DNA from: Armatimonadota bacterium
GTDB lineage: Bacteria; Armatimonadota; UBA5829
Assembly (NCBI GenBank): GCA_012522575.1
Contig: JAAYKE010000049.1
Coordinates: 2,445-66,444, forward strand
Direction of reading: 5' to 3'
Length of the DNA: 64,000 bases
Part shown: positions 1 through 64,000 of the stretch, one piece after another
Position numbering within the stretch: the stretch's first letter is position 1
How the letters are laid out: each line of letters starts with the position of its first letter
Made by a program: the position numbers and the translations under genes
The notes under the pieces: generated by a model
The model's database searches: none
The model's input: the letters and a program-made list of their open reading frames with translations, nothing else
What the model was told of the DNA's origin: nothing

Positions 1-143
1 CAGCAGCGTGGCAGAATATTTATTCGATGGCGTAAGCTGCCACGCCGCAACAAGCTCGGCCGGCTCCGAACGACCGCAGCCGACGATACTGCATAATGTG
101 GCGGCAAAGCCCAGTATGATAAATGCTACAACGATGGCTCTAA
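1..143 (-). CDS. 5' end of a lipoprotein gene; the rest lies beyond the window edge
   Basis: Reverse strand reads MKIRAIVVAFIILGFAATLCSIVGC..., a signal peptide with a lipobox-like 'IVGC'; start codon at 143-141. Confidence 0.35.
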
Positions 144-200
144 TTTTCATTGACTCAACCCCAACCTGACCAACCCTTTCAATGAGCAAACCAACTGCAT

Positions 201-1817
201 CTACGGCAATGTGACAGGCAGCGTTCCCTTTGCATTAACTGCTCCGAAAATCACCGCAGCAGCAGCGTCAAGAGACTCTTTGCGATAGCCATAGGTGCAC
301 AGATATACCCCGATCTCCGGGAAATTGCGGATGTCGTATGGCTCGCGCACAGCCACAACTATTAGCTTTTTGCCAAGCCCATTCAGCATCTTTACCAGAT
401 CTGTCTGCAACACCTGATCGGTGGGAGCTTTCCAAGGCTCGCTGGGACAGGTTGGCATAATTATAACATCCGCGCCCGACGCAGCATCTGTAGCGGCCTT
501 GAGCACCCTTTCGCGGTCGCCTTCAAGTGGCACTATATTAGCGTCCTCAGAGTATTTTTGCACCGCCGATCCCAGATCACGAGTAGTGGTATGCAATCCC
601 ATAACAACGACTTTCTCCTCTGACTTGGGATGCAGCGGCACCACACTGCCTTCATTACGCACTATAGTTATGGAAAGTTCGGCTATATCGCGTTGAGTGG
701 AGAGGTGCGCAGACTTTCTCAGAGTCTTGTTAAGGGCGGCCGTATCGGTGAATCGGCGGTCATGAAGTTTATATTGATTTTTCAGCGCAGTAAGTCGGCC
801 TACGGACTCGTCTATGCGGGATTCGGAGATGCGCCCGTCCTTGACGGCCTTGATAATAGCCTCCCGCGAAGCCCTCTGCGTTTCCAGCGTATGGGGAATG
901 AGCACCAGGTCTACCCCGGCCTCGATAGCCATAACACACGCCTCCGGCACGCTCCATTTATCCGCTATGCCCTTCATCTCCATCGAATCGGTGACTATGA
1001 CTCCGTCGAAGCCCAACTCCTGTCTCAACAGACCTGTAATAATTTTGTGTGACAGCGTGGAAGGCAGGTCGGGATCCAGGGCCGGAAACATAATGTGCGT
1101 GGTCATAATGCTGGATACGCCGGCAGCGATCGCCCATCGAAATGGCGTCAGTTCAATCTTGTCCAGTCGTTCTCGCGGATATGGAACCGACGGCAGAGCC
1201 AGATGGGAATCTACGGCTGTGTCCCCGTGACCGGGGAAATGCTTGGCGCACGCGATCACTCCGGCGTTTTGATATCCGCCAATGGCCTGCGCTCCGAATT
1301 CACCAACCGCGTCCGGTGATTCCCCATAAGACCTTGTGCCAATTATCGGGTTGTCCGGGTTGTTGTTTACATCGACGCTTGGAGCAAAGTCGTAGTTGAC
1401 GCCAATGGCCAGCAACTCCTCCGCACATACAGCCGCAGCCGCCCGCGCAAGATCGGGCCTGCCGGTGGCTCCCAGGGCCATATTCGATGGCATAACGGTG
1501 ACTCCATCGACAAATCGAGCCACCATCCCGCCCTCTTGATCCACATTGATGAGCAGAGGCTCAACGGACATTTTCTGCAGTTCATTGATAGTGTTTGCAG
1601 TGACGCTAAGATCGTCGTGGCGTATATTGCGTCCCATAAGGATAATGCCGCCGACCTGCATATCTTCGACGATTTCACGAGCTTTATCGCAGACGGTAGT
1701 GTCCTGTTCGAGATCGTCGCCTTCCCAGCCTAACATCAACATCGCGCCTATTTTTTGTTCTACGTTCATATCATCTCCAAAATGGTCGTCGGTTTTCACG
1801 CCAAAATATAATGTCAC
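201..1817 (-). CDS. Glycoside hydrolase family 3 (beta-N-acetylhexosaminidase/beta-glucosidase NagZ-like)
   Basis: GH3 N-terminal domain signature 'KHFPGHGDTAVDSH', plus a C-terminal alpha/beta sandwich-length extension; 538 aa. Confidence 0.75.
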   Translation of the reverse strand: MTLYFGVKTDDHFGDDMNVEQKIGAMLMLGWEGDDLEQDTTVCDKAREIVEDMQVGGIILMGRNIRHDDLSVTANTINELQKMSVEPLLINVDQEGGMVARFVDGVTVMPSNMALGATGRPDLARAAAAVCAEELLAIGVNYDFAPSVDVNNNPDNPIIGTRSYGESPDAVGEFGAQAIGGYQNAGVIACAKHFPGHGDTAVDSHLALPSVPYPRERLDKIELTPFRWAIAAGVSSIMTTHIMFPALDPDLPSTLSHKIITGLLRQELGFDGVIVTDSMEMKGIADKWSVPEACVMAIEAGVDLVLIPHTLETQRASREAIIKAVKDGRISESRIDESVGRLTALKNQYKLHDRRFTDTAALNKTLRKSAHLSTQRDIAELSITIVRNEGSVVPLHPKSEEKVVVMGLHTTTRDLGSAVQKYSEDANIVPLEGDRERVLKAATDAASGADVIIMPTCPSEPWKAPTDQVLQTDLVKMLNGLGKKLIVVAVREPYDIRNFPEIGVYLCTYGYRKESLDAAAAVIFGAVNAKGTLPVTLP

Positions 1818-3322
1818 CTGACCGAAGCCGGAACTTCTTCGACTTCGGGTTCCTTTGGTTGTTCGGCAATCACATTGAAGTCTACGCTAACCTGCTGTGA
1901 GCCGTAAAACACCGTTATCGGGCCTTTTCGAGCGCGTGACGGAATCCAATAGCCCTGCTGATTGACGAATCCCATGCCGTTGCTGACGGTCCATATAATC
2001 TTGTCGAGCTGCTCCTTAGATAGCGGGCAGCCGTCTTCTCCCTGTGTCAAGGATAGTTGGACTCCGTTGCCTACCACAAGGTCAGATCCGGGAGCGCATA
2101 TTGATAGATTCGGAATTTCATCGACAACTACGGGGTTTGCAAACACCAGCACTCCGTTGGCTACATTGCGCATAATTCCGCCGGAGAGGCTGTTGACGAT
2201 GCCTCCTCTATAGGACATCGTAGTTGAACCGCCGCCGTCGAGGTTGATCGCATCCGTCGCTCCCAGACGTTTCATAACAGCGGACAAGTCCGGCAGATTG
2301 ATCCCGCGGCTGATGCTTTGCCGCCCGTCCACTGTCACCATCATTAACTTGCCGTCGGCTGTTGCTCCCAGAGCGGTGCGGGGATGTCTTGCGGTGGAAA
2401 ATGAAGCTCCTACGCGCTCGTATTCGAGGCTGATATGCTCCTTGCCGTCCTTGAGAATCCACGGCCTGCCTCCTACCGCCTGCTGCACCTGGGTCCAGTC
2501 TATGCCGTTTGTGCTCTTGATATCAAAGCGCACGGTGAGTTTATCCCCGGGCTTGAGGTTCGCCTTAAGAAATGATGCGGCCGGGCCGCCCGCGGACAGC
2601 ACCATGCCATCTTTTGGTATAGGCGTGTGGACCGAGTCAGGCCGGACTTCGACAACGGTGAGATTGATGGTTTTGCCGCACTGCACCGGCAGGTTTTCCG
2701 CGCTGCAGATTATTTCCGTGCCTTTATATTTGCTGCGCGTCTGTGAATCGAACATGCCGGTATATGCGATCACCTGATTGGTTTCCCGGTCTCGATTTAT
2801 GCCGTCTATCTGCCGGCTGACACCGCTTGTCAAAGACAACTTGGCCTGCCATATCGGGTTATCAAAACGGCAGGTTCCATCTGCAAGAATAGCGGCAACC
2901 GCATGGCGAAATGAAGGCTCGCTGACCAATTCTCCGTCTATTATGCACACGCCCAGCGGATCGCCCGCTCGATCTGTCCCCATAGGAAAGAAATCGGCGT
3001 TGACTCCGAGAACTGCGCCGCGCCTGCCGGTCATCGAACCAATGGTTTCGCAGCCCTTTGTCGGTTGTTCGGTGAGGATGACATCCTGTCCAATGGCCGC
3101 TTTTATCGCGACTCCCTCCGCCTTTGGGTCCACCGTAACTGCATTTATAATCAGTTGCGCATCGCTGGTGGTGTTAATTTCCTGATATAACACCACTCCT
3201 TGAGCAAGCTCTCTGGTGGTAGTCGTCGTTGCCGCAGAGCACGAAGCCGACACCAGTAATATCAGACACAATGAGAGGCTGTAAAATCGAAAACGAGTCA
3301 ACACGTCACTTTCTCCTTGCAT
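1814..3322 (-). CDS. Secreted phosphodiester glycosidase family protein (NAGPA-like)
   Basis: N-terminal signal peptide; 'INLDGGGSTTM' motif typical of the phosphodiester glycosidase/NAGPA domain; 4-nt overlap with the downstream GH3 gene. Confidence 0.6.
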   Translation of the reverse strand: MQGESDVLTRFRFYSLSLCLILLVSASCSAATTTTTRELAQGVVLYQEINTTSDAQLIINAVTVDPKAEGVAIKAAIGQDVILTEQPTKGCETIGSMTGRRGAVLGVNADFFPMGTDRAGDPLGVCIIDGELVSEPSFRHAVAAILADGTCRFDNPIWQAKLSLTSGVSRQIDGINRDRETNQVIAYTGMFDSQTRSKYKGTEIICSAENLPVQCGKTINLTVVEVRPDSVHTPIPKDGMVLSAGGPAASFLKANLKPGDKLTVRFDIKSTNGIDWTQVQQAVGGRPWILKDGKEHISLEYERVGASFSTARHPRTALGATADGKLMMVTVDGRQSISRGINLPDLSAVMKRLGATDAINLDGGGSTTMSYRGGIVNSLSGGIMRNVANGVLVFANPVVVDEIPNLSICAPGSDLVVGNGVQLSLTQGEDGCPLSKEQLDKIIWTVSNGMGFVNQQGYWIPSRARKGPITVFYGSQQVSVDFNVIAEQPKEPEVEEVPASVR

Positions 3323-3337
3323 AATTAAAGACCTGCG

Positions 3338-5020
3338 TTAATGACAGTCGGCCTGCCGGGCAAACAATACCGCGTTGGGCAGCAGGGCCTTGCTGCAGAT
3401 CCTGATTTCATCGAGCAGCCCTTTATACCGGTCTGCATATTTCCCATCCCGCCTCGCGCAGCCGACAAACCATCGACCATTTGAGAGTTCAAAGGGCTTT
3501 GAGCCAAGCTCGGCAGCGGTGTCAAGCTTCGGCCCGTCCCCATCGTCAATATAAAGCTTCAATTTGAAACCATTGCAGGCCACAGCGAGATTATACCAGT
3601 TATCAGCGATAAGAGCTTTGCGGGATACAATACGCTGGCCGCCCAATCGGACTTCTACCCGGCCATCGGAGGTCAAGGCAAAATCTATAACGGATTCTCT
3701 GCACAAGAACACCTGCCGTTGGGAGAGGCTACCGGGACGAAGAGATACTTCAACTGTCCAATTAGAAAACTTCTCAGTCTCTATCGATCCGTCAACGCTG
3801 CGCAAATAGCGCGCTTCTACACCCTGTTCCGGAGGCTCGGAGTTATCGTAGCTTCCCAGATTGAGCCTGAGAGTGGAGGTTATCCTGCGCGCAGGGACCG
3901 ACGCCGAGCCGGACCCGGTAGTATTGTAGGCATCCCCGCGCAGGTGATTATCCCTGCCCGATGAATCTAAAATATCGATCGACGGCAGCAGATTGCGCCC
4001 CGGAGTGCTGTCCTCGAACCGCCAGTATGCCTGCACGTAGCCCGGCGTCCTAGGGTCGGCCATAGTGAGCTTGCAGTTATCCTCATATACAGGCAGAAAC
4101 AACGGATACGGCGTCCCTCCGCTGTTCGGCTGATGTACGCTCAGGACAAGCCCCATTGACGGATGCCGAAAAATCTGCCCGTGACCGGCAAATCCATTAT
4201 ATAATATGCCTTCGTGCACCCACGGCCCCTCTACATCGCCGCCGACAGACCTGGCTATGGATACGGTGTAGCCCCAATGGACAGGGGCCGGCAGGATATT
4301 GTTTGTGGACCATGCCAGCACCAAGTCCCCGTTTGACAGGCGCAGCATCTGAGGCCCATCTGTGAGATAACAGGTTTGGCCTTCCTTGTTTCGCCAGGAA
4401 GCTGCGTATGGCGCGCTGCTGGCCTTGAACAGGAGTATGTCGATAAGCGGCTCAAGGGGCGCGGTGAGGTCGTGCTTCAGGCGAAGCGCCCTCATCTCCC
4501 CGTCCTGAATGGATACATGCTCGCGGGAATATACCATCCAGGGCTGTCCCTGCTTGTCTATATGCAAAGTGCCGTCTAGTGAGAAATATTCCGGGCCGTT
4601 GATCGGTTCGGGGCTGTGCACATGAAACGGCCCTCGCGGGGAATCGGCAGCAAGTATCTGCACCGCCCTTGCGCGACCCGGTCCTTCGAATGTCGCAAAG
4701 AGATAGAATTTATCCTTGTAGCGGAATACTTCAGGCGCCCAGTATGCCCAAACGCCCCAGAAATCGTCGGGTTTGCGCCACACTGGTTTGAGTTGGCTCC
4801 AGGTTTGCAGCGTGGGATCCGACGTCTCTCGAACATCAAACCCGCGCTTTCCGTCAGATGTGCGGCCGGTTCCGTACAGATAGCATCGACCTGTGGCTTT
4901 ATCGCAATAGATAAACGGGTCCCGAATTACAATATCGGATCTGGAGACCGTCTGGCCTGCCAGGGCTGTCGCCAGGCACATACAAAGCCCGACGGCATAA
5001 GAAATTACATTCATTTTCAC
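3338..5020 (-). CDS. Secreted GH43-like glycoside hydrolase with a C-terminal concanavalin/LamG-like domain
   Basis: Signal peptide; 'WAPEV..YKDKFYLFAT' and 'DPF' blocks typical of 5-bladed beta-propeller GH43/GH32-clan enzymes; the C-terminal 180 aa are lectin-like. Confidence 0.5.
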   Translation of the reverse strand: MKMNVISYAVGLCMCLATALAGQTVSRSDIVIRDPFIYCDKATGRCYLYGTGRTSDGKRGFDVRETSDPTLQTWSQLKPVWRKPDDFWGVWAYWAPEVFRYKDKFYLFATFEGPGRARAVQILAADSPRGPFHVHSPEPINGPEYFSLDGTLHIDKQGQPWMVYSREHVSIQDGEMRALRLKHDLTAPLEPLIDILLFKASSAPYAASWRNKEGQTCYLTDGPQMLRLSNGDLVLAWSTNNILPAPVHWGYTVSIARSVGGDVEGPWVHEGILYNGFAGHGQIFRHPSMGLVLSVHQPNSGGTPYPLFLPVYEDNCKLTMADPRTPGYVQAYWRFEDSTPGRNLLPSIDILDSSGRDNHLRGDAYNTTGSGSASVPARRITSTLRLNLGSYDNSEPPEQGVEARYLRSVDGSIETEKFSNWTVEVSLRPGSLSQRQVFLCRESVIDFALTSDGRVEVRLGGQRIVSRKALIADNWYNLAVACNGFKLKLYIDDGDGPKLDTAAELGSKPFELSNGRWFVGCARRDGKYADRYKGLLDEIRICSKALLPNAVLFARQADCH

Positions 5021-5050
5021 TTCCGCTGGGTTTTATAGTCGGCATCCGGT

Positions 5051-7858
5051 TCAATTCGCCGCCGCAGACTGATCGGACACCTCAACGGGAACAACCAGCA
5101 TATCCCCGCCCCGGCTCAGCGACTCGGTTGACAGCCATTTGTTGTCGATGTTCAAATCCCACACCAGAATATATTTGCCTTCTTTTGATGGAACCTTGAC
5201 CTTGGCCGGCTGCACCAGCGCAACTGACGGGCCTAGCGTGGACGCAAGAGGACTGGTCTCGCTTTCCCATTGCACCTCGACGCCTTCATCGTCATACCAA
5301 TGATAGCCAAGAGAGGTCTTTTTGGCGTTCCACGGCTGCACTCCGGTATTGCGCAGAACCACCATAGCGTCCACGGTCTGTCCCTTCGGCAAAGTCGAGG
5401 CCAAATCCGTATCGACTATCCTCGGGCCATAGTCACTGTCCAGGACGCATATAGTCTGATTGAGAGTCCTCCCGCCGGCCTCTGAGAGCCGCTTTGAGCC
5501 GCTTGTAATATCGAAGCTGAGCTGGTATGTCCAGTCATCGTCGAGGTTTGACAAATCTAGCGTTTTTTTGGCGGCAGGGGCTAGAGTGAGGGTCATCGGC
5601 ACATCGACGATCTCACCCGGCTTGAGGTCTTTGCGCAGGTTTGCCCGCAGAGCCGGCATATCGACCTCTTGGGCCGGTTCATCCGGCTGACTCCGCATAA
5701 CCCTGACCAGTTTACACTCAATTTTGGTGTTTGAAGATTTCAGCGCCTCGGTTCCGTCGTTTCTGATCTTCACGGAAATGGGATAATTTGCGCCAAGGGC
5801 AACCATATTCGGCGCAGCGCTCGACAACATAGTCACTCCGAACTCTTCCGATGCGCCTATTGTGACGGGAATCATCATCGGAGTGTCGCCGAGAGCGGAG
5901 AACCACTTGCCGTCGGTCCCTCGCACAAGCTCAATGTGCAGTTCGCATGGCCCTTCTATCAAAGGGGAGCCTTGCGCCGTTACCGTGGCGATGCCGATGT
6001 TCATAGCCACGGAGTCGCCCGGGGCCACGTCTTTGTCCAGCGGCCTGCGAATCTTGCTCTCCCCAAAGAAGCGTCCGTTGCGATACCATCTATACCCAAG
6101 CGCATGGCCGGACTTCGCCCGCCAGGTCGTCTTGCCCACATTTCGAATGACAACATGAGCCTGCACGATCTGATTGGCAGCCAGCACCTTCGGAATATCG
6201 CAGCGCAGGAACCGAGCGGAATAGTCCCTGTCCACGACAAAGCGCTTGACGGAGTTCTTTGTGATATTAACCCTGCTTATGCCGAGTTTTTCGGTCGGGC
6301 AAATGCATTTTCCCGATGAATAGTCGTTCCACGCATCGCATACTACCCAGAGAGGGTTTGCCGCAATCGCGTCGTTCCACTGTTTGTCGTATGAATCGTC
6401 GGCGGTGATCCATGCCAAGCTTATGCGCGACTCTGATCCGCCCGCAACTGCATCGAGGGTATCCGCTTTCGACGCAAAGCCGGAATCGCCCATCCAAATC
6501 AGCGGGGAGCCGAAATCCTTGTCAAATCGCTCACTGCATCGGTCTACAAACTCCCGGCTCCACACGCCAGCCGACTCCGCATTAGCCAAACAGACTATCG
6601 CGGCTGGCCGCCCGGCATCCGGCTTGGCAGAGGGCGCAGAGGCGCGATACTGCGGAGGAATGCGATTGAAAAAATCTTTAATTGCGCCATATACGGCCAG
6701 CAGCGGCTGACTGCCGGATTTCAGGTAGGAAGTGTCGAAATACATGCCCACCACAGGATACGGCTTGCCCTCTTTGCGAAGCTCATCGAGAGCGGCCACC
6801 ATACAATCCAGACCCTTGTCGGCAGCCCCGGGACCCGCGCTGACCGCGGCCAGATAGTCCGGCAGGGCTACCGTAATACCCGCCAGAGCCATATTCGACA
6901 GCTCATCTTTGTGCCATTGCACTCGATCGTAGCTAAACCACGGCCCGACGCCATTGGCAGGAACGTCCTGCATATCCAACGAGCCGTTTTCATTGCGAAT
7001 ATTTTGCACCGGAGCCCGTTTTCTGGGGTCCGCCTGATACCAGTAGGTGTAACGGGCAAACACGGTTCTTTGGACGGGGAACTTGGCTTCATAGACAAAT
7101 CCCTCCGGCATCGGCAGATCCAGGGCAAAGGAGGTGTTATTATTCCACTCCTTGGCGTTGATTATCCCGTCAATCAGAGGGGAGCGCACGACATATTTGG
7201 TGGATAATATTTTCTCAATGCTGACCGTGGATGCAATGAAAGTATGCGCCGCATAGACCATCTTGACCCATTTTTCCGGAACCAGCAGGTCTTGGTCGGT
7301 TTTTACCTTCGGGGATAGGCTGATAAAGTCGTCCGGGTTGCTGTGCCTGCGTATGATAACATTGAACCCGACCATTTTGCCCATCGATGGAGCTTTCATG
7401 TTGAGCATTTCCCACGGCACGGCCATCTCAACGCAGTATGTGGTATCGATATCCTCGGGATTGTTTATAGTGCCCTGAACCGTAGCTCCGTATTTGAAAG
7501 TGTAGGCCGGGGTCATTTTCAGTCCCCCCGATTCATCGCCCGCCCTAAACCTCGACCCGCCTGCATCCGACACAGCCATTGCAAAGCAGGCAGGGGTAAT
7601 AGACTCGGAGCCTTTGTTGTCGGTCTCAATATAGAACTCGACCATGTCATCGCCTGCCAGATCGACGTTAGGCTTATCGTTGGTCGCCCTCACATCGGGG
7701 CTGTCGACCTTAAACGCGATGTAGAAATAGCTATCATCCCAGGTCGTATAGCAGTTGACCTGGTCTTTGGCGGCATCCTGCGCGAATGCGACGGAACCTA
7801 TAAACATCAAAACCACTGCACATAATATTGCACGCTTGACAATCATCCTGGACTCCAT
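5051..7858 (-). CDS. Large secreted protein with a CBM9/DOMON-like N-terminal domain, a putative glycosidase-like core and two C-terminal repeat domains
   Basis: Signal peptide 'MIVKRAILCAVVLMFIGSVAFA'; 'WDDSYFYIAFKVDSPD' is CBM9-like; an internal duplicated motif 'N.GxxxWxAKxxxLGYxWY' occurs twice near the C-terminus. Confidence 0.4.
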   Translation of the reverse strand: MESRMIVKRAILCAVVLMFIGSVAFAQDAAKDQVNCYTTWDDSYFYIAFKVDSPDVRATNDKPNVDLAGDDMVEFYIETDNKGSESITPACFAMAVSDAGGSRFRAGDESGGLKMTPAYTFKYGATVQGTINNPEDIDTTYCVEMAVPWEMLNMKAPSMGKMVGFNVIIRRHSNPDDFISLSPKVKTDQDLLVPEKWVKMVYAAHTFIASTVSIEKILSTKYVVRSPLIDGIINAKEWNNNTSFALDLPMPEGFVYEAKFPVQRTVFARYTYWYQADPRKRAPVQNIRNENGSLDMQDVPANGVGPWFSYDRVQWHKDELSNMALAGITVALPDYLAAVSAGPGAADKGLDCMVAALDELRKEGKPYPVVGMYFDTSYLKSGSQPLLAVYGAIKDFFNRIPPQYRASAPSAKPDAGRPAAIVCLANAESAGVWSREFVDRCSERFDKDFGSPLIWMGDSGFASKADTLDAVAGGSESRISLAWITADDSYDKQWNDAIAANPLWVVCDAWNDYSSGKCICPTEKLGISRVNITKNSVKRFVVDRDYSARFLRCDIPKVLAANQIVQAHVVIRNVGKTTWRAKSGHALGYRWYRNGRFFGESKIRRPLDKDVAPGDSVAMNIGIATVTAQGSPLIEGPCELHIELVRGTDGKWFSALGDTPMMIPVTIGASEEFGVTMLSSAAPNMVALGANYPISVKIRNDGTEALKSSNTKIECKLVRVMRSQPDEPAQEVDMPALRANLRKDLKPGEIVDVPMTLTLAPAAKKTLDLSNLDDDWTYQLSFDITSGSKRLSEAGGRTLNQTICVLDSDYGPRIVDTDLASTLPKGQTVDAMVVLRNTGVQPWNAKKTSLGYHWYDDEGVEVQWESETSPLASTLGPSVALVQPAKVKVPSKEGKYILVWDLNIDNKWLSTESLSRGGDMLVVPVEVSDQSAAAN

Positions 7859-7902
7859 AAATCAGACAATAGATTGTATATCTGACCACCACATCTCATA
7901 AC

Positions 7903-9059
7903 TCAGGAAAACTTTTTGACAAACCGAGCAATGCGCTGCATGGCTTGCTCGATCTTCTCTATAGAAGTCGCATACGAACAGCGGACATGACCTTCTCCGC
8001 AGTCACCAAATGCATTCCCCGGCACAACAACCACTTTTTCTTCGAAAAGCAGACGCTCGGAGAAGTCATTTGAATTGAGGCCGGTTTCTTTGATCGATGG
8101 AAACGCATAGAACGCGCCTCCCGGCATCAGGCACGGCAGTCCCGCCTCATTCAGCCCTTTGACTATGACCCGTCTGCGCTGTGCATACTGGTCGATCATC
8201 TGCTGGCTGTCGTCGTAGCCGTTGTTAATGGCCTCCAGCGCGGCAATCTGCCCCATAATGGGCGCGCAGAGCATTGTATATTGATGAATTTTCATCATAG
8301 CTTCGATAATATCCGCCGGTCCGGCCGCATATCCGATCCGCCAGCCCGTCATCGCGTATGCCTTCGAAAAACCATTGAGATAGATAGTGCGTTCGTATGC
8401 TCCGCTCAAGGCAGGAACACATGTATGGGGCGCATCGTAGCTCAGGCGGTCGTAAATCTCATCGGTGATTATATACAGATCGTGCTCTTTTGCAATAGCG
8501 ACTATTTTTTCGAGGGTCTTGCGAGGCGCGACCGCTCCGGTAGGGTTGGATGGATAGCTAATGAGCAGCGCTTTGGTTTTCGGCGTGATCGCGGCTCGTA
8601 TTTTTTCCGGCTCGACACAGAATTCGGTCTCAGTGGTAGTTGGTATGCTTACGGGAACGCCGCCGGCAAATAGAATGCATGGCTTGTATGAAACATAACA
8701 CGGCTCCGGGCAGATAACTTCCTCTCCAGGATTGAGCAACGCCCTCATAACCAGATCCATAGCTTCGCTGACGCCCACAGTAATAAGAATCTGATCGTCA
8801 GGGTTGTATTCGAGTTTCTCCTGATTGAACAGATATGCTGATATGGCGTCGCGCAGTTCCTGCAGGCCGTAGTTTGACGTATAGCTGGTGCGGCCTCGTT
8901 CAAGTGACTGTATGCAGGCTTCGCGCACCGCCAGGGCGTGACGAAATCCGGCTCACCCACGCCAAGCGAAATCGCTTCCGGCATCTGAGCAGCAACATCA
9001 AAAAACCTGCGTATGCCCGACGCAGGCGTGGAATTTACAACATCAGAAATAGGCTTCAT
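7903..9059 (-). pseudogene. Class I/II (aspartate-type) aminotransferase, interrupted by a frameshift near 8930-8945
   Basis: The N-terminal 'ISDVV..PSGIRRFFDVA..ISLGVGEPDFVTPW' lies in ORF 8745..9137; the remainder 'REACIQSLERGRTSYTSNYG...KAYAMTGWRIGY' lies in ORF 7903..8928 in another frame; a +1 shift at '...ccctggcggtgcgcgaagcc' joins them. Confidence 0.6.
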
Positions 9060-9150
9060 TATAGTATTTTGAATTACGAGGTCCGGATTGCGAACAAAAC
9101 GCCTCAACAGGCTCCCGCTCGCGACTCGTAACCGCAATATTCAGCATCGT

Positions 9151-9696
9151 CTACGGCGCAACGGCTAATCGATAATCCTCGCCGGTGTCGTCAAAAATAT
9201 CCCCGCCGTCCTTATACTTTTTGAGCAGGAAATTGGTCCGGGTTGACAGCACGCCTTCCAGATTAGACAACTTCTCCGCGACGAAGAACGCAACCTCCTG
9301 CATGGTCTTGCCTTCGACTACCACGCGCAGATCGAAGTCTCCCGATACTAAAAACACCGAATGCACCGCATCGTATTTGTATATCTCGCGGGCAATTTCG
9401 TCATAGCCGACTCCCTTGCGCGGGGTGACGCGCACATCAATGAAAGCAAATACGCGCTCCTTGCCTGCCTTGTCCCAGTCTACGATAGTCTTGTAGTGCC
9501 TGATGATCCCTCTTTTTTGCATCTCTTCGATGGCATTGACGATAACCTGCTCGGATTTGCCCAGCATAACAGCTATTTTCGATGCCGGAGTGCGAGCGTC
9601 CTGTTCGAGTATCGTGAGTATTTGGCGTTCCATATCACGTCCTGTTGTCGAGTTGTTCCAATGATACATCCCCTGCCGGGCATAGTCAATCGTCAC
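9151..9696 (-). CDS. Lrp/AsnC family transcriptional regulator
   Basis: HTH 'ARTPASKIAVMLGKSEQVIVNAIEEMQKRGII' followed by a RAM/AsnC_trans-like domain 'VFAFIDVRV...HSVFLVSGDFDLRVVV'; the real start is probably the internal Met near 9633. Confidence 0.65.
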   Translation of the reverse strand: MTIDYARQGMYHWNNSTTGRDMERQILTILEQDARTPASKIAVMLGKSEQVIVNAIEEMQKRGIIRHYKTIVDWDKAGKERVFAFIDVRVTPRKGVGYDEIAREIYKYDAVHSVFLVSGDFDLRVVVEGKTMQEVAFFVAEKLSNLEGVLSTRTNFLLKKYKDGGDIFDDTGEDYRLAVAP

Positions 9697-9733
9697 CAGC
9701 CGACCGGGGAGTCTGCACGGTCGAAATCTCGAT

Positions 9734-11677
9734 TTATTTCACATTGGATCCGGGGCTTACGTCTGCGTCGGGCTGCAGCAAAACCGCCCCTCCATTTTCA
9801 TCGGTGGCCGCCAGTAGCATGCCATTGGAAACAACGCCGCGAATCTTCGCCGGTTCGAGGTTTGTCAGCAGCACGATTTTGCGTCCGGACAATGTGTCGG
9901 GATCATAGTTCTGTGCGATCCCCGCCACGATCTGTCGCTGCTCGTCGCCAAGGTTCACGGTCAGCTTGAGCAGCTTATCGGCGCCTTCTATGCGCTCAGC
10001 CGTCATTATTTCCGCTATGCGAATGTCGAGCTTGCTGAAGTACTCATAGTTGATCTGATCCTGTGATTTCTCCTCTTTGGGAGCCGGAGGCCGGTCTGCC
10101 ATTTTTGTCCCCTCTTTTCGTTTGCTGCCGAGCCTTGGAAAGATCGGATCAGGGCCTTGAATCGCGGTTCCAACAGCAAAAGGCCTGCTTGTCGCTATAT
10201 CGGACCATCTCAGCGATGCAAAGGTGTCGGCTATGCCGAGTTGGCGGGCTATTTCGCGGGCAGTAGCCGGCATAAACGGGGAGATCATTATCGCCGCCGC
10301 GCGTGCGACCTCAAGGGCCGAGTAAAGCGCCCCTGCCAGCTCGTCGAGTTTGTTTTCCTTTGCCAGATTCCAGGGTTGCGTATCGTTTACGTATTTGTTG
10401 CCGATGCCTATCATCTGCCAGACGGCTTCGAGGGCGCGGGTAAACTCGAACTTGTCGCAGGACTCCTGAGCCGATATAGCGGTCTGCGAAATAACGTCCC
10501 CCAGACCTCCGCCGAAATCTTTAGGATCCGGCAGCAGCCCGTCGAAATATTTGCCGAGCATGCTCAGTGTGCGATTGAGCAAGTTGCCGAGATCGTTGGC
10601 CAGATCAGAATTGAACCGGTTTCTGAATGACTTAATAGAGAAGTCCCCGTCCTGACCCAACGGCACTTCGCGCGCCAGAAAATATCTTACCGCATCCAGA
10701 CATACGCCGCGCGTCGCGCCCGATTCATTTGACAACTCTTCGGCTAGAGCGGCAGGGGATATGGCGTTGCCCTTTGACTTGGATATTTTTTCGCCGTCGA
10801 TTGTCCAGAACCCATGCCCGAAAAGCGCCCTGGGCAGCGGCAGATCGAGCGCCATAAGCATGGCAGGCCAGAAAGTGCAGTGGAATCGAACAAATATGTC
10901 CTTTCCCATAAGCTGCAAATCCGCAGGCCAGATGCTTTTGAATCGTTCGTCGTCGCTGAGGTATCCGGTGGCGCTGATATAGTTGATGAGCGCATCGAAC
11001 CAGACATATATGACCTTGCTTTCATCTTCCGGCACGGGGATCCCCCACCCTTTATTGTCCCGGGTTATGGAGACGTCGCGCAGACCTTGCTTGATGAAGT
11101 TGACAACCTCGTTTTTTCGGAACTCCGGCTGTAAAAAATCCGGGTTGGCGTCAATATGGGCAAGCAGTCTGTCGCCATAAGCCGAAAGTTTGAAATAATA
11201 GTTGGTCTCCTCCACCCACTCTACATCACGTCCGCAGGATGGGCACTTGCGATCTACAAGCTCGGAATCTGCAAGAAAAGTCTCACAGGGCACGCAGTAC
11301 CATCCTTCGTAGTTGCCCTCAAAAATATCTCCCTGTTCGAGCAGCCTTTTGAATATCTCCCTGACTACGGTCACGTGCCTCTGCTCGGTGGTCCTGATGA
11401 AATCGTCATATTCTATATCGAGGCTTGCCCACACCTTTTTGAAGTCCTCGGCAAGCTGATCGACATACTCAGCGACGGCAACGCCTTTGTCGGCGGCGGC
11501 TGCGGCGACCTTGATGGCGTTTTCATCGGTTCCGGTGAGAAAATATGTATCGTCACCTTTGAGCCTGTGGTAACGGGATACAATATCCGCCATTATCGTC
11601 GTGTAGGCGTTTCCGATGTGCGGGACATCGTTGACATAATATATCGGAGTGGTGATGTAGTATGCTTTATTGGTCAT
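9734..11677 (-). CDS. metG: Methionine--tRNA ligase with a C-terminal tRNA-binding (EMAP/Trbp111-like) domain
   Basis: 'PIYYVNDVPHIGNAYTT' (HIGH region), 'KISKSKGN' (KMSKS), a CxxC...CxxC zinc knuckle, and a C-terminal 'KLDIRIAEI...LLKLTVNLGDE' tRNA-binding domain; start moved to the internal Met (MTNKAYYITTP). Confidence 0.9.
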   Translation of the reverse strand: MTNKAYYITTPIYYVNDVPHIGNAYTTIMADIVSRYHRLKGDDTYFLTGTDENAIKVAAAAADKGVAVAEYVDQLAEDFKKVWASLDIEYDDFIRTTEQRHVTVVREIFKRLLEQGDIFEGNYEGWYCVPCETFLADSELVDRKCPSCGRDVEWVEETNYYFKLSAYGDRLLAHIDANPDFLQPEFRKNEVVNFIKQGLRDVSITRDNKGWGIPVPEDESKVIYVWFDALINYISATGYLSDDERFKSIWPADLQLMGKDIFVRFHCTFWPAMLMALDLPLPRALFGHGFWTIDGEKISKSKGNAISPAALAEELSNESGATRGVCLDAVRYFLAREVPLGQDGDFSIKSFRNRFNSDLANDLGNLLNRTLSMLGKYFDGLLPDPKDFGGGLGDVISQTAISAQESCDKFEFTRALEAVWQMIGIGNKYVNDTQPWNLAKENKLDELAGALYSALEVARAAAIMISPFMPATAREIARQLGIADTFASLRWSDIATSRPFAVGTAIQGPDPIFPRLGSKRKEGTKMADRPPAPKEEKSQDQINYEYFSKLDIRIAEIMTAERIEGADKLLKLTVNLGDEQRQIVAGIAQNYDPDTLSGRKIVLLTNLEPAKIRGVVSNGMLLAATDENGGAVLLQPDADVSPGSNVK

Positions 11678-11806
11678 TTTATCTCTCTGTATATTGAATA
11701 GGGCATTGGATGCCCGATGAGTATCGGCGCCTGATTTGGCTATCGAAGCGGAGTTCGGCACATCGACGGCCGGTTCCTTCGTGATATCGGTGCAGCGATA
11801 TTGTCG

Positions 11807-12034
11807 CTAACATCCGCCGCATGTGGCGCAATTGCCTGACGAGCAACCCGAGCATCGATCCGCCGAACTATCACAACATTCGCTGTCGGCTGTTCGCGAG
11901 GCGAAGGTAGATATCAACCGGTTTATCTTGCTTGAACCGCAGGTCGGGCATTTGGCTTCGTGTATGCGATTGATTCCTATCAACAATTCAAAACGCCCGC
12001 TGCACCTGCTGCATTCGAACTCGTATACAGGCAT
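11807..12034 (-). CDS. FmdB family zinc-ribbon protein
   Basis: 'MPVYEFECSRCSGRFE....CPTCGS', the typical FmdB CxxC...CxxC architecture. Confidence 0.6.
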   Translation of the reverse strand: MPVYEFECSRCSGRFELLIGINRIHEAKCPTCGSSKINRLISTFASRTADSECCDSSADRCSGCSSGNCATCGGC

Positions 12035-13254
12035 CAGTCCTGATCTCCGTTTGGCCGCAAACGTGATTCGCGTTTATCGTTTGCGCTGTTTCCATTTGTT
12101 TTTTTACGGCGAACCGATCTTCCTGCGCGCTTGCCGCCGTTTCCTGCCTGACCGTTTTGATGTTTGTTGAATCTGCCCTTATTGGCTTTGCGGCCGGAGC
12201 CTTGGTCATGAGAAGTTGTTTCTACAATGTGCACGGCGTCGTCAATATCAGCCGGGGGATCGTCGTCGACTATCACTTCTTCGGCCTCTATTTCCTCTTC
12301 TATCCGGCTGCAATCCTGCCCGTCAAGACAGATCGGATGGCAATGCGAATCAGACATATTGCATCCGATGCCATGCCTGCGGCACATCCCTCTCATATCG
12401 ATGCTGGATGCAGGCAGGTGAAATTGGACGCCTTCCTCCGTTTGCACCGTGATTTCACCGCTCACATAATTTACGTCGATGACCTTGCCGCGTCCCTGTT
12501 CGAGCGGCAGAATAGCTCCGACCAGTGGCATTGACAACTGAGCTTCTTTGTAGAAATCGTGTTCGTATCTGAGGCAGCACATCAGCTTGCCGCAACATCC
12601 GGAGAACTTGGCGGGATTCAAAAACAGGCTCTGGTCCTTGGCCATCTTCATGGAAATAGGATCAAATGAGCTTAGAAACGTCGAGCAGCACAGCGGGCGG
12701 CCGCAGGTGCCGTATCCGCCGATCAGCTTTGCCTCGTCACGTACGCCTATCTGGTGCAGTTGGACTTTGATCCGCAGAGCGCCCGCGACATCTTTTACCA
12801 GCTCTCGAAAGTCAATCCTGCCATCGGCTGAAAAGGAGAACGTAACCTGAGATCCGTCGAATGCGTATTCGGCTTCCAGCAGTTTCATCGGCAGGCCGTG
12901 GTCGGCTATTTTTGTCTGGCATACCTGAAAAGCATGAATCTCGCGCTCTCTGTTTGCGGCTTCACGTTGAAGATCGTCCCCTGAAGCCAGACGAACGATT
13001 CTCTTCAGCGGCGCTACCAGATCGGTCTCGGCCACCTCCCGCGGCTCCAGCACTACCTCGCCAAACTCCATTCCTCGCGCGGTCTCGGCGATTACGAAAT
13101 CACCCTCGTTAAGAGCAAACTCTACTGGATCGAAATAGTAGACCTTACCTACTTTTCTGAAGGAAACGCCAACAACAAGCGGCATATATAAAGTCCTTTG
13201 ACCCGGGGTCAGTTCAGTTGGTTCGTGCGCACGACATTCGGACGCACAGCCCAT
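12034..13254 (-). CDS. PSP1/RicT (YaaT-like) domain protein with a long basic C-terminal tail
   Basis: Cys-rich PSP1 C-terminal core 'GGYGTCGRPLCCSTFL...FSGCCGKLMCCLRYE'; the C-terminal 90 aa are Lys/Arg/Gly/Asn-rich low complexity; the real start is possibly the internal Met near 13185. Confidence 0.7.
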   Translation of the reverse strand: MGCASECRAHEPTELTPGQRTLYMPLVVGVSFRKVGKVYYFDPVEFALNEGDFVIAETARGMEFGEVVLEPREVAETDLVAPLKRIVRLASGDDLQREAANREREIHAFQVCQTKIADHGLPMKLLEAEYAFDGSQVTFSFSADGRIDFRELVKDVAGALRIKVQLHQIGVRDEAKLIGGYGTCGRPLCCSTFLSSFDPISMKMAKDQSLFLNPAKFSGCCGKLMCCLRYEHDFYKEAQLSMPLVGAILPLEQGRGKVIDVNYVSGEITVQTEEGVQFHLPASSIDMRGMCRRHGIGCNMSDSHCHPICLDGQDCSRIEEEIEAEEVIVDDDPPADIDDAVHIVETTSHDQGSGRKANKGRFNKHQNGQAGNGGKRAGRSVRRKKTNGNSANDKRESRLRPNGDQD

Positions 13255-13405
13255 CGGCTACTTCTAATTTTACCACAGCCAAAAAACACCGGCAAATTTT
13301 CTAAAAACTGGTGGAACAAATATGTTTGCTGCGTCGTATATATATTAGCAAACCTTCCCACCCTCTTTTCTCCTCCCCGGTCTTCCAAAGATCGGGGAGC
13401 TTTTT

Positions 13406-13512
13406 TGTAACTGCTCACGAATGATGAGTACACCTGCCGTAGTTTCCGATCTCCATTTCGGACAAGGCTTCGACAGAGGCCAGCCACAATCACTCACGAA
13501 GAGTAAGTTGTT
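13406..13512. repeat. MITE-like repeat, minimal copy (copy E)
   Basis: Begins 'GTAACTGCTCACGAATGATGAGTAC..CTG.CCGTAGT.TCCGATCTCC' and ends 'CACTCACGAAGAGTAAGTTGTTAT'; its termini are inverted complements, and it shares modules with the copies at 20945, 31502, 34612 and 61047. Confidence 0.6.
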
Positions 13513-13637
13513 ATTTTTTCATCCCTGACAGGCACAAAAGCCGGGCAGGATGGTTGGTCGCAGGGATGCTGAAACGAGACAGGCGAGGTCGATTCGGACC
13601 CCACCTGATTCACAATGGTAACGTCACAGACAAATAA

Positions 13638-15551
13638 TCAGCGAACCTGAGACGCATTCACGCCTACGCTTTCACCGACCAGCGCGCAGGCTTTCGCGTA
13701 ACCGCCGACGTCAAATACCGTCCGATCACCGATCAGACAAGGCGCGGAGTCCATAACCAACTCCTGCCCGTTGACTCTCGCAACCCAGCTGCCTATCCGC
13801 ATCTCAAACACGATATCGCCGACATAGGCCGTGACCGTGCGCGTAGCAGAGTCCCAGAACAACACTCCGCCCATATCTTCGAAGAACGACCTGGCCTTGA
13901 CCTTGCCGGTTACCGGCTTGGCGGGTTTTGTTATACGAGCAGGCGCGCGTTTGGGCGCATCCGGAGGGCTTGCTATGGCCGGGCTTGCCTGCAGATTGCC
14001 CGGCATAGAGTGCAGATTCGGAGCTAATGCTACCTGAACCCTTGCCAGCATTTCCTTTGACAGCCTGGCAGGCTGATCGATTATCACAGGAGCAGCGCAA
14101 ACAGGCGCGCTGAGCGATGCAGGAGAAGTGTCAGCTTGTTTTAGATCGCCGCATATTGACGACGACACCATATTCCCTGCAGAGGACGCCGAAGGGGAAT
14201 CCAGCGTAATCGGAGCTGCCGCTACGGCAGGCTGCACAGCCGGATTTTGCCGGGTTTGTTGCAATAAAGCGGATGGGTTTGCAGAGATTGCCTTGCCCGC
14301 ATCAGCTGTAAGTTTAGCAGGTTCGACCGCCACCTCTGTAGCCGAGGGCTTGCCGGCGACGGGCGCGGCAGCAACCATATTGACCGCATCCAACCGATAA
14401 GTCGGGGATGACGCGGTGGCAGATGCCATTTTCACCGGCTCCTGCGCCAGCACGGGAGCTGCTATTTTAGCGGTAGTTTCCCTGCCTGCGATCTGAGGAG
14501 CGGCCGCAGCCATTCTCAAATCCGGCTTGGGAGTCGGGTTTGCGGATTGCAGGTCGGGTTTAGCCGATACAGGGACGGTTTTGGGAGCCGCCAACGACGC
14601 CTTCGGCATTTCGACAGGCTTGGGAGCCGCCGTCACAGCTTTGGCTACCTGCACGGGTGTAGGTGCGGATGCCACCGCTTTAGGCTGCGGTTTGACCGAT
14701 GCGGCAGGAGGGGCTGTATAGGTTTCTTCGTGATTCCTTGACACACTTCTACCGGCAGACGAAAACGATGATTCGGTTACAGGGTCGAGGCTGGGAACGT
14801 AGTCATCTTCCATGACTTCGTCCGGCAGTTCGCCATCCTGCCGCACAACAGAAAGCGTGGTCACAACCGGCCTTTGCGATCCGTTGCGGAACCTCACATT
14901 GACTACAGCCGGGTCGCTTTTGTTGCCCGCGCCATCGTAAGCGTAAGTGGTGAGGGAGTGATCTCCATCGGGATATGTCGTGGTGTCTAAATCATAGTTA
15001 TATGGCGGCGTGTTTTTGATGAGCTTGAGCACGTCGTCGACAAGCAAACTGACCATCGGAGCTTCGCCGCTATCGTCTGTTGCATGGATTTTAATCGTTG
15101 CAGAGCCGGTCAAAATATCTTCGGAGCTGATATTGACGAAGGTCACCACGGGAGGTCTGGTGTCTATTACTCCCCGGCCCTGACCGTTTCGACCGACAGC
15201 GCCGGTTCCGTAGACTTTTGATATCAATTGATCCCCGGAAAGCACCTTTACTACCAGGTTGTGGGTTCCCTGCGCCTCACGGGTTACATCCCACCAAAAT
15301 GAGCATACGCCTCTGGACTCCGGGTTGCCCAGAATCTTTCGGGAATAAAATTTGCCGTCTACATATAGCTCGAGCGATGTAACCAGAAGCTCAGACTGAG
15401 TATTGTAACCGACAGCCACTTCTACCCTTGCCCCGGATACGATCTGTCCGGGCTGCGGGGATAGCCAGGCAGCCATCGTTCCTTCGGCCGCCGAAACTGC
15501 TGCGGGGGTGAACATGGCCATCACGATAGCCAAAGAAATCCAGCGTCTCAT
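13638..15551 (-). CDS. Secreted protein with Ig-like/Big-type domains, a Pro/Ala-rich linker and a C-terminal copper-amine-oxidase-N-like domain
   Basis: Signal peptide 'MRRWISLAIVMAMFTPAAVSAAEG'; a long 'PKP..APKPVE..AAP' low-complexity stretch; C-terminal 'TVTAYVGDIVFEMRIGS..ARVNGQELVMDSAP'. Confidence 0.4.
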   Translation of the reverse strand: MRRWISLAIVMAMFTPAAVSAAEGTMAAWLSPQPGQIVSGARVEVAVGYNTQSELLVTSLELYVDGKFYSRKILGNPESRGVCSFWWDVTREAQGTHNLVVKVLSGDQLISKVYGTGAVGRNGQGRGVIDTRPPVVTFVNISSEDILTGSATIKIHATDDSGEAPMVSLLVDDVLKLIKNTPPYNYDLDTTTYPDGDHSLTTYAYDGAGNKSDPAVVNVRFRNGSQRPVVTTLSVVRQDGELPDEVMEDDYVPSLDPVTESSFSSAGRSVSRNHEETYTAPPAASVKPQPKAVASAPTPVQVAKAVTAAPKPVEMPKASLAAPKTVPVSAKPDLQSANPTPKPDLRMAAAAPQIAGRETTAKIAAPVLAQEPVKMASATASSPTYRLDAVNMVAAAPVAGKPSATEVAVEPAKLTADAGKAISANPSALLQQTRQNPAVQPAVAAAPITLDSPSASSAGNMVSSSICGDLKQADTSPASLSAPVCAAPVIIDQPARLSKEMLARVQVALAPNLHSMPGNLQASPAIASPPDAPKRAPARITKPAKPVTGKVKARSFFEDMGGVLFWDSATRTVTAYVGDIVFEMRIGSWVARVNGQELVMDSAPCLIGDRTVFDVGGYAKACALVGESVGVNASQVR

Positions 15552-15665
15552 CGCTGTCCTCCCATTGGTGCTTTCATCCTGTCAAGAATTACAAAACTGT
15601 ACCACGAGCCATCCCAAAAGTCAACGATAAAGGCGTAATTTTCGGCCTGCCATTGGCGCGCTGCA

Positions 15666-16886
15666 TCAGGGTATCGCTTTTCTGATCTGCTCCGGGCTGA
15701 CCAGACGGGCAGCAATGCCCTGAGCGGAAGCTATTGCCCCGGCAGCACCTGCTGCGGCCCCAATGCCCAGGCATATTGTCATCACTCTGTATGATGCGTG
15801 CGCGTCGTGGCTGCCGCTGATGCATCTGCCTGCGAGCAGCAATCCGTCGATTTCACGCGGGACCAGACACCCATAAGGTATGTCGTACGGGCGGCATTCC
15901 ACCGCAGATCCCTCCGATTGTCCCGGCCCGTCGGGGTTGTGTATATCGATCACGAACAGTGCGTCCTGCACCACTGCATCCGGCCTTTTTCGCCCTTCGA
16001 GCAGATCGCTGCGCGTGAGATATTCGCATCCCAAAAACCGCCTTGTTTCCCGAACTCCTATTACGGCAGGCATCTCGCTGATAAAGCAATCTTTGTATCC
16101 GGGAGCGTGTTTTCTGAGGAACTCGGTCACCTGATATGCCTGTTTGCGGCCCTCTATCTCCGCTTTGGTGAGATCGGCGGCGGAGGTTGGGTCTATATAG
16201 TTGACTTGAGTGGCGTTTACGGTGACTTCGGAGGGTCGCCGGGTTGCGTAGGTGCGAATAACGCCGACGTTTTTCGGCAGTTCGCCATCGCGCATGCCCT
16301 GTTCTACTATCTGTTCCCAACTGCCTTTAGCAAGCATGAGGGCCGCCGCCGCCCCTTCGCTGCCGCACAGCAACGGAGAAGGCCCTACTCCGCCGATTCT
16401 AAACATAATCGAAACCGGCTGGGTGAGTCCATCTTCAGGACGGCCCTGCTCGAATGGGACTCCGGCTGAATGCGCAATGATCCCGTCCCCGGTTGCGTCG
16501 ATCGTAACCGCCGCATATAAATCTAATTGTCCCTGATTCGTATAGCACGTACAACCTGTGACTGTGTCGCCATCCATAATCGCCCGAACTGCATAAGTAT
16601 GTAGAAGTATTTGCACGTTTTCTTGGACAAGCAAATCGGCATAATCGATGTCCAACCTGGCGGGATCGACCTCTCGCCCTCCAAGGTATTGGAGTATATC
16701 GTTTACAAATTGGCTGTTAACCATGCCAAGGAATGGGGAGACCAGGGCATTGGTGGCCATCCCGCCAAGCCGCCCGCTGCGTTCTATAAGAAGCGTATTC
16801 GCACCTGCCCTGCCTGCCGCGAGAGCCGCCGCGAACCCTGCCGGCCCTCCCCCTGCCACAAGAACATCAACTCGACTTTTGTCCAC
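15666..16886 (-). CDS. FAD-dependent oxidoreductase (pfam12831-like)
   Basis: N-terminal dinucleotide fold 'VDVLVAGGGPAGFAAALAAGRAG...LLIERSGRLGG'. Confidence 0.6.
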   Translation of the reverse strand: MDKSRVDVLVAGGGPAGFAAALAAGRAGANTLLIERSGRLGGMATNALVSPFLGMVNSQFVNDILQYLGGREVDPARLDIDYADLLVQENVQILLHTYAVRAIMDGDTVTGCTCYTNQGQLDLYAAVTIDATGDGIIAHSAGVPFEQGRPEDGLTQPVSIMFRIGGVGPSPLLCGSEGAAAALMLAKGSWEQIVEQGMRDGELPKNVGVIRTYATRRPSEVTVNATQVNYIDPTSAADLTKAEIEGRKQAYQVTEFLRKHAPGYKDCFISEMPAVIGVRETRRFLGCEYLTRSDLLEGRKRPDAVVQDALFVIDIHNPDGPGQSEGSAVECRPYDIPYGCLVPREIDGLLLAGRCISGSHDAHASYRVMTICLGIGAAAGAAGAIASAQGIAARLVSPEQIRKAIP

Positions 16887-17026
16887 CTTTGCATACCCCG
16901 CTCAGAATATTATCGATTTCACCCCATACGGCCTGTGTAAAATCTTAGCCAGACGGCCGGTACTTCCCTTTGTTTTGCATGCGTTGTAGAATGTAGACCT
17001 ACTAGCCCCAAAAACGGGAGGTATCA

Positions 17027-19474
17027 ATGGCGCTCGATAAATATGGATATTTTTCCGAAGACGGCAGGGAATTCATCATCACTCGTCCGGATACTCCGGC
17101 TCCGTGGGTAAATTATATATCCAATGGCCGATATACCGGGCTTGTCTCCAATACGGGAGGCGGGTTCAGCTACTGGATGGATCCGCGGGATAGCCGAATC
17201 ACCCGGTTCCGCTATAATTCGCTCCCCATAGACCGACCGGGCCGCTACGTATATATAAAGGATGAGGACGGCGAGACGTGGAGCCTGTCCTGGCAGCCTA
17301 CCGGTCATAAACCGGACAGCTATGAATGTCGCATTGGACAGGGATATCAGACGATTAAGCAGCAATATCGCGGCATTGGCAGCGAGATTGCGTATTTTGT
17401 GCCGCTCGGAGATGACCTCGAGATATGGCTCATCAAGCTGCGTAACGAGACCTATGAGCCAAAGCGACTGTCGATTACAAGCTACGTTGAGCTTTGTTTG
17501 GGACACGCGCTGCAGGATCTCATAATGCAGCCAAACGATCAGCATTTCAATCTTGCCAGATTCTCACACGATGATAATGCCATTTTCGCCACCAAAAACT
17601 ACTGGGTAACGAATAGAGGAGTCTCGGTCGCGCAGCCGAATCAGGCGTGGGATAAGTATGTCTTCTTCACATCGGACCTTGCGGCAAACTCATGGGATTG
17701 TCTGAAAGATGCGTTCATCGGGCCTTGGCGAAGCGAGGCTAACCCCGTTGGAATAGAGAAAGACCTGCTGGCGAACACGGATATTACGTCCGGGGACGCC
17801 TGCGCTGCACTGCGTGGTGAGGTTGTGCTTGAGGCCAAACAGGAGGCGGAGTTTGTGGTGCTGATGGGCTGCACCCCCGCTTCTGCTGATAAAGACGGGC
17901 TGGCTATTCCCCCTCCCGGCGCTAGGGAGATGATAGCGAAATATCGTTCTCCGAAAGCGGCGCACGAAGAGCTTGATAAGGTCAAGGCTTACTGGGATGC
18001 ATATCTAGCCTCCGTTCAGGTGCAGACGCCTGATGATGAGATGAACATTATGCTCAACGTCTGGGGCAAACGGCAGAGCTGGGTTACTTTCAACATGAAC
18101 CGCAACGCGGGTTATTATCACGGCGGGTTGTTGTTTGGAGTGGGAATCCGCGATCAATGCCAGGATATGATGGGGCCGATTTTGAGCGTGCCTGATCAGG
18201 TCGAGGATAGACTGCTGGAGGTGCTTTCCAAGCAGTTTGCCGACGGCAGCACCCTGCATAACTATTTCAAGCTTACCGGAGTCGGCGAAAAGACCGGCCA
18301 TTCCGACACGCCGCTGTGGCTTCCGCTGGCTGTGATCAACTATCTTAAGGAGACCGGGGACTGGACTTTCCTTATGAAGATCGTCCCGTTTTATGATGGC
18401 GGGGAATCTGACGTGCTTGATCACGTGATGCGGGCGTGCGATTATGTGCTTTCGCAGTTGACGGAGAATAATTTGCCGAAGTTCGGGCCTGGGGACTGGA
18501 ACGACACGCTCGACTACGTTGGCCGCAAAGGCATAGGAGAGAGCGTGTGGGTGGCGCATTTCCTGTGTTATATTCGGCGGGAGACCGCCGAGATGCTGGA
18601 TAATTTCTGCGAGGGAACTCCGTGTCCGGGCGCTGTCAGAATAAAAGAAGCCGCCGCTCGATATCGGGCGCAGTATGACCTGATAAAAGCCGCCCTCAAC
18701 GATCGATGCTGGGATGGAGAATGGTATATCAGAGGCATTCGAGACGATGGCAAAGTTATCGGATCTGCCAAAAATACGGAAGGGCGTATATTTATGAACG
18801 CCCAAAGCTGGGCAGCGATATCCGGGGTTGCCGACAGCAGACGTGCCAAGATGGCGATGGACTCAGCGGACCGACTGTTGATAACTTCGAGAGGGCCAAA
18901 GATCTTATCCCCAAGTTATACACAGGTTGATTCCGGTGTCGGGCTTGCGACTAGATGTGTGCCGGGCAAGAAAGAAAACGGTGCGATTTTCAATCATGTG
19001 GCGGCCTGGGCGATTTTGGGCAACTGCGTCATCGGGGAAGGCAATCGCGCATATAGCTATTACCGAAAAACTTTGCCAATGGTGCAAGCGACGGACCCTG
19101 ATGTGTATAAGATGGAGCCGTATGTTTATTCAGAATATGTCACCAGCGACGATCATCCGACATTCGGGCAGGCGAGCCATGCCTGGCTTACGGGGTCGGG
19201 AGTGTGGATGTTCCGCGATGGGCTGGATTATATTCTCGGCGTCCGTCCTGCATACGATGGTCTATTGATCGACCCGTGCATTCCCGATTCATGGGATGGA
19301 TATAAAGTCACTCGAAAGTTCCGTGGCGCGACATACCAGATCGAGGTAAAAAACCCGAACCACGTGCAACGGGGAGTTGCCAGTATCACCGTGGACGGCC
19401 AGCCAATCGAAGGCAATGTTATACCCGCGTTTGACAAGGGCAGCCTCGTCAGGGTTGTATGCGTGATAGGATGA
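17027..19474 (+). CDS. GH94 family glycoside phosphorylase (cellobiose/chitobiose phosphorylase-like)
   Basis: The N-terminal block 'FSEDGREFIITRPDTPAPWVNYISNG...GGGFSYWMDPRDSRITRFRYN..P.DRPGRYVYIKDEDGETWS' closely follows the conserved cellobiose phosphorylase N-terminal domain; 815 aa is typical of GH94. Confidence 0.65.
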   Translation: MALDKYGYFSEDGREFIITRPDTPAPWVNYISNGRYTGLVSNTGGGFSYWMDPRDSRITRFRYNSLPIDRPGRYVYIKDEDGETWSLSWQPTGHKPDSYECRIGQGYQTIKQQYRGIGSEIAYFVPLGDDLEIWLIKLRNETYEPKRLSITSYVELCLGHALQDLIMQPNDQHFNLARFSHDDNAIFATKNYWVTNRGVSVAQPNQAWDKYVFFTSDLAANSWDCLKDAFIGPWRSEANPVGIEKDLLANTDITSGDACAALRGEVVLEAKQEAEFVVLMGCTPASADKDGLAIPPPGAREMIAKYRSPKAAHEELDKVKAYWDAYLASVQVQTPDDEMNIMLNVWGKRQSWVTFNMNRNAGYYHGGLLFGVGIRDQCQDMMGPILSVPDQVEDRLLEVLSKQFADGSTLHNYFKLTGVGEKTGHSDTPLWLPLAVINYLKETGDWTFLMKIVPFYDGGESDVLDHVMRACDYVLSQLTENNLPKFGPGDWNDTLDYVGRKGIGESVWVAHFLCYIRRETAEMLDNFCEGTPCPGAVRIKEAAARYRAQYDLIKAALNDRCWDGEWYIRGIRDDGKVIGSAKNTEGRIFMNAQSWAAISGVADSRRAKMAMDSADRLLITSRGPKILSPSYTQVDSGVGLATRCVPGKKENGAIFNHVAAWAILGNCVIGEGNRAYSYYRKTLPMVQATDPDVYKMEPYVYSEYVTSDDHPTFGQASHAWLTGSGVWMFRDGLDYILGVRPAYDGLLIDPCIPDSWDGYKVTRKFRGATYQIEVKNPNHVQRGVASITVDGQPIEGNVIPAFDKGSLVRVVCVIG

Positions 19475-19664
19475 GATTTGCCGTCTGAAGATGTCATATC
19501 GCGGGCTTGTGATATAATGAAGGGGATTGAAGCCGCTGTTTTGTAACCGGCAGCGATTGGAGACCTTTGTAAGCTTGCGGTCGGGCCGGTAACCGTTGCA
19601 TCGAAGGATTTTATGGTGGGTTAAACCACATCACATTTCAGGATAAACAAAAAGGAGTCCAGTT

Positions 19665-20879
19665 ATGTCCAGCAAACCGAAAGTAGCCATATCGAAGGTA
19701 TCGGACATTGACAGTATGCAGGCTGTCGAGTTGGCAGTTCGCGAGGCTGTCGCATTAGCTTGTGATTTCACGGCGTTGTGCAAGGACAAGCATGTCATCC
19801 TCAAACCAAACGTCTATTGCCCAAGTCCCGCCCCTACCACTACCGACCCGCGTGTGATCGCTTCATTGATTCGAGCGGCCAAGGCCGCAGGAGCGCGCAG
19901 GGTAACCGTGGCGGAAGGACGCTCGATTTCGACGGCGCTGTTCCGCAAGAACACCAGCACCACCGAGGCTTGCTTTGAGGCTATCGGAATGAAACAGGCC
20001 GCGCTGGAGAACGGCGCGGACATCGTATATCTGGAAAATGATGAGTTCCTTAACCCGTCCAATCCGGATGCGCTCGTGCTTAAGCACCCAAGCATTCCTC
20101 GCACCATACTCGAGGCAGAGGTGCTTATCAACGTGCCGGTGTTAAAGAATCACAGCTTAACCTTAACAACCTTAGGCATCAAGAACCTGCACGGAACAAT
20201 CTCCGACGCCGACAAGCTCTTCGGCCATGACTATACGCGCATCCCGCAGAAGCTCGTGGACATCCTGCACTACAACAAGCCTGACCTGACGGTCATCGAT
20301 GGCGTTCGAGGACAGGAAGGCGACCACGCAGATATGGGCAAGGTGGTGGATATGGGGATTATCATATCCGGCGCGGATATCGTTGCGGTTGACGCGGTTG
20401 CGGAATCGGCGATCGGATTCGACAACCTTCAGATCGATACTACCCGACTGGCGCACGAGCAGGGCTTCGGAGTTGGCGACATCAACGAAATCGAGGTTGT
20501 GGGGACGCCGGTTGCGGACATCCGCCGTGTCTTTGAGAAGCCTGACATCGAGATCACCGAGGAGCGATTCCCCGGCATCAAGATCTGTGCCGGCGACTAT
20601 TGCAAGGGCTGTGAGTATTACGTTCGACGCGGCATCGACAGGCTTGTCGATCTGGATGCGCTCGATCCCAATGATCCGGTGACCCTGGTATATGGCAAGG
20701 ACCCAAGCGTCGATCCCAACACCGAGGGCAAAGTGATTCTGCTAGGCGACTGCGCAATGGAGAGCCAATCGGTGAAGCGACTGAGAGATAAACTGTGGCT
20801 TACCGGTCGACTCAAAACCGTCTATTGCTGCCCTCCGATGGAGTTCCGAATGAGAGCCCTGGAGCTTGCCGGGGATTAA
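19665..20879 (+). CDS. DUF362 domain protein
   Basis: 'KVAISKV......ILKPNV' and 'TDPRV' are DUF362 hallmarks; a C-terminal Cys cluster 'CAGDYCKGCEYY' is present; RBS 'AAAAAGGAG' upstream. Confidence 0.55.
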   Translation: MSSKPKVAISKVSDIDSMQAVELAVREAVALACDFTALCKDKHVILKPNVYCPSPAPTTTDPRVIASLIRAAKAAGARRVTVAEGRSISTALFRKNTSTTEACFEAIGMKQAALENGADIVYLENDEFLNPSNPDALVLKHPSIPRTILEAEVLINVPVLKNHSLTLTTLGIKNLHGTISDADKLFGHDYTRIPQKLVDILHYNKPDLTVIDGVRGQEGDHADMGKVVDMGIIISGADIVAVDAVAESAIGFDNLQIDTTRLAHEQGFGVGDINEIEVVGTPVADIRRVFEKPDIEITEERFPGIKICAGDYCKGCEYYVRRGIDRLVDLDALDPNDPVTLVYGKDPSVDPNTEGKVILLGDCAMESQSVKRLRDKLWLTGRLKTVYCCPPMEFRMRALELAGD

Positions 20880-20944
20880 GCGATCGAGTTTCAGTTTGGC
20901 ATATATCTTTGCAGTCCCGGTTTTTGTTGAGCCGGGGCTGCTTT

Positions 20945-21221
20945 GGTAACAGCTCACGAATGATGAGGTCTAGAGGTTAGAGGTTGGAAGTTGGAGGTTA
21001 GATGAGTTATTGAGAGGGTTATGCGTAGCCTCCAATTTTTGTCATTCCGAGGCGAATGCCGAGGAATCTGCTTTTTCCCTTCTCATTTCTGGGTCTCGCT
21101 TCTTTCGGGCTTTCGCGATTTACGTAAAAGCAGATTTCTCACTTCGTTCGAAATGACATAGTTTGTGTGGCTGGGACAGAGACCAGTCACTACAATCACT
21201 CACGAAGAGTGAGTTGTTACC
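20945..21221. repeat. MITE-like repeat, full-length copy (copy A)
   Basis: 5' end 'GTAACAGCTCACGAATGATGAG', 3' end 'CACTCACGAAGAGTGAGTTGTTAC'; the terminal 12-mers are inverted complements (11/12). It contains an internal short tandem 'GGTTAGAGGTTGGAAGTTGGAGGTTAGA' and the 'GTCATTCCGAGGCGAATGCCGAGGAATCTGC' module. Confidence 0.65.
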
Positions 21222-21295
21222 TACTTTGTTTGTGATTGACACGCCGCAAAGAGGGTGGTAGACTCTGACCGAAATCAGCTCAGGAGGGTTCCCAA

Positions 21296-21899
21296 AGTGT
21301 ATGTTGGACGAATCGTGGCGGTTGGTAAAACCGACAGGCCGTTTGTAGCTTATAGAGTCTCTTCGAGGTCATTTCCCAACAGAGTTGCACGGATAACCGA
21401 TGTTGGCGTCGCAATTCAGCCGCTTGACCCGGAGGATATGAAACGCAACCCGTATATTGCATACAACTGCATTAGGGTTTCGCGAAATGGAGTAGTCGTA
21501 TCGAACGGTTCACACACCGACCCGATTTTCGAGAAACTGGAGTCCGGAGTAGAGCCGGAGACGGCGCTGCAGCAGACCCTTGAGGAGATGGGCTATGAAC
21601 GCGATGATTTTAATACCCCGCGAATAGCCGGTATCGTCACCGATAAGGTTGGTTATGTGGCAACCATTCGGGCAGATGGATTTGAGGTCGCAAGTTTTGA
21701 ACTCAAAGACAACTCCTGTCAGGTGATCTGCACCTATGAGATGGATAAAATACAAGGCGATGGGCATCCGTTCGCCGCGCAAACTGCCCTTGAGGCGGCT
21801 GAATATGTTGTGGATGGAGGGATTTTTGCGGATCTCGAGCTGCCGATCTGCGCTGCGGCGTGGATGGGTGAATTGGCTGTGTTGAACCCGCATGAGTGA
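21296..21899 (+). CDS. IMP cyclohydrolase PurO-like protein (archaeal-type)
   Basis: '(M)YVGRIVAVGKTDRPFVAYRVSSRSFPNR....NPYIAYNCIRV....VVSNGSHTD.IFEKL' resembles the PurO/IMP_cyclohyd family; start set to the GTG at 21296 with 'GGAGGG' about 8 nt upstream (the ORF track starts at 21255). Confidence 0.5.
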
Positions 21900-21947
21900 G
21901 ATTGCCGGTATAATTCCAGGTTATGCTGTGTTATAATCATCAAGCGC

Positions 21948-22023
21948 GCACCCGTAGCTCAGTGGATAGAGCGCTTGCCTCCGGAGCAAGAAGTCGGGCG
22001 TTCGAATCGCCCCGGGTGCGCCA
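21948..22023 (+). tRNA. tRNA-Arg (anticodon CCG)
   Basis: A manually folded cloverleaf: acceptor GCACCCG/CGGGTGC, D-arm GCTC-AGTGGATA-GAGC, anticodon stem CTTGC/GCAAG with loop CTCCGGA, T-arm GGGCG-TTCGAAT-CGCCC, discriminator G plus an encoded CCA. Confidence 0.85.
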
Positions 22024-22124
22024 TTGCATCGAATTCCACAGCCAATATCTTCCGAATGCGATTTTTATTGATTCTTCGACGGTGTATAATGCAGGAGTCG
22101 CCGCAGCAAGGAAAGGAGTCTGTT

Positions 22125-23909
22125 ATGCGCGTATGTCTGCTTGTCGCAGCCGCGATGGTCGCAATTTTGAGCAGTCCGGGAGGAGCTGATATGAAACTTG
22201 TACAAGACGGCCGGACCGATTATTGTATCGTTCTGGCAAAAGATGCTTCGCCATCTGAGCATTGGGCCGCTAGTGAACTCAAACAGTTTATCGGGGAGAT
22301 GTCCGGTGCGGTGATACCGTATGCCGAGGATAGCAATGAAGCGCCTGCACACGCTATTTTGCTGGGAGATTCCAGGGCGCTGCAATCTTTGGGCGCGGGC
22401 ATAGACTTTGACGACCTCGGCGAGGAAGGGTTTGCCATCAAGACGGTCGGGGATCGTTTGGTGATTGCAGGCGGCAGGCTTCGCGGCACGATGTATGGCG
22501 TCTATGAGCTTCTGGAGAGGCTCGGCTGCAGATTTTTGACCGATAAAGTTAATAAGGTCCCAAAGACGAGGGATATTTTCGTTGGGACAATAGACATTAC
22601 GCAAAAGCCCGCATTTGAATATCGCGATGTCTATATTCGCGAAGCTATGACCCCAAATTATGCAGCCCGAAACCGCGGCAATAGCTATATGGCGAAAATC
22701 GACAAGAAGCGCGGAGGCAGCATAGCCTATTATCCGTTCGTTCATAGCTTCAACATGCTCGTTCCGCTGGAGAAATACTGGGATAGTCACCCTGAGTATT
22801 TCTCGATGATCGAGGGCAAACGCATCAAAGACCACACTCAGTTGTGTATGTCGAACCCGGAAGTTCTTAGAATCGCGACGGAGACTGTGATGGGTTGGAT
22901 GCGTGACAAATCGGAGGCCAAAATCTGCTCCGTCTCGCAAAACGACTGGTATAACAACTGCCAGTGCCCGAACTGCAAGGCCATTGACGATGAAGAAGGA
23001 AGCCCGTCCGGCTTGATGCTGCGGTTTGTGAACGCGATTGCCGAGCAGACTTCTAAAGTATATCCCGATAAGCTGATTGATACTTTGGCGTATCAGTGGA
23101 CAGAGAAGCCGCCGAAGGTCACAACGAAACTGCATCCCAATGTGCGAGTGCGGCTGTGCCCGATATTTTGCTGCGAATCGCATGCTTATGAGAGCTGCGG
23201 CACCAAAGAGAATAATGATTTTGTAGAAAACCTCAAAGAGTGGAGCAAGATCACCGATCAGCTTTACATTTGGCACTACAATACTAGTTTCGCGCACTAT
23301 CTGAACCCGTTCCCGGATTTTTGGCAGTTGATGGATACTGCGAAGCTGTATAAGCGTTATGGAGTGAAGGGCATCTTCTGGGAGGGATCCTATCCGCCGG
23401 GCGGCGGCGGAGAGATGGCCTATCTGCGCTCCAATTTGCTGTCTAAGATCACCTGGGACCCGGAGGTCGACGGAAACGCGGTTATGCGCGAGTTCTGCGA
23501 CGATTTCTATGGCAGGAGCGGCAAATATATCTATGAGTATGTGCAGATGCTTCTGAACAAGGTGACAAAGGATCATATTCACATGAAAATATGGTCAACG
23601 CCGACTGAGCCGTTTTTGACGCCTGAGATTATCGCCGCCGCCGATAAGTTGTTTGATAAGGCGGAGGCTGAGGCTGAGTCCGATGAGATTCTGGACCGGA
23701 TCAAGCATGACAGGATTCCGATTCAGTATGTGAAGTTTATGCAGCCGGTTATGAACAAGCAGGTCCAGGGCAAGGAAGCCGACTTTCTCAAGCAACTCGA
23801 TGACTTTGTTGCGCTGTGCAGGAGTCGCGGTATGACGCATATCAGCGAATGGGAGGATTTGTCCGCCTATCACGAGCGCACGAAGAAAGCTATCGAAGGT
23901 AAAGAATAA
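22125..23909 (+). CDS. DUF4838 domain protein (GH20-like TIM-barrel, alpha-glucuronidase-like fold)
   Basis: Signal peptide 'MRVCLLVAAAMVAILSS'; the N-terminal 'DYCIVLAKDASPSEHWAASELKQFIGEMSG..IP' pattern is typical of DUF4838 proteins; RBS 'AAGGAG' upstream. The ORF-track start at 21975 would run through the tRNA and is rejected. Confidence 0.5.
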   Translation: MRVCLLVAAAMVAILSSPGGADMKLVQDGRTDYCIVLAKDASPSEHWAASELKQFIGEMSGAVIPYAEDSNEAPAHAILLGDSRALQSLGAGIDFDDLGEEGFAIKTVGDRLVIAGGRLRGTMYGVYELLERLGCRFLTDKVNKVPKTRDIFVGTIDITQKPAFEYRDVYIREAMTPNYAARNRGNSYMAKIDKKRGGSIAYYPFVHSFNMLVPLEKYWDSHPEYFSMIEGKRIKDHTQLCMSNPEVLRIATETVMGWMRDKSEAKICSVSQNDWYNNCQCPNCKAIDDEEGSPSGLMLRFVNAIAEQTSKVYPDKLIDTLAYQWTEKPPKVTTKLHPNVRVRLCPIFCCESHAYESCGTKENNDFVENLKEWSKITDQLYIWHYNTSFAHYLNPFPDFWQLMDTAKLYKRYGVKGIFWEGSYPPGGGGEMAYLRSNLLSKITWDPEVDGNAVMREFCDDFYGRSGKYIYEYVQMLLNKVTKDHIHMKIWSTPTEPFLTPEIIAAADKLFDKAEAEAESDEILDRIKHDRIPIQYVKFMQPVMNKQVQGKEADFLKQLDDFVALCRSRGMTHISEWEDLSAYHERTKKAIEGKE

Positions 23910-23915
23910 TTGGTA

Positions 23916-23945
23916 AAGGGTGTCGATTTGGCGATTGACACCCTT
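23916..23945 (+). terminator. Hairpin downstream of the DUF4838 gene (possible terminator)
   Basis: 'AAGGGTGTC-gatttggcgattg-GACACCCTT' is a 9-bp perfect stem, but no U-tract follows. Confidence 0.3.
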
Positions 23946-24139
23946 AATTGTTGCTTGCAGTTGTTCATAACTTCTGAGAAACTGCCAATGAGCTACTTCT
24001 TTAATTGACAGGGCAATAAGCTCTACATATAATTTGTACGCACCCCAGTCCCGGGGTTCGCTCTATTGAGCATATTGATATGTAGCCGCTTCGGCATAAT
24101 TGGGACCGGCCCGAAGCGAAGAACGGAGGAAACATCGGT

Positions 24140-25246
24140 ATGGCACAAGTCGTGCTGAAGGATTTGACCAAGACCTTCAAGACTGTGGTCGCGGTCAACA
24201 ATATGAACCTTGAGATCAAAGACAAGGAATTTCTCGTGCTTGTCGGGCCATCGGGCTGCGGTAAGACGACAGCTTTGAGAATGGTTGCAGGGCTTGAGGA
24301 ATCGACAGAAGGCGAAATTTACATTGGAGATCGGCTGGTCAACGATGTTTCTCCAAAAGATCGTGATATCGCGATGGTCTTTCAGAACTACGCTCTGTAT
24401 CCGCACATGAGCGTGTATGACAATATGGCGTTTGGATTGAAGCTGCGAAAGCTGCCTAAAGAACAGATTCAGGCGCGGGTCAACGAAGCGGCGGACCTTT
24501 TGGGATTGGCCGATTTGCTTAATCGCAAACCCAAGCAACTCTCCGGCGGGCAGAGACAGCGCGTTGCTCTTGGACGTGCGATAGTGCGCGAGCCGAAGGT
24601 CTTCCTTATGGACGAACCTCTCTCCAACCTAGACGCAAAGCTGCGCGTACAGACTCGCGCTGAACTGATCAAGCTGCACCGCAGGCTGGGGATCACCACC
24701 ATCTACGTCACACACGACCAGGTGGAAGCGATGACGATGGGCGATCGCATTGTGGTTATGAAGGATGGAGTTGTCCAGCAGGTGGACTCTCCCCTTGGGC
24801 TGTATAATACTCCGGCCAACGTGTTCGTGGCAGGGTTTATCGGCACGCCCTCGATGAACTTTATCGAGGCTAAGATCACTAATGGCGCGGATGGCTATGG
24901 AATTGATACCGGATGTTTCACGGTGAAGCCGCCTGATGATAAAACGAAACTGCTGGCAAATTATGTCGGCAAGGACGTGATTTTTGGCGTGCGACCGGAA
25001 GATATCTTCGACAAATCTCTGGTCAATATTATACAAGCGACTCCGTATAATACTATCAGAGCGGTAGTGGACGTGATGGAGCCGATGGGCAACATCGTGA
25101 CGATGTATCTGAGCTGCGGCAAGCACGACATTGTCGCCAGTATCGACGCCGATTCCAAAGCCAAAGACGGCGAAGAGATGGAGCTGATTCTGGATATGGC
25201 AAAGACCCACGTCTTTGATAAAGAGACCGAGAAAGCGATATATTGA
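24140..25246 (+). CDS. Sugar ABC transporter ATP-binding protein (MalK/MsiK/UgpC family)
   Basis: Walker A 'GPSGCGKTT', Q-loop, signature 'LSGGQRQRVALGRA', Walker B 'FLMDEPLSNLD', and a C-terminal MalK-type regulatory (TOBE) domain. Confidence 0.9.
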   Translation: MAQVVLKDLTKTFKTVVAVNNMNLEIKDKEFLVLVGPSGCGKTTALRMVAGLEESTEGEIYIGDRLVNDVSPKDRDIAMVFQNYALYPHMSVYDNMAFGLKLRKLPKEQIQARVNEAADLLGLADLLNRKPKQLSGGQRQRVALGRAIVREPKVFLMDEPLSNLDAKLRVQTRAELIKLHRRLGITTIYVTHDQVEAMTMGDRIVVMKDGVVQQVDSPLGLYNTPANVFVAGFIGTPSMNFIEAKITNGADGYGIDTGCFTVKPPDDKTKLLANYVGKDVIFGVRPEDIFDKSLVNIIQATPYNTIRAVVDVMEPMGNIVTMYLSCGKHDIVASIDADSKAKDGEEMELILDMAKTHVFDKETEKAIY

Positions 25247-25313
25247 TCGGTTTTTGAAGTCTGATATCAGTGGCCTCGGAGGAATCCGGGGCCATTTTTG
25301 CGTATGAGGCAGT

Positions 25314-27497
25314 ATGACATTGACTAGGAAGTGCGAAATGAGAGTAGTGGTGATGATGGTTTTTATGCTGATGCTTGTAAATGCAGGATTTGCGGATGTA
25401 GAAGGGCCGAGGATCACGGATGCTGAGTTTTTTGATGCGATGAACCTAGATTATCCGGGACTGGAGAGCGTGAAAACGGCGGCGGATGCGTCGGATTTTG
25501 CAGCGGCGAAACACGAGTTTGCCGAGTATCTGAGGGAGCGCAAAAAACCTGTGTATAAGCCGGATTGGTTGGCTGGTCTTGCTCGTGGAAAACGCACTGA
25601 TAAGACCGACACCAGGCAGGCTGACCGGATTTTGCAGCGGGATTTGCCGAGCGTGGGAGTCTATCATAAATATGAAGGCAGAATCGACTGGAGCCTGGAC
25701 CCGATAAACTATCGAGAGTGGCCGTTTCAGTTGAACCGACATTCGTTTTGGACGACTCTGGGTTTGGCGTACCTGGAGACCGGCGAGGAAAAATATGCCG
25801 AAGAGTTCGTTTATCAGATGACAGACTGGGTCAAGCAGTGCCCTGTGCCGATCAACGACAGCGGCAATAGAGGTGTGCTGTGGAGAACCATCGAGCAGGG
25901 AATCAGGATGGGACAGACCTGGCCTGCTGCGTATTTTCTGTTTATCAAATCGCCATCGTTTACTGATGAGGCTATTGTGACGATGGTCAAGTCGATGGTG
26001 GAACACGCACGGCATTTGATGATCCACCAAACGACCGCTAACTGGCTGTCGATGGAGTGCAACGGGTTGATGCACGTAGGGGTGCTGTTTCCTGAGTTCA
26101 AAGAGGCCGACGAATGGAGAAAGACCGCCATTGACAGGATGTATGTGGAGCTTGACAAGCAAGTCTACCCTGATGGCGCACAAATTGAGCTGTCTACGGG
26201 GTACCATCAAGTGTCGCTGAACAATTTTTTGATGCTGTGGAATGTGGCGCATATCAACGATGTGCCTGTGCCGGAGGACTATATCGCCAGGCTGGAGAAA
26301 ATGTTTGATTACAATCTCTACGCCTCTATGCCTAACGGGTATCTGCCGGGGCTGAACGATGCGGGGGCGACTAACGTCAAGGGGCAGGCTCAGATGGGGC
26401 TGACATATTTTCCAGACAGGAAAGACTATCTGTGGCTTGCGACGCTTGGCAAAGAAGGAACGAAGCCGGATGTGGATTCGATAGCCCTGCCATTTTCGGG
26501 ACATTTAATTATGCGGTCCGGATGGGATGCAGATGCGCGGTATATGCTCTTTGATGCAGGGCCGTTTGGGTATGGCCACCAGCACGAGGACGCGCTCAGT
26601 TTTGTGATCTTCGCCTATGGCAAGTATATGCTGATCGACCCTGGTAACTATCCTTATGACAGCTCTCAATGGCGGAAATATGTGCTGTCGACGAGGGCGC
26701 ATAATACGATAATGGTCGATGGATGTGAGCAGCATCGCAGAGATCGACCGAGACAGGAATATGTGCTCGCCAAACCAATGCCGATCAAGTGGGCATCGGC
26801 TGAGAAATACGACTATGCGTCGAGCGTTTATGGGGACAACTACTGCAGTGATAATTCGGTGAAGGTGGAGCACGAGCGCAGCATTTTCTTCGTGAAGCCG
26901 GATTATTGGATCGTTGTGGATAAGCTGACTCCGGAAGATGATAAGCCTCATAAATATGAGAGTATGTTTCATCTCGATATGAGCGGAACGGAGGTGGATG
27001 CTGCAACAAAGGCCGTGCATACAACTGATGAGAAGGGCGCGAATTTGTCGATCTGGCCTGCGTATGACGATTCGCTTTCGGTCTCGGTGATAGCCGGGCA
27101 GGAGGAACCGATCGTGCAGGGTTGGATACGACTCAAAGATTATGAATGCAGGCCCATCCCCACACCAGTTTATGAAAAAGAGCACTCTGGCGTGACCAGG
27201 CTGGCCTATGTCTTCTACCCTACGCCTGAGGGTGCAAAATGTCCGGTGAAGGGTGTGGAGTATGTGCCGGTGCGTGTAGGAGAAGGTGTTGCGCTGGCGA
27301 TTGACTTCGGAGAAGGCAGAATAGACTACTTCGCGCTGTCTGATGCGCCGGGCAAGCAGATCAAATTCGGCAACTTAACAACCGATTCCAGAGCCGCTTA
27401 TTTCCGAACATCAAACGGCAAAGTCGAGGACTCGGTGATGGTCAGGCACGCGATCAGAGACCTGTCGAAGACGGCGCAAAGACACGTCTTTGAGTGA
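25314..27497 (+). CDS. Heparinase II/III-like family protein (polysaccharide lyase-like)
   Basis: Signal peptide 'MRVVVMMVFMLMLVNAGFA'; heparinase II/III-like blocks 'NWLSMECNGLMHVGVLFPEF' and 'DALSFVIFAYGKYMLIDPGNYPYD'. Confidence 0.6.
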   Translation: MTLTRKCEMRVVVMMVFMLMLVNAGFADVEGPRITDAEFFDAMNLDYPGLESVKTAADASDFAAAKHEFAEYLRERKKPVYKPDWLAGLARGKRTDKTDTRQADRILQRDLPSVGVYHKYEGRIDWSLDPINYREWPFQLNRHSFWTTLGLAYLETGEEKYAEEFVYQMTDWVKQCPVPINDSGNRGVLWRTIEQGIRMGQTWPAAYFLFIKSPSFTDEAIVTMVKSMVEHARHLMIHQTTANWLSMECNGLMHVGVLFPEFKEADEWRKTAIDRMYVELDKQVYPDGAQIELSTGYHQVSLNNFLMLWNVAHINDVPVPEDYIARLEKMFDYNLYASMPNGYLPGLNDAGATNVKGQAQMGLTYFPDRKDYLWLATLGKEGTKPDVDSIALPFSGHLIMRSGWDADARYMLFDAGPFGYGHQHEDALSFVIFAYGKYMLIDPGNYPYDSSQWRKYVLSTRAHNTIMVDGCEQHRRDRPRQEYVLAKPMPIKWASAEKYDYASSVYGDNYCSDNSVKVEHERSIFFVKPDYWIVVDKLTPEDDKPHKYESMFHLDMSGTEVDAATKAVHTTDEKGANLSIWPAYDDSLSVSVIAGQEEPIVQGWIRLKDYECRPIPTPVYEKEHSGVTRLAYVFYPTPEGAKCPVKGVEYVPVRVGEGVALAIDFGEGRIDYFALSDAPGKQIKFGNLTTDSRAAYFRTSNGKVEDSVMVRHAIRDLSKTAQRHVFE

Positions 27498-27535
27498 CGG
27501 GTTCAGAGGCAGGAAAAGACGATCGTCGATTTGAC

Positions 27536-27587
27536 ATGGGTGGCGATTCAGCGCGTCGCCACCCATATATGATATTTCTTTTTATTT
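27536..27587. terminator. Bidirectional rho-independent terminator between convergent genes
   Basis: 'ATGGGTGGCGA-ttcagcgcg-TCGCCACCCAT' is an 11-bp perfect stem followed by 'ATATGATATTTCTTTTTATTT'. Confidence 0.6.
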
Positions 27588-28730
27588 CAAATACGCAAAA
27601 GCCTGGTCGAGGTCGGCGATAAGGTCTTCTACATCCTCGATTCCGACAGACAGCCTGACCAGGCCGTCCGGAACTCCGAGGGCTTTGCGTTCCTCAACCG
27701 TGCACTCTACGTGGCTGGTGGTTCGCGCCGGACCGTAGGTGGTCTCAACCGCGCCGAGGTTTGCGGCCCGGTTTGCATATTGCAGTTTGGGCAGCAGTAT
27801 CGATGCCGACTCCATTCCACCCTTGAGCGCAAAGCTCATCATCGCTCCAAAATCGCTCATTTGTCTGGCCGCTACGTCGTGGTGCAGATGGCTCGTCAGG
27901 CCGGGATAGTGGACAGCTTCGACCATTTTCTGCGTTTGCAGATATGCCGCCATTTTCTTTGCGCTTTCACACTGCCGCAGCACTCGCAGATTGAGCGTCT
28001 TCATTCCCCTGAGCAAGAGATATGCATCCCATGGGGCCAGGGTAGCTCCGTTGATCTCGCGATAGTGATGTATCTGTGTGATAAGTTCCTTGCTGCCGCA
28101 TACCGCTCCGCCCAGAGCATCGGCGTGGCCGCCGAGATATTTGGTCGCGCTGTGCAATGACAAGTCCGCTCCAAGCTCCAGAGGCTGCTGAAGGACGGGA
28201 GTTGCCATCGTATTGTCTACTATCAACAGCGCGCCGACGGCCTTTGCCGCTTTGGATATGCGAGCGATATCGGTTATCTTAACAAGTGGGTTGGTGGGAG
28301 TTTCAAGGTAGACGATCTTGCAGCCGCGGGCGATTTCGCGTTCGAGTTCTTCGTGGTCGCCGGTGTCACAAAGGGTGACATCTACGTTGATATTCGGCAG
28401 AAATTCACAAAAAAGCCTGTGGGTTCCGCCGTAGGAGTCTTTTATCGATACAACGCGGTCCCCGGGCCGTATGAACGCGTAAATGGAGTTGCTGACCGCG
28501 GCCATTCCCGTGGAGAAGCTCGTAGCGGCCTGCGCACCCTCCAGTTCTTTGATTTTATCTTCAAACGCATTCACGGTCGGGTTGGTATTGCGCCCGTAGA
28601 TATGGCCGGGCTTGTTGCCGATCGCCACATCGTACCACTCTTCCATATCGTCGTAGCCATAGGCGGAGCTAACGATCACCGGAACCTGAGTTGCGTGATG
28701 AACCCGCTGCGGTTTTTCGCCTGCCCACAC
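27582..28730 (-). CDS. Cys/Met-metabolism PLP-dependent enzyme (cystathionine gamma-synthase/beta-lyase family)
   Basis: 'SATKYLGGHAD' PLP-lysine block; overall length and layout match the MetB/MetC family. Confidence 0.75.
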   Translation of the reverse strand: MWAGEKPQRVHHATQVPVIVSSAYGYDDMEEWYDVAIGNKPGHIYGRNTNPTVNAFEDKIKELEGAQAATSFSTGMAAVSNSIYAFIRPGDRVVSIKDSYGGTHRLFCEFLPNINVDVTLCDTGDHEELEREIARGCKIVYLETPTNPLVKITDIARISKAAKAVGALLIVDNTMATPVLQQPLELGADLSLHSATKYLGGHADALGGAVCGSKELITQIHHYREINGATLAPWDAYLLLRGMKTLNLRVLRQCESAKKMAAYLQTQKMVEAVHYPGLTSHLHHDVAARQMSDFGAMMSFALKGGMESASILLPKLQYANRAANLGAVETTYGPARTTSHVECTVEERKALGVPDGLVRLSVGIEDVEDLIADLDQAFAYLK

Positions 28731-28831
28731 GGCGGCTGTGCCGATGCCGGGCTTTGCAGTTTTCTTGTCAGTAAATTGGTTTCACTCCTTTTTATATCGA
28801 GGCCGAAGTCGGAAATCCGCGATCCGATCTG

Positions 28832-29578
28832 TTAGCCGTGATCATGCTTTGATTTGGCAATTCTGGAAAATGGTCTTGGGAATTGCGGCGGGGTTGGACT
28901 ATGCTTTCGCACCACAACCAGCCGACGCACGATATTCTCCTTCGGTATGGTTATCTGCCTGACCTTCTCTATTGAACCTCCGAGTTGACCGATGAGCGGC
29001 CTTGCGGCGTCGACCTCGTTTGCGGATGCGTCGCTTTTCTGCGCGATGAAAACGCCGCCTACTTTAACCAAAGGCAGACAAAACTCGACAAGTATGGTCA
29101 TATCGGCCAAAGCGCGAGCGATCGCGATATCGTAAGCCTCTCTATGATCGGAATCTCGACCGGCGTCCTCTGCGCGCGCGTGGACTGTGCGTGCTCCGCT
29201 AAGCTCAAGCTCGGAAATCGCGTCTTCTATAAACTTGAGCTTTTTGGCCGATGAATCCATCAGCGTCATATCGAGATCCGGACGGGCGATTTTCATCGGT
29301 ATGCCGGGGAAACCCGCTCCGGCTCCGACATCAATCACCCTGACTCCCTGTTTAATGTTGATAGCGGCCAGGCATGTGAGCGAATCGAGATAGTGGCCGG
29401 TGACGATCTGGTCGGGCTGGGTTATGCGCGTCAGGTTAAGGGTCCTGTTTGTATCCACAAGCAGACGCGCGAAACAATCGAATTGGCCGATTTGATCGTC
29501 ATTGAGGCTGATGTCCAGTTCCTCGGCCCCTGTGCGAAGTAGTTCCACAGGTAAGAATGCGCTATCGGATTTACTCAC
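28832..29578 (-). CDS. rsmG: 16S rRNA (guanine527-N7)-methyltransferase
   Basis: '[19 protein letters not shown]' and the SAM motif '[21 protein letters not shown]'; a GTG start overlaps the mnmG stop ('gatGTGagTAA'); the ORF-track start at 29671 is likely too far upstream. Confidence 0.8.
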
Positions 29579-31448
29579 ATCCGCCCTCTTGTCTGCTGGT
29601 GTTGGATATCGTGACGGCGAGTATGGCGACATCGGCTGGGGTGACGCCGGGCACTCGTGAAGCCTGGCCAAGGGTGGCGGGACGAACCTTTGCGAGTTTT
29701 TCGGCCCCTTCTCGTGAGAGCGCTCTGATTGCGGGGTAGTCGATGGATTCAGGGATGGATTTCTCCTCCATCTTCCTGGCCTGCCGCACCTGCGTCTCCT
29801 GTCGTTCTATATAACCCATATATTTGACGCTAATCTCTACTTGCTCGGCAACATCGGGAGGCGTATCGCCGTTTGGAGCGGCCTTCGCAATATCGCTGTA
29901 TTCGATATCCGGCCTGCGCAATATCTCCTCCAACGAGATGCTTCTGCCGCTGATAGTGATGCCGAGCGAGTCGATCGCTTCTTTATCGGACGGACGCAGG
30001 AAGGTATTGGCCAGGCGGATATGCTCCTTTTCTACAAGCGTCTGCTTGGTCTGAAAGCGTTCCCAACGCTCGTCCGATACCAGTCCGACCTCCCGGCCAA
30101 TCGGAGTCAGCCGCTGGTCTGCATTGTCCTGCCGCAGAAGAAGTCTATATTCCGCCCTGGATGTCAAGAGTCGATACGGGTCGCTGACGCCCTTGGTGAC
30201 GAGATCGTCAACGAGCACCCCTATATAACCCTGGTCGCGTCGAATCACTACCGGCTGGCCGCCTCGAATTAGTTGCGCTGCGTTTATCGCAGCCATAATC
30301 CCCTGCGCGGCGGCCTCCTCGTAACCGGATGTACCGTTGATCTGCCCTGCAAAAAAGAGTCCATCGACGAGCTTGGTTTCCAGGGTAGGCTTAAGCTGAG
30401 TCGGAGGAGAAAAATCGTATTCGATTGCATAGCCCGGACGAATCACACGGCATTGTTCGAGGCCGGCAATTGTGCGCAGAGCTTCTATTTGCACGTCCTC
30501 CGGCAGGCTCGTTGACATTCCCTGAACGTAGATTTCGTCGGTGTTCCAGCCCTCCTGTTCGAGGAATATCTGGTGGCGGAGCTTGTCCGGGAACTTGACG
30601 AGCTTATCCTCTATTGAAGGGCAATATCTCGGCCCGACTCCTTCTATTCTGCCGCCATACATAGCGGAACGGTCGAGGTTGCGTATTATAATGTCGCGAG
30701 TGCGGTCGTTTGTATAGGTAAGAAAACACGGAAGCTGGTTTTCGGCGTTTTGATAAGGCTCGGTCCGCATAAAGGAGAACGGGACGGAGTCAGGCTCGGA
30801 GTCCTGTCTTTCGCACTGTGAATAGTCGACGCTTTTTTTGTCTATTCGGGCAGTAGTTCCGGTTTTGAGTCGACCCAACTCGAAGCCGAGGTTGCGCAGA
30901 CCCTCGGACAGGTTGTGCGCGGCGAACTCCCCTGCCCTGCCCGCCGATATCTGAGTCTCTCCAATATGAATCAAGCCGTTTAGAAACGTGCCGGTGGTTA
31001 CTATCACGCACTGCGCGGCATATTTCAGGCCGGTTTGAGTGGCAACAATCAGCCTCGATGGAGCATGCTGTTTGATATCGTCAACCATTGCCTGCTTGAT
31101 GTCGAGGTTAGGCTGCGCCATCAAAACCCGGCGCAGGTAGTCCTCATAGAGTCGTTTATCGACCTGCGCGCGCAAGGCTCGCACGGCAGGGCCTTTGCCG
31201 GTGTTGAGCATACGGACGTGCGTCAGGGTGGCATCGGTGGCAAGGGCCTGCTCCCCTCCGATGGCGTCTATCTCACGCACCAGATTGCCCTTCGCAGGAC
31301 CTCCGAGGCTGCAGTTGCAGGCCATGTGGCCGACTGTATCCATATTAATAGTCAAAAGCAGGGTTTCCAGCCCCATTCGAGCCGACGCCAGCGCTGCTTC
31401 ACAGCCCGCGTGCCCTGCCCCGACAACTATGACTTGATAGGTTTGCAT
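29571..31448 (-). CDS. mnmG: tRNA uridine 5-carboxymethylaminomethyl modification enzyme
   Basis: '[23 protein letters not shown]' FAD fold; 625 aa is typical of GidA; the conserved mnmG-rsmG order holds. Confidence 0.9.
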
Positions 31449-31501
31449 AACTATTTTATTATAGCAGGTTTGCGATTCCCCATATCAGAGCATTCTGTCT
31501 C

Positions 31502-31694
31502 GTAACAACTCACTCTTTATGAGTAGTTGTATTGGCTGGCCTCTGTCTCAGCCACACAAACTATGTCATTTCGAACGAAGTGAGAAATCTGATTTTATGT
31601 AAATCGCGAAAGCTCGAAAGAAGCGAAACCCGGAAAAGAGAAGGGAAAAAGCAGATTCCTCGGCATTCGCCTCGGAATGACAATGAGCTGTTAC
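31502..31694. repeat. MITE-like repeat, short variant (copy B), inverted relative to copy A
   Basis: Starts 'GTAACAACTCACTCTT..' and ends '..GAATGACAATGAGCTGTTAC'; it lacks the internal ~85-bp 'GAATGATGAG...GGTTAGAGG' module; it lies directly upstream of the 1024-aa gene. Confidence 0.6.
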
Positions 31695-31741
31695 CCTGTC
31701 TCTTATTAGCCGTTCGGGTTATAATAGGACGATATAACTGT

Positions 31742-34606
31742 ATGGAGGCGATTGATTTGAACAATGTGAGCCTTATCGCGCTTGCTCTTCTGGTGCTGGG
31801 AACTGCGTCGGAGTGCTCCGCCAATGTATATGCATGTGACATGAAGTCGGGCAAGTTCAGCGTTAACTTCAATTGCGGAGGCAAAGGTCTCTCGGTGTGG
31901 TATGACGACGTCTGCGTCATTCGCGAATCGTCAATGTGGCTGCACAACCCTGGCTGGAACGTGCATTATTATGGCCTGCATCAGATGAGCGACAATATCG
32001 AGATGCGTGATATCGATGGCGGCAAAGAGGCCGTTGTCACCCATAAATCTGAGTTTTTTGATGGCACGCAGACGATAAGGGTCACCGCCGACAAAGTCAG
32101 CGTTGATTTCAAAAGCAAGCTGATAAAAGAAATTGAAGACGCGGATATGGAATACTGCTTCGGCAAGTTCTGTGCGGCTCCGATACTCGGCAGACCATAC
32201 ACAGGCGTCACGCACACAGGCAAAAATGAAAAGGGAGTTGTCCCTATTCGCGCTACCAGTCCGGATTCCTGGTCGCAACTACTCACATCCGAATCTTTCA
32301 ATAAACTCGAAATTGATACGCGGATTGGCAAGATGACGCTGGAGGTGAGCGGATACCCGAGTTCGTTGATGATGATGGACTATCGGTTGAACCAATACCA
32401 CGACATCGACGAGATTCCATATTTCTGGTGTGGAACGAATTGGCATTATGAATATGGCAGGGAATACGCCGGAAACGTCACTCTCACTATGCAGCCTCAC
32501 GCTAAAGCCGCCGCCCCTAAGCCCGTTTCGATTCCAGCCGCTTTGGTGTCGGACAAGAACCTGCGAAAGGCGCAATATGGGCCGGTGTATGTTATCCCGG
32601 AGCCGCAGGAGATGAAGCTGACACAGGAGGCGTTTCGACTGACTCCGAGCACGATGATCGTTGTTGCGGACTCGGCAAAGCGCGCTGATTTGCGCGGAGC
32701 TATGTCATTTGCCGAAGAAGTCAAGTTGCTGTATGGATTTCTGCCAAAAGTTGTGCGGGAGCGCGAGGCAGGCAAGAATCCGGCGATTCTGGTTGGTGAA
32801 GCGGCGTCCAATAAGCTGCTGGCTGCGCAAGCCGGCAAACGCGGTTTGGCCGCGCCGACCAAAGAGGAAGGCTATGCGCTGAGCGTGACTCCATCTCAGG
32901 CGCTGGTGCTTGGATATGACCAGCGCGGATCGTTTTATGGCATGCAAACCCTGAAGCAGCTTCTGGTGTCGGACGCCGGAGGGGCTGCGATTCACGGGTG
33001 CGAGATCAACGACTGGCCGAGCATGGCTTTCCGCGGGGTGCATTTGTTTACATCCAACGAGGCTCTGCCGTTTCATAAGAAACTCATCGACCGCATTCTG
33101 GCGCGTTATAAGATGAATAACATTATCCTTGAGGCGGAGTTTGTAAAATGGAAGGCCGACCCGGATATTGCGGTTTCCTGGGCGCAGGATCAGTCTGAGA
33201 TCAAAGAAGAGATCAAATATGCGAAGGATAATTTCATAGAAATCAATCCGCTGATGCAGTCCCTTGGGCATTGCGACTGGTTGTTTATGACTGGCAGAAA
33301 TCGCGATATCGCGGAGAACCCCGGCAAGCCGTATGCGTATTGCCCGACAAATCCTAGGACTTATCCGTATATCTTTAAGTTCTATGACGAGTTAATTGAG
33401 CTTTTTGATACCCCTAGATATGTGCATATCGGGCACGATGAGGTGTCGGAGACGTGGGGATTCCCGCTGGATGAGGAGTGCAAAAAGATCGGCGGCCAGC
33501 AGTTGTTTTTAGACGATACCCTCAAAGTATATAATCACATCACCAAACAGGGGCCAAAAGTGATGCTTTGGGGCGATATGCTGTTGTCTCGAGGAGACGG
33601 GCCGGATGCTACCCACGCGAAGGATGCGCAGACTGCGAAGTGGCTGAGGGATCAACTGCCAAAGGACATCGTGGTCACGGACTGGCATTATGCCGCGGCC
33701 AAACCCGAAGAATATAAGTCCCTGAAGCTGTTTATGGACGATGGGTTTGACGTGATCGCTTCGACGTGGGATACGCCGACCAACATCGAACAGTTTGCGC
33801 AGCAGGCCAAAAACGTGGGAGCTATGGGATTGCTGCAAACCACATGGGCGGGATTCAAAAGCGCGGAGAGCAACATTAAGGAGAACTTCAAACAGTTTTC
33901 CGCGTTTATTCTCGCCGCTGAGTATGCGTGGAACAGCGGCAAGACCGACCTGGATCACCTGCCATATAATCACGATGAGGAGTTTCGGCGGCAGTGGACT
34001 CCCAAGTCGATCGCGGCTGTTGATAAGTCCGGGTTTGCCATCGACCTTGCACAGGCATATAACGTGAGCCTTGCCGACAATGAGTCGCTGACAGGGTGGC
34101 TTGGGCTTGGCCCTCAACACGATATGTCGGCAGTGCCAAACGGGCCAACCCGATTCAGAGGGGACCTGTTTAAGCTGGCCGCCGATAACACAAAGCCGTC
34201 GGCAATTAAACTGGCCAGTTCCCTTGACGATAAAGCGATGCCTGAGAGCGTGAAGCTGAATGTCGGGCGAAAGGCGGAGTCGTTATTGTTCCTGCACACC
34301 TGCGCATGGCCGGATAAGAACAACCGCAAAGTCGGCTCATATAAGATCAATTACGCCGACGGATCATCTGAAGCCATCGACCTGCAGTATGGAGCGAACA
34401 TCGTATCCTGGCTGGATCAGCGCTCAATTGGCGGCGCGGAGAAGGTATGGGGCGGGCGCACGAAAGATGACCAGCGCGTGGCACTGTGGCAGTTGCAGTG
34501 GGATAACCCGCATCCGAATAAGAGCATTGAGTCCATTGAGTTCAATTCGACCCGCACGGAAGCCGGGCCGGTGTTGCTGGGGCTGAGCGCGTTGGAAGCT
34601 AAGTAG
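31742..34606 (+). CDS. Large secreted protein with a GH20-like (beta-hexosaminidase-like) TIM-barrel core
   Basis: Signal peptide 'MEAIDLNNVSLIALALLVLGTASECSA'; 'GVHLFTSNE...NNIILEAEF...HIGHDEV' resembles the GH20 catalytic region (the H.GGDE-like block); the C-terminal ~200 aa form a beta-rich domain; the ORF-track start at 31532 runs through repeat B and is rejected. Confidence 0.4.
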   Translation: MEAIDLNNVSLIALALLVLGTASECSANVYACDMKSGKFSVNFNCGGKGLSVWYDDVCVIRESSMWLHNPGWNVHYYGLHQMSDNIEMRDIDGGKEAVVTHKSEFFDGTQTIRVTADKVSVDFKSKLIKEIEDADMEYCFGKFCAAPILGRPYTGVTHTGKNEKGVVPIRATSPDSWSQLLTSESFNKLEIDTRIGKMTLEVSGYPSSLMMMDYRLNQYHDIDEIPYFWCGTNWHYEYGREYAGNVTLTMQPHAKAAAPKPVSIPAALVSDKNLRKAQYGPVYVIPEPQEMKLTQEAFRLTPSTMIVVADSAKRADLRGAMSFAEEVKLLYGFLPKVVREREAGKNPAILVGEAASNKLLAAQAGKRGLAAPTKEEGYALSVTPSQALVLGYDQRGSFYGMQTLKQLLVSDAGGAAIHGCEINDWPSMAFRGVHLFTSNEALPFHKKLIDRILARYKMNNIILEAEFVKWKADPDIAVSWAQDQSEIKEEIKYAKDNFIEINPLMQSLGHCDWLFMTGRNRDIAENPGKPYAYCPTNPRTYPYIFKFYDELIELFDTPRYVHIGHDEVSETWGFPLDEECKKIGGQQLFLDDTLKVYNHITKQGPKVMLWGDMLLSRGDGPDATHAKDAQTAKWLRDQLPKDIVVTDWHYAAAKPEEYKSLKLFMDDGFDVIASTWDTPTNIEQFAQQAKNVGAMGLLQTTWAGFKSAESNIKENFKQFSAFILAAEYAWNSGKTDLDHLPYNHDEEFRRQWTPKSIAAVDKSGFAIDLAQAYNVSLADNESLTGWLGLGPQHDMSAVPNGPTRFRGDLFKLAADNTKPSAIKLASSLDDKAMPESVKLNVGRKAESLLFLHTCAWPDKNNRKVGSYKINYADGSSEAIDLQYGANIVSWLDQRSIGGAEKVWGGRTKDDQRVALWQLQWDNPHPNKSIESIEFNSTRTEAGPVLLGLSALEAK

Positions 34607-34611
34607 AGCGC

Positions 34612-34905
34612 AGCGAGACATCTGCTTTTCGTAAAACGCGAAAGCTCGAAAGAAGCGAAATGCAGAAAAGGGAAGGGAAAAAGCAGATTCCTCGGCATTC
34701 GCCTCGGAATGACAATTTAGTTGACACATCCAAGCGCAGTGGCTGGCCTCTGTACCCAGCCACACAAACTATGTCATTTCGAACGAAGTGAGAAGTCTGC
34801 TTTTTTCGAAGTCCGAGGTCAGATGTCCGATGTCCGATACGGGAAACCGCAAACCCTCTCAATAACCCTTCTAACCTCTAACTTCCAACCTCTAACCTCT
34901 AGATT
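34612..34905. repeat. MITE-like repeat, rearranged/degenerate copy (copy C)
   Basis: It contains the 'GCCTCGGAATGACAA', 'GGCTGGCCTCTG..CAGCCACACAAACTATGTCATTTCGAACGAAGTGAGAA' and 'CTAACCTCTAACTTCCAACCTCTAACC' modules of the family in permuted order; no clean TIRs. Confidence 0.5.
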
Positions 34906-35022
34906 CAACGGGCGGCTTTCTTGACCTCAAGTTGAGCATAGGGTTATAATGTGTTCGTTGAACAGAAGCGTAAGGCCCCTGGTTTAGACAGGGGCTTTAC
35001 GGTATGTACTGGGGGTGCAGAG

Positions 35023-35874
35023 GTGCGGGTTTTAGTCACAGGCGCGTGCGGTATGCTGGGGTCGCTGGTGTGCCGTTCGCTGGAGGGCAGCCACACAGTT
35101 GTCCCGACCGATATTGCGGATGGATGCGAGCGGCTGGATGTGGCTGATACTGGGGCTGTGTTTGATATTATCAGCCGGGTTCACCCTCAGACAGTCATCC
35201 ACTGCGCCGCAATGACCGACGTCGATGGCTGTGAGCGCGCTCCCGATGCGGCCCATAAAATCAACGCTATCGGAGCCTGGAACCTGGCCTGTGCGTGCGC
35301 TTCCATTAACTGCGCTATCATATATGTCAGCACGGATTATGTATTTGACGGAGAAAAAGGGGAGCCTTACACCGAGTTCGATTCCCCAAACCCTCAGGGA
35401 GCATACGGAGCAAGCAAGCTGGCAGGCGAACAGGCGATTGAGCAGATATGCCGCAAACATCATATCGTTCGCACTTCGTGGCTGTTTGCGCCACACGGAA
35501 AAAACTTTGCCCTGAGCATATTGAATGCGGCTGAGACAAAATCGGAACTGCGGGTGGTGGCGGATCAGGTGGGTTCGCCGACTTATGCGAGGGATTTGTC
35601 CGAATATCTCGCGTCGCTGGTCGGCTCGCAGTTGTATGGCACATATCATTTCACGAACTCCGGAAGCTGTTCGTGGTACGAATTTGCCAGGGAGATTTTG
35701 AACGCTGCCGGCAAAACCGAGGTAAAAGTAGAGCCTATTACGTCTGAGCAGTGGCCTACTCCCACGAAAAGGCCGAAGTATTCGGTGCTGCGGCGCTACA
35801 GGATGGAGCTTCTCGGACGTGACGACACGCGGTCGTGGCAAAGCGCGGTCGCTGAATTTGCCGCTGCGCTGTAA
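35023..35874 (+). CDS. rfbD: dTDP-4-dehydrorhamnose reductase
   Basis: '(M)RVLVTGACGMLGS' Rossmann start, 'YGASKLAGE' catalytic YxxxK; GTG start at 35023 with 'GGGGG' upstream (the ORF-track start at 34951 is probably too long). Confidence 0.75.
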   Translation: MRVLVTGACGMLGSLVCRSLEGSHTVVPTDIADGCERLDVADTGAVFDIISRVHPQTVIHCAAMTDVDGCERAPDAAHKINAIGAWNLACACASINCAIIYVSTDYVFDGEKGEPYTEFDSPNPQGAYGASKLAGEQAIEQICRKHHIVRTSWLFAPHGKNFALSILNAAETKSELRVVADQVGSPTYARDLSEYLASLVGSQLYGTYHFTNSGSCSWYEFAREILNAAGKTEVKVEPITSEQWPTPTKRPKYSVLRRYRMELLGRDDTRSWQSAVAEFAAAL

Positions 35875-35924
35875 AATAAATTCGGAAACATATTGCATTT
35901 TGAACGATTTGGAGCACCTGTTGG

Positions 35925-38678
35925 ATGGACTATAGCAAAACCGTAAACCTGCCCAGGACGGACTTCCCGATGAAGGCAAACCTGCCGAACAGGGAGCCGG
36001 AATTCCATAAATACTGGGAAGAGCACGAGATTTATAACAAGATATCCCAACGCGACGACGCCAAAGGGACGTTTGTATTCCACGATGGCCCGCCCTATTC
36101 TAACGGCGATATTCACATGGGACATGCGCTCAATAAGTCCCTTAAGGATTTCATTGCGCGTTATAAGGCGATGACCGGCTATCGAGTGCCGTATATCCCC
36201 GGCTGGGATAATCACGGGCTGCCCATCGAACAGAAAGTGGCCGAGGAGTTCCGCAAGAAGAAGCAGAATCCGAGCAAGCTGGAACTGCGTAAAGCGTGCC
36301 GCATCTATGCCGAAAAATGGGTCGGAATCCAGCGTGAGCAGCTCAAAAGGCTGGGGCTTCTCAGCGATTGGGATCACCCATATCTCACCATGAGCCGCGA
36401 ATATGAGGCCACAATCATCAAAGTGTTTGGCGAGATGATGGAGAAGGGCTATATCTACCGCGGGCTTCGGCCAATTTACTGGTGCACCAACGACGAAACC
36501 GCGCTTGCCGAAGCGGAGATCGAATATGCCGACCATACCTCGCATTCGATATTCGTTCGCTTCCCGCTAGTGTGTGACCCAAATGGCATATTCGAGCGCA
36601 AAGAAAACGCTTATACGATAATCTGGACGACGACTCCTTGGACCATCCCGGCCAACCTGGCGGTTGCGGTTCACCCGGACTATGAATATGCCGTTGTGGA
36701 TGTCGCAGGGGATCGTTATCTTATAGCAGCCGAGCTTGTCAGTCGGACGATGGAAGCCGCCGAGGTGGCCGAATATTGCGTCGTCAAGACCGTCAAGGGC
36801 AGCGAACTTGAAGGGCTGGTGTTTAAGCACCCTATTTATGATCGTGAATCCGTGCTGACCCACGCCAACTATGTCACGCTGGAAGATGGAACCGGCATTG
36901 TTCATACCGCGCCGGGACATGGCCGCGAAGACTTTGAGACCGGCAAAAAGTATGGATTGGAAGCGCTGAACCCGGTTGATGAGCGGGGCTACTTCACCGA
37001 GGCCGCCGGACAGTTCGAAGGGCTTCACATTACCAGGCAGGGCAATCAGGCGGTTATCGACGCGATGCGAGAAAACGGCTCTCTGATGGCCGAAAGCAGC
37101 ATAACCCACAGCTACCCGCACTGCTGGAGGTGTCATAAGCCGGTAATATTCCGAGCGACTGAGCAGTGGTTCGTGAGCATCGACCACGACGATTTGCGAA
37201 AGCGCATTCTTAATGAGATCGAATCATCGGTGAGGTGTTTCCCGAAGGAGGGTCGCAATCGACTGTATGCGATGATCGAAAGTTCTCCGGACTGGTGCTT
37301 GTCCAGACAGCGGTCGTGGGGAGTGGCGATCCCGGTGTTGTTCTGTGACGCCTGCCGCGAACCGGTGTTGAGCAAGGATGTCATTGATCTTGTCTATGCG
37401 GATGCGCTGGAAAACGGGTCGGACTCGTGGTTCGAGAAAGATGCCTCGGAGTTTGTGCCGGCAGGGTTCAAATGCGCAGTCTGCGGATGCGAAACATTCG
37501 TCAAAGAAGAGGATGTCCTGGATGTGTGGTTCGATTCCGGGTCGAGCTGCAGAGCCGTGACTGAGCGCCTATATGGTGACTTTGTAGCGGATGTATATCT
37601 GGAAGGCTCAGACCAGCACAGGGGCTGGTTCAACAAGTCGATCATAGTCGGGACCGCAACGAAGGGCGCGTCTCCGTTCAAGGATCTGGTCACACACGGC
37701 TATGTGCTGGACGCCGAAGGCAAGAAGATGAGCAAGTCCGGCGGCAATACGATTGCTCCAAAGGAAGTAACCAAGCATTTCGGCGCGGATATTCTCAGAT
37801 TGTATATCTCATCGCTGAACTATTTTGAGGATGTGCGGTTTGGACAGGAGATGTTCACCCGTGCGGTGGACGCATACAGGCGCATCCGCAACACGTTCAG
37901 GTTCATTCTGGGCAATTTGTCTGACTTTGACCCGGATAACGACGCCGTTGATTATGCGGATATGCCTGAGATCGATAAATTCGCTCTGCATCGGCTTGCC
38001 GAGTTCACCGCCGAAGTGACAAAGGCTTATGAAGTCTATGAGTTTCATAAGGTCTACCATGCGGTGCACAATTACTGCGCGGTGGATTTGAGCGGGTTCT
38101 ATCTGGATGTGCTCAAGGACAGGCTCTATGCATCCGCGGCGGACTCCGATGAGCGTCGCTGTGCTCAGAGCGCTTTGTATCATATATTATCCGTTCTGAC
38201 GCGGGTTGTGGCTCCCGTGCTGGTGCATACATCCGAAGAGGCCTGGCTGGCTATGCCGGGTGAATCCAAAGCGGAGTCGGTGCATCTGGCTCCGTTCGCT
38301 GAGGCGGACTCACGGTGGATCGATTCCGAGCTTGCCGGGCGATGGGGACGCATACTCGAAGTGCGCGACCGTGTGCTGGCGGCTTTGGAAGAAGCAAGGC
38401 AGTCCGGGGCCATAGGCAAGCCGCTGGAGTCCAGGATTATAGTCTCCGCAGAGGATGAACTGCTCGCGTTTTTGAAGGGATATGAGGGCATTCTTCCATC
38501 GGTCTTTATAGTATCACAGGTAGAGCTAAGGCAAGCCGATGAGTTGGCTGTCGAAGTGCAGGCTCCTGCGGGCGCAAAGTGCGCGAGGTGCTGGCTGGTG
38601 CTCGAATCAGTCGGCACAAACGAGGAACACCCGGAACTGTGCAGCCGGTGCGCAGAAGCAATAGCACACTCTCACTGA
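35925..38678 (+). CDS. ileS: Isoleucine--tRNA ligase (bacterial type 1 with a C-terminal zinc finger)
   Basis: 'PPYSNGDIHMGHALNK' (HIGH), 'KMSKSGGN' (KMSKS), C-terminal 'CARCW....CSRC'. Confidence 0.95.
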   Translation: MDYSKTVNLPRTDFPMKANLPNREPEFHKYWEEHEIYNKISQRDDAKGTFVFHDGPPYSNGDIHMGHALNKSLKDFIARYKAMTGYRVPYIPGWDNHGLPIEQKVAEEFRKKKQNPSKLELRKACRIYAEKWVGIQREQLKRLGLLSDWDHPYLTMSREYEATIIKVFGEMMEKGYIYRGLRPIYWCTNDETALAEAEIEYADHTSHSIFVRFPLVCDPNGIFERKENAYTIIWTTTPWTIPANLAVAVHPDYEYAVVDVAGDRYLIAAELVSRTMEAAEVAEYCVVKTVKGSELEGLVFKHPIYDRESVLTHANYVTLEDGTGIVHTAPGHGREDFETGKKYGLEALNPVDERGYFTEAAGQFEGLHITRQGNQAVIDAMRENGSLMAESSITHSYPHCWRCHKPVIFRATEQWFVSIDHDDLRKRILNEIESSVRCFPKEGRNRLYAMIESSPDWCLSRQRSWGVAIPVLFCDACREPVLSKDVIDLVYADALENGSDSWFEKDASEFVPAGFKCAVCGCETFVKEEDVLDVWFDSGSSCRAVTERLYGDFVADVYLEGSDQHRGWFNKSIIVGTATKGASPFKDLVTHGYVLDAEGKKMSKSGGNTIAPKEVTKHFGADILRLYISSLNYFEDVRFGQEMFTRAVDAYRRIRNTFRFILGNLSDFDPDNDAVDYADMPEIDKFALHRLAEFTAEVTKAYEVYEFHKVYHAVHNYCAVDLSGFYLDVLKDRLYASAADSDERRCAQSALYHILSVLTRVVAPVLVHTSEEAWLAMPGESKAESVHLAPFAEADSRWIDSELAGRWGRILEVRDRVLAALEEARQSGAIGKPLESRIIVSAEDELLAFLKGYEGILPSVFIVSQVELRQADELAVEVQAPAGAKCARCWLVLESVGTNEEHPELCSRCAEAIAHSH

Positions 38679-38761
38679 GTGCAATCCGGACATATTCACG
38701 CGCTAAATATAACCGCAAGCCGGGATAAATTGGTCAATGAAATGATTGGAGCCTGAACAGC

Positions 38762-39277
38762 TTGGATCGAAAAAATACGATATTGTTCTATTCGACGGCA
38801 GCGGATGTGGCGGTTATAGATCAGTTGACCAAGTATCTGGCGCGGCAGAACCTCGCGTCCGGCAAGCCTGTGGAGGTGATCGCGGGTCTGCTTGACCTCC
38901 CCCTCAACTTCAACACGGGGGCTGCGTTCGGTCTGCTGCCGGATTGGGCGCCGCTGCTCATAATCATGGCCCTTGTGGCGATATTCATAATCGTAAAACT
39001 GCGCGGCGTTGGCGGCGGTTCTTTGCCTGTTTCGATTGGCCTTGGCCTGCTGCTGGGCGGTGCGATTGGCAACCTCATCGACCGCATCGCATTCCCCGCT
39101 CGCGGCGTGACCGATTTTATCGATATCCACATATTTGTTAAAGGTCAGACGCACGCCTGGCCTACTTTCAATATCGCGGATGTCGGGATAGTGGTCGGCG
39201 CGATTCTGGTTTTGTTTCACGTATATATCCTCGAAAGGATGAGAATGGATGATGGAGACACAGAGGCCGCAGATTGA
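38762..39277 (+). CDS. lspA: Lipoprotein signal peptidase (signal peptidase II)
   Basis: 'NFNTGAAFGLL', 'GNLIDR', 'FNIADVGIVVG' conserved blocks; conserved position downstream of ileS. Confidence 0.85.
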   Translation: MDRKNTILFYSTAADVAVIDQLTKYLARQNLASGKPVEVIAGLLDLPLNFNTGAAFGLLPDWAPLLIIMALVAIFIIVKLRGVGGGSLPVSIGLGLLLGGAIGNLIDRIAFPARGVTDFIDIHIFVKGQTHAWPTFNIADVGIVVGAILVLFHVYILERMRMDDGDTEAAD

Positions 39278-39752
39278 GATAGAGCCGACACCGATTGATC
39301 GAGTGGTGGATACGCTGGCGATGATAGGGCTGTTGTATATGGTGGCGATAACCGTGATCTATTATCCGCAGCTTCCGGCGACCATTCCCACGCATTTCGA
39401 TCTTGCAGGCAAAGTCGACGGCTGGGGATCAAAGTTGACCCTGTCGTTTTTGCCTGTGATAAGCGCGGTCTTTTATTTCGCTTTATCTACGATCACCCGT
39501 TTTCCGCACATATATAACTATCCCGTGCCGATAACCGCGGAGAACGTCGAGAAGCAGTATCGAATCGGAATATCGATTATGCGATGGCTGAAGATGGAGT
39601 TCGTGTGCATTTTCGCATTTCTGACTCAGCAGATAATCGCTGCGGCTCAGGTGAAACATCTTTCGATGCAGCCGTGGGTTCCGATGTTGTTTGTGGCGGC
39701 GATACTGATTACATCGGCTGTGCATATAGTGTTGGCTTATCGCGCGAAGTAG
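39249..39752 (+). CDS. DUF1648 domain membrane protein
   Basis: 'IPTHFDLAGKVDGWGSK' is the DUF1648 signature; four predicted TM helices. Confidence 0.5.
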   Translation: MMETQRPQIEIEPTPIDRVVDTLAMIGLLYMVAITVIYYPQLPATIPTHFDLAGKVDGWGSKLTLSFLPVISAVFYFALSTITRFPHIYNYPVPITAENVEKQYRIGISIMRWLKMEFVCIFAFLTQQIIAAAQVKHLSMQPWVPMLFVAAILITSAVHIVLAYRAK

Positions 39753-39761
39753 TATTGTTTC

Positions 39762-40523
39762 ATGCATAGTACCCTGTTTAAGATATTTGGATTTCCGGTG
39801 CACTCCTATGGCCTGATGATGGTCGTTGGGTTTGCGCTTGGGCTGTGGCGCGCGAGCAGAATATCGAAGAAGCGATATGGAATTGAGCCGGATCGGGTCT
39901 ATGATATGGCCCTGACGCTGCTGATCAGCGGCATAGTGGGATCGCGAATCGTATTTGTGCTCATTAACCCGGACACGGAGAGCTGGAAGGATATGCTGTC
40001 GGTGTGGCAGGGCGGACTAAGTTTCCACGGCGGGCTGATCAGCGCGATGGTTGCAGGAGCTATTTATGCGCGTATTGCGAAGCTGAATTATTGGGTTTGC
40101 GCTGATCTGTTCTCCCCTTCGCTGACGATTGGCTATGCCTGCACTCGAATCGGATGTTTTTTGAACGGCTGCTGCTATGGCGCGCCCACCAATCTGCCCT
40201 GGGGAATGAGATTCCTCGATGAAGGCTTCCTGACTCCGCCCTCTCACCCCACCCAACTCTATGCTGTCGGCGCAAATATTCTGATCCTGTGGGCGTTGAT
40301 TAGGTTGGAGAAGCTGCGCCGAAAGCCCGGTTTCGTATTTGTCGGATATGTCGGGCTTTACTCCATATACAGATTTCTGATCGAGTTTTTGCGCAGCGGA
40401 TATACCGCCAAACTGCTCGCGTTCGGGCTGACTGAGGCGCAGTGGGTAAGCCTGGCGGCCATATTAGCCTCGGCTGTTTTGATGCTCACGGTGTATCGCA
40501 ATCCCCTCAAATCTTCACAATAG
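39762..40523 (+). CDS. lgt: Prolipoprotein diacylglyceryl transferase
   Basis: 'GFPVHSYGLMMVVGFALG', 'GGLSFHGGLI', 'R.GCFLNGCCYG' Lgt signature blocks. Confidence 0.85.
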   Translation: MHSTLFKIFGFPVHSYGLMMVVGFALGLWRASRISKKRYGIEPDRVYDMALTLLISGIVGSRIVFVLINPDTESWKDMLSVWQGGLSFHGGLISAMVAGAIYARIAKLNYWVCADLFSPSLTIGYACTRIGCFLNGCCYGAPTNLPWGMRFLDEGFLTPPSHPTQLYAVGANILILWALIRLEKLRRKPGFVFVGYVGLYSIYRFLIEFLRSGYTAKLLAFGLTEAQWVSLAAILASAVLMLTVYRNPLKSSQ

Positions 40524-40605
40524 ACGATCTCATACTTCGAAGAACGAGATATTTCTGCAATTCGACGCCGATTTAATCCATACTCAGGTCATCAACTGAC
40601 AATTT

Positions 40606-40628
40606 TTGACATAGCCGTATGCTATAAT
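40606..40628 (+). promoter_or_regulatory. Putative sigma70-type promoter with an extended -10 (TGcTATAAT) upstream of the E2-like gene
   Basis: TTGACA at 40606-40611 and TGCTATAAT at 40620-40628; the spacer is short (11 nt), so the extended -10 would have to compensate. Confidence 0.3.
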
Positions 40629-40723
40629 ACCGGTGGGCGGTTGCGGATAAATCAACATCCATCTATAGCCATAATACTCATATAGTAAAAGAATATTGAG
40701 CGATAGATCGGCAAGGGTCGAAT

Positions 40724-41227
40724 ATGAATGTCAGACAACGCAGACTCAACTCGGATTTCCAGGCGCTCATCGAGCTTTCCCGCGACAATCCGCTTATTGA
40801 TTTTGATATATTAAGCAACAACAAGGACAGATATGTAGTGATTTATCGATGCAGAGGTCTGCATTGGCTGCCGGGTCGTCCGCGTCCATCCGTTGCTAAT
40901 CTGCATCGTATGGAAATTTATCTTCACCTGGACTACCCGCGCCTGCCTCCGCAACTGCAGTGGCTGACCGATATTTTCCATCCCAACATCCTGCCTCCTT
41001 CGATGAACGGCGGGGTATGCATAGGCAAATGGACCCCGGCGGAATCTCTGGACAGGCTGGTGGTGCGTCTCGGGGAGATGGTGCAGTATAAAAACTATAA
41101 CACAAAGGATCCCATGAACCTGCAAGCGGCCGCTTGGGCGGAAGAGAACTCCTCGTCGCTGCCCGTAGACAACAGGCCGCTGACAAATCATTCTAACCCT
41201 TTGGACATAGGCATAGGAGCGCAATAA
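40724..41227 (+). CDS. Ubiquitin-conjugating enzyme (E2/UBC)-like protein, copy 1
   Basis: 'DIFHPNILPPSMNGGVCIGKWTPAESL' matches the UBC active site (HPN, then the catalytic Cys, then the downstream Trp/Pro); the N-terminal 'RRLNSDFQAL' matches UBC helix 1. Confidence 0.7.
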   Translation: MNVRQRRLNSDFQALIELSRDNPLIDFDILSNNKDRYVVIYRCRGLHWLPGRPRPSVANLHRMEIYLHLDYPRLPPQLQWLTDIFHPNILPPSMNGGVCIGKWTPAESLDRLVVRLGEMVQYKNYNTKDPMNLQAAAWAEENSSSLPVDNRPLTNHSNPLDIGIGAQ

Positions 41228-41228
41228 A

Positions 41229-42167
41229 ATGTCATTTCGGTGTGGAAGGTATTTGCTGTTAGTTATTTGTTTGGGTGTTTTGTTTATCAGTTGCGTGTTC
41301 GCCGACGCCAGAGATGTGGTGGATAAAGTGGGCGATGCAGTGGTAAGCATAGAATGTGATACTCCCGCCGGCGTTTCGGGAGGTTCGGGCGTATTAGTAA
41401 ACCCGGACGGCTACATTCTGACCAACGCTCACGTCATTGATAAAGCAAAAAAAGTGCGGATTAAAATGACGGATGAGAAGCAGTTGAGCGCGAAGGTGGT
41501 GGCTAAAGACAACGAAAATGACCTTGCGATCATCCGCATCAATATCCGAAACCTGCCGGTGGCGGTTATCGGCAACGCGAAGAACGCCAAATCCGGGGAC
41601 AGCGTGGTTGCGATAGGCAGTCCCAAAGGGCTGGATCATACCGTCACCAGCGGGATTGTATCCAAAAGCGACAGAGTAATAAACGGACGCCATTATATTC
41701 AAACCGACGCAGCCCTCAACGAAGGCAACAGCGGTGGCCCGTTGCTGAACGAAAATGGGGAAATTATTGGCATCAATACAATGATTCATAAGAATGCCAA
41801 TCAACTTGGGTTTGCGATTCCCATAAATACGGCTTATGAACTGCTGAACAAAAATAATGTGGCTGTGCTCACGCCGCTGGATAATGAAGAACTTGCAAAG
41901 ACCAAATTGCCAGCCAACAAGACAGAGGGAGCAGGCAGACCATCGACCAAAAAGCCGGGCTGGATTTTATATGTGATTTTGGGAGTGGTTGCGGCGGCTG
42001 TTGCAGCAACCGTTGTGATACTGATTAGAAAGCGCAAAGCGCGAAAGCGGCAGGGAGGTAATGAGGGAGCGCTGGATATCACCCTGCATCCAAAGCTGGC
42101 ACAGGCTCAGCCGGCTGGCCAGGATAACGCCGACGACGGCGATGATTTGGAAATAGAACTGAAATAG
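41229..42167 (+). CDS. Membrane-anchored trypsin-like (S1/HtrA-type, no PDZ) serine protease with an acidic C-terminal tail
   Basis: 'ILTNAHVI' (His), 'NDLAIIRI' (Asp), 'GNSGGPLLN' (Ser) triad blocks; TM helix 'WILYVILGVVAAAVAATVVILI'; ends '...DDGDDLEIELK'; the start lies 1 nt after the E2 stop. Confidence 0.7.
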   Translation: MSFRCGRYLLLVICLGVLFISCVFADARDVVDKVGDAVVSIECDTPAGVSGGSGVLVNPDGYILTNAHVIDKAKKVRIKMTDEKQLSAKVVAKDNENDLAIIRINIRNLPVAVIGNAKNAKSGDSVVAIGSPKGLDHTVTSGIVSKSDRVINGRHYIQTDAALNEGNSGGPLLNENGEIIGINTMIHKNANQLGFAIPINTAYELLNKNNVAVLTPLDNEELAKTKLPANKTEGAGRPSTKKPGWILYVILGVVAAAVAATVVILIRKRKARKRQGGNEGALDITLHPKLAQAQPAGQDNADDGDDLEIELK

Positions 42168-42192
42168 AAACAGAGAGGAGATACACAAGATT

Positions 42193-42462
42193 ATGGGAAA
42201 AGTGGATGTCACGATTATTGACGCTACGGGAAACAAGGAGCAGCAGGCCTCGCTGCCGGACGATGCGCCGGTGAGGAGAATTATCGCCAGGCTGACGGAG
42301 ATGATGCAACTGCCGGCAACCGATCCGGGCGGACAGATGTTGAGCTACAAGTTTCAGCATAAGGCGTCCGGCACGCAGCTTACCGATGATCAGACCCTTG
42401 CCGATGCAAACGTAAAAGATGGGGACGTGCTGCGGATGCTGCCGGAGATTACTGCAGGATGA
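42193..42462 (+). CDS. Ubiquitin-like beta-grasp protein (Ubl) with a C-terminal Ala-Gly
   Basis: 89 aa; ends '...LRMLPEITAG*'; the stop overlaps the E1 start (ATGA); RBS 'GAGAGGAG' upstream. Confidence 0.6.
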   Translation: MGKVDVTIIDATGNKEQQASLPDDAPVRRIIARLTEMMQLPATDPGGQMLSYKFQHKASGTQLTDDQTLADANVKDGDVLRMLPEITAG

Positions 42463-43730
42463 TCGACGATACAGATGATCTCGGCATTGAACTGATCGGC
42501 GACGACGCCGTTGCGCCGGATGCCCAACAGCCGAAACAGGCGGACGAACAAAAGTTGGTGTCAACCGAGGAGGAAGAGGATCGCTACAGCCGTTTCCGAC
42601 TGATTCCGTGGTGGGATCAGGAGTTGCTTAAACGGACGCGCGTGCTGGTAGTTGGAGCGGGTGCGCTCGGCAATGAGATTCTCAAAAATCTTGCCCTGCT
42701 GGGAGTCGGCAAGATATTTCTGATCGATTTGGATCGGATAGAGAACTCCAACTTGTCCAGGTCGGTGCTTTACAGGCTGTCGGATGAGGGATCCGGCAAA
42801 GCGGAAGTAGCTGCGCGGTCGGCGATGGAGATCAACCCTGACATTACCGTGCATCCGTTTATGGGCAATATCGTGCACGATGTGGGCCTGGGTGTGTTCA
42901 GATCAATGGATGTGGTGATCTGCGGACTGGATAATCGAGAGGCGAGGCTGTGGGTCAACCAGTGCTGCTGGCGGGTGAACAGGCCGTGGATCGACGGAGC
43001 TATAGAGGTATTGCACGGCATAGTGCGAGTGTTCGTCCCGCCTGATGGCGCGTGTTATGAATGCACAATGAACGACACCGACTATGAGATGCTGCGGCGG
43101 CGAAAGTCCTGCGCTCTGCTGACCAGAGAACAGATGCTGGAAGGCAAAGTGCCGACCACGCCAACCATATCATCGGTAATCGCGGGAATACAGTGTCAGG
43201 AGGCCGTAAAACTGGTTCACGATCGCCCTGAGCTACCGGTGCTTGAGGGAAAGGGATACTTCTTCAACGGATTGACCCATGACTCATTTGTGGTGAATTA
43301 TACCCGCAAGCAGGATTGTTTGAGCCATGAGACCTTTGAAAACATCAAGGAGATGGACTGGCGGGCGCAGGACCTGACCTTGAGGCAGGCTCTCGAACAT
43401 ATTCGAGCGGATCTCGGAGACGAAGCGGCTCTGGAGCTTAACCGCGAAATTGTATATGAGATGACCTGTGAGCAATGCGATGTCTCGGTTCCGACTTCGA
43501 TGCTGCTGGGGAAGATGACCGAAGCCGATGCCGCTTGCCCGAAATGCCGCGAAGTGATGGCTTTGGAGATGTGTCACAGCGTCTCCGGAGACGAGGCGTT
43601 TGTTGACAAGACCTTCGCCGAAATAGGGCTGCCCGCATTTGACATAGTTGCGGGCAGGTGCGGGATGGAAGAAAGGTACTATGAGTTGAGCGGTGACAGG
43701 GCAAAGATGCTCGGCGACATCGCGGATTGA
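42459..43730 (+). CDS. E1-like ubiquitin-activating enzyme (ThiF/MoeB/HesA family) with a C-terminal CxxC zinc module
   Basis: 'RVLVVGAGALGNEILKNLALLGVGKIFLIDLDRIENSNLSRS' adenylation Rossmann fold; C-terminal 'CYEC', 'CEQC', 'CPKC' pairs; N-terminal acidic 'DDTDDLGIELIGDD'. Confidence 0.8.
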   Translation: MIDDTDDLGIELIGDDAVAPDAQQPKQADEQKLVSTEEEEDRYSRFRLIPWWDQELLKRTRVLVVGAGALGNEILKNLALLGVGKIFLIDLDRIENSNLSRSVLYRLSDEGSGKAEVAARSAMEINPDITVHPFMGNIVHDVGLGVFRSMDVVICGLDNREARLWVNQCCWRVNRPWIDGAIEVLHGIVRVFVPPDGACYECTMNDTDYEMLRRRKSCALLTREQMLEGKVPTTPTISSVIAGIQCQEAVKLVHDRPELPVLEGKGYFFNGLTHDSFVVNYTRKQDCLSHETFENIKEMDWRAQDLTLRQALEHIRADLGDEAALELNREIVYEMTCEQCDVSVPTSMLLGKMTEADAACPKCREVMALEMCHSVSGDEAFVDKTFAEIGLPAFDIVAGRCGMEERYYELSGDRAKMLGDIAD

Positions 43731-44707
43731 GCAAAAAAAGAACGGGTGGGAAGGCTATGACTGCAGAGGATAGACACAATGATGCAGATATTGAGCTTAT
43801 TGTAACCGAAAATCGGCCCAGCGGCGCGATGGATTGTCCGGACATCCGGATCGACCCTGAAGTAGATAAGCAGATACAGACCTTCGCAAAAACAGACACC
43901 GGCAAAGAGTTGGGAGGAGTGCTGCTTGGGGAGCTTATCGCTGATTCCGTAATCCCGCAGGTGAGAATCAAGGCCGCTATTGAGGCCAAACATACGGAAG
44001 CCGTTCAGACAAGCGTCAAATTCACCCACGATACCTGGGACGACATCAACCGGGTCAAGGATGAAAAATATCCGGATATGCGGATAGTCGGGTGGTTCCA
44101 CACTCATCCCGGCTTTGGCATATTCCTGTCGCGGTGGGATATGTTTATCCAGGAAAACTTCTTTAATCTGCCGTGGCAGGTGGCCTATGTGGTCGATCCT
44201 GTCGGTAAAACGAGCGGGTTTTTCCGGTGGGAAAACGGCAAAGTTGCTCAGGTCGGCAAGAAAAAAGAAATTGCGCCTCCTATTGAGGTCACGCTTCCGA
44301 AAGTGGAAAAAGTCGGCAGGTCATTTAACTGGGGAACGGTATTCTCTGTTGTCTTGAACGTTGCGCTGATTGCGGCCGTGGTATATCTTGGCCTGTTCAA
44401 GCCTCCGGAGGTTCGGGTTGAGGAGAAAATCGTAACCGAAGAAGCGCCGGTTAACGTTGAGCGGCAATCGACAACTGAGATGACCGAGCAAGCGCAGACG
44501 TGGACGGAATATGTTGTGCAGAGGGGGGATTCTTTCTGGTCGATAGCCAAGAATTGTTATGGAGAGGGTGAATTATATACCGCTATCCAACTCTTCAACA
44601 ATATGCCCGATAAAAAGGTACTGCACACAGGGGAGCGCTTGCGGCTGCCGTCCAAAGAGATCGCCGTTACGATGCTTGACAAGAGGATCAGACCAGGGAT
44701 TGATTAA
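43727..44707 (+). CDS. JAB/MPN (JAMM) metalloprotease fused to a TM segment and a C-terminal LysM domain
   Basis: 'E..AV' glutamate plus 'WFHTHPGFGIFLSRWD' (HxHx7Sx2D); TM helix 'VFSVVLNVALIAAVVYLGLF'; LysM 'YVVQRGDSFWSIAKNCYG....AIQLFNNMPDKKVLHTGERLRLP'. Confidence 0.75.
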   Translation: MSKKRTGGKAMTAEDRHNDADIELIVTENRPSGAMDCPDIRIDPEVDKQIQTFAKTDTGKELGGVLLGELIADSVIPQVRIKAAIEAKHTEAVQTSVKFTHDTWDDINRVKDEKYPDMRIVGWFHTHPGFGIFLSRWDMFIQENFFNLPWQVAYVVDPVGKTSGFFRWENGKVAQVGKKKEIAPPIEVTLPKVEKVGRSFNWGTVFSVVLNVALIAAVVYLGLFKPPEVRVEEKIVTEEAPVNVERQSTTEMTEQAQTWTEYVVQRGDSFWSIAKNCYGEGELYTAIQLFNNMPDKKVLHTGERLRLPSKEIAVTMLDKRIRPGID

Positions 44708-45301
44708 ATGCGTTCGTCTGTCGGCAAAACGTGTCCATATTGCCAGTATCCCATCAAGCCGGATGAGCCGGTAATCGAGTGCAGTCATTGCGGCATGCCG
44801 CATCATAGGGCTTGCTGGGAATATAACCGCGGGTGTACGACTTATGGCTGCAGCGGAGTGCAGCGGCATGGCAGATTGCCCGTTGCAGGCAATCAGCAGG
44901 GGTCTGATCATATCGACCTTACAGACATAATGCACGAGCCGGAACAGCCGACTCCATACTATCCGCAACAACCGGGATACCAGCCCGCGGAATCGGAAGC
45001 TCCGCTTTTAGCGACATCGAACTCATTAGCGGGCAGCGGAGGAGTGATTGGAGCGATAATCGGAGGATTTATCGGTCTGAGCGGCGGGTGCGCAGGCTGC
45101 ATTCCCGGCGCAATTTTCGGTTTTATCATAGGCGCCTTGATCGGCGGGTTTATGCTCTATGGCATTATAATAACTGTGACCAGCGGGATTGGGTATATGT
45201 TCGGATCAGTCGGCGGGCAGGACGCGGCTATCGGCGGAGCGGCAATCGGGCTGATAGTCGGAGTCATAATAATCGTAATCGGTTGCTGCAAGCAGGCATG
45301 A
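44708..45301 (+). CDS. PHD/RING-like binuclear zinc-finger protein (paralog 1) with a glycine-zipper membrane C-terminus; candidate E3
   Basis: N-terminal 'CPYCQYPIKPDEPVIECSHCGMPHHRACWEYNRGCTTYGC' (C-x2-C-x12-C-x2-C-x3-HH-x2-C-x6-C-x4-C); the C-terminal half is GxxxG-rich and hydrophobic. Confidence 0.55.
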   Translation: MRSSVGKTCPYCQYPIKPDEPVIECSHCGMPHHRACWEYNRGCTTYGCSGVQRHGRLPVAGNQQGSDHIDLTDIMHEPEQPTPYYPQQPGYQPAESEAPLLATSNSLAGSGGVIGAIIGGFIGLSGGCAGCIPGAIFGFIIGALIGGFMLYGIIITVTSGIGYMFGSVGGQDAAIGGAAIGLIVGVIIIVIGCCKQA

Positions 45302-45339
45302 CGATTCATACAAGATCAAGATAGCAGGAGGTTTGATCT

Positions 45340-45939
45340 ATGGCTAATACAGTGGCCGGACCCGCAATAGCCGGCAAGACATGTCCGTTTTGTCAGACTC
45401 CGATAAAACCAAATGAACCTGTGCACATTTGTGACCAGTGCAATATCCCGCATCACCAGGATTGCTGGCGGGAAAATGGCGGCTGCACGACTTTCGGGTG
45501 CAGGGGAGCCAATGCAGCACGCCCAATCATCCCGCAACGAGCTTACGACGATCACTCTCAACCAGTCCAACAGCAGCCCTATTTTCAACCAAATCAGCAA
45601 CCCGGATACGGTAATCAATATCAACAACATTATCAATATGCGCCCGATGTGCCGCCTGAAATAATGGGCAAGCTCAACTGGGGAGCATTTCTTTTGCCTT
45701 TCTTTTGGGCGATAGCCCACAATGTGTGGATCGGACTCTTAATACTGGTTCCCTACGTTGGATGGGTTATGCATTTTGTTCTGCTGTTCAAGGGCAACGA
45801 ATGGGCGTGGAGAAATCGCAGATTCCAGAGCGTTCAACATTTCAACGAAGTGCAAAATGCCTGGGTGATAGCGGGACTCATATTGTTCTTCGGGTCGATA
45901 GTGTTCGTTTTTATATTAATGTCACTGGCGTACGCTTAG
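45340..45939 (+). CDS. PHD/RING-like zinc-finger membrane protein (paralog 2); candidate E3
   Basis: 'CPFCQTPIKPNEPVHICDQCNIPHHQDCWRENGGCTTFGC' has the same ligand spacing; a Gln/Pro/Tyr-rich linker; two or three C-terminal TM helices. Confidence 0.55.
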   Translation: MANTVAGPAIAGKTCPFCQTPIKPNEPVHICDQCNIPHHQDCWRENGGCTTFGCRGANAARPIIPQRAYDDHSQPVQQQPYFQPNQQPGYGNQYQQHYQYAPDVPPEIMGKLNWGAFLLPFFWAIAHNVWIGLLILVPYVGWVMHFVLLFKGNEWAWRNRRFQSVQHFNEVQNAWVIAGLILFFGSIVFVFILMSLAYA

Positions 45940-45962
45940 TTTAGTCAAGTTAGCTGAAATCC

Positions 45963-46847
45963 ATGACCGGCAAGCTCTGTCCATATTGTCAAAATCGTAT
46001 TACGTCGGGGAGCGCGGTTACTGCCTGCCCTGCCTGCAACACTCCGCATCATAGCGAGTGCTGGAACTACAATGGCGGGTGCACGACTTTTGGGTGCCGA
46101 TATATGCCCGGAGCAAGTGCGCATTCTTCAGCACAAGCATACGATGCATACGATGACCTGGATATAGAGCTTTATCCTCCGGGTGGCGGGTATCCGCCTT
46201 CGCGAAGCGGTCATGTGGAGCAGCAACACTACCGGCAGAGCCAGCCCAGGTCAAAGAATTCGTGGTTGTGGGCGATTATTTCGATAACTGCGTTTCTGGG
46301 CATGGTCGCCATTATGATAAGCACGACATTCAATAACCCGACGAATGCATCTTACATGAAACGCGCCATAAAATGCGTCAATCAAGAGCAGTATGAAACT
46401 GCAAAAACCTACTGTAATCTGGCTATTGAACAGGACCCCGAGTGTATGGAGGCATATTATCTGAAGGGCACATTGCTGCTGGAGCTTTGCAATTGGCGGC
46501 ACAACAACATTGAGGTGTGGATGAACCAGGCCAGACACGGTAACACTGAGCGGTTCGATGCGGCAGATGAGTGCTTTAGGCAATGTATCAGGTTCGCGCC
46601 AACTGATACGACTGAATATAACAAATATCTGAAGCTGGATAACTCTGAGATTGTGAGCCGGGCGTATGTCCACCTGGCGATGACGGCAACTCTGCGGATG
46701 CTGGCTAATTATGATGCCAATCGTATGAACGACGCGCTACTATGGGCCAGAATCGCGCGGCAATATCTTAACAAGGTGACATATTACCACCTTGGAACGG
46801 AGTATTACGAACTGGCAGATGCCCTGCAAAAGTTTGTGCCCGGTTAA
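45963..46847 (+). CDS. PHD/RING-like zinc-finger membrane protein (paralog 3) with a C-terminal TPR-like helical domain; candidate E3
   Basis: 'CPYCQNRITSGSAVTACPACNTPHHSECWNYNGGCTTFGC'; one TM helix 'WLWAIISITAFLGMVAIMI'; TPR-like 'YETAKTYCNLAIEQDPECMEAYYLKGTLLLE'. Confidence 0.55.
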   Translation: MTGKLCPYCQNRITSGSAVTACPACNTPHHSECWNYNGGCTTFGCRYMPGASAHSSAQAYDAYDDLDIELYPPGGGYPPSRSGHVEQQHYRQSQPRSKNSWLWAIISITAFLGMVAIMISTTFNNPTNASYMKRAIKCVNQEQYETAKTYCNLAIEQDPECMEAYYLKGTLLLELCNWRHNNIEVWMNQARHGNTERFDAADECFRQCIRFAPTDTTEYNKYLKLDNSEIVSRAYVHLAMTATLRMLANYDANRMNDALLWARIARQYLNKVTYYHLGTEYYELADALQKFVPG

Positions 46848-46897
46848 GATACGCAGCGGCTTAATATACTTGATCAACACAACTGGAGACGATATAT

Positions 46898-47467
46898 ATG
46901 AACCCTAGAATGATGCGTCTGAATGCCGATTACGAGAAGATCAGGACGGAATTTCTCGGCCATAGATATGTTACGGTCGAACCGATGGGTTCGCTGCCGC
47001 CTGAGAGATATAGAATCACATATCGAGTGCCGGGGCTGCGATGGGATAGCTTCGGCAACAGGCCGATTGTCGTCAACGAACATGTCGCGGAGATATATCT
47101 TCACGCTGATTACCCGCGTCAAACGCCAAAAGCTACCCTCAAAACCCCGATTTGGCACCCGAACTTTGGCACATATATCTGCATTGGAGATCACTGGGCG
47201 GCAGGAGAGACGCTGGTGGATATAATCGTGCAGATTGGGGATATGATTCAATATAAGTCCTACAATCCCAAGAGTCCGCTCAATGCAAATGCCGCGATAT
47301 GGTCGATGCAAAACCAGCATCTCTTCCCGGTAGGGACGATCGATATCCTGCAGCCGGAACCGGAGGTGGAGTTTGGCGGCGCAAGCGCAGATGTTGAGGA
47401 GGATGACCTTGGAATTGTGCTGGGGCCAAGCTCCGATAACGATGATCTGGAGATAGAATTCAAATGA
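46898..47467 (+). CDS. E2/UBC-like protein, copy 2, with an acidic C-terminal tail
   Basis: 'PIWHPNFGTYICIGDHWAAGETL' HPN...C motif; N-terminal 'MRLNADYEKI'; ends '...DNDDLEIEFK'; RBS 'GGAGACG' upstream. Confidence 0.7.
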   Translation: MNPRMMRLNADYEKIRTEFLGHRYVTVEPMGSLPPERYRITYRVPGLRWDSFGNRPIVVNEHVAEIYLHADYPRQTPKATLKTPIWHPNFGTYICIGDHWAAGETLVDIIVQIGDMIQYKSYNPKSPLNANAAIWSMQNQHLFPVGTIDILQPEPEVEFGGASADVEEDDLGIVLGPSSDNDDLEIEFK

Positions 47468-48231
47468 CACGGCCAGATGACGCCGGCAATCAAAAAATTG
47501 AAGTGACACTGGACGAGCCGGTCGATACGCCTGAGCAGGGATCAAATAGACCGCAAGGGGAATCGGAAGGCGCGATTCCACCGGGAGCCGTTGAGGTCTA
47601 TATAGACAAGGCTGTGCTTGAATCGACCTGGGAGCATGTGCTCACAAACAGGCGCACCGAGCTTGGCGGAGTGCTGATTGGGCGGCGCAGGGAAGCGGAC
47701 GGAACCTTTACGCACATCACAAACTGGCTTGACGCGAGGCACACGACCACCACCTCCGGCAGCCTGACATTCACACACGATGCCTGGGCCGATATAGCGC
47801 AACGAATGAGCGATATGGATCCGGATGACAAAATTGTCGGATGGTATCATTCTCATCCCGGCCACGGCGTTTTTATGAGCGGCCAGGATAGATTTATCCA
47901 TAATAACTTCTTTGCCAATGACTGGCAGTGTGCGCTGGTGATTGACCCAATTAAAAACGACAGGGGATTGTTTCAATTAGTCAACGGACAGATTGTGCGC
48001 ACCGGGTATTGGTGTGTGCCCGACAAGCCGGTGTATGTGACTCAACAAGATAGTAAGCCCGTTGCCGTGGAAACGCCGCCGCAACAGGATGGGTTGCACG
48101 AAGCGGCAAGCGATTTTCTGGAAGCGGGAGATCATATCGCATCGGGAATAGAGAAATTCGTAAAATATTCTGCACAGCGCATACGCAATTCTAAAGGCCC
48201 GCTTGGCCGGAACATCGACAAAAAGGCGTAA
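47464..48231 (+). CDS. JAB/MPN (JAMM) metalloprotease, copy 2 (soluble)
   Basis: 'ELGGVLIG' glutamate plus 'WYHSHPGHGVFMSGQD' (HxHx7Sx2D); the start overlaps the E2 copy-2 stop (ATGA). Confidence 0.75.
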   Translation: MTRPDDAGNQKIEVTLDEPVDTPEQGSNRPQGESEGAIPPGAVEVYIDKAVLESTWEHVLTNRRTELGGVLIGRRREADGTFTHITNWLDARHTTTTSGSLTFTHDAWADIAQRMSDMDPDDKIVGWYHSHPGHGVFMSGQDRFIHNNFFANDWQCALVIDPIKNDRGLFQLVNGQIVRTGYWCVPDKPVYVTQQDSKPVAVETPPQQDGLHEAASDFLEAGDHIASGIEKFVKYSAQRIRNSKGPLGRNIDKKA

Positions 48232-48258
48232 GACATCGCGCTATAAGGAGCGACTGAG

Positions 48259-49344
48259 ATGAGCAACGACAAAATTGAAATCAGCTTTGACGATGAGGAC
48301 GAGCAGCCGAAGCCCCGGGAAAAGAAACTGATCATTACGAGCGATGACCTGCTCAACGTGCCCGACCCGCAGCCGCTTGCCGCACAGAAGCCTGTGGGGT
48401 TTGATGCGCCTGCGGATTCATATATGCAGTATCAGAAGAAACCATCGGCCTCAGCGGTGTCCGGTCACAGTATTATGCAGGGAGCAATCGCCGGGCTTAT
48501 TGGCGGTTTTTTGGCGTGGGCTGTCACTGAGCCTTTATTTGGGGACAATGTGGCCAGCAGCAATTTTGTCAGTATCATCGTTAAAATGGGTTTTTTCGGC
48601 GGACTGATCGGAGGGCTGATTGGCGGTTGCCTGGGAGCTGCGGATGGAGTTGTTTCAGGAGTTGCTGAAAAGGCGTTCAAGGCCGGCGCAATTGGCTTGG
48701 GGATCGGAATGGGCGGCGGTTTTCTGGGCGGAGTTTTTGGGCAGATTGTCTATGGCGCTCTGCTGCAATCGGGAGAACCCGGACTTGGCACATATATGGT
48801 GGCGCGAACAATCGGCTGGTCGGTGGTGGGTGTGTTCGTTGGGTTGGGACAGGGAGTAGGACGAGGCTCCGGCAAGCGCGTGACTAACGGTTTGCTGGGA
48901 GGTCTGGCTGGCGGTTTTATTGCAGGAATTCTGTTTGACCCAATTTCGGTTTTATTTGCTACCGGATTGTTGAGCCGACTCTTTGGAATCACGATACTCG
49001 GCGCTGCTGCCGGGCTGGCGGTCGGATTGGTGGAGGAAATGCGAAAGCAAGCCTGGTTATCTATAGTCAAAGGGCCGCTTGCGGGCAAGCAGTTTATTTT
49101 ATATGAACAAAGAACGAGAATTGGCAGTTCTCCCAAGTGTGAAATTAGTCTGGTAAAAGACCCGCAGGTGATGCCGGAACACATTGCCATAGATAATCAC
49201 GGCAGCAGTTTCAGCCTCAGCGCTCTTATGGGACAGGCGCTGGTGGACGGACGACCGGTACATCAAACCCGGCTGCAGGCGGGGAATATGATCACACTCG
49301 GTTCGACGTCGCTGCTCTTTGAGGAGAAGGCGATCGGTCAGTAG
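48259..49344 (+). CDS. Membrane protein with a glycine-zipper TM region and a C-terminal FHA-like domain
   Basis: N-terminal acidic 'KIEISFDDEDEQ'; GxxxG-rich hydrophobic core 'GAIAGLIGGFLAWAV...GGLIGGLIGGCLGAADG...GIGMGGGFLGGVFG'; C-terminal 'GKQFILYEQRTRIGSSPKCEISLVKDPQVMPEHIAID.....L.....ALVDGRPV....L..GNMITLGSTSLLFE' matches an FHA fold pattern. Confidence 0.55.
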   Translation: MSNDKIEISFDDEDEQPKPREKKLIITSDDLLNVPDPQPLAAQKPVGFDAPADSYMQYQKKPSASAVSGHSIMQGAIAGLIGGFLAWAVTEPLFGDNVASSNFVSIIVKMGFFGGLIGGLIGGCLGAADGVVSGVAEKAFKAGAIGLGIGMGGGFLGGVFGQIVYGALLQSGEPGLGTYMVARTIGWSVVGVFVGLGQGVGRGSGKRVTNGLLGGLAGGFIAGILFDPISVLFATGLLSRLFGITILGAAAGLAVGLVEEMRKQAWLSIVKGPLAGKQFILYEQRTRIGSSPKCEISLVKDPQVMPEHIAIDNHGSSFSLSALMGQALVDGRPVHQTRLQAGNMITLGSTSLLFEEKAIGQ

Positions 49345-49380
49345 ATATCTGACTAAGGAGCGATAAGGCCATTAACGCAG

Positions 49381-49500
49381 TCATCGGGAAAATCTGCCCT
49401 TTTTGCCAGACTCCTATAAAATCGGAGGACGATTGGGATTCGGATGACGACGACGATGGTTGGGATTCCGAGGAATATGATGATGACTGGGATTACTGAT
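49381..49500 (+). pseudogene. Fragment of a fourth zinc-finger paralog fused to an acidic Trp-rich tail (no ATG start)
   Basis: The in-frame translation '...GKICPFCQTPIKSEDDWDSDDDDDGWDSEEYDDDWDY*' carries only the first CxxC of the paralog motif; the upstream in-frame stop leaves no canonical start. Confidence 0.4.
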
Positions 49501-49526
49501 TTGGTTATAGGGTTGGGAGGGCTAAT

Positions 49527-50102
49527 ATGATCGCGCCTAGGCGCATTTTGGGCCTTATCTGCGGGGTGTGCGCGGTGATATTGGTCGTGGGATGCAGCGG
49601 TGGTAATTCATCCGCGCCTGCCGAGGGAAATCGGCCCCAGTCGCTGTTTAGCGCAGATTTGGCCGAACGACTGGACAGACACGATGCGCAAACCGGGGAT
49701 GTGCAGGCGAGTTTGATCTGGAATAACTACAACGACCTCGACTTGCACATTATTGATCCGAATGATGAACGGATATATTTCGCGCACAAACGGGCCAGGT
49801 CAGGAGGGGAACTCGATGTGGATATGAACGCGCGCGGTCGGGAATCTAATGAGCCGGTCGAAAACATCTATTTCCCGCAAGGCGGAGCGCCCGCCGGACG
49901 CTACAGGGTCTACGTTCATTACTATGCCAAGCACGACTCCGATAACCTCACCCCGTTCAGATGCGAAGTGCTGGTCAAAGATGAGGTGCATAAATTCTCC
50001 GGGGAGATGTCCAAAGGCGATCCGATCCGACTGATTTATGAATTCACACTGGAAGGCAAGCAGGAAAAACCAATTCCACTGCTGTTTTCACCGAGAAGAT
50101 AG
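49527..50102 (+). CDS. Lipoprotein of unknown function
   Basis: 'MIAPRRILGLICGVCAVILVVGCSGG' lipobox; conserved-looking 'LIWNNYNDLDLHIIDPNDERIYF....GGELDVDMN' beta-rich domain; RBS 'GGGAGGG' upstream. Confidence 0.5.
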   Translation: MIAPRRILGLICGVCAVILVVGCSGGNSSAPAEGNRPQSLFSADLAERLDRHDAQTGDVQASLIWNNYNDLDLHIIDPNDERIYFAHKRARSGGELDVDMNARGRESNEPVENIYFPQGGAPAGRYRVYVHYYAKHDSDNLTPFRCEVLVKDEVHKFSGEMSKGDPIRLIYEFTLEGKQEKPIPLLFSPRR

Positions 50103-50229
50103 ATGAACGCTCAAAACGGACCGGCGATACTTGCAAGCAAATAACCCGTCGGAGTTTTCAAGTAAGCAAATTAGCCAGGATGGATTCGAAAGGCACATCT
50201 GCCAGCTAGGGAAATAGTAGGCCGACTTG

Positions 50230-50934
50230 TCAATAATTAAATGCCAGTGCTTTTCCAAAGCCCGCGTAAGGCACCTTCACAAAGAACGCCCCGGCAGCAT
50301 AGTAGCTGACGGCATATTGCTCTATCAAAAAAGTGACCCCGGCAGGAGTGATAACGAACTCCTTGGTCAGTTTGTCGCTGTCGGCGGTCACTGTCCCATC
50401 CTGCACCCAGGTCGCGTTTTGGTTGCTCTGAAGCTGCGCATAGACCCTCTCGCCCGCCAGCTTTTTTGCGTCCACTTCGGGTTTGAACAGATCTTGCAGG
50501 GCCAGCAGTTTCGGTTTACCGTTTATAACCCCGTAGTTCCTGCCGTGGAAGTAGGTCATGCCATGTGCTCCGCCGGTATAGGTATACTCGGTGAAGTATA
50601 GGCTGATGAGGTCGGGCCGGGCGATGGATACGGCAGGCTCAAGCACATAGGAGTAACGCAACGGAATATCTTTTCCCTCAAAGTCTTTCTTCATCTGGGC
50701 AAGGTCTTTTCGAAAAGCTTGAAGCCGTTCACCGGCGAACTTCAGCAGGTCAGCGTTTGCCGTTTTTATTACCGTGTCTGAGCCGGCAAACTGCGGATAA
50801 GTTACCTTTATCTCGGCATCTCCAGTTCTTATTGAAGCTATCTTTACGCCGAGCTTCTCCTGAGCTATAGACATCTGAAGCCCGGCAAGCGTAAGCACCA
50901 TACAAACCAAAGCTGTGCTAAATATGCGCTTCAA
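50230..50934 (-). CDS. DUF3298/DUF4163 (RsiV-like) domain secreted protein
   Basis: Signal peptide; 'TYTGGAHGMTYFHGRNY' is the DUF3298 hallmark. Confidence 0.55.
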   Translation of the reverse strand: MKRIFSTALVCMVLTLAGLQMSIAQEKLGVKIASIRTGDAEIKVTYPQFAGSDTVIKTANADLLKFAGERLQAFRKDLAQMKKDFEGKDIPLRYSYVLEPAVSIARPDLISLYFTEYTYTGGAHGMTYFHGRNYGVINGKPKLLALQDLFKPEVDAKKLAGERVYAQLQSNQNATWVQDGTVTADSDKLTKEFVITPAGVTFLIEQYAVSYYAAGAFFVKVPYAGFGKALAFNY

Positions 50935-51066
50935 GAGTGTGCCTCCTCATACATATCTTTCCAAGTAAGACCGCATGCGCGCCGTTGGATTTAGAGATAT
51001 CCGTCAAAACCCCGCCGGAACCCGACGAGGTCAATTTCGCATAGAGAACGGTTCTATTTTGATTAT

Positions 51067-51144
51067 TGGTCGGGGCGGAGAGATTTGAACTCTCGGCCTC
51101 CAGTTCCCAAAACTGGCGCGCTAACCAAGCTGCGCTACGCCCCG
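51067..51144 (-). tRNA. tRNA-Pro (anticodon TGG)
   Basis: A manually folded reverse-strand cloverleaf: acceptor CGGGGCG/CGCCCCG, D-arm GCGC-AGCTTGGTTA-GCGC, anticodon stem CCAGT/ACTGG with loop TTTGGGA, T-arm GAGAG-TTCAAAT-CTCTC, discriminator A plus CCA. Confidence 0.85.
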
Positions 51145-51225
51145 ATCGACAATATTATATCACACACCACGCCCGTATAACAGGCTTGGTGACCCTCACT
51201 TTACATCATCCCAAAAGCGCGTCGA

Positions 51226-52422
51226 TTATTGAGACAACTCCAAAACCAGCAACTCCATAATCATTCGCGGATCCTCCACGTGTGCGCCCCCATCAGCCCC
51301 TTTTAGCATAGAATCGGCCCTGGCAATCGCATCGAACCCGTTTATGAGATGATCGCGCGACATAAGCGATGCCTGCGATCTGAGACGGTTTTCCTGCCAA
51401 CTCTGCCTGCTCAGGATGTCGAGCAGATTCGGAGTAGATGGCAGAAATGACAGCAACTCCTGCGGAACCGAGCCTTTTTGAAAGTATCTGACTCCGGCCT
51501 TTGAAAGCATTTTATACTGCCATATCAATCTGAACGTGCGAGCAATGTTCGCCAGCACCTTGGGAGCCTCGGATTCCGGTCGGTCGCCGGTCTCAAATAA
51601 TTCATCCAGAAATCGCATAGCCTCTCTGGGTTTTCGAGCGCCAATCGCATCCACCAGCTTGAATACCTTCTCCTCCGGAGTCTCACAGACCACCCTGGCG
51701 ACATCGGCAGCCTTGATTGCAGAGCCGTCACCGGAATAATCGATCAGCTTTTGAGCCTCAGAAGTCAACACCGAAAAATCTGCGCCTACACGCTGAATGA
51801 ATGCAGTGAGAGTCTTTTCATCGATTTTTTTGCCCGCTGCGGCAAATATAGAGGCGGCGTGTTTGCGAGCGCTGTCGGTTCGAGCACGACCCTTTTCCCC
51901 GCCAACCTTTACTACGCTGCCCACCTTGCGAATGGCCCTGGAAATATCCCCGATAACCTCATCGCCCTTTTTAATCCTGCCCCCCGTTTTGTCCGATGCA
52001 GGAGTGACCAATATCAAACACGCGCTCGAAGGCGTATCAGGTAGCTGCCGTGCAAGTTTCTTCTGTTCGGCCTCATCCATCTTATTGGCGAACTTGACCA
52101 GCACAACTCTTTTGGTAGAAGAAAACGGAGGGATGGCAAGCCCTGCCATAATGCGATCCGAAGTTGCCGAATCGCCCTCCATCTGCTCGAAGTCGAAGTC
52201 CGCGAAATCAGGCGCGACAAGATCGCCGAGCAATTTTTCAAGCTCCTGCTGTTTGCGATAATCATCGTCCCCCGCGAACAGATATGCGCGAGGCTGGTTG
52301 GCAGATTTGTCTTTCGAACTCATAGCATACGCATTATCGCACTCCAGGCCACAATTGGCAACCGTTTCCAATAACCCAGCAATTTTACCTGTTTTGGCAG
52401 GTAATAAAGGTATTTGGGGCAT
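51226..52422 (-). CDS. holA: DNA polymerase III subunit delta
   Basis: N-terminal 'YLFAGDDDYRKQQELEKL', then 'PPFSSTKRVVLV', then 'CLILV': an LxxG(E/D)-type clamp-loader delta layout; about 400 aa. Confidence 0.55.
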   Translation of the reverse strand: MPQIPLLPAKTGKIAGLLETVANCGLECDNAYAMSSKDKSANQPRAYLFAGDDDYRKQQELEKLLGDLVAPDFADFDFEQMEGDSATSDRIMAGLAIPPFSSTKRVVLVKFANKMDEAEQKKLARQLPDTPSSACLILVTPASDKTGGRIKKGDEVIGDISRAIRKVGSVVKVGGEKGRARTDSARKHAASIFAAAGKKIDEKTLTAFIQRVGADFSVLTSEAQKLIDYSGDGSAIKAADVARVVCETPEEKVFKLVDAIGARKPREAMRFLDELFETGDRPESEAPKVLANIARTFRLIWQYKMLSKAGVRYFQKGSVPQELLSFLPSTPNLLDILSRQSWQENRLRSQASLMSRDHLINGFDAIARADSMLKGADGGAHVEDPRMIMELLVLELSQ

Positions 52423-52681
52423 AGAAGGGGAATATTATAAATGTCCGACCATTTAGTGGTTGGGAATATAGGCTGCTCCTCGCGGGTAAGGCTCGCGAAG
52501 TCAGCAATCAATGGAGGATCGAATGGTCCTTTCCCTTTACCACGAACTCGCAAAAAGCGAGCGACGGACCTGAGCCAGGCGACGCGGAAAGTTCGGGGCA
52601 ACTGCGATTTCCACTAGCCTGGCTCAATCTTGTCCGGACGATAATGCAGGGTTTATCGTTATCTGCATAGAATCCCACACT

Positions 52682-53665
52682 GTGAACGAATCTATTTTTC
52701 TCGTTGAACCCCAGGATGCCGGCAAGCGGCTCGACGTGTATCTGGCGGAGCGGATTCCGGAGATTTCTCGGTCTCATATACAAAAACTCATCGCCAGAGC
52801 TTGCGTGACGGTGAACGGATCGACGGCCAGATCAGGGTATAAGATCCAAACCGGAGAAGCTCTGCGCGTGGAAATACCTCCCCCTGAACCCGCCGATATC
52901 AGCCCGGAGCAAATACCGCTGGACGTCGCCTACGAGGACGAACATATCATCGTCATCAACAAACCCAAATCCATGACCGTGCACCCTGCGCCGGGCCACA
53001 GAAGCGGCACCCTTGTCAACGCGGTGGTTGCGTATTCCGATGACCTGTCCGGGATTGGAGGCACGGAGCGGCCGGGGATCGTTCATAGACTGGATAAAAA
53101 CACCTCCGGGCTGCTGGTTGTAGCCAAGACCGATGCGGCGCATTCATCGCTGCAGGCTCAGATTCAGAGCCGAAGCGCCGAGAGAAAATATCTTGCCCTC
53201 GTCTGGGGGTCGACTAATTTCAACGAGGCCGTTGTCGATGCTCCCATAGGACGTCACCCGACCGACCGTCAAAAGCAGGCGGTGATAAAAGATACCGAAC
53301 GCTACACCGCTCGCGAGGCTATCACTCACTTAAAGGTCCTGGAAAGGTTTGACGGATTTACTTTCCTTGAGGCAAAACTCGACACCGGACGCACGCATCA
53401 GATTCGCGTCCACTGCGTATTTATCGGTCATCCGGTAGTCGGCGATCCCACCTACGGCGGCACAAAACGCGCTATGCCATCATCCTATGGAAAGCTTGAT
53501 GCGCCCGATCTATTGCAACTTATAGAAGCTCTGCAAGGGCAGGCTCTGCATGCATATTCCCTGTCGTTTGATCATCCCGCAACCGGCAAGCGATTGAGCT
53601 TTGAAGTTCCGATGCCATCGGATACAGCGGCGTTGGTCGATTGGCTGAGGAATTGGACCCAATAA
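52682..53665 (+). CDS. rluD: RluA-family 23S rRNA pseudouridine synthase (RluD-like) with an N-terminal S4 domain
   Basis: 'GIVHRLDKNTSGLLVVAKT' catalytic Asp block; N-terminal S4-like 'RLDVYLAE...SRSHIQKLI'. Confidence 0.8.
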   Translation: MNESIFLVEPQDAGKRLDVYLAERIPEISRSHIQKLIARACVTVNGSTARSGYKIQTGEALRVEIPPPEPADISPEQIPLDVAYEDEHIIVINKPKSMTVHPAPGHRSGTLVNAVVAYSDDLSGIGGTERPGIVHRLDKNTSGLLVVAKTDAAHSSLQAQIQSRSAERKYLALVWGSTNFNEAVVDAPIGRHPTDRQKQAVIKDTERYTAREAITHLKVLERFDGFTFLEAKLDTGRTHQIRVHCVFIGHPVVGDPTYGGTKRAMPSSYGKLDAPDLLQLIEALQGQALHAYSLSFDHPATGKRLSFEVPMPSDTAALVDWLRNWTQ

Positions 53666-53755
53666 AACAAAGATGGATGGCAATACGGTAAATGCCACCC
53701 ATCCAGGATATATGCAGAACAAATTCGCATACTATTGCATCAGGTAATCGACGTC

Positions 53756-54646
53756 CTAATCAGTAGTTGTCGGACTAGCAGAGCCGTAGTAGTATGAATT
53801 GCGATGCCACGGACACCGGCAAGGCGTATTTGCCCTATGTGTAGTTCCGCCGGCATACGTGTCGTGCAATCCTCGTATTTTTAGGATCTCTTTCTTTGGA
53901 ATCCACTTAGTGTGGCCATCTGCGAACGAACAGGTCGTGCCTTCCCAGTGAATATCGCCGGGATCGTCGAATGACGCGTAGCTCCACCACTGGAAGAACC
54001 CGTCGTTCTGGCCATTCAAGCCGGCTTTTGTGCCGCGTTTTTCGTGTATCAGGAACATAATCTGCCCGGACCGGCCTGCCGTAGCAGCCGCAAGTTTAAC
54101 GGTAAACGGCGCAGCTTGCTTGTCGCAGAGGTCCTCATTGACCGCATAGCTGACCCCGAAACCTGCCGGCAAAGTAGACGCCTGATATTCAGTCGCTCCT
54201 TTAGGCCAGGATGCCTTATCCATCCAACCTATTCTGCGGCCGCCATAATAGCAAGGAATGTTCATATCCGATGGGCAGTTGAACAAGGCTATGCCTCTGG
54301 CATATCCGCCGATAGCCAGCGATCCTTTGCGGGGGTCACAAGGCACTATGCTTGTGTCTCCGCCGGCAACTCCTCTGTCGAAGGTGGAGCCTGTCCACTC
54401 TATCGTTGCTCGACCGGTGTAGTTCGCCATTCGGCTTCTGGAGGAAACCGGCAGAAATCCGTCATTGTCATCAGCATAGCTGAACATCGCCAAAGTGAGC
54501 TGTTTGAGGTTGGAGGTGCAGGTAGCCTGTCTGCCGCGCTCTTTCGCGTTCAGGAACACAGGAAAAAGAATGGCTGCTAAGATAGCAATAATTGCAATTA
54601 CAACCAACAGCTCAATGAGTGTGAATCCTCGCTTGGTCATTATCAA
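53756..54646 (-). CDS. Prepilin-type N-terminal cleavage/methylation domain protein with DUF1559 (H-X9-DG family pseudopilin)
   Basis: '[26 protein letters not shown]' class III signal peptide; 'CTSNLKQL..A...[10 protein letters not shown]' DUF1559-like. Confidence 0.7.
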
Positions 54647-54891
54647 ACCTCATTTCAATCTAAGAAGCAGGTCTTGCGGGCGTGCGGACACGCATATGTC
54701 CATCACAGCTTAAGTATCGCATGCCGCTGATTGAATGTCAACATATAATTACCTGCTTTTCAATGCACGCTGACTTGATATCGTGATCCGGGTTAATTAT
54801 GACCCGTGAATGGGGTATGTATACTCCTGAGCCTGTATTCACCGGGCGTGCGATACCTAGTTTTCGCCCAATAAAAGATGGAGGACTATGA

Positions 54892-55206
54892 ATGGAGAGA
54901 ATCAAACACCTCAACGATCAAATCGAGTTTCCCAAAGAAGGCATTCTGAGCAAGACCGTATTTGAAGATGCTTGCGGAGAAGCGGACCTTTTTATGCTTC
55001 CAAAAGGAGCGAAAATATCGACGCACACCTCGTCACGCCCTGCCGCTATTATCGTTTTGCAGGGAGAAGCCGAGTTTGTGCTCGGAGATGAGCCATATAA
55101 CGTGAAGGCCGGGGACTGGTTTTTTATGGAGGCCGAGCTTCCGCACTCGCTGGCTGCAATCGAGGACTTTGCTTTTCTGCTGACCCTTTTCGGAAGCAGC
55201 GACTGA
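54892..55206 (+). CDS. Cupin domain protein
   Basis: 104 aa with 'HTSSRPAAIIVLQGEAEF......Y.VKAGDWFFMEAELPH', the two-His cupin motif pattern. Confidence 0.5.
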   Translation: MERIKHLNDQIEFPKEGILSKTVFEDACGEADLFMLPKGAKISTHTSSRPAAIIVLQGEAEFVLGDEPYNVKAGDWFFMEAELPHSLAAIEDFAFLLTLFGSSD

Positions 55207-55273
55207 GCTATCACAAATAAACGAGGCGGCGATGAATCCCATGCCGCCTCGTTGAAATCACACTACCCTGAGA

Positions 55274-57010
55274 TCAATTTCCCTCTGCTATCTCCGCCTG
55301 CTCACTTTCGAACTGAGGCGGGCAGTTGGGCAACTCAAATATGAATGATGAGCCTTGGCCTTCCTCGCTTTCGACCCATATTTTGCCGCCGTGCGCCTCG
55401 ACGAGGTGTTTGACCAGATAAAGCCCGATTCCGGTTCCCCCTACCTTGCGGGTGTCACGGTTGTCGATGCGATGGAATCGGTCGAAGAGTTTTTCGATAT
55501 GCTCTTTAGGGATACCCATGCCCTGGTCGCTGACCGATATCCTGACTACTCCATCCTCCGGCTTGCCGGTGACGGTGATTATGCCGCCCTTGGGCGAGTA
55601 TTTTACGGCGTTGTTTGTCAGGTTGGTCAGTATCTGATCCACCTTGTCGTTATCGGCCACGATCGTCGGCAGGTTCGGGTCGAGGTCAATTTCAAATTCG
55701 TGCTTGTTGGTATATGACTTCTGCGCGGCGACGACTTTTTCGACCACCTCAGACAGATTGACCTGTCCCGGATTGAGATCCAGCGCCCTGCCCGCCTCGA
55801 TTCTCGACACGTTGAGCAAATCGCTTATCAGTCGCGTCAGCCTGTCGCATTCCTGATCGATAATAGTATAGAACTCGTGCACCGTATCGGCATCGTAGAA
55901 GCCGTCGACATCCTGCAGCAGGGTAGAGATGAAGCCTTTAATCGAGGTGAGCGGGGTGCGCAGTTCGTGTGATACCGTGGATACAAATGCGGTCTTCATT
56001 CGCTCGATGCTTCGTATTTCCGTGATGTCGTTGAAGATCGCAACAACGCCGATCACGCTCTGATCTTCTCCTCGAACAAGGGCGGTCTGAACCTGGTAGA
56101 TGCGCTCATTTTCGTCATCTCCGGGAACGGTCATTGAGATTTCTTCTTCGAGTTCGTCGGTTTCCTCCAGGGCTTTATTTATCAGCGCCTGGACTGCTTC
56201 ATTTTTGACGATTGATACATAGTCACCGGTGAGCCGCTCCCCTTGATCGACACCGAACATTGTGCGCGCAGAGGAGTTCATCTGCATAACTCTGCCGTTT
56301 TGGTGAACCATCACGATGCCGGCATATACGCTTTCAATAACGTGTTCGAGTTCTTCCTTTTCTTCGATGATCTCGCGATACATCTTCGCGCTCGCGACCA
56401 CCGAAGCTAGGTTATGGGCATATCTGCTGAGCAGATTGACGTCTTCCTGCACAAACACATTGCCGAGTCGCTGGTTGAAAACCCACAGCACCCCGATGAC
56501 TCTACGTTCGAGGACTTTGTTGGTATCCTCATCACGCTTTTCTACTATGAGCGGCACGCAGACTCCGTTGGTGATCTTCAGCAGGGCGACGTTTTCGCGT
56601 ATGGTGCGGGGATCGTTCAGCGCGTCGTAGAGTATGATCGGCTTCTGGTCGCGAAACACTTCACCGGAAATGCCTGCGGTTACGGGAACTCTGAACGCCT
56701 TTATCTCGGCATCGTTGAAGCCCAGGGCGGGCTTTGCCGCAACGAGGTCTCCATCGTCCTCATCATAGAGCATAAATACGCACTTCTCTCCCTGGAGAAG
56801 CATACTCGTGCGCACCATAAGGCGCTTGATCATTTCCTCGAGTTCGGAAAGCGAAGTCGCGCCAGGACCCTGTGACTCCGACTCCTTTATGCGCTCCTCA
56901 AGCCGTTTATTGGCCTGCTCCAGAGCAGAAACGGCCATTTCCTTTTCTGACAGGAGCTTTTCGAGTTCTGCAACTCTAATGTTAAGGGACTTGGGATCGG
57001 CGTCCAACAT
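55274..57010 (-). CDS. Sensor histidine kinase (coiled-coil, GAF, PAS, HisKA, HATPase_c)
   Basis: H-box 'VSHELRTPLTSIKGF'; N/G boxes 'LTNLTNNAVKYSP', 'DQGMGIP', 'GGTGIGLYLV'. Confidence 0.85.
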   Translation of the reverse strand: MLDADPKSLNIRVAELEKLLSEKEMAVSALEQANKRLEERIKESESQGPGATSLSELEEMIKRLMVRTSMLLQGEKCVFMLYDEDDGDLVAAKPALGFNDAEIKAFRVPVTAGISGEVFRDQKPIILYDALNDPRTIRENVALLKITNGVCVPLIVEKRDEDTNKVLERRVIGVLWVFNQRLGNVFVQEDVNLLSRYAHNLASVVASAKMYREIIEEKEELEHVIESVYAGIVMVHQNGRVMQMNSSARTMFGVDQGERLTGDYVSIVKNEAVQALINKALEETDELEEEISMTVPGDDENERIYQVQTALVRGEDQSVIGVVAIFNDITEIRSIERMKTAFVSTVSHELRTPLTSIKGFISTLLQDVDGFYDADTVHEFYTIIDQECDRLTRLISDLLNVSRIEAGRALDLNPGQVNLSEVVEKVVAAQKSYTNKHEFEIDLDPNLPTIVADNDKVDQILTNLTNNAVKYSPKGGIITVTGKPEDGVVRISVSDQGMGIPKEHIEKLFDRFHRIDNRDTRKVGGTGIGLYLVKHLVEAHGGKIWVESEEGQGSSFIFELPNCPPQFESEQAEIAEGN

Positions 57011-57299
57011 ATTACCTCGCTTAAATCATCCCGACGACTAAATAAAACGGCGCTCTCGCGCCTACGCCGGAAGCTAAAAACAAACCCATAAGGGCCGGTT
57101 TCACCAATCGAATTATATCACGGAGCAATCTCATGGTCAAACTGATCGACAACCCGAAAAGACATCGAGCGTAAGCCGCAATTTCTGACCTATTGCTACC
57201 AAATCGCACAAAACAGCAGCTATCTCCCCATATCAGCAGCTTTAGCCTAAATCTTCAGCCTGCACTCACGCAATTAACGTAATTTGCCGATACTAATGC

Positions 57300-59222
57300 A
57301 TGACAGTTATTGGAGATGGAGATATGGAGGAAAATATGATCATTCGGCCCCAGGGAGCGACCGACCAGCACGTGCCCTACGCTGCAGGGCGTTTCACAGA
57401 CGGGGACGCGTTCGCTATTAACCAGATAGGAGCGGCAAGTCCGTTCGGCGGGCTGTTGTGCAGCATAGGCTCGGACTACTCCGTGGACCTTATGCCCGAC
57501 GGCTCAGGGTGCAGCCAGTTTGCCGGCAGGGAGTTGACCCACTCATCACGCCTGAGCAAAGCCTGGTATATTCGCGACAAGGAAAGCGGCGAACAATGGA
57601 GTATTTTCTTCAGTCCTATGGGCAAGCGCAGTGACGAATATGAGGTGACTTTCGAGCCGGGACAGGCAAGCGTCTACGCTCTGAAACATAAGATAGCATC
57701 TACATTGACCATCGCCACCGTGCCTAATATGCCCTGTGAAGTGTGGCATTTAGTTCTCGAAAATCGCTCGGCGACGACCCGAACCCTTGAGTTTACGACC
57801 TATATAGAACCTCGTGCTGATTCGTTGATGGAGGCGGCCTTTCATCCAAACGATAACGTGCTGCTGATGCGGCGTCCTCTCAGCGCAGTAGATGTCATTC
57901 ATGACGAGGGACTGGTCAACGATCTGGTGCTGTTCCATTCCTGCACTCTGGCTCCGGTTCGGATGGCCATAGAAAAGAACGAATTTATCGGGGACGGCCG
58001 CAGTCTGGCCAACCCCATTCATATTGAAGACAATAACAAAAACTCTGAAAACGGAAACGTGCGCAAGCTGATAGCCGCGTTGACAATAGAGGTCGAACTG
58101 CCGGTAGAGGGCGCGGCTGAGTGCGGTTTCAGCTTCGGAGTAGCTCCAAATCCGGAATCTGCAATGCGCGTCGCTCGCAACCTGAATAAATCGGAGGCTG
58201 TCCGAGAGGCGATACAATTATCCCGGCAATGCTGGAGAGACCTGTCCGCCACGGTGCAGGTAAGCACCTCGGATCGTGTTTTCGATGCGCTGGTAAATAC
58301 GTGGCTGCCTTATGAGACCTATTCAGGCTGGATTCGACAGCGTAACTCTCCGGGCAACCTCGACCCGTCACAGGTAGCCGACATTTTGCGGTGTCTGCAT
58401 TCATTATCGGCAACCGCCGCACACATCATACGCCCTGCTCTATTGAGCTTTGCGGCGGGACTGTCTTTGCTGGGGTCCTATTCCCCGGACGAACGATCCA
58501 TAGTCAGCATACCGCCAACCGAACTTCTCTGGCTGGTAATCGGCACTGCAAGATATGTCGCCGAGACAGGGGACAGCAGCATTCTCGCCGAAAGCATTGC
58601 ACTTCGTGACGGCCCTGCAATGCCGCTTTACGAACACTGTGAGCGCATCATCAGGATGGCTCTGGACACCAAGGCCGCTGATTCAAACTTCGGCGATGAC
58701 AGATTGCTTGCCGAGACGATTCGGTCGTGGTCGCTGATCCAGGCGGGAGCTGCCGACCCTGCGAAAATGCTTGAGACTCTGCAGCGCAGGAATCTGGACA
58801 GGGAAGACGTCTCCGAACGACGCTCACTGCCAAGGCGAATAAAGTATCTTCAATCGATCACCCCTGCGCTGGCGGATAAAGTGATCATCGACGATCTGAT
58901 CGACTTTCTTGGCAGCGACCATCTCGGAACCGGGGATGTAGATGCCCTTAACGCGCTATATAGCGTGCTCGTTGAGTGGACACTCGGCCTGAGCGCCACC
59001 AGAGAAGGGCTGCTGTTGCATCCAAGGCTGCCGGATTCGTGGATAGAATGCGAAATCGAGCGCATTTTCCGCGGCGATACATATAAAATCGTAATGCGTC
59101 GCAACATAGTGGAGCCGGGCTGCGGGTCTTCTATGATCGTGGACGGGGAGCCGGTGCTGGGATATATGCTGCCGTTTTTTGGCGATGGCGGCGTCCATAA
59201 TGTCGAGGTCACGGTTGGCTAA
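57300..59222 (+). CDS. Hypothetical protein (possible six-hairpin glycosidase-like fold)
   Basis: 640-aa ORF with a plausible start and no recognisable short motif; the glycosidase idea is only by size/composition analogy. Confidence 0.3.
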   Translation: MTVIGDGDMEENMIIRPQGATDQHVPYAAGRFTDGDAFAINQIGAASPFGGLLCSIGSDYSVDLMPDGSGCSQFAGRELTHSSRLSKAWYIRDKESGEQWSIFFSPMGKRSDEYEVTFEPGQASVYALKHKIASTLTIATVPNMPCEVWHLVLENRSATTRTLEFTTYIEPRADSLMEAAFHPNDNVLLMRRPLSAVDVIHDEGLVNDLVLFHSCTLAPVRMAIEKNEFIGDGRSLANPIHIEDNNKNSENGNVRKLIAALTIEVELPVEGAAECGFSFGVAPNPESAMRVARNLNKSEAVREAIQLSRQCWRDLSATVQVSTSDRVFDALVNTWLPYETYSGWIRQRNSPGNLDPSQVADILRCLHSLSATAAHIIRPALLSFAAGLSLLGSYSPDERSIVSIPPTELLWLVIGTARYVAETGDSSILAESIALRDGPAMPLYEHCERIIRMALDTKAADSNFGDDRLLAETIRSWSLIQAGAADPAKMLETLQRRNLDREDVSERRSLPRRIKYLQSITPALADKVIIDDLIDFLGSDHLGTGDVDALNALYSVLVEWTLGLSATREGLLLHPRLPDSWIECEIERIFRGDTYKIVMRRNIVEPGCGSSMIVDGEPVLGYMLPFFGDGGVHNVEVTVG

Positions 59223-59229
59223 GGTTAAA

Positions 59230-59508
59230 TCAGCCGCCAATTCGCGCCCGAACCTCAGCGTCGGACAGCCCGATGATTCTGAGGGTCTTTTCTCGACTTT
59301 TATCCCCGGAGACAAGCTCGACCTGGGACTTACGCACGCCGAGCTTATCGGCGACGAATTTGACGATAGCAGCATTGGCAGCGCCTTCGACGGGGGGTGC
59401 GGTGATCTTGATGCACAGAGCATCTCCGCGCCACCCGGTTACCTCGTTTCGGGAACCGCGGGGGATAACGTGCAGCTTAAGAAGAGCTTTGGGGAGTTGC
59501 GCTACCAT
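59230..59508 (-). CDS. DUF167 (YggU) family protein
   Basis: '[32 protein letters not shown]' is typical of DUF167. Confidence 0.6.
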
Positions 59509-59891
59509 CTGATCAGGCGCTCGTGGGCTTTGTCGATGTTAAGTATTGGCCGGCGCGCCTGAAAATCGATGAACAGATCGCCCTGATAGGTAAGCACGCC
59601 ATCGGCGCCACCCTCCGTCCAATCCCATACCTCGTCCGGCACGTCGTATTCTCGCTCAACGCCGTCCTCGCATTCGAAGACTATCAGTTTTCTGATCGTC
59701 TCAGTCTGCCAGCTTAGGGAGTGGAACCCCTGCTCCCCTATTTTTCTCTTGATGACGGCGTTGACACTGGTCTTAGCCTGGCGTTTGCTCTTGAAATACG
59801 GCCCAAGGCCCCTTCTGATGATGTAAAACAATACTCCCCACATCGCGATGACGTAGATCGAGAGGAGTATGACTATCAGCCATCTAACCAT
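59502..59891 (-). CDS. Small membrane protein (DUF2500-like)
   Basis: N-terminal TM helix '[22 protein letters not shown]', followed by a ~100-aa soluble domain. Confidence 0.4.
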
Positions 59892-60969
59892 CTATGTTTA
59901 CACCCATAATTTTGTATCCGTTAGCGGGCAATTCAATTTCGACTCCGGCGGGTGACGCAGCATCAATTTTGGCTCCGCTCTCCATATTCGTCCAGTCAGA
60001 CAGTGCAATTTGGCCGGAAGAGGCGAACAGCGGGTCGGTTAGAGGCAATTTTACCTTCGCATCAGCATCGGATGGGTTGAAAATAAATATGAACCCTTTT
60101 CCATCGACTGCCCGCGCCTCCATATCGATTCCTGCAGAGTTATCATAGGGCAGATTTCGGCACACAGCGAAATAATTTGCAAATCTTTTCTGCAGCGCGG
60201 CCAATTTAGAATCTCTGGCCAGCGCCGGGAACCTTGTATCCATCAACATCCGCCTGTATGCCGCGAACATCTCTTCCGGTTTGCCCGATACTGCTCCGAG
60301 AGTGAATCTTGCGGTCTGGTATCCTTTTTCGACGGGCACATCTACGGTTTCATAGACGGTCAAGCTTTGATTTCTACCGGGCGTTATCGTTTTCGACGGC
60401 AAATCCCAGCACAGACCCCTGTTGGTTTTTGGATCGATAAGCGCAAAACTTGACTTTGTTTCGTTGACAAATTCGAGGCCGTCTGGGGCGATCGGAACCG
60501 CGGTGTTCTTGATGCGGATTGATTCTATGGTGATGCGTTTTAATACCGCGTCCTTGGCTTTGTTGCACGGCAAAATTACGATGGATTTCTGCTGAAATGA
60601 ACCGCGCTCCTCGCGGAAGTAGTCGATATACATTCGCAGAGGCAGATCGGAACGGCGGCAGTTAAGCTCGATGCTGGTGCATATTTCCCGATCCTTGGTG
60701 ACCGTGTTGGCGCCTTTTATATTGAAATCTGAAGGAACCAGCGTTATGGCTTCATCTTTATAATCGAGATCGATCATAAACTCCACGCTCGGCTGGGCAA
60801 GCATCTCGGATCCGGCGACCACGATTTCCGTCGTTTTGATTATATTGTTTACGTAGGACAAGGTGCGCGAGAACCCGAGGTTTGTGATCTTGATATGCTC
60901 GACTTTTGCCGCATCCGCGCCAGTGGAGATCGCTATAAGCAACCCTATCGCAATATATATCACCCGCAT
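59884..60969 (-). CDS. Secreted hypothetical protein
   Basis: Signal peptide 'MRVIYIAIGLLIAISTGADA'; no recognisable motif. Confidence 0.4.
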   Translation of the reverse strand: MRVIYIAIGLLIAISTGADAAKVEHIKITNLGFSRTLSYVNNIIKTTEIVVAGSEMLAQPSVEFMIDLDYKDEAITLVPSDFNIKGANTVTKDREICTSIELNCRRSDLPLRMYIDYFREERGSFQQKSIVILPCNKAKDAVLKRITIESIRIKNTAVPIAPDGLEFVNETKSSFALIDPKTNRGLCWDLPSKTITPGRNQSLTVYETVDVPVEKGYQTARFTLGAVSGKPEEMFAAYRRMLMDTRFPALARDSKLAALQKRFANYFAVCRNLPYDNSAGIDMEARAVDGKGFIFIFNPSDADAKVKLPLTDPLFASSGQIALSDWTNMESGAKIDAASPAGVEIELPANGYKIMGVNIDG

Positions 60970-61046
60970 TTCATACCTCCTGACTTATGGTATCACACGC
61001 CCTGCTTCCCGGCAATTGTTCTTATGCTTTGCCTGCTATCCGGCAG

Positions 61047-61348
61047 GTAACAGCTCACGAATGATGAGTACTCCTGTCCGTAGTGTCCGATCTCCGTCTC
61101 GGACTAGGCCGTTTGGAGGTTAGAAGTTGGAAGTTAGAGGTTAGAAGGTTTATTGAGAGGGTTCGAGTAGCCTCCAAATTTTGTCATTCCGAGGCAAATG
61201 CCGAGGAATCTGCTTTTTTCCGGGTTTCGTTTCTTTCGAGCTTTCGCGATTTACGAAACGGTATCTAACTTCGTTCGAAATGACATAGTTAATGTGGCCG
61301 GGACAGAGGCACGGCCACTACAATAACTCACGAAGAGTGAGTTGTTAT
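61047..61348. repeat. MITE-like repeat, full-length copy (copy D), same orientation as copy A
   Basis: 5' 'GTAACAGCTCACGAATGATGAGTACTCCTGTCCGTAGTGTCCGATCTCC', 3' 'ACTCACGAAGAGTGAGTTGTTAT'; it contains the 'GGAGGTTAGAAGTTGGAAGTTAGAGGTTAGAAGG' short tandem repeat and the 'GTCATTCCGAGGCAAATGCCGAGGAATCTGC' module. Confidence 0.65.
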
Positions 61349-61424
61349 TCCCGGCAGCAATATTTTGACCGTGCGGCGCGAAAGTGGTAGACTATAGATG
61401 ATGCCGGTCGGCCAACTGGTCGAC

Positions 61425-61525
61425 GCAACTGGCCCGCTGGGGGTGCTCCGGAGAATATACGGGGCTGAGAAGCTCGAATGAGCTAACCCTTTGAACCTGC
61501 GTATAGAGAATGCAGAGCGTTTTCG
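61425..61525 (+). promoter_or_regulatory. TPP (THI-box) riboswitch upstream of thiE-thiC-thiL
   Basis: 'CTGGGGGTGC....GGGGCTGAGA......ACCCTTTGAACCTG.......AATGCAGAGCG' matches the THI-element conserved blocks (GGGGUGC / GCUGAGA / ACCC..ACCUG / AAUGC.AGCG). Confidence 0.75.
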
Positions 61526-61643
61526 TCCCTCCGTGGCATATCCACGGACCTGCAGGGAAGCGGAGAGGGTGCTTTTAGGCCGTGAGTCCCCGTCTCCGGA
61601 GGATTTGCGGCTTTTGTTATTTTTGGAGCCGGATTGAACTGTT

Positions 61644-62273
61644 ATGATTGAAGGGTTATACATAATAACAGACGAGGAACTGCATCCCGGCAGGACGCAT
61701 TTGATGATCGCGGAAGCTGCGATCGCAGGCGGAGCCGGATTGATTCAGATTCGAGACAAACACGCCTCCGACCGAGACCTATATGAGGCGGCAATGGCTG
61801 TTCGCGAGGCGTGCACTCGAGCAGGTGCGCTGCTTTTTGTAAACGATCGAGTGCATATTGCCGCTGCGGTCGGGGCTGATGGGGTAAATATAGGCCAGAG
61901 TGACCTGCCTGTTGCGGCAGTCAGAACGATACTGGGTAAGAATGCCGTCATAGGAGTCTCTTGCGATTGCCTTAAGCAGGCTCTGCAAGCTGAAAAGGAC
62001 GGTGCGGACTACATCGGGTATGGCCCTGTTTTTCCTACCTCGACCAAGCTCGATGCAGGGCCAGTGTCCGGCTTGGAGACGCTCAGAAAAGTATGTGATT
62101 CGGTTAACATTCCGGTGGTAGCGATTGGCGGAATCAATGCGGACAATATCGATCAGGTCGCAGCCGCGGGCGCACAATGCGCGGCAGTGATCTCTGCAAT
62201 CGTATGCGCTGACGATATGAAACAAGCGACTATCGAATTAATAAGGAGGTATGGGACCAAACGACAGGCGTAA
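61644..62273 (+). CDS. thiE: Thiamine-phosphate synthase
   Basis: 'GLYIITD', 'LIQIRDK', 'LFVNDRVHIAAAVGADGVNIGQSDLP', 'VAIGGIN' ThiE blocks. Confidence 0.85.
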   Translation: MIEGLYIITDEELHPGRTHLMIAEAAIAGGAGLIQIRDKHASDRDLYEAAMAVREACTRAGALLFVNDRVHIAAAVGADGVNIGQSDLPVAAVRTILGKNAVIGVSCDCLKQALQAEKDGADYIGYGPVFPTSTKLDAGPVSGLETLRKVCDSVNIPVVAIGGINADNIDQVAAAGAQCAAVISAIVCADDMKQATIELIRRYGTKRQA

Positions 62274-62295
62274 AGCAACTGTCCGTTGATCCCTG

Positions 62296-63597
62296 TTGCC
62301 TGAAATGACACAGTTGGAAGCCGCCCGCAAGGGCAGAATAACTGAGGAGATGGAGCGGGTCGCTCAGAGCGAAAACGTCAACATCGATGTGCTGGTCAAA
62401 CACGTCGCAGCCGGCAGCGTGGTGATTCCGAAAAATGTGAACCGCGACCTGAAGCGCGTCGAGGCCGTCGGGTTGGGGTTGCGCACAAAGGTCAACGCCA
62501 ATATCGGCACATCCGCAACGTTTCCGGATATAAAAGATGAACTGGCGAAACTGCAGGCCGCCCTCGATGCAGGCGCGGATGCCGTGATGGACCTATCGAC
62601 CGGCGGCAATTTGACCGATATTCGCAAGGCCATATTGGAGAACTGCGATGTGGCTCTGGGGACCGTGCCTATCTATGAATGCGCGGTCGATGTGGTCGGG
62701 GAGCACGGCGGGATAGTCAAAATAACCGGCGATGACCTGATGGGCACTATCGAGCGACAGGCCAGGCAGGGAATTGACTTTATGACGCTGCACTGCGGCG
62801 TCACGCTGGAGAGCATATCCCGTATGCGTGATCAGGGCAGATTGATGGACGTCACCAGCAGAGGCGGAGCTTTTCTGGTCAACTGGATTTTGGCCAATGG
62901 AAAAGAGAACCCGCTGTATGAACGGTATGACGACGTATTGGCGATCGCCAGAAAATATGATATCACCCTCAGCCTTGGGGATGGTTTCAGGCCGGGATGC
63001 CTGGCGGACGCGACCGACCGAGCGCAGGTTCAAGAGCTTATAATCCTTGGTGAACTGGTGAAGCGCGCCAGGGAAGCCGGCGTGCAGGCGATGGTCGAAG
63101 GGCCGGGACATGTGCCTCTTAACCAGATTGCCGCTAATATGCAGATTCAGAAAAGTCTGTGCGAGGGCGCGCCGTTTTATGTGCTTGGGCCGCTGGTGAC
63201 GGATGTGGCCCCGGGTTATGATCATATAACCTCGGCTATTGGCGGCGCGATAGCAGCGATGAATGGCGCGGATTTTATCTGCTATGTCACTCCGAGCGAA
63301 CACCTCGGCCTGCCCACTGTGCAAGACGTTAAAGAAGGCGTCATCGCCGCAAGAATCGCCGGACACGCTGCCGATATTGTAAAGGGTTTGCCCGGAGCGG
63401 CCGAGTGGGACAGACAGATGGCGATCGCCCGCAAGGATCGAGACTGGGAAAAACAACTTGAACTGGCCATCGACCCGGTTAAGGCTCGCGAAGTCTATAA
63501 TAAGCGATCCGGCGATGTTGACGAAGTTTGCTCAATGTGCGGTGAGTTGTGCGCGATGAAAGTTGTTGAAGAATACCTGGGCAAAACGAAGATTTGA
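62296..63597 (+). CDS. thiC: Phosphomethylpyrimidine synthase
   Basis: Short-form ThiC: 'DLSTGGN', 'TVPIYE', 'MTLHCGVT', C-terminal 'CSMCGELCAMK' Fe-S motif (CxxCxxxxC). Confidence 0.9.
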   Translation: MPEMTQLEAARKGRITEEMERVAQSENVNIDVLVKHVAAGSVVIPKNVNRDLKRVEAVGLGLRTKVNANIGTSATFPDIKDELAKLQAALDAGADAVMDLSTGGNLTDIRKAILENCDVALGTVPIYECAVDVVGEHGGIVKITGDDLMGTIERQARQGIDFMTLHCGVTLESISRMRDQGRLMDVTSRGGAFLVNWILANGKENPLYERYDDVLAIARKYDITLSLGDGFRPGCLADATDRAQVQELIILGELVKRAREAGVQAMVEGPGHVPLNQIAANMQIQKSLCEGAPFYVLGPLVTDVAPGYDHITSAIGGAIAAMNGADFICYVTPSEHLGLPTVQDVKEGVIAARIAGHAADIVKGLPGAAEWDRQMAIARKDRDWEKQLELAIDPVKAREVYNKRSGDVDEVCSMCGELCAMKVVEEYLGKTKI

Positions 63598-63631
63598 TAA
63601 GCTACAGGCAAAATGTGAGGCATTGCTGGCA

Positions 63632-64000
63632 GTGAAGATTTCCGAAGCGGGCGGCGAGAGAGCCATCATAAAGCTGATTCGGGATCAATTCGGCTCCCCG
63701 GCAGAGGGCGACCTCGCGCTAGGCATCGGGGACGACGCTGCACTGATTCGATCGGGAGATATGTTTCTGATCGTCACCACCGATATGCTTCTCGAAAACA
63801 CCCATTTTCGCATGGAGCTTATCGACGGATATCAGTTGGGCTGGAAAAGCGCGGCGGTAAACATATCGGACGTTGCGGCTATGGGAGGGACGCCGACTTA
63901 CTCATTTGTCAGCATCGGCCTGCCGGATATAGAAATCGGCGTCGTCGAATCCATCTATGAGGGCATAAGGGATGTCTCGGCGAAATATGGCAGCGTGCTG
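63632..64000 (+). CDS. thiL: Thiamine-monophosphate kinase (5' part; continues beyond the window)
   Basis: 'GERAIIKLI....GIGDDAALI......LIVTTDMLLENTHF....GWKSAAVNISDVAAMGG' AIR-synthase-related ThiL N-terminal domain; GTG/TTG start near 63623-63632. Confidence 0.7.
   Translation, partial: MKISEAGGERAIIKLIRDQFGSPAEGDLALGIGDDAALIRSGDMFLIVTTDMLLENTHFRMELIDGYQLGWKSAAVNISDVAAMGGTPTYSFVSIGLPDIEIGVVESIYEGIRDVSAKYGSVL

Follow-up and report, generated by a model that had tools for sequence, protein, structure and literature searches.

A previously undescribed MITE family with a REP-type hairpin mosaic as its interior in an uncultured Armatimonadota bacterium

What kind of entity underlies a short, hairpin-rich sequence that recurs between unrelated genes of an uncultured Armatimonadota bacterium? 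The question is raised by the window, by which we mean the whole 64-kb stretch of DNA that was analyzed (G+C ~53%); it derives from an Armatimonadota MAG of an anaerobic digester, and contigs identical to it are present in anaerobic-digester metagenomes (ENA ERZ941572/SRR3166067 and JGI 3300038805). A preliminary description of this stretch had recognized a five-copy repeat family with 12-bp terminal inverted repeats (TIRs), read it as a non-autonomous transposable element, offered a structured small RNA as the alternative, and named further copies and target-site duplications as what should be sought, and shared leaders of paralogous genes as what might mislead. All five places do exist and are related: in blastn comparisons of the five segments against the window all five were linked together with nothing else at E<0.01, and an nhmmer profile built from 13 complete copies recovered these five and nothing further in the window. 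The 12-mer GTAACWGCTCAC, allowing at most one mismatch, occurs six times in the window against 0.28 expected, and none of 100 shuffles reached six. However, only four of the five places are TIR-bounded elements (108, 275, 193 and 302 bp), the fifth being a TIR-less mosaic of their inner modules (Table 1). The density in the window thus comes to about one copy per 13-16 kb.

Of the limits proposed earlier, those of copies 3 and 5 stand, together with their sizes of 193 and 302 bp, whereas those of copies 1 and 2 are corrected, with lengths of 108 instead of 107 and 275 instead of 277 bp. The extent of "copy 4" is likewise revised, and its description as a rearranged copy at 34612-34905 gives way to that of a TIR-less module array, the arrangement of which recurs at a second locus (L032). 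The complete copies span 108-308 bp. As had been claimed, all five places in the window are intergenic, each lying between called genes, both on the ORF map and by the gene calls of the identical public contigs. No plausible coding sequence was detected inside any copy; copies 1 and 5 are overlapped only by short ORFs of a mechanically made list.

Table 1. Repeat copies in the 64-kb window and the features mapped within and beside them
Feature	Position	Strand	Remarks
MITE copy 1	13407-13514	+	108 bp; short form: left end, module B, single R, right end
MITE copy 2	20946-21220	+	275 bp; heptamer-module subfamily, TIR to TIR
Copy 2 left duplication CTGCTTTG	20938-20945	.	partner 21221-21228 CTACTTTG, 7/8
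Copy 2 left TIR GTAACAGCTCAC	20946-20957	+	imperfect inverted repeat continues to 20967
Copy 2 heptamer tandem array	20965-21002	+	GAGGTTA x5.3, inside module C
Copy 2 head-to-head dimer of TGTC-tagged REP hairpins	21039-21158	+	58-nt spacer
Copy 2 R hairpin	21167-21190	+	GTGGCTGG...CCAGTCAC
Copy 2 subterminal hairpin ACTCAC-GAAGA-GTGAGT	21198-21214	+	overlaps right TIR
Copy 2 right TIR GTGAGTTGTTAC	21209-21220	+
Copy 2 right duplication CTACTTTG	21221-21228	.	8 bp short of the -35 box in the promoter-like site ahead of purO
MITE copy 3	31502-31694	-	193 bp; left arm deleted down to GTAACAGCTCAT
Copy 3 duplications	31494-31501 TCTGTCTC, 31695-31702 CCTGTCTC		7/8 match
TIR-less mosaic ("copy 4")	34606-34905	-	same modules; no ends, no duplication
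MITE copy 5	61047-61348	+	302 bp; hybrid of module B and heptamer module

The ends GTAACAGCTCAC on the left and GTGAGTTGTTAC on the right are present at all bounded copies. In their extended form they read GTAACAGCTCAC GAATGATGAG and CTCACGAAGA GTGAGTTGTTAC, so that 12 perfectly paired bases are followed by matches at 6/10 of the next bases. Hence, the 12-bp inverted repeat of the preliminary description is retained as a perfect core, while the full structure is an imperfect inverted repeat of 22 bp (18/22). A small subterminal hairpin is nested within either end.

To detect target-site duplications we set the octamer preceding the left end against the one following the right end in the 13 copies that have both ends on one contig. 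In six of these the two octamers are identical (GCTAAACT, GCCGAAAA, CCTGTCTC, AAATTCGC, AAAATAGC, TTTGATTG), and in three others, window copies 2 and 3 among them, they match at 7/8 positions. One more copy (L019) has an abutting 7-bp duplication, and at window copy 5 TCCGGCAG (61039-61046) and TCCCGGCAG (61349-61357) are a 1-nt indel apart; a clear duplication is absent at two of the 13, namely L013 and window copy 1. Control octamers drawn from flanks shifted by 8-40 nt gave mostly 0-4 matches, and the one control with 8/8 is explained by a local repeat beside copy 5. The duplications sought for this family are therefore present. A duplication of fixed length directly next to inverted repeats is what DDE-type transposases characteristically leave when they insert an element, by cut or copy, at a staggered break.

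The family extends well beyond the window. A 23-mer from the right end matched 38 loci of the metagenome collection, all in one digester assembly (LSQX01), one of them (L028) being the window's own copy 5 locus; counted as different 20-nt right flanks, and with the window included, the distinct insertion sites number 43, which supplies the further copies that had been called for. Most of the matching contigs stop inside the element and several both begin and end in one, as expected of a dispersed repeat in a short-read assembly. Lengths of the elements from this assembly are approximate because of "NN" gaps within the D/F region of the central module (L013, L019, L021, L025, L029, L040, L041, L046). 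Among 185,579 GTDB representative genomes a 22-mer from the left end had a single match, in an uncultured MAG (L001) with a decayed copy that preserves the left end, module B and the central module and is missing the right end. Neither end of the element matched IMG/VR, and the element matched none of the PLSDB plasmids. Pairs of sites with unrelated flanks share elements identical at 130/130 and 150/154 positions, and the right arms have a mean pairwise identity of 86%. This combination of 97-100% identical copies at unrelated sites with a mean arm identity of 86% points to an old family that has moved recently.

These comparisons also bear on the proposal that the shared segments belong to leaders or trailers conserved among paralogous genes, or remain from segmental duplications, for which the intergenic position of the copies is the one point in favor. 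The genes flanking the copies in the window, which code for RicT, DUF362, PurO, MnmG, a GH20 hexosaminidase, RmlD and ThiE, are unrelated to one another; the copies are in mixed orientation relative to their neighbors; and the similarity between copies ends exactly at the inverted repeats, the flanks being unrelated. Given the unrelated flanking genes and mixed orientations, a shared leader or UTR does not account for the repeats, and we assign this explanation a probability close to negligible.

Taken together, the TIRs, the 8-bp duplications, the near-identical copies at unrelated sites and the lack of any plausible coding sequence argue that these elements are genuine MITEs. Hence, the non-autonomous transposable element favored by the preliminary description gains support from the 43 sites, their duplications and their unrelated flanks, and we conclude that each is very probably a copy of a non-autonomous DNA transposon whose host is an uncultured Armatimonadota bacterium. 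In the mechanism that we propose, a transposase encoded elsewhere in the genome would bind both ends in trans, recognizing the 12-bp perfect core within ~22 bp of imperfect repeat, and would insert the element, by DDE-type chemistry, at a target site opened by cuts staggered by 8 bp; repair of this stagger would leave the 8-bp direct duplication. The interior codes for nothing and is dispensable for movement, given that the ends are kept in copies of 108 to 308 bp, with duplications in most of these.

As to the source of such a transposase, IS66 is to our knowledge the IS family in which 8-bp direct repeats go together with ends starting GTAA. Members of this family are described as having inverted repeats of 20-30 bp starting with GTAAGCG and 8-bp direct repeats (PMC11946415), and some IS66 ends start with GTAACCG (PMC12888890). 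Our element resembles them in its 5'-GTAA start, its 8-bp duplications and the length of its inverted repeat (22 bp against 20-30). The GTAA(C) is shared as in the ISPsy43-type ends, but the rest of GTAACAGCTCAC departs from the GTAAGCG consensus, and neither tnpA/B/C nor a full-length element was found in the loci examined. We also assigned each of the TIR-like 12-mers found across the loci to one of three classes (left, right, other); the last class proved to comprise a few chance matches with one mismatch and two degenerate MITE ends (the truncated left end of copy 3 and a right end shifted by 1 nt at L033). Element ends enclosing a transposase were not encountered in these loci, and no autonomous element with the same ends was present in ~400 kb of fetched loci or in IMG/VR. 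The GTAA terminus and the 8-bp duplication thus offer a lead to the IS66 family as a tentative candidate for the parent, one that we put at somewhat short of an even chance.

The modules listed in the preliminary description were all found on reading the five places, and its suggestion that the sizes are set by internal modules is borne out by their anatomy in the alignment. In the alignment, subfamily A displays the order left end, module B, R hairpin, 20-nt spacer, D..F core, second R and right end. Module B consists of GTAG followed by the hairpin GTCCGA-TCTCCGTC-TCGGAC, which also occurs in the variant form GT[TC]CCGA..TCGGAC. In subfamily B, module C, an array of GAGGTTA-type heptamers closed by TTGGAGG...CCTCCAA, stands in place of module B and the first R. 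Besides the R next to the right end, long copies have a further R to its left as a direct repeat. Window copy 5 combines modules B and C. In window copy 3 the whole stretch between GTAACAGCTCA and D is missing, yet its 7/8 duplication is kept. A further variant (L038, 6141-6437) has normal ends around three tandem 85-bp units, each a B hairpin plus an R hairpin, with no REP dimer. Across these variants the ends are constant and the interior is freely variable. The interior is a mosaic of module B, the heptamer microsatellite module C, the REP dimer D..F and the R hairpin repeated directly, and the size variants may have arisen by recombination among these modules, through deletion between R copies, tandem triplication (as in L038) and swaps between the subfamilies. 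Window copy 1, with its single R, may have lost the stretch from one R direct repeat to the other, or it may be a core form.

Two other origins for these modules were considered and rejected. Module B is not an independent GTAG REP, as none of its 16 hairpins is found outside a MITE; 14 of them follow the left end directly, and the other 2 belong to the tandem variant L038. The heptamer arrays had suggested STRR-like cyanobacterial repeats; the protein homologs, with MnmG 100% identical to an Armatimonadetes MAG entry, are from Armatimonadota.

The central module comprises the unit D, TGTC-ATTCC-GA-GGC-GAAT-GCC-GA-GGAAT-C, and the inverted unit F, GTC-ATTTC-GA-AC-GAA-GT-GA-GAAAT-C, which are two diverged versions of one hairpin design; in copy 2 the dimer units are TGTC-ATTCC-GA-GGC-GAAT-GCC-GA-GGAAT and the inverted GTCATTTCGAACGAAGTGAGAAATC. 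In the window units the stem starts with AT and has 5 bp followed by a tandem G-A/A-G mismatch and another 2-3 bp, closed by a GAAT or GAA loop. The tags point outward, with a spacer of ~45-60 nt in all D..F cores; the window units have TGTC as their tag, and L005 and L026 have CGTC. Contigs of other Armatimonadota keep the hairpin design through compensating changes (GC-GAA-GC, GC-GCA-GC, GC-ATC-GC), and related units, including those of L001 and L049, have continuous 8-bp stems, e.g. ATTCCGCG...CGCGGAAT.

This architecture recalls the CGTC-tagged REPs, which carry the tag CGTC, often TGTC and also CCTC, on 8-9 bp stems starting A-T, T-A, with a loop of 4-5 nt and a short 3' tail fitting CCA, and which mostly form head-to-head dimers with spacers of 20-100 bp, have no dedicated transposase known and include the Neisseria dRS3 (Di Nocera, De Gregorio and Rocco 2013, PMC3733652). 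The likeness to this class, with its dRS3 and NIME arrays, concerns the central module only, and extends to the tag, the A-T/T-A stem start, a 3-4 nt loop, head-to-head dimers with a ~60 bp spacer and clustered mosaic arrays. In contrast to the 8-9 continuous pairs of the class, the stems here are interrupted by the tandem G-A/A-G mismatch, and the tail of the window units is CTG(C) rather than the CCA type; moreover, most dimers here ride in a TIR-bounded element with duplications, and Armatimonadota are not among the five phyla of the 2013 list. Hence, the central module fits the described CGTC/TGTC-tagged REP class, albeit incompletely on account of the G-A mismatch and the CTG tail, and would extend that class to a further phylum. 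A literature search with the sequence of the hairpin unit returned unrelated primer matches only.

Hairpins of the dimer type also occur without the element ends, at window 34606-34905 and at L026, L032, L001, L005 and L049. Among these, the window mosaic, L032 and L026 are TIR-less arrays, in the same organism as the MITE, of the form [R - spacer - D - loop - F]; that of the window contains heptamer arrays at 34870-34901 and 34807-34838, F, R, spacer, D, loop and a diverged F. Further, the degenerate pattern GTCATTYCGAGCGNAGCGAGRAATC was recovered in 27 IMG/VR contigs (L063-L089) from many samples, often as inverted doublets, which indicates that the TGTC/CGTC hairpin unit is widespread and not special to the MITE. 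The IMG/VR doublets have T-runs on their 5' side and A-runs on their 3' side.

Such unbounded hairpins, the head-to-head tagged dimer in the central module and the small hairpin at each element end would be accommodated if the repeats were a REP/BIME-type mosaic whose spread, in the form of single-stranded hairpins, relied on a tyrosine (HUH) transposase, RAYT-like or other, or on recombination, and not on a TIR-recognizing transposase. Target duplications are not produced by IS200/IS605- and RAYT-type transposition, whereas most complete copies have 8-bp duplications right next to their ends; copies devoid of the REP dimer (window copy 1, L038) keep the same ends; and no tyrosine transposase gene was seen. 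For the same duplications we rejected an IS200/IS605-type palindrome-associated element, which the direct-repeat hairpins at both ends had suggested. Spread by such a single-stranded route is thus highly unlikely for the bounded copies, though it probably applies to the TIR-less arrays. REPINs offer a comparable picture: like the central module they have two inverted hairpin units with a short spacer, foldable into one long hairpin, but they are GTAG-tagged, RAYT-linked and lack duplications, whereas the element here has a TGTC-tagged doublet, a GTAG-preceded B hairpin found only inside the MITE, TIRs with 8-bp duplications and no RAYT in sight.

In the 64-kb window, an unbiased sample, three of the four dimers are located within bounded MITEs with 8-bp duplications, and the hairpins of related genomes lack these ends. 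One might posit that a TGTC/CGTC REP dimer was captured inside a TIR-bounded MITE and has since spread by hitch-hiking on a DDE transposase; we regard this as unlikely, but, were hitch-hiking general, it would provide one concrete route for the spread of an "orphan" REP class. In any case, the family links a MITE of the TIR and target-duplication type to the CGTC/TGTC-tagged REP hairpins.

The abundance of hairpins might instead reflect structured small-RNA genes or cis-regulatory RNA elements kept for their fold. The element does have a strong predicted fold (z = -4.46), the R hairpin shows four pairs changed on both sides, a value reached by 5/500 shuffles, and the copies adjoin terminators and promoters. 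However, the minus strand folds equally well (z = -4.42), there is no Rfam match at the gathering threshold in the window and none at E<=1 over copy 5, the distal D/F stem is broken without compensation in several copies (GCAGATTTCTC -> GACGGTATCTC), the orientation of the copies relative to their neighbors is mixed, and the target duplications mark them as having arrived by transposition. The small-RNA alternative is not supported in light of the missing Rfam match and the strand-symmetric fold, and we consider it very improbable. The hairpins are conserved in the manner of REPs and MITEs generally, with nothing in them arguing for an RNA gene family.

As MITEs, which are roughly 70-600 bp in size, the elements are of an ordinary kind, and the family leaves the knowledge of how MITEs work unchanged. 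Like the bacterial MITEs Correia/NEMIS of Neisseria, RUP, ERIC, Nezha and MITEAba12, they are non-coding, fall in the 100-300 bp range, possess TIRs and target-site duplications, are present in tens of copies or more, lie in intergenic regions by promoters and terminators, and display internal-deletion size variants with strong hairpin potential. They differ in that their end sequence is new and their interior is a mosaic of REP-type hairpins and not a deleted insertion sequence; furthermore, Correia elements duplicate TA, whereas the Armatimonadota element duplicates 8 bp. The pneumococcal BOX elements and the BIMEs of E. coli similarly generate a size series by variably combining a few short modules, but unlike the present element they lack TIRs with target duplications. 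We therefore present it as a previously undescribed MITE family with a REP-mosaic interior. A search of open-access literature found no MITE described for Armatimonadota, and the family documents a high-density MITE in a phylum known almost only from metagenomes. It is also a source of fragmentation in assemblies, as evident from the contigs ending inside it, and its placement in terminator T-tracts and just upstream of promoters makes it relevant to binning, annotation and the inference of gene regulation in these MAGs.

Copy 2 has split the T-tract that follows the hairpin in the terminator of the DUF362 gene, and 15 bp separate its right end from the -35 box of a TTGACA-17-TAGACT promoter-like site (21236-21264) ahead of purO. 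Copy 5 ends ~20 bp upstream of a similar promoter-like site that precedes a TPP riboswitch and the thiE-thiC genes, copy 3 occupies the space between mnmG and GH20, which diverge from each other, and the TIR-less mosaic abuts the stop codon of the GH20 gene (34604-34606). An effect of the copies on the expression of neighboring genes is conceivable from these positions. At 13376-13405 (+), with a minus-strand gene on either side, there is also a terminator-like hairpin CTCCCCGGTCTTCCAAAGATCGGGGAG with a T-run, into which copy 1 has inserted. The TPP riboswitch-like element upstream of thiE-thiC occupies 61429-61575 (+) and scores 43.3 bits (E = 1.8e-7), which is below the gathering score of 54.3, and was hence missed by the default Rfam scan.

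Copy 3 is common to the window and a strain 98.3% identical to it (L053), and its insertion thus predates the split of the strains. The contig of this strain follows the window as far as the middle of the mosaic and is unrelated from window 34793 (L053 5616) onward, either because recombination took place at the repeat or because the contig, of low coverage, is chimeric. Empty sites were sought in orthologous regions identified by way of MnmG, GH20, DUF362 and ThiE, in contigs of the same lineage and in related ones. None was recovered: all the same-lineage contigs carry the window copies, and the relatives, 82-87% identical at the protein level, show different hairpin repeats in the corresponding intergenic regions and no MITE ends. 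The lack of a clean empty site is explained by this constant occupancy in the lineage and by the diverged intergenic DNA of the relatives with its unrelated repeats. In an ORF-spanning comparison of reconstructed empty sites, stop-free stretches run upstream of the true gene starts.

The intergenic spots of the related Armatimonadota harbor different hairpin repeat families (GATCCTGCGACTTCGCGCAGGATGAC, GGCGGCGATTCGGAGATCGCCGCC, CCCTCTCCCCCAGGAGAGGGGA), at L049 5500-5930, L001 3580-3790, L005 6250-6420 and 20790-20930, and L056-L059 4230-4500. Gene order in these relatives changes exactly at those spots. In one of them the DUF362 ortholog is immediately followed by a DDE_Tnp_1_6/DUF772 transposase gene (L057 4576-5262), at the place where the window has copy 2. 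The window also contains a 27-bp tandem repeat at 49431-49494 (2.4 copies, 75% matches), which is unrelated to the MITE.

Follow-up and report, generated by a model that had tools for sequence, protein, structure and literature searches.

Results

A predicted cassette for ubiquitin-like conjugation

The 64,000-nucleotide stretch of Armatimonadota DNA analysed here (the window) carries, at positions 40724-50102 of the + strand, 12 tightly packed genes, one more than the preliminary description had counted, each with its open reading frame at the coordinates in Table 1. Junctions between genes measure -4 to +50 nt, except for the 182 nt ahead of the lipoprotein gene. Two of three ATGA overlaps described earlier, Ubl/E1 and E2b/JABb, are present, whereas the third, E1/JAB, is a TTGA overlap if the JAB gene starts at TTG and not at the alternative ATG. 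The Pfam families found across the operon (UQ_con twice, Trypsin_2, YukD, ThiF, JAB twice, once with LysM, Prok-RING_1 three times, and FHA) exceed the Pfam gathering score, as do all family assignments except that of DUF2135 to the lipoprotein. Profile searches, sequence searches against solved structures, and two structure predictions, each followed by a fold search, bear out every component call made previously: E1, two E2s, Ubl, two JAMM deubiquitinases, three RING-like fingers, protease, LysM, FHA, and lipoprotein. The nearest solved relatives are eukaryotic and archaeal ubiquitin enzymes, not bacterial sulfur-transfer enzymes.

Table 1. Genes and gene remnant of the cassette, in order along the window
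Feature	Position	Strand	Description
E2a	40724..41227	+	UBC-fold conjugating enzyme, 167 aa; Pfam UQ_con 1.1e-10
HtrA/DegS-like serine protease	41229..42167	+	no PDZ domain; Pfam Trypsin_2 3e-34
Ubl	42193..42462	+	89-aa beta-grasp modifier, YukD type; Pfam YukD 2e-14, Rad60-SLD 2e-4, ubiquitin 1e-3
E1 activating enzyme	42459..43730	+	423 aa; Pfam ThiF 2e-54
JAB-TM-LysM	43727..44707	+	Rpn11-like metalloprotease; Pfam JAB 6e-11, LysM 1e-6; start TTG 43727 or ATG 43757
RINGa	44708..45301	+	N-terminal C4HC3 RING finger (ligand pattern), then three glycine-zipper TM segments (hydropathy); Prok-RING_1 2.7e-10
RINGb	45340..45939	+	N-terminal C4HC3 RING finger, then 2-TM 'NWGAF...KGNEWAW' module; Prok-RING_1 2e-9
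RINGc	45963..46847	+	N-terminal C4HC3 RING finger, linker, one TM helix (hydropathy), C-terminal TPR-like domain; Prok-RING_1 7e-11, TPR_1 1e-6
E2b	46898..47467	+	UBC-fold conjugating enzyme, 189 aa; Pfam UQ_con 7e-9
JABb	47464..48231	+	soluble Rpn11-like metalloprotease, 255 aa; Pfam JAB 9e-12, Prok-JAB 6e-8
Gly-zipper/FHA multi-TM protein	48259..49344	+	N-terminal motif KIEISFDDEDE, C-terminal cytosolic FHA; Pfam Yop-YscD_cpl 3.6e-12, FHA 5e-6
Decayed fourth RING copy	49371..49499	+	...IGKICPFCQTPIKSEDDW...DDDWDY-stop; read from sequence
Lipoprotein	49527..50102	+	191 aa, lipobox VVGC; hydropathy; Pfam DUF2135 2e-4 (below cutoff); PHROG phrog_1735 2.8e-27

Predicted enzymes for activation, conjugation, and removal of the modifier

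The E1 consists of an N-terminal putative docking motif (aa 5-14, TDDLGIELIG), an adenylation domain, Cys218 (codon 43110-43112) in the crossover loop, and a C-terminal domain of ~130 aa that carries a CxxC...CxxC motif. Conservation of signature motifs was scored in relatives from 80 genomes; GxGxxG, the Asp/Asn/Arg adenylation residues, and Cys218 are present in 80/80 E1 homologues, which show little or no variation at the adenylation residues, C199/C202, C218, or C287. The best solved relatives, UBA7, UBA1, UBA3, and SAE2 (1e-28 to 1e-22), score better than MoeB and ThiF, and the C-terminal domain, a candidate ubiquitin-fold domain, has no solved relative detectable by sequence.

Both E2s combine HPN with a following cysteine: in E2a, HPN occupies aa 86-88 and the catalytic residue is Cys99 (codon 41018-41020); in E2b, HPN occupies aa 87-89 and the cysteine is Cys95 (codon 47180-47182). 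These residues recur in 64/65 (one gapped) and 14/14 relatives, the latter being the E2a orthologues, in which they are invariant; in the clades that carry E2a, its gene always lies directly upstream of the protease gene. The solved and structural relatives of the E2s are, overall, Ubc4/UbcH5/Ubc13/Ube2K: E2a is closest to eukaryotic E2s (6zm3 at 4e-9, then Ubc4, Rad6, and Ubc13), and the AlphaFold model of E2b (pLDDT 83.4; core aa 1-155 confident, tail <50) retrieves Ube2K, Ubc13, and UbcH5 as best Foldseek matches (E ~1e-7). The acidic tail of E2b, which AlphaFold predicts to be disordered and not docked onto its own E2 core, contains three motif copies (PEVEF, DDLGIVL, DDLEIEFK) that are kept across 60 homologues.

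The Ubl, which in the PDB mostly matches ubiquitin, polyubiquitin, and NEDD8, ends in ...LRMLPEITAG, and since its reading frame stops right after AG the terminal glycine is already exposed. The tail LRLQPEITAG is near-invariant across phyla, as is its QPEITAG part in ~75 homologues; 36 of 79 Ubl reading frames end at AG, and most others, more than half of the homologues in all, run on for 1-9 residues in a precursor-like manner, a sequence pattern typical of a conjugated, processed modifier. In JAB-TM-LysM, HTHPGFGIFLSRWD matches the HxHx7Sx2D signature, which is present in 106/106 JAB relatives, and hydropathy places the peptidase in the cytosol, one TM helix at aa 205-223, and the peptidoglycan-binding LysM domain outside. 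Its best solved relatives are Rpn11 (3e-9), the Rpn11-like 6fju chain, AMSH, and CSN5, and those of JABb are 6fjv ('26S proteasome regulatory subunit N11-like protein', 1.6e-8), Rpn11, AMSH, and CSN5.

Membrane-anchored RING proteins and accessory genes

The three zinc fingers that had been called RING/PHD-like each score above the Prok-RING_1 gathering threshold and show the C4HC3 pattern, whose ligands are found in 101 of 106 relatives; fold-search matches include HRD1 and RNF13, both membrane-anchored RING E3s. The 2-TM module of RINGb occurs elsewhere on its own or fused to TPR domains, and in RINGc the linker carries the motif YDDLDIELYPP and the TPR-like domain probably lies outside the membrane. 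Of the decayed fourth copy, the first zinc knuckle and the acidic tail are all that survives, and a canonical start codon is lacking; an intact 184-aa orthologue (Prok-RING_1 1e-12) is encoded at relatives' loci L001 (17466-18020) and L003. RING genes have been gained, lost, and decayed among close relatives, and their number varies between cassettes.

The protease matches NCBIfam degP_htrA (2e-60, below cutoff) over the protease domain only, and GNSGGP is found in 51/53 relatives. Hydropathy and flanking K/R residues predict a signal/anchor at aa 9-27, the protease domain outside the membrane, a TM helix at aa 246-264, and a 48-aa cytosolic tail ending in ...DDGDDLEIELK. The motif at the very end of this tail is conserved in Armatimonadota, Syntrophomonadaceae, and Clostridia. 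In Clostridia the E2 is fused to the FHA membrane protein: E2 proteins of ~620 aa contain both UQ_con and FHA and align to the FHA protein of the window over ~253 residues, which indicates that the E2 works at the membrane. The lipoprotein accompanies the cassette in its closest relatives only (L001, L003), so its membership is uncertain.

An acidic motif shared across the operon

Many of the operon's proteins share a short acidic beta-strand motif of the form phi-[DE]-phi-[DE]-phi, such as DDLEIELK: E1, E2b, JAB-TM-LysM, JABb, two of the RING proteins (RINGa and RINGc), the FHA protein, and, in its cytosolic tail, the protease. The Ubl never has it (0/73). We defined this motif after viewing the window and measured its enrichment on other genomes, where it occurs in 74% of proteases, 71% of E2b proteins, 39% of JABs, 28% of E1s, and 16% of RING proteins, against 5% of background reading frames. 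A minimal five-gene cassette without FHA protein and protease exists elsewhere and keeps the motif on all four of its enzymes. This distribution suggests that the motif is probably a Ubl-docking peptide, the partner being named by elimination only, and we liken it to the eukaryotic SIM and UFIM peptides; the UFM1-interacting sequence of UBA5 offers a precedent (PMC5428781; 10.1101/161802).

Discussion

From the genes present, their folds and catalytic residues, their conservation, the topology read from hydropathy, and motif enrichment, we consider it probable that the cassette encodes a complete Ubl conjugation system acting on the cytosolic side of the cell membrane, and we infer from these its thioester relay, E3 activity, motif partner, and biological role. 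The class comprises a YukD-type Ubl, a eukaryote-like E1, HPN-type UBC E2s, membrane-anchored Prok-RING_1 E3s, and Rpn11-like JABs. In the mechanism we propose, the E1 would adenylate the exposed C-terminal glycine of the Ubl, form a thioester on Cys218, and hand the modifier to an E2 cysteine, Cys99 in E2a or Cys95 in E2b. The three RING-TM proteins would then act as adaptor E3s that bring E2~Ubl to lysines of membrane-proximal targets, chosen by what each carries in and beyond the membrane (a glycine zipper, the 2-TM module, or TPR). The two JABs would take the mark off and, in relatives that have them, mature the AG-extended precursors; the acidic motif would dock its carriers to the Ubl, and the parts that face outward (protease, LysM, TPR, lipoprotein) would link the cascade to envelope condition.

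The cassette type is not new in kind, as Pfam holds a dedicated family named for the prokaryotic RING of such systems (PF14446, Prok-RING_1) and relatives are annotated at NCBI as 'RING finger protein' and 'ubiquitin-conjugating enzyme E2'. Burroughs, Iyer, and Aravind reportedly predicted a system of RING, YukD-Ubl, E1, E2, and JAB computationally in 2011, and literature searches turned up no experimental study, in agreement with the preliminary description. Its attribution of the prior art to the Aravind group's surveys stands. The system is no peculiarity of PVC-type bacteria: it occurs commonly among Clostridia, Acidobacteriota, and Armatimonadota and is widespread in soil and gut bacteria, with Anoxynatronum sibiricum and Massiliimalia massiliensis among its cultured carriers. 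Synteny in other genomes recovered the gene set as a cassette in four phyla (these and Planctomycetota), a recurrence far beyond chance. New here are the near-invariant Ubl tail with its precursor-like extensions, the acidic motif and its spread over the operon proteins, the clostridial E2-FHA fusion, the variable RING gene number with the decayed fourth copy in the window, and the clostridial copies beside integrases.

For the biological role, we lean tentatively, with somewhat less than even confidence, toward conflict or anti-invader defence; surveillance of envelope or membrane proteins is a possibility that we hold more lightly, and other roles take up the rest. Clostridial cassettes have integrase, serine recombinase, and XRE and ImmA/IrrE genes upstream, the distribution over phyla is patchy, and flanks are kept only between close relatives; we count these mobile-element neighbours, the close-relative-only flanks, and the variation and decay of RING copies in favour of a conflict role. 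Against defence we count that the cassette matches no PADLOC system and has no relatives in viral contigs, that in the window it sits among housekeeping genes (ileS-lspA-lgt, holA, rluD), and that, leaving aside a possible effector function of the glycine-zipper proteins, it has no evident gene of effector type (nuclease, TIR, pore toxin). The 64-kb window holds no mobile-element or defence gene, and neither an att repeat nor a GC shift was found at the cassette.

The same biochemistry could instead belong to a resident housekeeping pathway for surveillance or signalling of envelope or membrane proteins, a reading we regard as less likely than not. The cassette would then be a bacterial counterpart of ER-associated degradation, in which faulty or regulated membrane proteins are tagged by RING E3s of the membrane together with an E2 tethered there. 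The cassette's outward-facing HtrA-like protease and LysM would serve as reporters of damage to the envelope or the peptidoglycan. Nearly all parts but the Ubl, E1, E2a/E2b, and JABb are membrane-anchored, with protease, LysM, TPR, and lipoprotein facing outward, and the DegS/HtrA-like protease, the structural matches to HRD1 and RNF13, the adjoining lipoprotein-maturation genes lspA and lgt (a left flank common to L001 and L003), and the window's freedom from mobile-element genes, defence genes, and PADLOC systems all fit. The patchy distribution with differing flanks and the integrases, recombinases, and XRE/ImmA switches beside clostridial copies nevertheless speak against it, as do RING gain, loss, and decay between close relatives, unusual for a core housekeeping pathway, and the fact that the cassette encodes no unfoldase or degradation machine to read the tag.

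Returning to conjugation itself, it is very improbable that the cassette performs no protein tagging and serves sulfur transfer, cofactor, or peptide-antibiotic chemistry (ThiF/ThiS, MoeB/MoaD, MccB) or type VII-like secretion with YukD-like and FHA proteins. Sub-threshold NCBIfam ThiF and MoeB matches, MccB among the solved relatives of the E1 (5e-23), the Ubl's match to YukD and weakly to EccD, the FHA domain's match to a secretion-system FHA family, and thiE and thiC 12 kb away would suit that reading, but the ThiF and MoeB scores lie far under their cutoffs, eukaryotic E1s outscore both, and such pathways have no place for two UBC E2s with HPN and Cys, three RINGs, and two Rpn11-like peptidases. 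ThiG/ThiH/MoaE, rhodanese, precursor-peptide, FtsK/EssC ATPase, and WXG100 genes are absent from the 12 cassette genes and from the accessory genes found repeatedly beside it in other genomes.

Membership in BilABCD, Bub, or CBASS Cap2/Cap3, with a like mode of action, is equally improbable: Ubl, E1, E2, and JAB are component types in common, but PADLOC, upholding the contrast with BilABCD drawn earlier, yields only weak generic hits: the E1 matches E1-E2 and BilD models at 3.6e-20 to 2e-9, JABb matches BilC at 6e-3, and the E2, Ubl, and RING proteins match no model. Both these membership tests and the architecture of E1 and E2 contradict placement in Bil or Bub. Whereas the E2s of the window are classical HPN-type UBC proteins, the motif of BilB is CEHH (PMC11354881), and the classical histidine is missing from the E2s of the 2006 type-6d operon (PMC1779556). 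Bub operons carry a DUF6527 protease, which the cassette lacks, and Bub and Cap2 systems use E2-E1 or JAB-E1 fusions (PMC11601603), whereas the E1 of the window is a single 423-aa chain; described Bil operons encode Ubl, E2, JAB peptidase, and E1 only (PMC11601603).

A twelve-gene cassette for predicted ubiquitin-like conjugation

The cassette consists of 12 consecutive plus-strand ORFs, one more than the eleven genes counted in the preliminary description, and its biochemical identity as a Ubl-conjugation system is well supported. Pfam places each protein in the family that had been proposed for it, above curated cutoffs in every case except the lipoprotein, and profile, structure-sequence and fold searches confirm the observation of a eukaryote-like ubiquitin cassette and support its interpretation. 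Junctions between the genes span -4 to +50 nt; only the lipoprotein gene lies farther from its neighbor, after a gap of 182 nt. Of the three ATGA overlaps described earlier, those at Ubl/E1 and E2b/JABb stand; the E1/JAB junction instead reads TTGA with a TTG start, unless JAB-LysM starts at ATG 43757. A 200-nt gap after lgt forms the left border and a convergent PdaC/DUF3298 gene the right border. A scan for consensus promoters and terminators returned no more sites than shuffled sequence, so the operon limits are set by spacing and strand only.

Features of the cassette and its surroundings, with positions in the window
Feature	Position	Strand	Assignment or remark
lspA and lgt, with a DUF1648 gene between	38762-40523		after ileS, immediately upstream of the cassette
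E2a	40724-41227	+	Pfam UQ_con
Protease	41229-42167	+	Pfam Trypsin_2
Ubl, 89 aa	42193-42462	+	Pfam YukD 2e-14; weaker Rad60-SLD and ubiquitin matches
E1	42459-43730	+	Pfam ThiF 2e-54
JAB-LysM	43727-44707	+	Pfam JAB and LysM
RINGa	44708-45301	+	Pfam Prok-RING_1
RINGb	45340-45939	+	Pfam Prok-RING_1
RINGc	45963-46847	+	Pfam Prok-RING_1 and TPR
E2b	46898-47467	+	Pfam UQ_con
JABb	47464-48231	+	Pfam JAB
Gly-zipper/FHA protein	48259-49344	+	Pfam FHA/Yop-YscD_cpl
RING gene remnant	~49371-49499	+	start-less, internally deleted; IGKICPFCQTPIKSEDDW...DDDWDY-stop
Lipoprotein	49527-50102	+	weak, sub-threshold DUF2135 match
tRNA-Pro(tgg)	51067-51144	-	~1 kb right of the cassette, 3' end towards it
DUF1559 protein	53756-54646	-	prepilin-type N-terminal methylation motif; unrelated to the cassette
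thiE and thiC	61644-63597		12 kb downstream of the cassette

An E1-based scan of species-representative genomes yielded 80 related loci, which we annotated with the window's proteins; they come from Armatimonadota (77-83% identity), many Clostridia (Oscillospiraceae, Acutalibacteraceae, Lachnospiraceae and Syntrophomonadaceae), Acidobacteriota, Planctomycetota and others. The JAB, RING, E1, E2 and Ubl genes are co-linear in most of these loci, and the order of the cassette genes is clade-specific: protease-Ubl-E1-JAB-GlyFHA-RING-E2 in Acidobacteriaceae, RING-Ubl-E1-E2(about 620 aa)-protease-JAB-RING-JAB in Clostridia, and a minimal Ubl-E1-E2-JAB-RING in Anoxynatronum. In eleven Acidobacteriaceae loci (e.g. 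L071 13737-14767), a membrane protein with a GYF_2 domain is encoded between the FHA gene and the RING/E2 genes, and seven of these eleven have a DUF2752 protein inserted as well; a frequent addition in clostridial cassettes is a membrane protein with a double zinc ribbon (e.g. L011 3406-4197). Only in L001 and L003, the two closest relatives, does the cassette come with the lipoprotein gene. The product of this gene strongly matches two functionally uncharacterized families of phage proteins in PHROGs (phrog_1735, 2.8e-27; phrog_23228, 1.3e-15); the same search gave no match for the E2, Ubl, RING and FHA proteins and generic matches only for the E1 and LysM.

Core enzymes and the modifier

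Searches against solved structures show that, at the level of sequence, the cassette's enzymes are nearer to eukaryotic and archaeal ubiquitin machinery than to bacterial sulfur-transfer enzymes. As relatives of the E1, UBA7, UBA1, UBA3 and SAE2 (1e-28 to 1e-22) outscore MoeB and ThiF; the best solved relatives of E2a and E2b are Ubc4/UbcH5, Rad6, Ubc13 and Ube2K; both JABs match Rpn11, the Rpn11-like chain 6fjv/6fju, AMSH and CSN5; and the Ubl matches mostly ubiquitin, polyubiquitin and NEDD8. No solved relative of the C-terminal 134 aa of the E1, the candidate position of a ubiquitin-fold domain (UFD), was detectable by sequence search. The E2 assignment held for both proteins, with UQ_con above cutoff in each and the UBC fold confirmed by a predicted model of E2b (60-sequence alignment, pLDDT 83.4), which has a confident UBC core, a disordered final 34 residues, and Ube2K, Ubc13 and UbcH5 as its Foldseek matches (E ~1e-7, probability 1.0).

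Among homologues from the 80 loci, the HPN motif and catalytic Cys of the E2s are essentially invariant, as are GxGxxG, D90, D92, N98, R101, D158, R163, C199/C202, Cys218 and C287 of the E1. The adenylation residues and Cys218 are kept in 80/80 E1 homologues, and Cys218, in the crossover loop, is the probable catalytic residue by position and conservation. The JAB signature HxHx7Sx2D is present in 106/106 homologues and the protease GNSGGP in 51 of 53. Between phyla the Ubl and E1 are the best-conserved components (median identity 56-57% and 48-56%, respectively); E2b has 204 clusters at 90% identity, some named 'ubiquitin-conjugating enzyme E2' by NCBI.

The Ubl C-terminus, ...LRLQPEITAG, is near-invariant among ~75 homologues, and 36 of 79 Ubl ORFs stop exactly at AG, most others continuing for 1-9 further residues (TAG-GAKR, TAG-VYNAVI). 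A near-invariant tail that occurs with or without extensions argues for a modifier that needs its Gly exposed, partly by processing. We predict that the Ubl is the conjugated modifier and becomes attached to proteins, and the cassette's Rpn11-like peptidases could expose its Gly by analogy with the archaeal system, in which Rpn11 processes a ubiquitin precursor (PMC6043591).

RING proteins and predicted membrane topology

The preliminary description had proposed that the three cysteine-rich fingers are RING/PHD-like and had named generic zinc ribbons as the outcome that would speak against this. Their ligands, C-x2-C-x12-C-x2-C-x3-H(H)-x2-C-x6-C-x4-C, form a C4HC3 pattern that is invariant in the alignment, recurs in 101 of 106 RING homologues and is RING-type; the cassette's RINGs are PF14446 domains with the binuclear cross-brace ligand set. 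After each RING come one to three hydrophobic segments, and 79 of 101 homologues have the RING at the N-terminus. Against 1.84 billion cluster representatives the RING profile gave 9341 matches at E<=1e-3 and 1860 at E<=1e-10, and the window's RINGb protein already has a database entry, as a hypothetical protein from an Armatimonadetes MAG.

The three RING domains are the sole substantial DNA repeat in the cassette (68-76% identity over 63 nt). Each of L001 and L003 contains five RING genes, the first of which (L001 12281-12856) is absent from the window, and a remnant follows the FHA gene where the relatives have an intact orthologue of 184 aa (L001 17466-18020, also in L003). Family-wide, the RING joins varied membrane modules, among them a glycine zipper, a 2-TM NWGAF module, TM-TPR and CD225-like segments. 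Up to four matched RING stretches occur per chain in some Prok-RING_1 family proteins from database searches (P0154-P0156, P0269), and in P0007 and P0010 of the same family the RING is fused to a CD225/dispanin-type membrane domain (PF04505).

From hydropathy and charge, the protease is predicted to begin with a signal/anchor, followed by a catalytic domain on the outside and a TM helix, and to end in a cytosolic tail of 48 aa, and JAB-LysM to hold its peptidase inside and its LysM outside. The RING domains are predicted to be cytosolic, each leading into its TM segments, and the FHA protein to have several glycine-zipper TM segments; by hydropathy the soluble proteins are limited to the Ubl, E1, E2a, E2b and JABb. 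Clostridia have the E2 fused to the TM/FHA protein, with UQ_con and FHA in one 641-aa chain that aligns to the window's FHA protein over ~253 residues, and this fusion ties the E2 to the membrane.

A shared acidic motif

Most cassette components carry, in disordered ends or linkers, an acidic strand with alternating hydrophobics, and this peptide motif shared across the cassette's proteins is a new observation. Shares across proteins were obtained with one fixed motif definition. In the window itself, a pattern drawn up post hoc occurs 5 times in 3015 cassette residues and twice in the 15,773 residues of other genes. In other genomes, the protease and E2 carry the motif at their extreme C-termini (DIDIELK, DFEIDILE, DDLDIELL), and in most E1s it lies just upstream of a conserved EDRYSR at the protein start.

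The acidic motif in the window's proteins, and the share of proteins of each kind that carry it
Protein	Motif in the window	Share
E1, N-terminus	DDLGIELIG, in the motif-bearing peptide TDDLGIELIGDD	28%
E2b, C-terminus	DDLGIVL...DDLEIEFK	71%
Protease, tail	ALDITL...DDLEIELK	74%
JAB family		39%
JAB-LysM	DADIELIV	
JABb	KIEVTLDE	
RING family		16%
RINGa	HIDLTDI	
RINGc	DDLDIELY	
FHA protein	KIEISFDDEDE	
Ubl		0/73
Flanking ORFs (background)		5%

The minimal Anoxynatronum cassette retains the motif on all four enzymes and has no FHA or protease gene within 10 kb, so the receptor of the motif must be one of the five core proteins; the FHA protein was rejected as a universal receptor on the same ground. 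A role for the terminal Lys as Ubl acceptor was also rejected, as the last residue varies among K/R/E/H/L/N/Q. The Ubl is the only core protein that never bears the motif, the E2b tail is undocked on its own core in the predicted model, and the UFM1-interacting sequence of UBA5 contains WGIELV (PMC5428781, 10.1101/161802, PMC10183829); by this elimination and precedent, the motif is a candidate Ubl-docking peptide. It resembles SIM, UFIM and LIR peptides in being a short strand of hydrophobic and acidic residues within a disordered part of modifier-handling enzymes, and the window's E1 peptide, DDLGIELIG, compares with the UBA5 sequence. In contrast to those peptides, the cassette motif sits at the E1 N-terminus and the extreme C-terminus of the E2 and protease, and we infer its binding to the Ubl.

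Genomic surroundings and biological role

The cassette's neighbors have housekeeping or carbohydrate functions: on one side lie GH94, heparinase, gidA/gidB, rmlD, ileS, lspA and lgt genes, and on the other holA, rluD and a histidine kinase, with no mobile-element gene in the 64-kb window. The left flank, including ileS-lspA-lgt, is syntenic with L001 and L003 and the right flank is not; among all loci, cassette flanks are common only to close relatives. An Rfam search found two tRNAs only, and a search for an att-like direct repeat linking the tRNA-Pro to the cassette's left border found none. The base composition of the cassette equals that of its flanks, and we dropped a genomic island in this genome as an explanation, given neither an att-like repeat nor an island signature in GC. 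Further along the window are a DUF1559 protein, of a prepilin-motif kind typical of Armatimonadota/PVC-type genomes, and thiE and thiC, which are not linked to the cassette E1, an enzyme that scores far below the ThiF equivalog cutoff.

In Clostridia, XRE-HTH genes are present in 9 loci and ImmA/IrrE (Peptidase_M78) genes likewise in 9, and tyrosine or serine recombinases lie just upstream of the cassette in several, which suggests that clostridial cassettes reside on integrative elements with a damage- or induction-responsive switch. A phage-type integrase or serine recombinase with the XRE-HTH/ImmA-IrrE pair precedes the cassettes of L013, L014, L025, L030, L033, L036, L046 and others (examples of the upstream genes are L013 4380-5507, L036 262-2010, L025 6272-6829 and L015 1764-2441). 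A scan of viral contigs with the E1, which detects close relatives only, returned no relatives.

For the cassette's role we lean slightly, and tentatively, towards conflict or defense over surveillance of the envelope or of membrane proteins, a reading that we regard as possible, if doubtful. A more far-reaching interpretation would make the cassette a transmembrane ubiquitination machine, in which outside events (peptidoglycan damage sensed via LysM; unfolded or foreign proteins via the HtrA-like protease and TPR) would lead to Ubl tagging inside. All of its enzymes would be held by one universal Ubl-docking peptide, a bacterial forerunner of SIM/UFIM/LIR; the RING-TM proteins and membrane-tethered E2 would be forerunners of ERAD/MARCH-type ligases, and the variable RING array would supply swappable target or signal receptors. 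We consider this interpretation unlikely.

Ubiquitin-like tagging in bacteria is under active study (Bil, Bub, CBASS Cap2), and the systems characterized so far lack an E3 and have atypical E2s. Judged from its sequences, the present class appears closest to the eukaryotic cascade, with HPN E2s, putative RING E3s, Rpn11-like DUBs and an E1 nearer UBA1/UBA7 than MoeB. The class is already known computationally and would be recognizable to specialists; it now becomes testable, through residues to mutate, precursor Ubls for DUB assays, a candidate docking peptide, fusion evidence and cultured carriers, namely Anoxynatronum sibiricum (with the minimal five-gene cassette), Massiliimalia massiliensis, Lachnospiraceae MC2017 and Acidobacteriaceae ZG23-2. 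If the RINGs are true E3s, bacteria would possess a working E1-E2-RING relay, with a bearing on the origin of membrane RING ligases and SIM-like docking. Abundance in gut Clostridia beside integrases adds microbiome relevance.

Comparison with known systems

Burroughs, Iyer and Aravind (Mol Biosyst 2011) reportedly predicted prokaryotic RING-containing ubiquitin-like systems, the core of which is said to comprise, in one operon, a RING finger family 1 protein with C-terminal TM helices, a YukD-like Ubl, an E1, an HPN-type E2 and a JAB, with the YukD-like Ubl reportedly proposed to be conjugated. The RING of these systems is Pfam PF14446, 'Prokaryotic RING finger family 1'. To our knowledge, their description does not include the acidic docking motif, precursor-like Ubl extensions, the E2-FHA fusion or abundance in gut Clostridia beside integrases. 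The cassette fits this class and is a new, expanded member: all core parts are present (PF14446 RINGs with TM segments after them, HPN/Cys E2s, an E1 with its Cys, a YukD-like Ubl with C-terminal Gly, and a recurring same-operon JAB, here as two genes), and the expansion consists of two E2 paralogues, two JABs, three intact RINGs plus a remnant, and envelope-facing accessories. The RING-containing bacterial system is still called uncharacterized (PMC10557695), and our literature search, which covered few subscription papers, found no experimental work on it.

With Bil, an experimentally shown antiphage system (PMC10557695), and with Bub and CBASS Cap2/Cap3, the cassette shares the Ubl, E1, E2 and JAB logic of reversible protein tagging. 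Those systems have no E3 and non-classical E2s (CEHH or without the classical His; PMC11354881, PMC1779556), whereas the cassette has RINGs and HPN E2s. Bil is a four-gene operon without an E3 (PMC11601603) whose BilB-type E2 has a CEHH motif (PMC11354881); we rejected BilABCD membership, as the cassette's E2s read HPN...C, PADLOC Bil models miss E2a, E2b and the Ubl, and three RING genes with several membrane accessories depart from the four-gene composition. Bub and CBASS contain E2-E1, JAB-E1 or Ubl-E2 fusions, with a DUF6527 protease in Bub (PMC11601603), and Bub and Cap2 use fused enzymes; the cassette's enzymes are separate genes, with no DUF6527 match among its proteins in Pfam, and Bub/CBASS Cap2-Cap3 membership was likewise rejected. 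PADLOC found no system-level match in the cassette. A ThiF/MoeB sulfur-carrier pathway was rejected on scores of 128 bits against a ThiF cutoff of 275 and 117 against a MoeB cutoff of 449, and no ThiG, ThiH or MoaE partner gene is present in the cassette. Type VII secretion, in which an FtsK/EssC ATPase and WXG100 substrates adjoin the YukD-like gene (PMC1779556), was dismissed because neither occurs among cassette or recurring accessory genes in the 80 loci.

We also compared the cassette with eukaryotic membrane RING E3s (MARCH/Doa10 RING-CH, Hrd1, RNF13) together with the membrane-tethered E2 Ubc6; relative to these, the last zinc loop of the cassette RING is very short (C-x6-C-x4-C) and no Cdc48 or proteasome partner is encoded. 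The nearest characterized analogue is the Ub/E1/E2/small-RING/Rpn11 operon of Caldiarchaeum subterraneum, which has been reconstituted (Hennell James 2017, PMC5654768; Fuchs 2018, PMC6043591). Both have the same five component types in one operon, eukaryote-like in sequence, and the processing of a Ub precursor by Caldiarchaeum Rpn11 parallels the extended Ubls of the cassette's family (PMC6043591). The best solved relative of JABb by sequence search is the Rpn11-like chain 6fjv. This chain is presumably the Caldiarchaeum Rpn11-like protein of that study (PMC6043591). In the Caldiarchaeum system the small RING is soluble and the modifier is more similar to ubiquitin. It is archaeal, whereas the cassette's class is bacterial and has a YukD-type Ubl ending in AG; the RING and one JAB of this class, and in Clostridia also its E2, are predicted to lie in the membrane, and the class adds a protease together with FHA, LysM and TPR parts.

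Follow-up and report, generated by a model that had tools for sequence, protein, structure and literature searches.

A serine protease of the HtrA type is a regular member of YukD-like Ubl conjugation cassettes and shares a terminal motif with the cassette enzymes

Why does a trypsin-like serine protease gene lie between the E2 and Ubl genes of a bacterial conjugation cassette, and what might its product do there? The question is raised by a window of 64,000 nucleotides, the whole stretch of DNA analysed, in which the protease gene is surrounded by the following parts.

40724-41227, + strand: E2 #1 (UQ_con, Pfam E=1.1e-10; HPN...Cys), directly upstream of the protease
41229-42167, + strand: S1/HtrA-type serine protease gene, an ORF of 312 aa plus stop (Pfam Trypsin_2, E=3e-34)
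42193-42462, + strand: YukD-like Ubl (Pfam YukD PF08817, E=2e-14), ending in ...EITAG, with no pro-peptide
42459-43730, + strand: E1 of the ThiF family (Pfam ThiF, E=2.1e-54), with the N-terminal motif DDLGIEL at nt 42474-42494
43727-44707, + strand: JAB - TM - LysM protein (Pfam JAB E=5.6e-11, LysM E=1e-6; TM 199-227), the LysM predicted to be exoplasmic
44708-45301, 45340-45939 and 45963-46847, + strand: three membrane-anchored Prok-RING_1 proteins (Pfam PF14446 above cut-off; TM segments)
46898-47467, + strand: E2 #2 (UQ_con, E=7e-9), ending in DDLGIVLG...DDLEIEFK-COOH, the terminal motif at nt 47441-47464
47464-48231, + strand: JAB #2, soluble (Pfam JAB, E=8.6e-12), with the motif-like N-terminus NQKIEVTL
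48259-49344, + strand: multi-TM (glycine-zipper-like) protein with a C-terminal FHA domain of the YscD type (Yop-YscD_cpl E=3.6e-12, FHA E=4.6e-6)

The HPN...C motif of the E2s and the HxHx7SxxD (JAMM) motif of the JABs are legible in the translations. Cassettes of E1, E2, JAB and RING proteins with YukD-like Ubls were reportedly predicted in prokaryotes by Burroughs, Iyer and Aravind in 2011, and all defining parts of the Prok-RING_1/YukD-like type are present here: a Gly-ending Ubl, a ThiF E1, HPN-Cys E2s, JAMM JABs, and TM-anchored Prok-RING_1 proteins. Of the 11 cassette proteins, six are integral to the membrane, and two of these have exoplasmic LysM or TPR parts. A spacer of 1 nt separates the E2 stop codon (TAA, 41225-41227) from the protease ATG at 41229, which is preceded by AGGAG 8 nt upstream, and 25 nt lie between the protease stop codon (TAG, 42165-42167) and the Ubl ATG at 42193. 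This tight packing on one strand, already pointed out in an earlier sequence-only reading of the window, is consistent with co-expression. Counts from a promoter and terminator scan of positions 40300-50300 were at shuffle level.

The sequence-only reading had called a second, non-JAB protease in such a cassette unusual, and had named absence from most homologous cassettes as the sign of an unrelated insertion. Relatives of the E1 are found in at least 548 species representatives, many gut Clostridia among them. We examined 80 loci, of which 70 (from Armatimonadota, many Clostridia, and others) had enough flanking sequence. The S1 protease lies inside the cassette in 59 of these 70 loci, a share of 84% that may not hold in more distant cassettes, since the 80 loci are the best E1 matches of at least 548; 55 carry the terminal motif described below. 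The protease is thus the rule within this cassette family, and the predicted absence was not observed. Two gene orders occur, with the protease upstream of Ubl-E1 in 22 loci and downstream of E1-E2 in 33, and the order E2-S1-Ubl-E1-JAB is maintained across unrelated chromosomal contexts. The E2 #1 type is found only directly upstream of the protease (14 of the 14 loci having it). Analysis of co-occurrence across the loci revealed no strict dependence of protease presence on FHA or LysM. In the 11 protease-less loci of the 70, no S1 remnant was detected by tblastn; the existence of these cassettes shows that the protease is not essential to the conjugation core. Together, the genomic data identify the protease as a regular, co-inherited cassette member and not an insertion.

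The product of 312 residues is composed of a signal peptide, an S1 domain without PDZ, a linker of about 35 residues, one TM helix, a basic stop-transfer stretch, and an acidic tail. The protease domain and its catalytic residues are located as follows.

41307-41858, + strand: protease domain of the HtrA-type chymotrypsin fold, residues ~27-210, not followed by a PDZ (PDB profile, AF2, Foldseek)
41430-41432, + strand: catalytic His68 (TNAHV), conserved in 58/58 homologues and aligned to the HtrA catalytic His motif
41520-41522, + strand: catalytic Asp98 (DLAII), conserved in 58/58
41730-41732, + strand: catalytic Ser168 (GNSGGP), conserved in 58/58

Trypsin is the second Pfam match of the ORF (E=3.6e-21), and no PDZ family is matched in Pfam at E<=0.01. 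Comparison of an orthologue profile with PDB chains retrieved MucD, DegP, HhoA, HTRA1/2, DegQ, and AlgW at E values of 1e-57 to 1e-45, with TNxHV, D-A-(I/V), and GNSGGP lining up with the HtrA-family chains. The AF2 model has a pLDDT of about 85-94 across the protease domain, and Foldseek superimposes it on the catalytic domains of HtrA1, DegS, DegP, and MucD with a target TM-score of up to 0.88 and an rmsd of 1.6-2.3 Å. Identity in the structural superposition on solved HtrA-family catalytic domains is 40-44%. His68, Asp98, and Ser168 are invariant in an alignment of 18 orthologues, and G166, G169, and P171 are likewise conserved in all 58 cassette-linked homologues. Pfam, the orthologue profile, and AF2/Foldseek therefore bear out the initial assignment as a PDZ-less HtrA/S1 protease; the triad holds in both sequence and fold alignments, with no sign of the misassignment expected of a pseudo-protease. 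These gene features far exceed chance expectation, and fold and triad together suggest that the product is an apparently active, catalytically competent HtrA-type serine protease.

The window protease shares with the HtrA family (DegP/DegQ/DegS/MucD, MEROPS S1C) the chymotrypsin-fold domain, the motifs TNxHV / D-x-A / GNSGGP, and a predicted extracytoplasmic location. In contrast to that family, whose members are soluble or N-terminally anchored, it has a C-terminal TM anchor (type I), no PDZ, and a system-specific cytoplasmic tail motif, and it is encoded inside a Ubl-conjugation operon. The best NCBIfam match, TIGR02037, scores 204.8 bits against a cut-off of 416.2, the DegS model scores 139 against 422.95, and no NCBIfam cut-off for Do, DegP, DegQ, DegS, or HhoA is reached. 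Seventeen full-length orthologue clusters show 40-94% identity; below them the score falls sharply to generic DegQ/Do proteases, whose matches span only ~50% of the query and which bear PDZ families missing from the orthologue group. The protein is a system-specific subunit and not a generic 'S1C/trypsin-like protease', and its annotation is corrected here in this sense.

The membrane features of the protein are the following.

41229-41303, + strand: N-terminal signal peptide, residues 1-25 (MSFRCGRYLLLVICLGVLFISCVFA, followed by DA), Kyte-Doolittle peak 2.64
41961-42026, + strand: single TM helix, residues 245-266, Kyte-Doolittle peak 2.78; AF2 predicts a helix at 245-272
42027-42050, + strand: basic stop-transfer stretch RKRKARKR, residues 267-274, with a charge of +6 straight after the TM, a cytoplasmic-side marker

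The signal peptide has an n-region of +2, an h-region of 16 residues, and the site VFA-DA. A cleavage site of the A/S-x-A/S type is retained in most orthologues (small residues at -3/-1, A/S at -1), which makes a cleavable type-I signal peptide likelier than the signal-anchor initially proposed and leaves the sidedness unchanged; cleavage would probably occur at VFA-DA. Sidedness was derived from hydrophobicity and charge (positive-inside) rules. The signal peptide and the +6 charge behind the TM point to the same orientation, in which the protease domain is predicted to be exoplasmic and the last ~46 residues cytoplasmic, as in a type-I membrane protein. The exoplasmic side would correspond to the periplasm in this Armatimonadota organism and to the wall zone in the Clostridia homologues. 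The plan of signal, S1 domain, TM, basic stretch, and tail is found in nearly all cassette homologues, C-terminal TM included, and the first 10 post-TM residues contain a median of three K+R (55 protease homologues). Hydropathy agrees with the earlier description of one TM helix followed by an acidic tail, and the suggested location of the protease domain on the same side as the LysM of the first JAB is matched by the exoplasmic prediction for both. As a separate possibility, a lipoprotein was considered, because the window protein has a FISC box and lies near lgt/lspA; the Cys is not conserved among orthologues, and the protease is therefore not an obligate lipoprotein.

Beyond the TM helix, the tail contains two conserved elements.

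42072-42086, + strand: first tail strand-like motif LDITL, residues 282-286, with L286 invariant and I284 nearly so in 18 orthologues
42141-42164, + strand: terminal motif DDLEIELK-COOH, a putative docking motif, residues 305-312 (orthologue alignment, logo of 55 homologues)

The description of the tail as acidic was correct but incomplete: the tail finishes in DDGDDLEIELK, a strictly conserved end motif, shared with E1, E2, JAB, and one RING protein, that had been missed. None of the 18 orthologues departs from I309 or L311, and D306 is kept in at least 90%. The consensus, D-[FILV]-[DE]-I-[DE]-[IL]-x(x)-COOH, is near-invariant at the end of the protease tail; the logo of 55 protease homologues has D at position 0 in 53/55 and I at +3 in 55/55, and the motif always stops 1-2 residues short of the C-terminus. 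At the extreme C-terminus, 53 of 61 S1 proteins have it and none of 759 background ORFs.

The same motif is observed in other cassette parts, namely the E1 N-terminus, where an alignment of 30 sequences gives the consensus MxxDLxIxL, the C-terminus of E2 #2 (consensus end of 66 homologues, DDLxIxL......DDLxIELx), the JAB N-termini, and one RING linker. This linker belongs to the third RING protein, RING3, in which DDLDIEL (nt 46152-46172) lies between the RING and the TM, with a TPR region beyond the TM. Across the loci, 58 of 68 E2b-type proteins contain the motif, which is internal in the long E2-FHA fusions (50/68 E2b), and 35 of 116 JAB proteins have its strict form within their first 40 residues; none of 83 Ubls contains it. 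The FHA membrane protein begins with NDKIEISF. In the window, DDL.IE[LF] is present in four proteins, and a loose regex in the window alone gives a modest enrichment (4 observed versus 0.36 expected, a count attained in 3 of 2000 shuffles). The strong support for the motif is its positional conservation across loci rather than this window-only enrichment. That the protease tail and the cassette enzymes share a terminal motif is a new finding.

The motif is reminiscent of SIMs, short hydrophobic strand cores with acidic flanks, often in tandem, that are located on E1, E2-associated, E3, and protease parts of the SUMO pathway. A hydrophobic strand core with acidic flanks is also found here, on E1, E2, JAB, one RING, and the S1 tail, and never on the Ubl. 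The motif differs from SIMs in its alternating pattern (L-x-I-x-L), which is not a contiguous V/I run, and in its strong preference for chain termini. By analogy, it is most likely a common, SIM-like docking peptide that would bind the Ubl or Ubl chains, with the Ubl as the favoured partner. An AF2 model of E2 #2 based on 66 homologues has a confident core and a tail (residues 160-189) with a pLDDT below 50, and no docking in cis is seen, which weakly argues against binding of the E2 #2 tail to its own core. That the Ubl must be attached to a Lys of the tail was also considered and rejected, as 11 of 55 tails have no Lys.

In our reading, the protease is a dedicated arm on the exoplasmic side whose tail docks it to a membrane-bound Ubl machinery; we give this reading as a whole an even chance of being right. 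The signal peptide would send the protease domain to the exoplasmic membrane face, where one TM helix would anchor it, and the cytoplasmic tail motif would tether it to the conjugation machinery or to membrane proteins marked with Ubl. Conjugation inside could then go hand in hand with cleavage, by the protease, of exoplasmic segments of membrane or envelope proteins; the TPR and LysM portions that the system's own RING and JAB proteins are predicted to expose on this side are candidate substrates. Such a system would be centred on the membrane, with a YukD-like Ubl, an E1, two E2s, two JABs, membrane RING E3s, and an FHA membrane protein. What the motif binds, what the protease cuts, and in which direction the signal runs are inferred from the features described above.

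A bolder version, which we put forward only tentatively and hold to be improbable, is a trans-membrane Ubl machine in which SIM-like peptides would gather the parts on the Ubl or its chains and conjugation would steer or activate the exoplasmic protease, for example as an active trimer clustered through its tails, so that Ubl-marked membrane proteins are cut outside. If true, bacteria would have in this machine an equivalent of ubiquitin-directed membrane-protein proteolysis, with 'reader' and 'blade' on opposite sides of the membrane. To our knowledge, the bacterial Ubl systems examined to date, namely CBASS Cap2/Cap3, Bil, and Bub, operate in the cytoplasm, with peptidases directed at the Ubl itself. 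The present cassette joins a full E1-E2-RING-JAB set with membrane anchoring and a protease predicted to face outward. If the tail motif couples this protease to conjugation, it would represent the first example of Ubl signalling across a bacterial membrane, and the motif, as a peptide, would provide a simple experimental handle for mapping the assembly of the system.

The same parts could also serve an outside-in sensor, in which a DegS-type site-1 protease would cut the exoplasmic domain of RING3-TPR or JAB-LysM upon envelope damage, phage, or peptidoglycan change and thereby switch conjugation on or off, the tail being a tether only. HtrA proteases are classic envelope-stress sensors (DegS/RseA), and both the HtrA-family fold and the predicted exoplasmic location beside LysM and TPR modules encoded in this operon are in agreement with such a role. 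Site-1 proteases of the DegS type have an N-terminal TM anchor, a PDZ sensor, an anti-sigma substrate, and a site-2 protease partner. In contrast, the anchor is C-terminal here, Pfam detects neither PDZ nor another recognisable sensor domain in the protease, and the cassette has no RseA- or RseP-like gene for an anti-sigma-like substrate or a site-2 protease. Furthermore, a strictly conserved cytoplasmic motif common to E1, E2, and JAB suggests binding or information on the inside, although a tether is also compatible with it. We regard the sensor as unlikely. It overlaps with the tail-docked protease arm, and the two differ in direction only.

Rather less probable is a mainly structural subunit that would stabilise a membrane complex through its TM helix, tail, and exoplasmic domain, with proteolysis secondary. 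The model is MycP of the T7SS, a serine protease of the subtilisin (S8) fold with a signal peptide, an exoplasmic catalytic domain, a C-terminal TM, and a short cytoplasmic tail. We know of no E1, E2, JAB, or RING in the T7SS, nor of conjugation of its YukD. The topology of the window protease matches that of MycP and its tail motif implies docking, but the likeness is limited to the layout, as the fold is S1 and not S8. YukD-like beta-grasp and FHA domains occur in the T7SS, which likewise joins a YukD-like Ubl, an FHA domain, and a membrane serine protease (PMC1779556). Conservation of the triad and the oxyanion-hole glycines in 58/58 homologues over deep divergence suggests that catalysis has been selected, an indecisive point given that MycP also keeps its triad, and the 11 of 70 cassettes without protease would be odd for a keystone.

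That the terminal motif is a degron, marking the cassette enzymes and the protease tail for turnover by AAA+ proteases of the FtsH/Clp type while the S1 protease acts as an independent exoplasmic effector, seems very doubtful. As in degrons, the motif is found at N- or C-termini, and the median S1 tail of 27 aa (55 homologues) is long enough for initiation by FtsH. Against a degron, RING3 and the long E2-FHA fusions have the motif at an internal position, its strongly acidic character sets it apart from known bacterial C-degrons, and its tandem copies in S1 and E2 #2 are better suited to multivalent binding.

Maturing a pro-Ubl or pro-effector and degrading conjugated targets had been considered from the start, and may be pictured as tasks of a protease acting in the cytoplasm, the degradation as a second DUB or proteasome-like activity. 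The gene position between E2 and Ubl fits this idea, as do some Clostridia-type Ubls whose long C-terminal extensions require processing (one such Ubl has 256 aa). A precedent is provided by BubE (DUF6527), the serine protease of the bacterial ubiquitination-like Bub operon, which has a beta-sandwich fold and a Ser-His dyad and whose cytoplasmic targets are conjugates and the Ubl C-terminus (PMC11601596). Both are non-JAB serine proteases in Ubl operons; the folds are unrelated, the window protease having an S1 triad and a predicted location outside the membrane, and it matches only trypsin-type families in Pfam and not DUF6527/PF20137. An outside location of the catalytic domain follows from the signal peptide, the C-terminal TM, and the positive-inside charge, and with only ~46 tail residues inside, both cytoplasmic Ubl processing and degradation of conjugates are topologically implausible. 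Moreover, the Ubl ends in EITAG with no extension (...TAG also in close relatives), and two JABs with intact JAMM are already available for its processing. These features argue against a Ubl-processing enzyme or deubiquitinase, and we consider a cytoplasmic activity highly improbable.

Equally hard to credit is a housekeeping periplasmic quality-control HtrA present in the operon by accident, which would account for the strong likeness to the DegP, DegQ, and MucD protease domains and for the public label of a mere S1C or trypsin-like protease, but not for the lack of PDZ, NCBIfam HtrA/Deg scores far under cut-off, a distinct orthologue group set apart from generic Do proteases by a steep fall in score, linkage preserved across phyla in two gene orders, or a tail motif common to cassette proteins.

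A literature search returned no experiments on the present cassette, and in the open literature searched, later summaries by the Burroughs, Iyer and Aravind group included, we found no description of an S1 protease as a regular cassette member with a shared tail motif. In these summaries, JAB is the only peptidase named as consistently seen in prokaryotic Ub-like systems (PMC3417536). PADLOC 2.0 gave no system-level match of the cassette to catalogued anti-phage defence, and the E2s, Ubl, RING, and FHA were without match; at the domain level, it matched the trypsin domain of RT-Protease/LmuA, the CBASS E1-E2, and JAB.

The protease gene (41229–42167, + strand) encodes a product of 312 aa and is placed as the sequence-only reading described: the stop codon of the preceding E2 gene ends at 41227, the protease ATG follows 1 nt on, and 25 nt separate its own stop codon (42165–42167) from the ATG of the Ubl gene at 42193. 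An AGGAG sequence is found 8 nt upstream of the protease ATG. The eleven cassette genes (40724–49344) are all encoded on the + strand, and neighbours are either separated by short gaps or overlap by 4 nt; a scan for promoter and terminator consensus sequences gave counts at the shuffle level and no information was gained. Directly upstream of the cassette are ileS, lspA (Peptidase_A8), a DUF1648 gene, and lgt (35925–40523), as also in two relatives that are 61% identical (loci L001 and L005). The chromosomal surroundings are unrelated in the more distant cassettes of L003 and L004. In the window's lineage, the cassette looks like a stable chromosomal locus, not a mobile island.

Pfam assigns the protein to Trypsin_2 (E = 3e-34) and Trypsin (E = 3.6e-21), and the search detects no PDZ domain. 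A profile of its orthologues matches solved chains of MucD, DegP, HhoA, HTRA1/2, DegQ, and AlgW (E from 1e-57 to 1e-45), with TNxHV, D-x-A, and GNSGGP in register with these HtrA-type structures. The AF2 model has a pLDDT of about 85–94 for residues ~30–210 and below 50 in the signal region, the linker (225–243), and the tail (272–312). Superposition on the catalytic domains of HtrA1, DegS, DegP, DegQ, and MucD yields target TM-scores of up to 0.88, with rmsd values of 1.6–2.3 Å and 40–44% identity. The triad His68, Asp98, and Ser168 is invariant in 18 close orthologues and in 58/58 cassette-linked homologues of other genomes, the latter also retaining G166, G169, and P171 (58/58). Since the triad is both invariant and aligned with HtrA-type structures, its interpretation as the misassigned remains of a pseudo-protease fails. 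In contrast to canonical HtrA, however, the protein is PDZ-less and scores far below every curated NCBIfam cut-off (TIGR02037, 204.8 vs 416.2 bits); it is not a canonical HtrA.

Residues 1–25 comprise two basic residues, a hydrophobic core of 16, and the site VFA|DA. The sole other hydrophobic segment, residues 245–266, is directly followed by RKRKARKR. The N-terminal and post-TM signals agree in placing the protease domain outside and the last ~46 residues inside, as predicted from the sequence. A signal anchor had been proposed for the N-terminus; because a small-residue pattern at −3/−1 is kept before a conserved D-A/V-R in most orthologues and the Cys of the signal region is not conserved, these residues more probably form a type-I signal peptide that is cleaved off than a signal anchor or a lipoprotein signal. 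Of the eleven cassette products, six are integral membrane proteins, namely the protease, JAB-TM-LysM, three RING-TM proteins, and the multi-TM FHA protein. The LysM domain of the first JAB protein and the TPR region of the third RING protein (RING3) should also be exoplasmic, as each lies beyond a single TM helix that follows a cytoplasmic catalytic domain; the proposed location of LysM on the protease's side of the membrane agrees with this prediction. The protease is an active-looking, exoplasmic enzyme of the S1 type.

Its full-length orthologues form 17 clusters (40–94% identity), beyond which scores fall sharply to generic Do/DegQ proteins matching the protease half only. Three orthologues in unrelated chromosomal contexts are all encoded in E2-S1-YukD-E1-JAB/LysM cassettes that also include RING, second E2, JAB, and FHA genes. 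A survey of related loci was anchored on E1, the best single-copy gene. A pattern scan of species-representative genomes gave at least 548 stretches encoding an E1 relative, and the best 80 were taken; their hosts include Armatimonadota, many Clostridia, Syntrophomonas, Planctomycetes, Aminicenantes, WS1, and Synergistales. ORFs were called in 84 loci and searched with the window's cassette proteins. Flanks were long enough in 70 loci, and in 59 of these (84%) an S1 protease lies inside the cassette, a proportion that describes the closest 80 of at least 548 E1 relatives and may not hold family-wide. It occurs in two gene orders, E2-S1-Ubl-E1-JAB... (Armatimonadota type, 22 loci) and Ubl-E1-E2(FHA fusion)-S1-JAB-RING-JAB (Clostridia type, 33 loci), and is not an unrelated insertion. 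The linkage survives rearrangement and phylum-level divergence and thus shows that the protease is functionally tied to the cassette. No S1 remnant was found by tblastn in the 11 loci without the gene; the protease is clearly dispensable in some lineages.

The E2 type preceding the protease in the window (E2a, 40724–41227) is found only directly upstream of a protease, often with a 1-nt gap or an overlap between the two genes (14/14: L001, L003–L006, L008, L045, L061, L062, L069, L071, L074, L078, and the window), and never in surveyed cassettes without one, which suggests that the two form a sub-module. In Clostridia-type loci (L013–L060 etc.), the E2 continues through a copy of the motif described below and a hydrophobic stretch into a fused FHA domain at the C-terminus, giving proteins of ~550–640 aa (e.g., L015 11173–12828). 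Some Ubls of this type carry a long C-terminal extension with a TM helix (e.g., L013 2730–3500, 256 aa) and would need processing after ...PEITAG. One Clostridia-type cassette (L025) lies on a contig labelled Escherichia coli isolate H07611-L1_cleanbin_000006; its gene order is identical, and its scores nearly so, to those of a Clostridiales MAG (L013), and the E. coli label probably results from mis-binning. In L004, an extra Peptidase_M48 gene (12489–13334) between the E1 and JAB-LysM genes would provide the system with a second protease, in the membrane or exoplasmic.

The protease tail had been described as acidic. Acidic it is, but the orthologue alignment and logo reveal a defined terminal motif instead of mere acidity. 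I309 and L311 never vary among 18 orthologues and D306 hardly does, and a second strand-like element, L282–L286 (LDITL), is conserved. The motif-anchored logo of 55 cassette proteases reads [DE]-x-x-D-[FILV]-[DE]-I-[DE]-[IL]-x(-x)-COOH, with D in 53/55 and I in 55/55, and always ends 1–2 residues from the C-terminus. An obligate Lys acceptor in the tail was discarded, as 11/55 tails have no Lys. Within the window, four proteins each carry one copy of the heptad DDL.IE[LF]:

42141–42164, + strand, protease, DDLEIELK-COOH at the C-terminus
42474–42494, + strand, E1, DDLGIEL at the N-terminus, after M-I-D-D-T
46152–46172, + strand, RING3 linker, DDLDIEL, internal
47441–47464, + strand, second E2 (E2#2), DDLEIEFK-COOH at the C-terminus

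Weaker versions are found at the N-termini of both JABs (43727–44707, 47464–48231) and the FHA protein (48259–49344), and at the C-terminus of the first E2 (40724–41227). Motif positions are conserved across ~80 related loci; the E1 consensus starts with MxxDLxIxL and that of E2#2 ends with DDLxIxL......DDLxIELx.

Motif counts by protein class (strict regex over the surveyed loci; background, ORFs of at least 200 aa from the same loci)
S1 protease: 53/61, extreme C-terminus
Background ORFs: 0/759, extreme C-terminus
E2#2 type: 58/68, C-terminal in short forms, right after the E2 domain in long E2-FHA fusions
JAB: 35/116, first 40 residues
E1: 7/84, N-terminus
RING: 6/103, mostly internal
Ubl: 0/83, none

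The flavour of the motif co-varies within a cassette: at +1, Armatimonadota have L or I and Clostridia have F (TDFDIDILE, MDDFEIEL). Judged by sequence, the cytoplasmic tail of the protease bears a short peptide that recurs in the system's cytoplasmic enzymes, and we infer this peptide to be a common docking element. Minimal Ubl-E1-E2-JAB/LysM-RING cassettes without FHA and protease genes (L065, L073, L084) keep the motif on E1, E2, and JAB, which leaves the Ubl or RING as candidate partners. The motif is carried by every Ubl-handling component (E1, both E2s, both JABs, and one E3) and never by the Ubl, and has a hydrophobic strand at its core with acidic residues on either side, often in tandem; we therefore favour the Ubl or Ubl chains as the putative partner, by analogy with the SIMs of the SUMO pathway. 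In an AF2 cis test, the E2#2 tail was disordered beside its own E2 core, with no docking.

Through its tail, the protease would be held at the conjugation machinery or at membrane proteins marked with Ubl, and the catalytic domain may cut exoplasmic portions of membrane or envelope proteins. Control could run inside-out, activating the protease, or outside-in, through site-1 cleavage of RING3-TPR or JAB-LysM. This mechanism is what we infer; cassette membership, topology, and the motif itself are well founded and widely conserved. The earlier observation of a membrane-anchored protease between E2 and Ubl genes stands, and its interpretation was right in part only. Maturation of a pro-Ubl or deconjugation is unlikely, because the catalytic domain is predicted to face away from the cytoplasm, the Ubl has nothing beyond its terminal ...EITAG, and the cassette encodes two intact JABs.

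The whole cassette fits the E1/E2/JAB/RING systems with YukD-like Ubls reportedly predicted by Burroughs, Iyer and Aravind in 2011, in work said to be the source of Pfam Prok-RING_1 that may also mention an associated trypsin-like peptidase; literature searches found no experiments on this cassette. PADLOC has no system-level model for it, and public records of Armatimonadota MAGs label the protein only 'S1C/trypsin-like serine protease'. The parts of the cassette also echo the T7SS, which may point to an evolutionary or mechanistic link, with a YukD-like beta-grasp protein (42193–42462), a YscD-type FHA protein (48259–49344), and a membrane-anchored exoplasmic serine protease. Mycosin consists of a signal, a protease domain, and a C-terminal TM helix, a layout shared by the cassette protease. 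In the T7SS, a YukD-like beta-grasp binds the FHA domains of YukB (PMC12637312), and the gene clusters also include the subtilisin-like mycosin (PMC1779556). This parallel raises a rival explanation, in which the protease would serve mainly as a structural subunit. Apart from it, BubE is the only serine protease described from a ubiquitination-like operon of bacteria. BubE has a Ser-His dyad in a DUF6527 fold that is unrelated to the fold of the S1 protease, and its target in the cytoplasm is the Ubl (PMC11601596). In its architecture, the cassette protease is a new variant of the HtrA type; it is dedicated to a bacterial Ubl/RING system, and the shared terminal motif links the two.

Following the FHA gene, a 191-aa protein (49527–50102) whose N-terminus resembles a signal sequence and whose DUF2135 match is sub-threshold may be an additional secreted component; L001 has a 197-aa ORF with no Pfam match at the equivalent position. 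Long hydrophobic, glycine-zipper-like regions are observed in RING1 (44708–45301, residues ~106–197) and in the FHA protein (48259–49344, residues ~71–261), with GxxxG runs such as GGVIGAIIGGFIGLSGG and GFFGGLIGGLIGG. These regions resemble membrane-perturbing 2TM/glycine-zipper modules and could be membrane effectors of the system.
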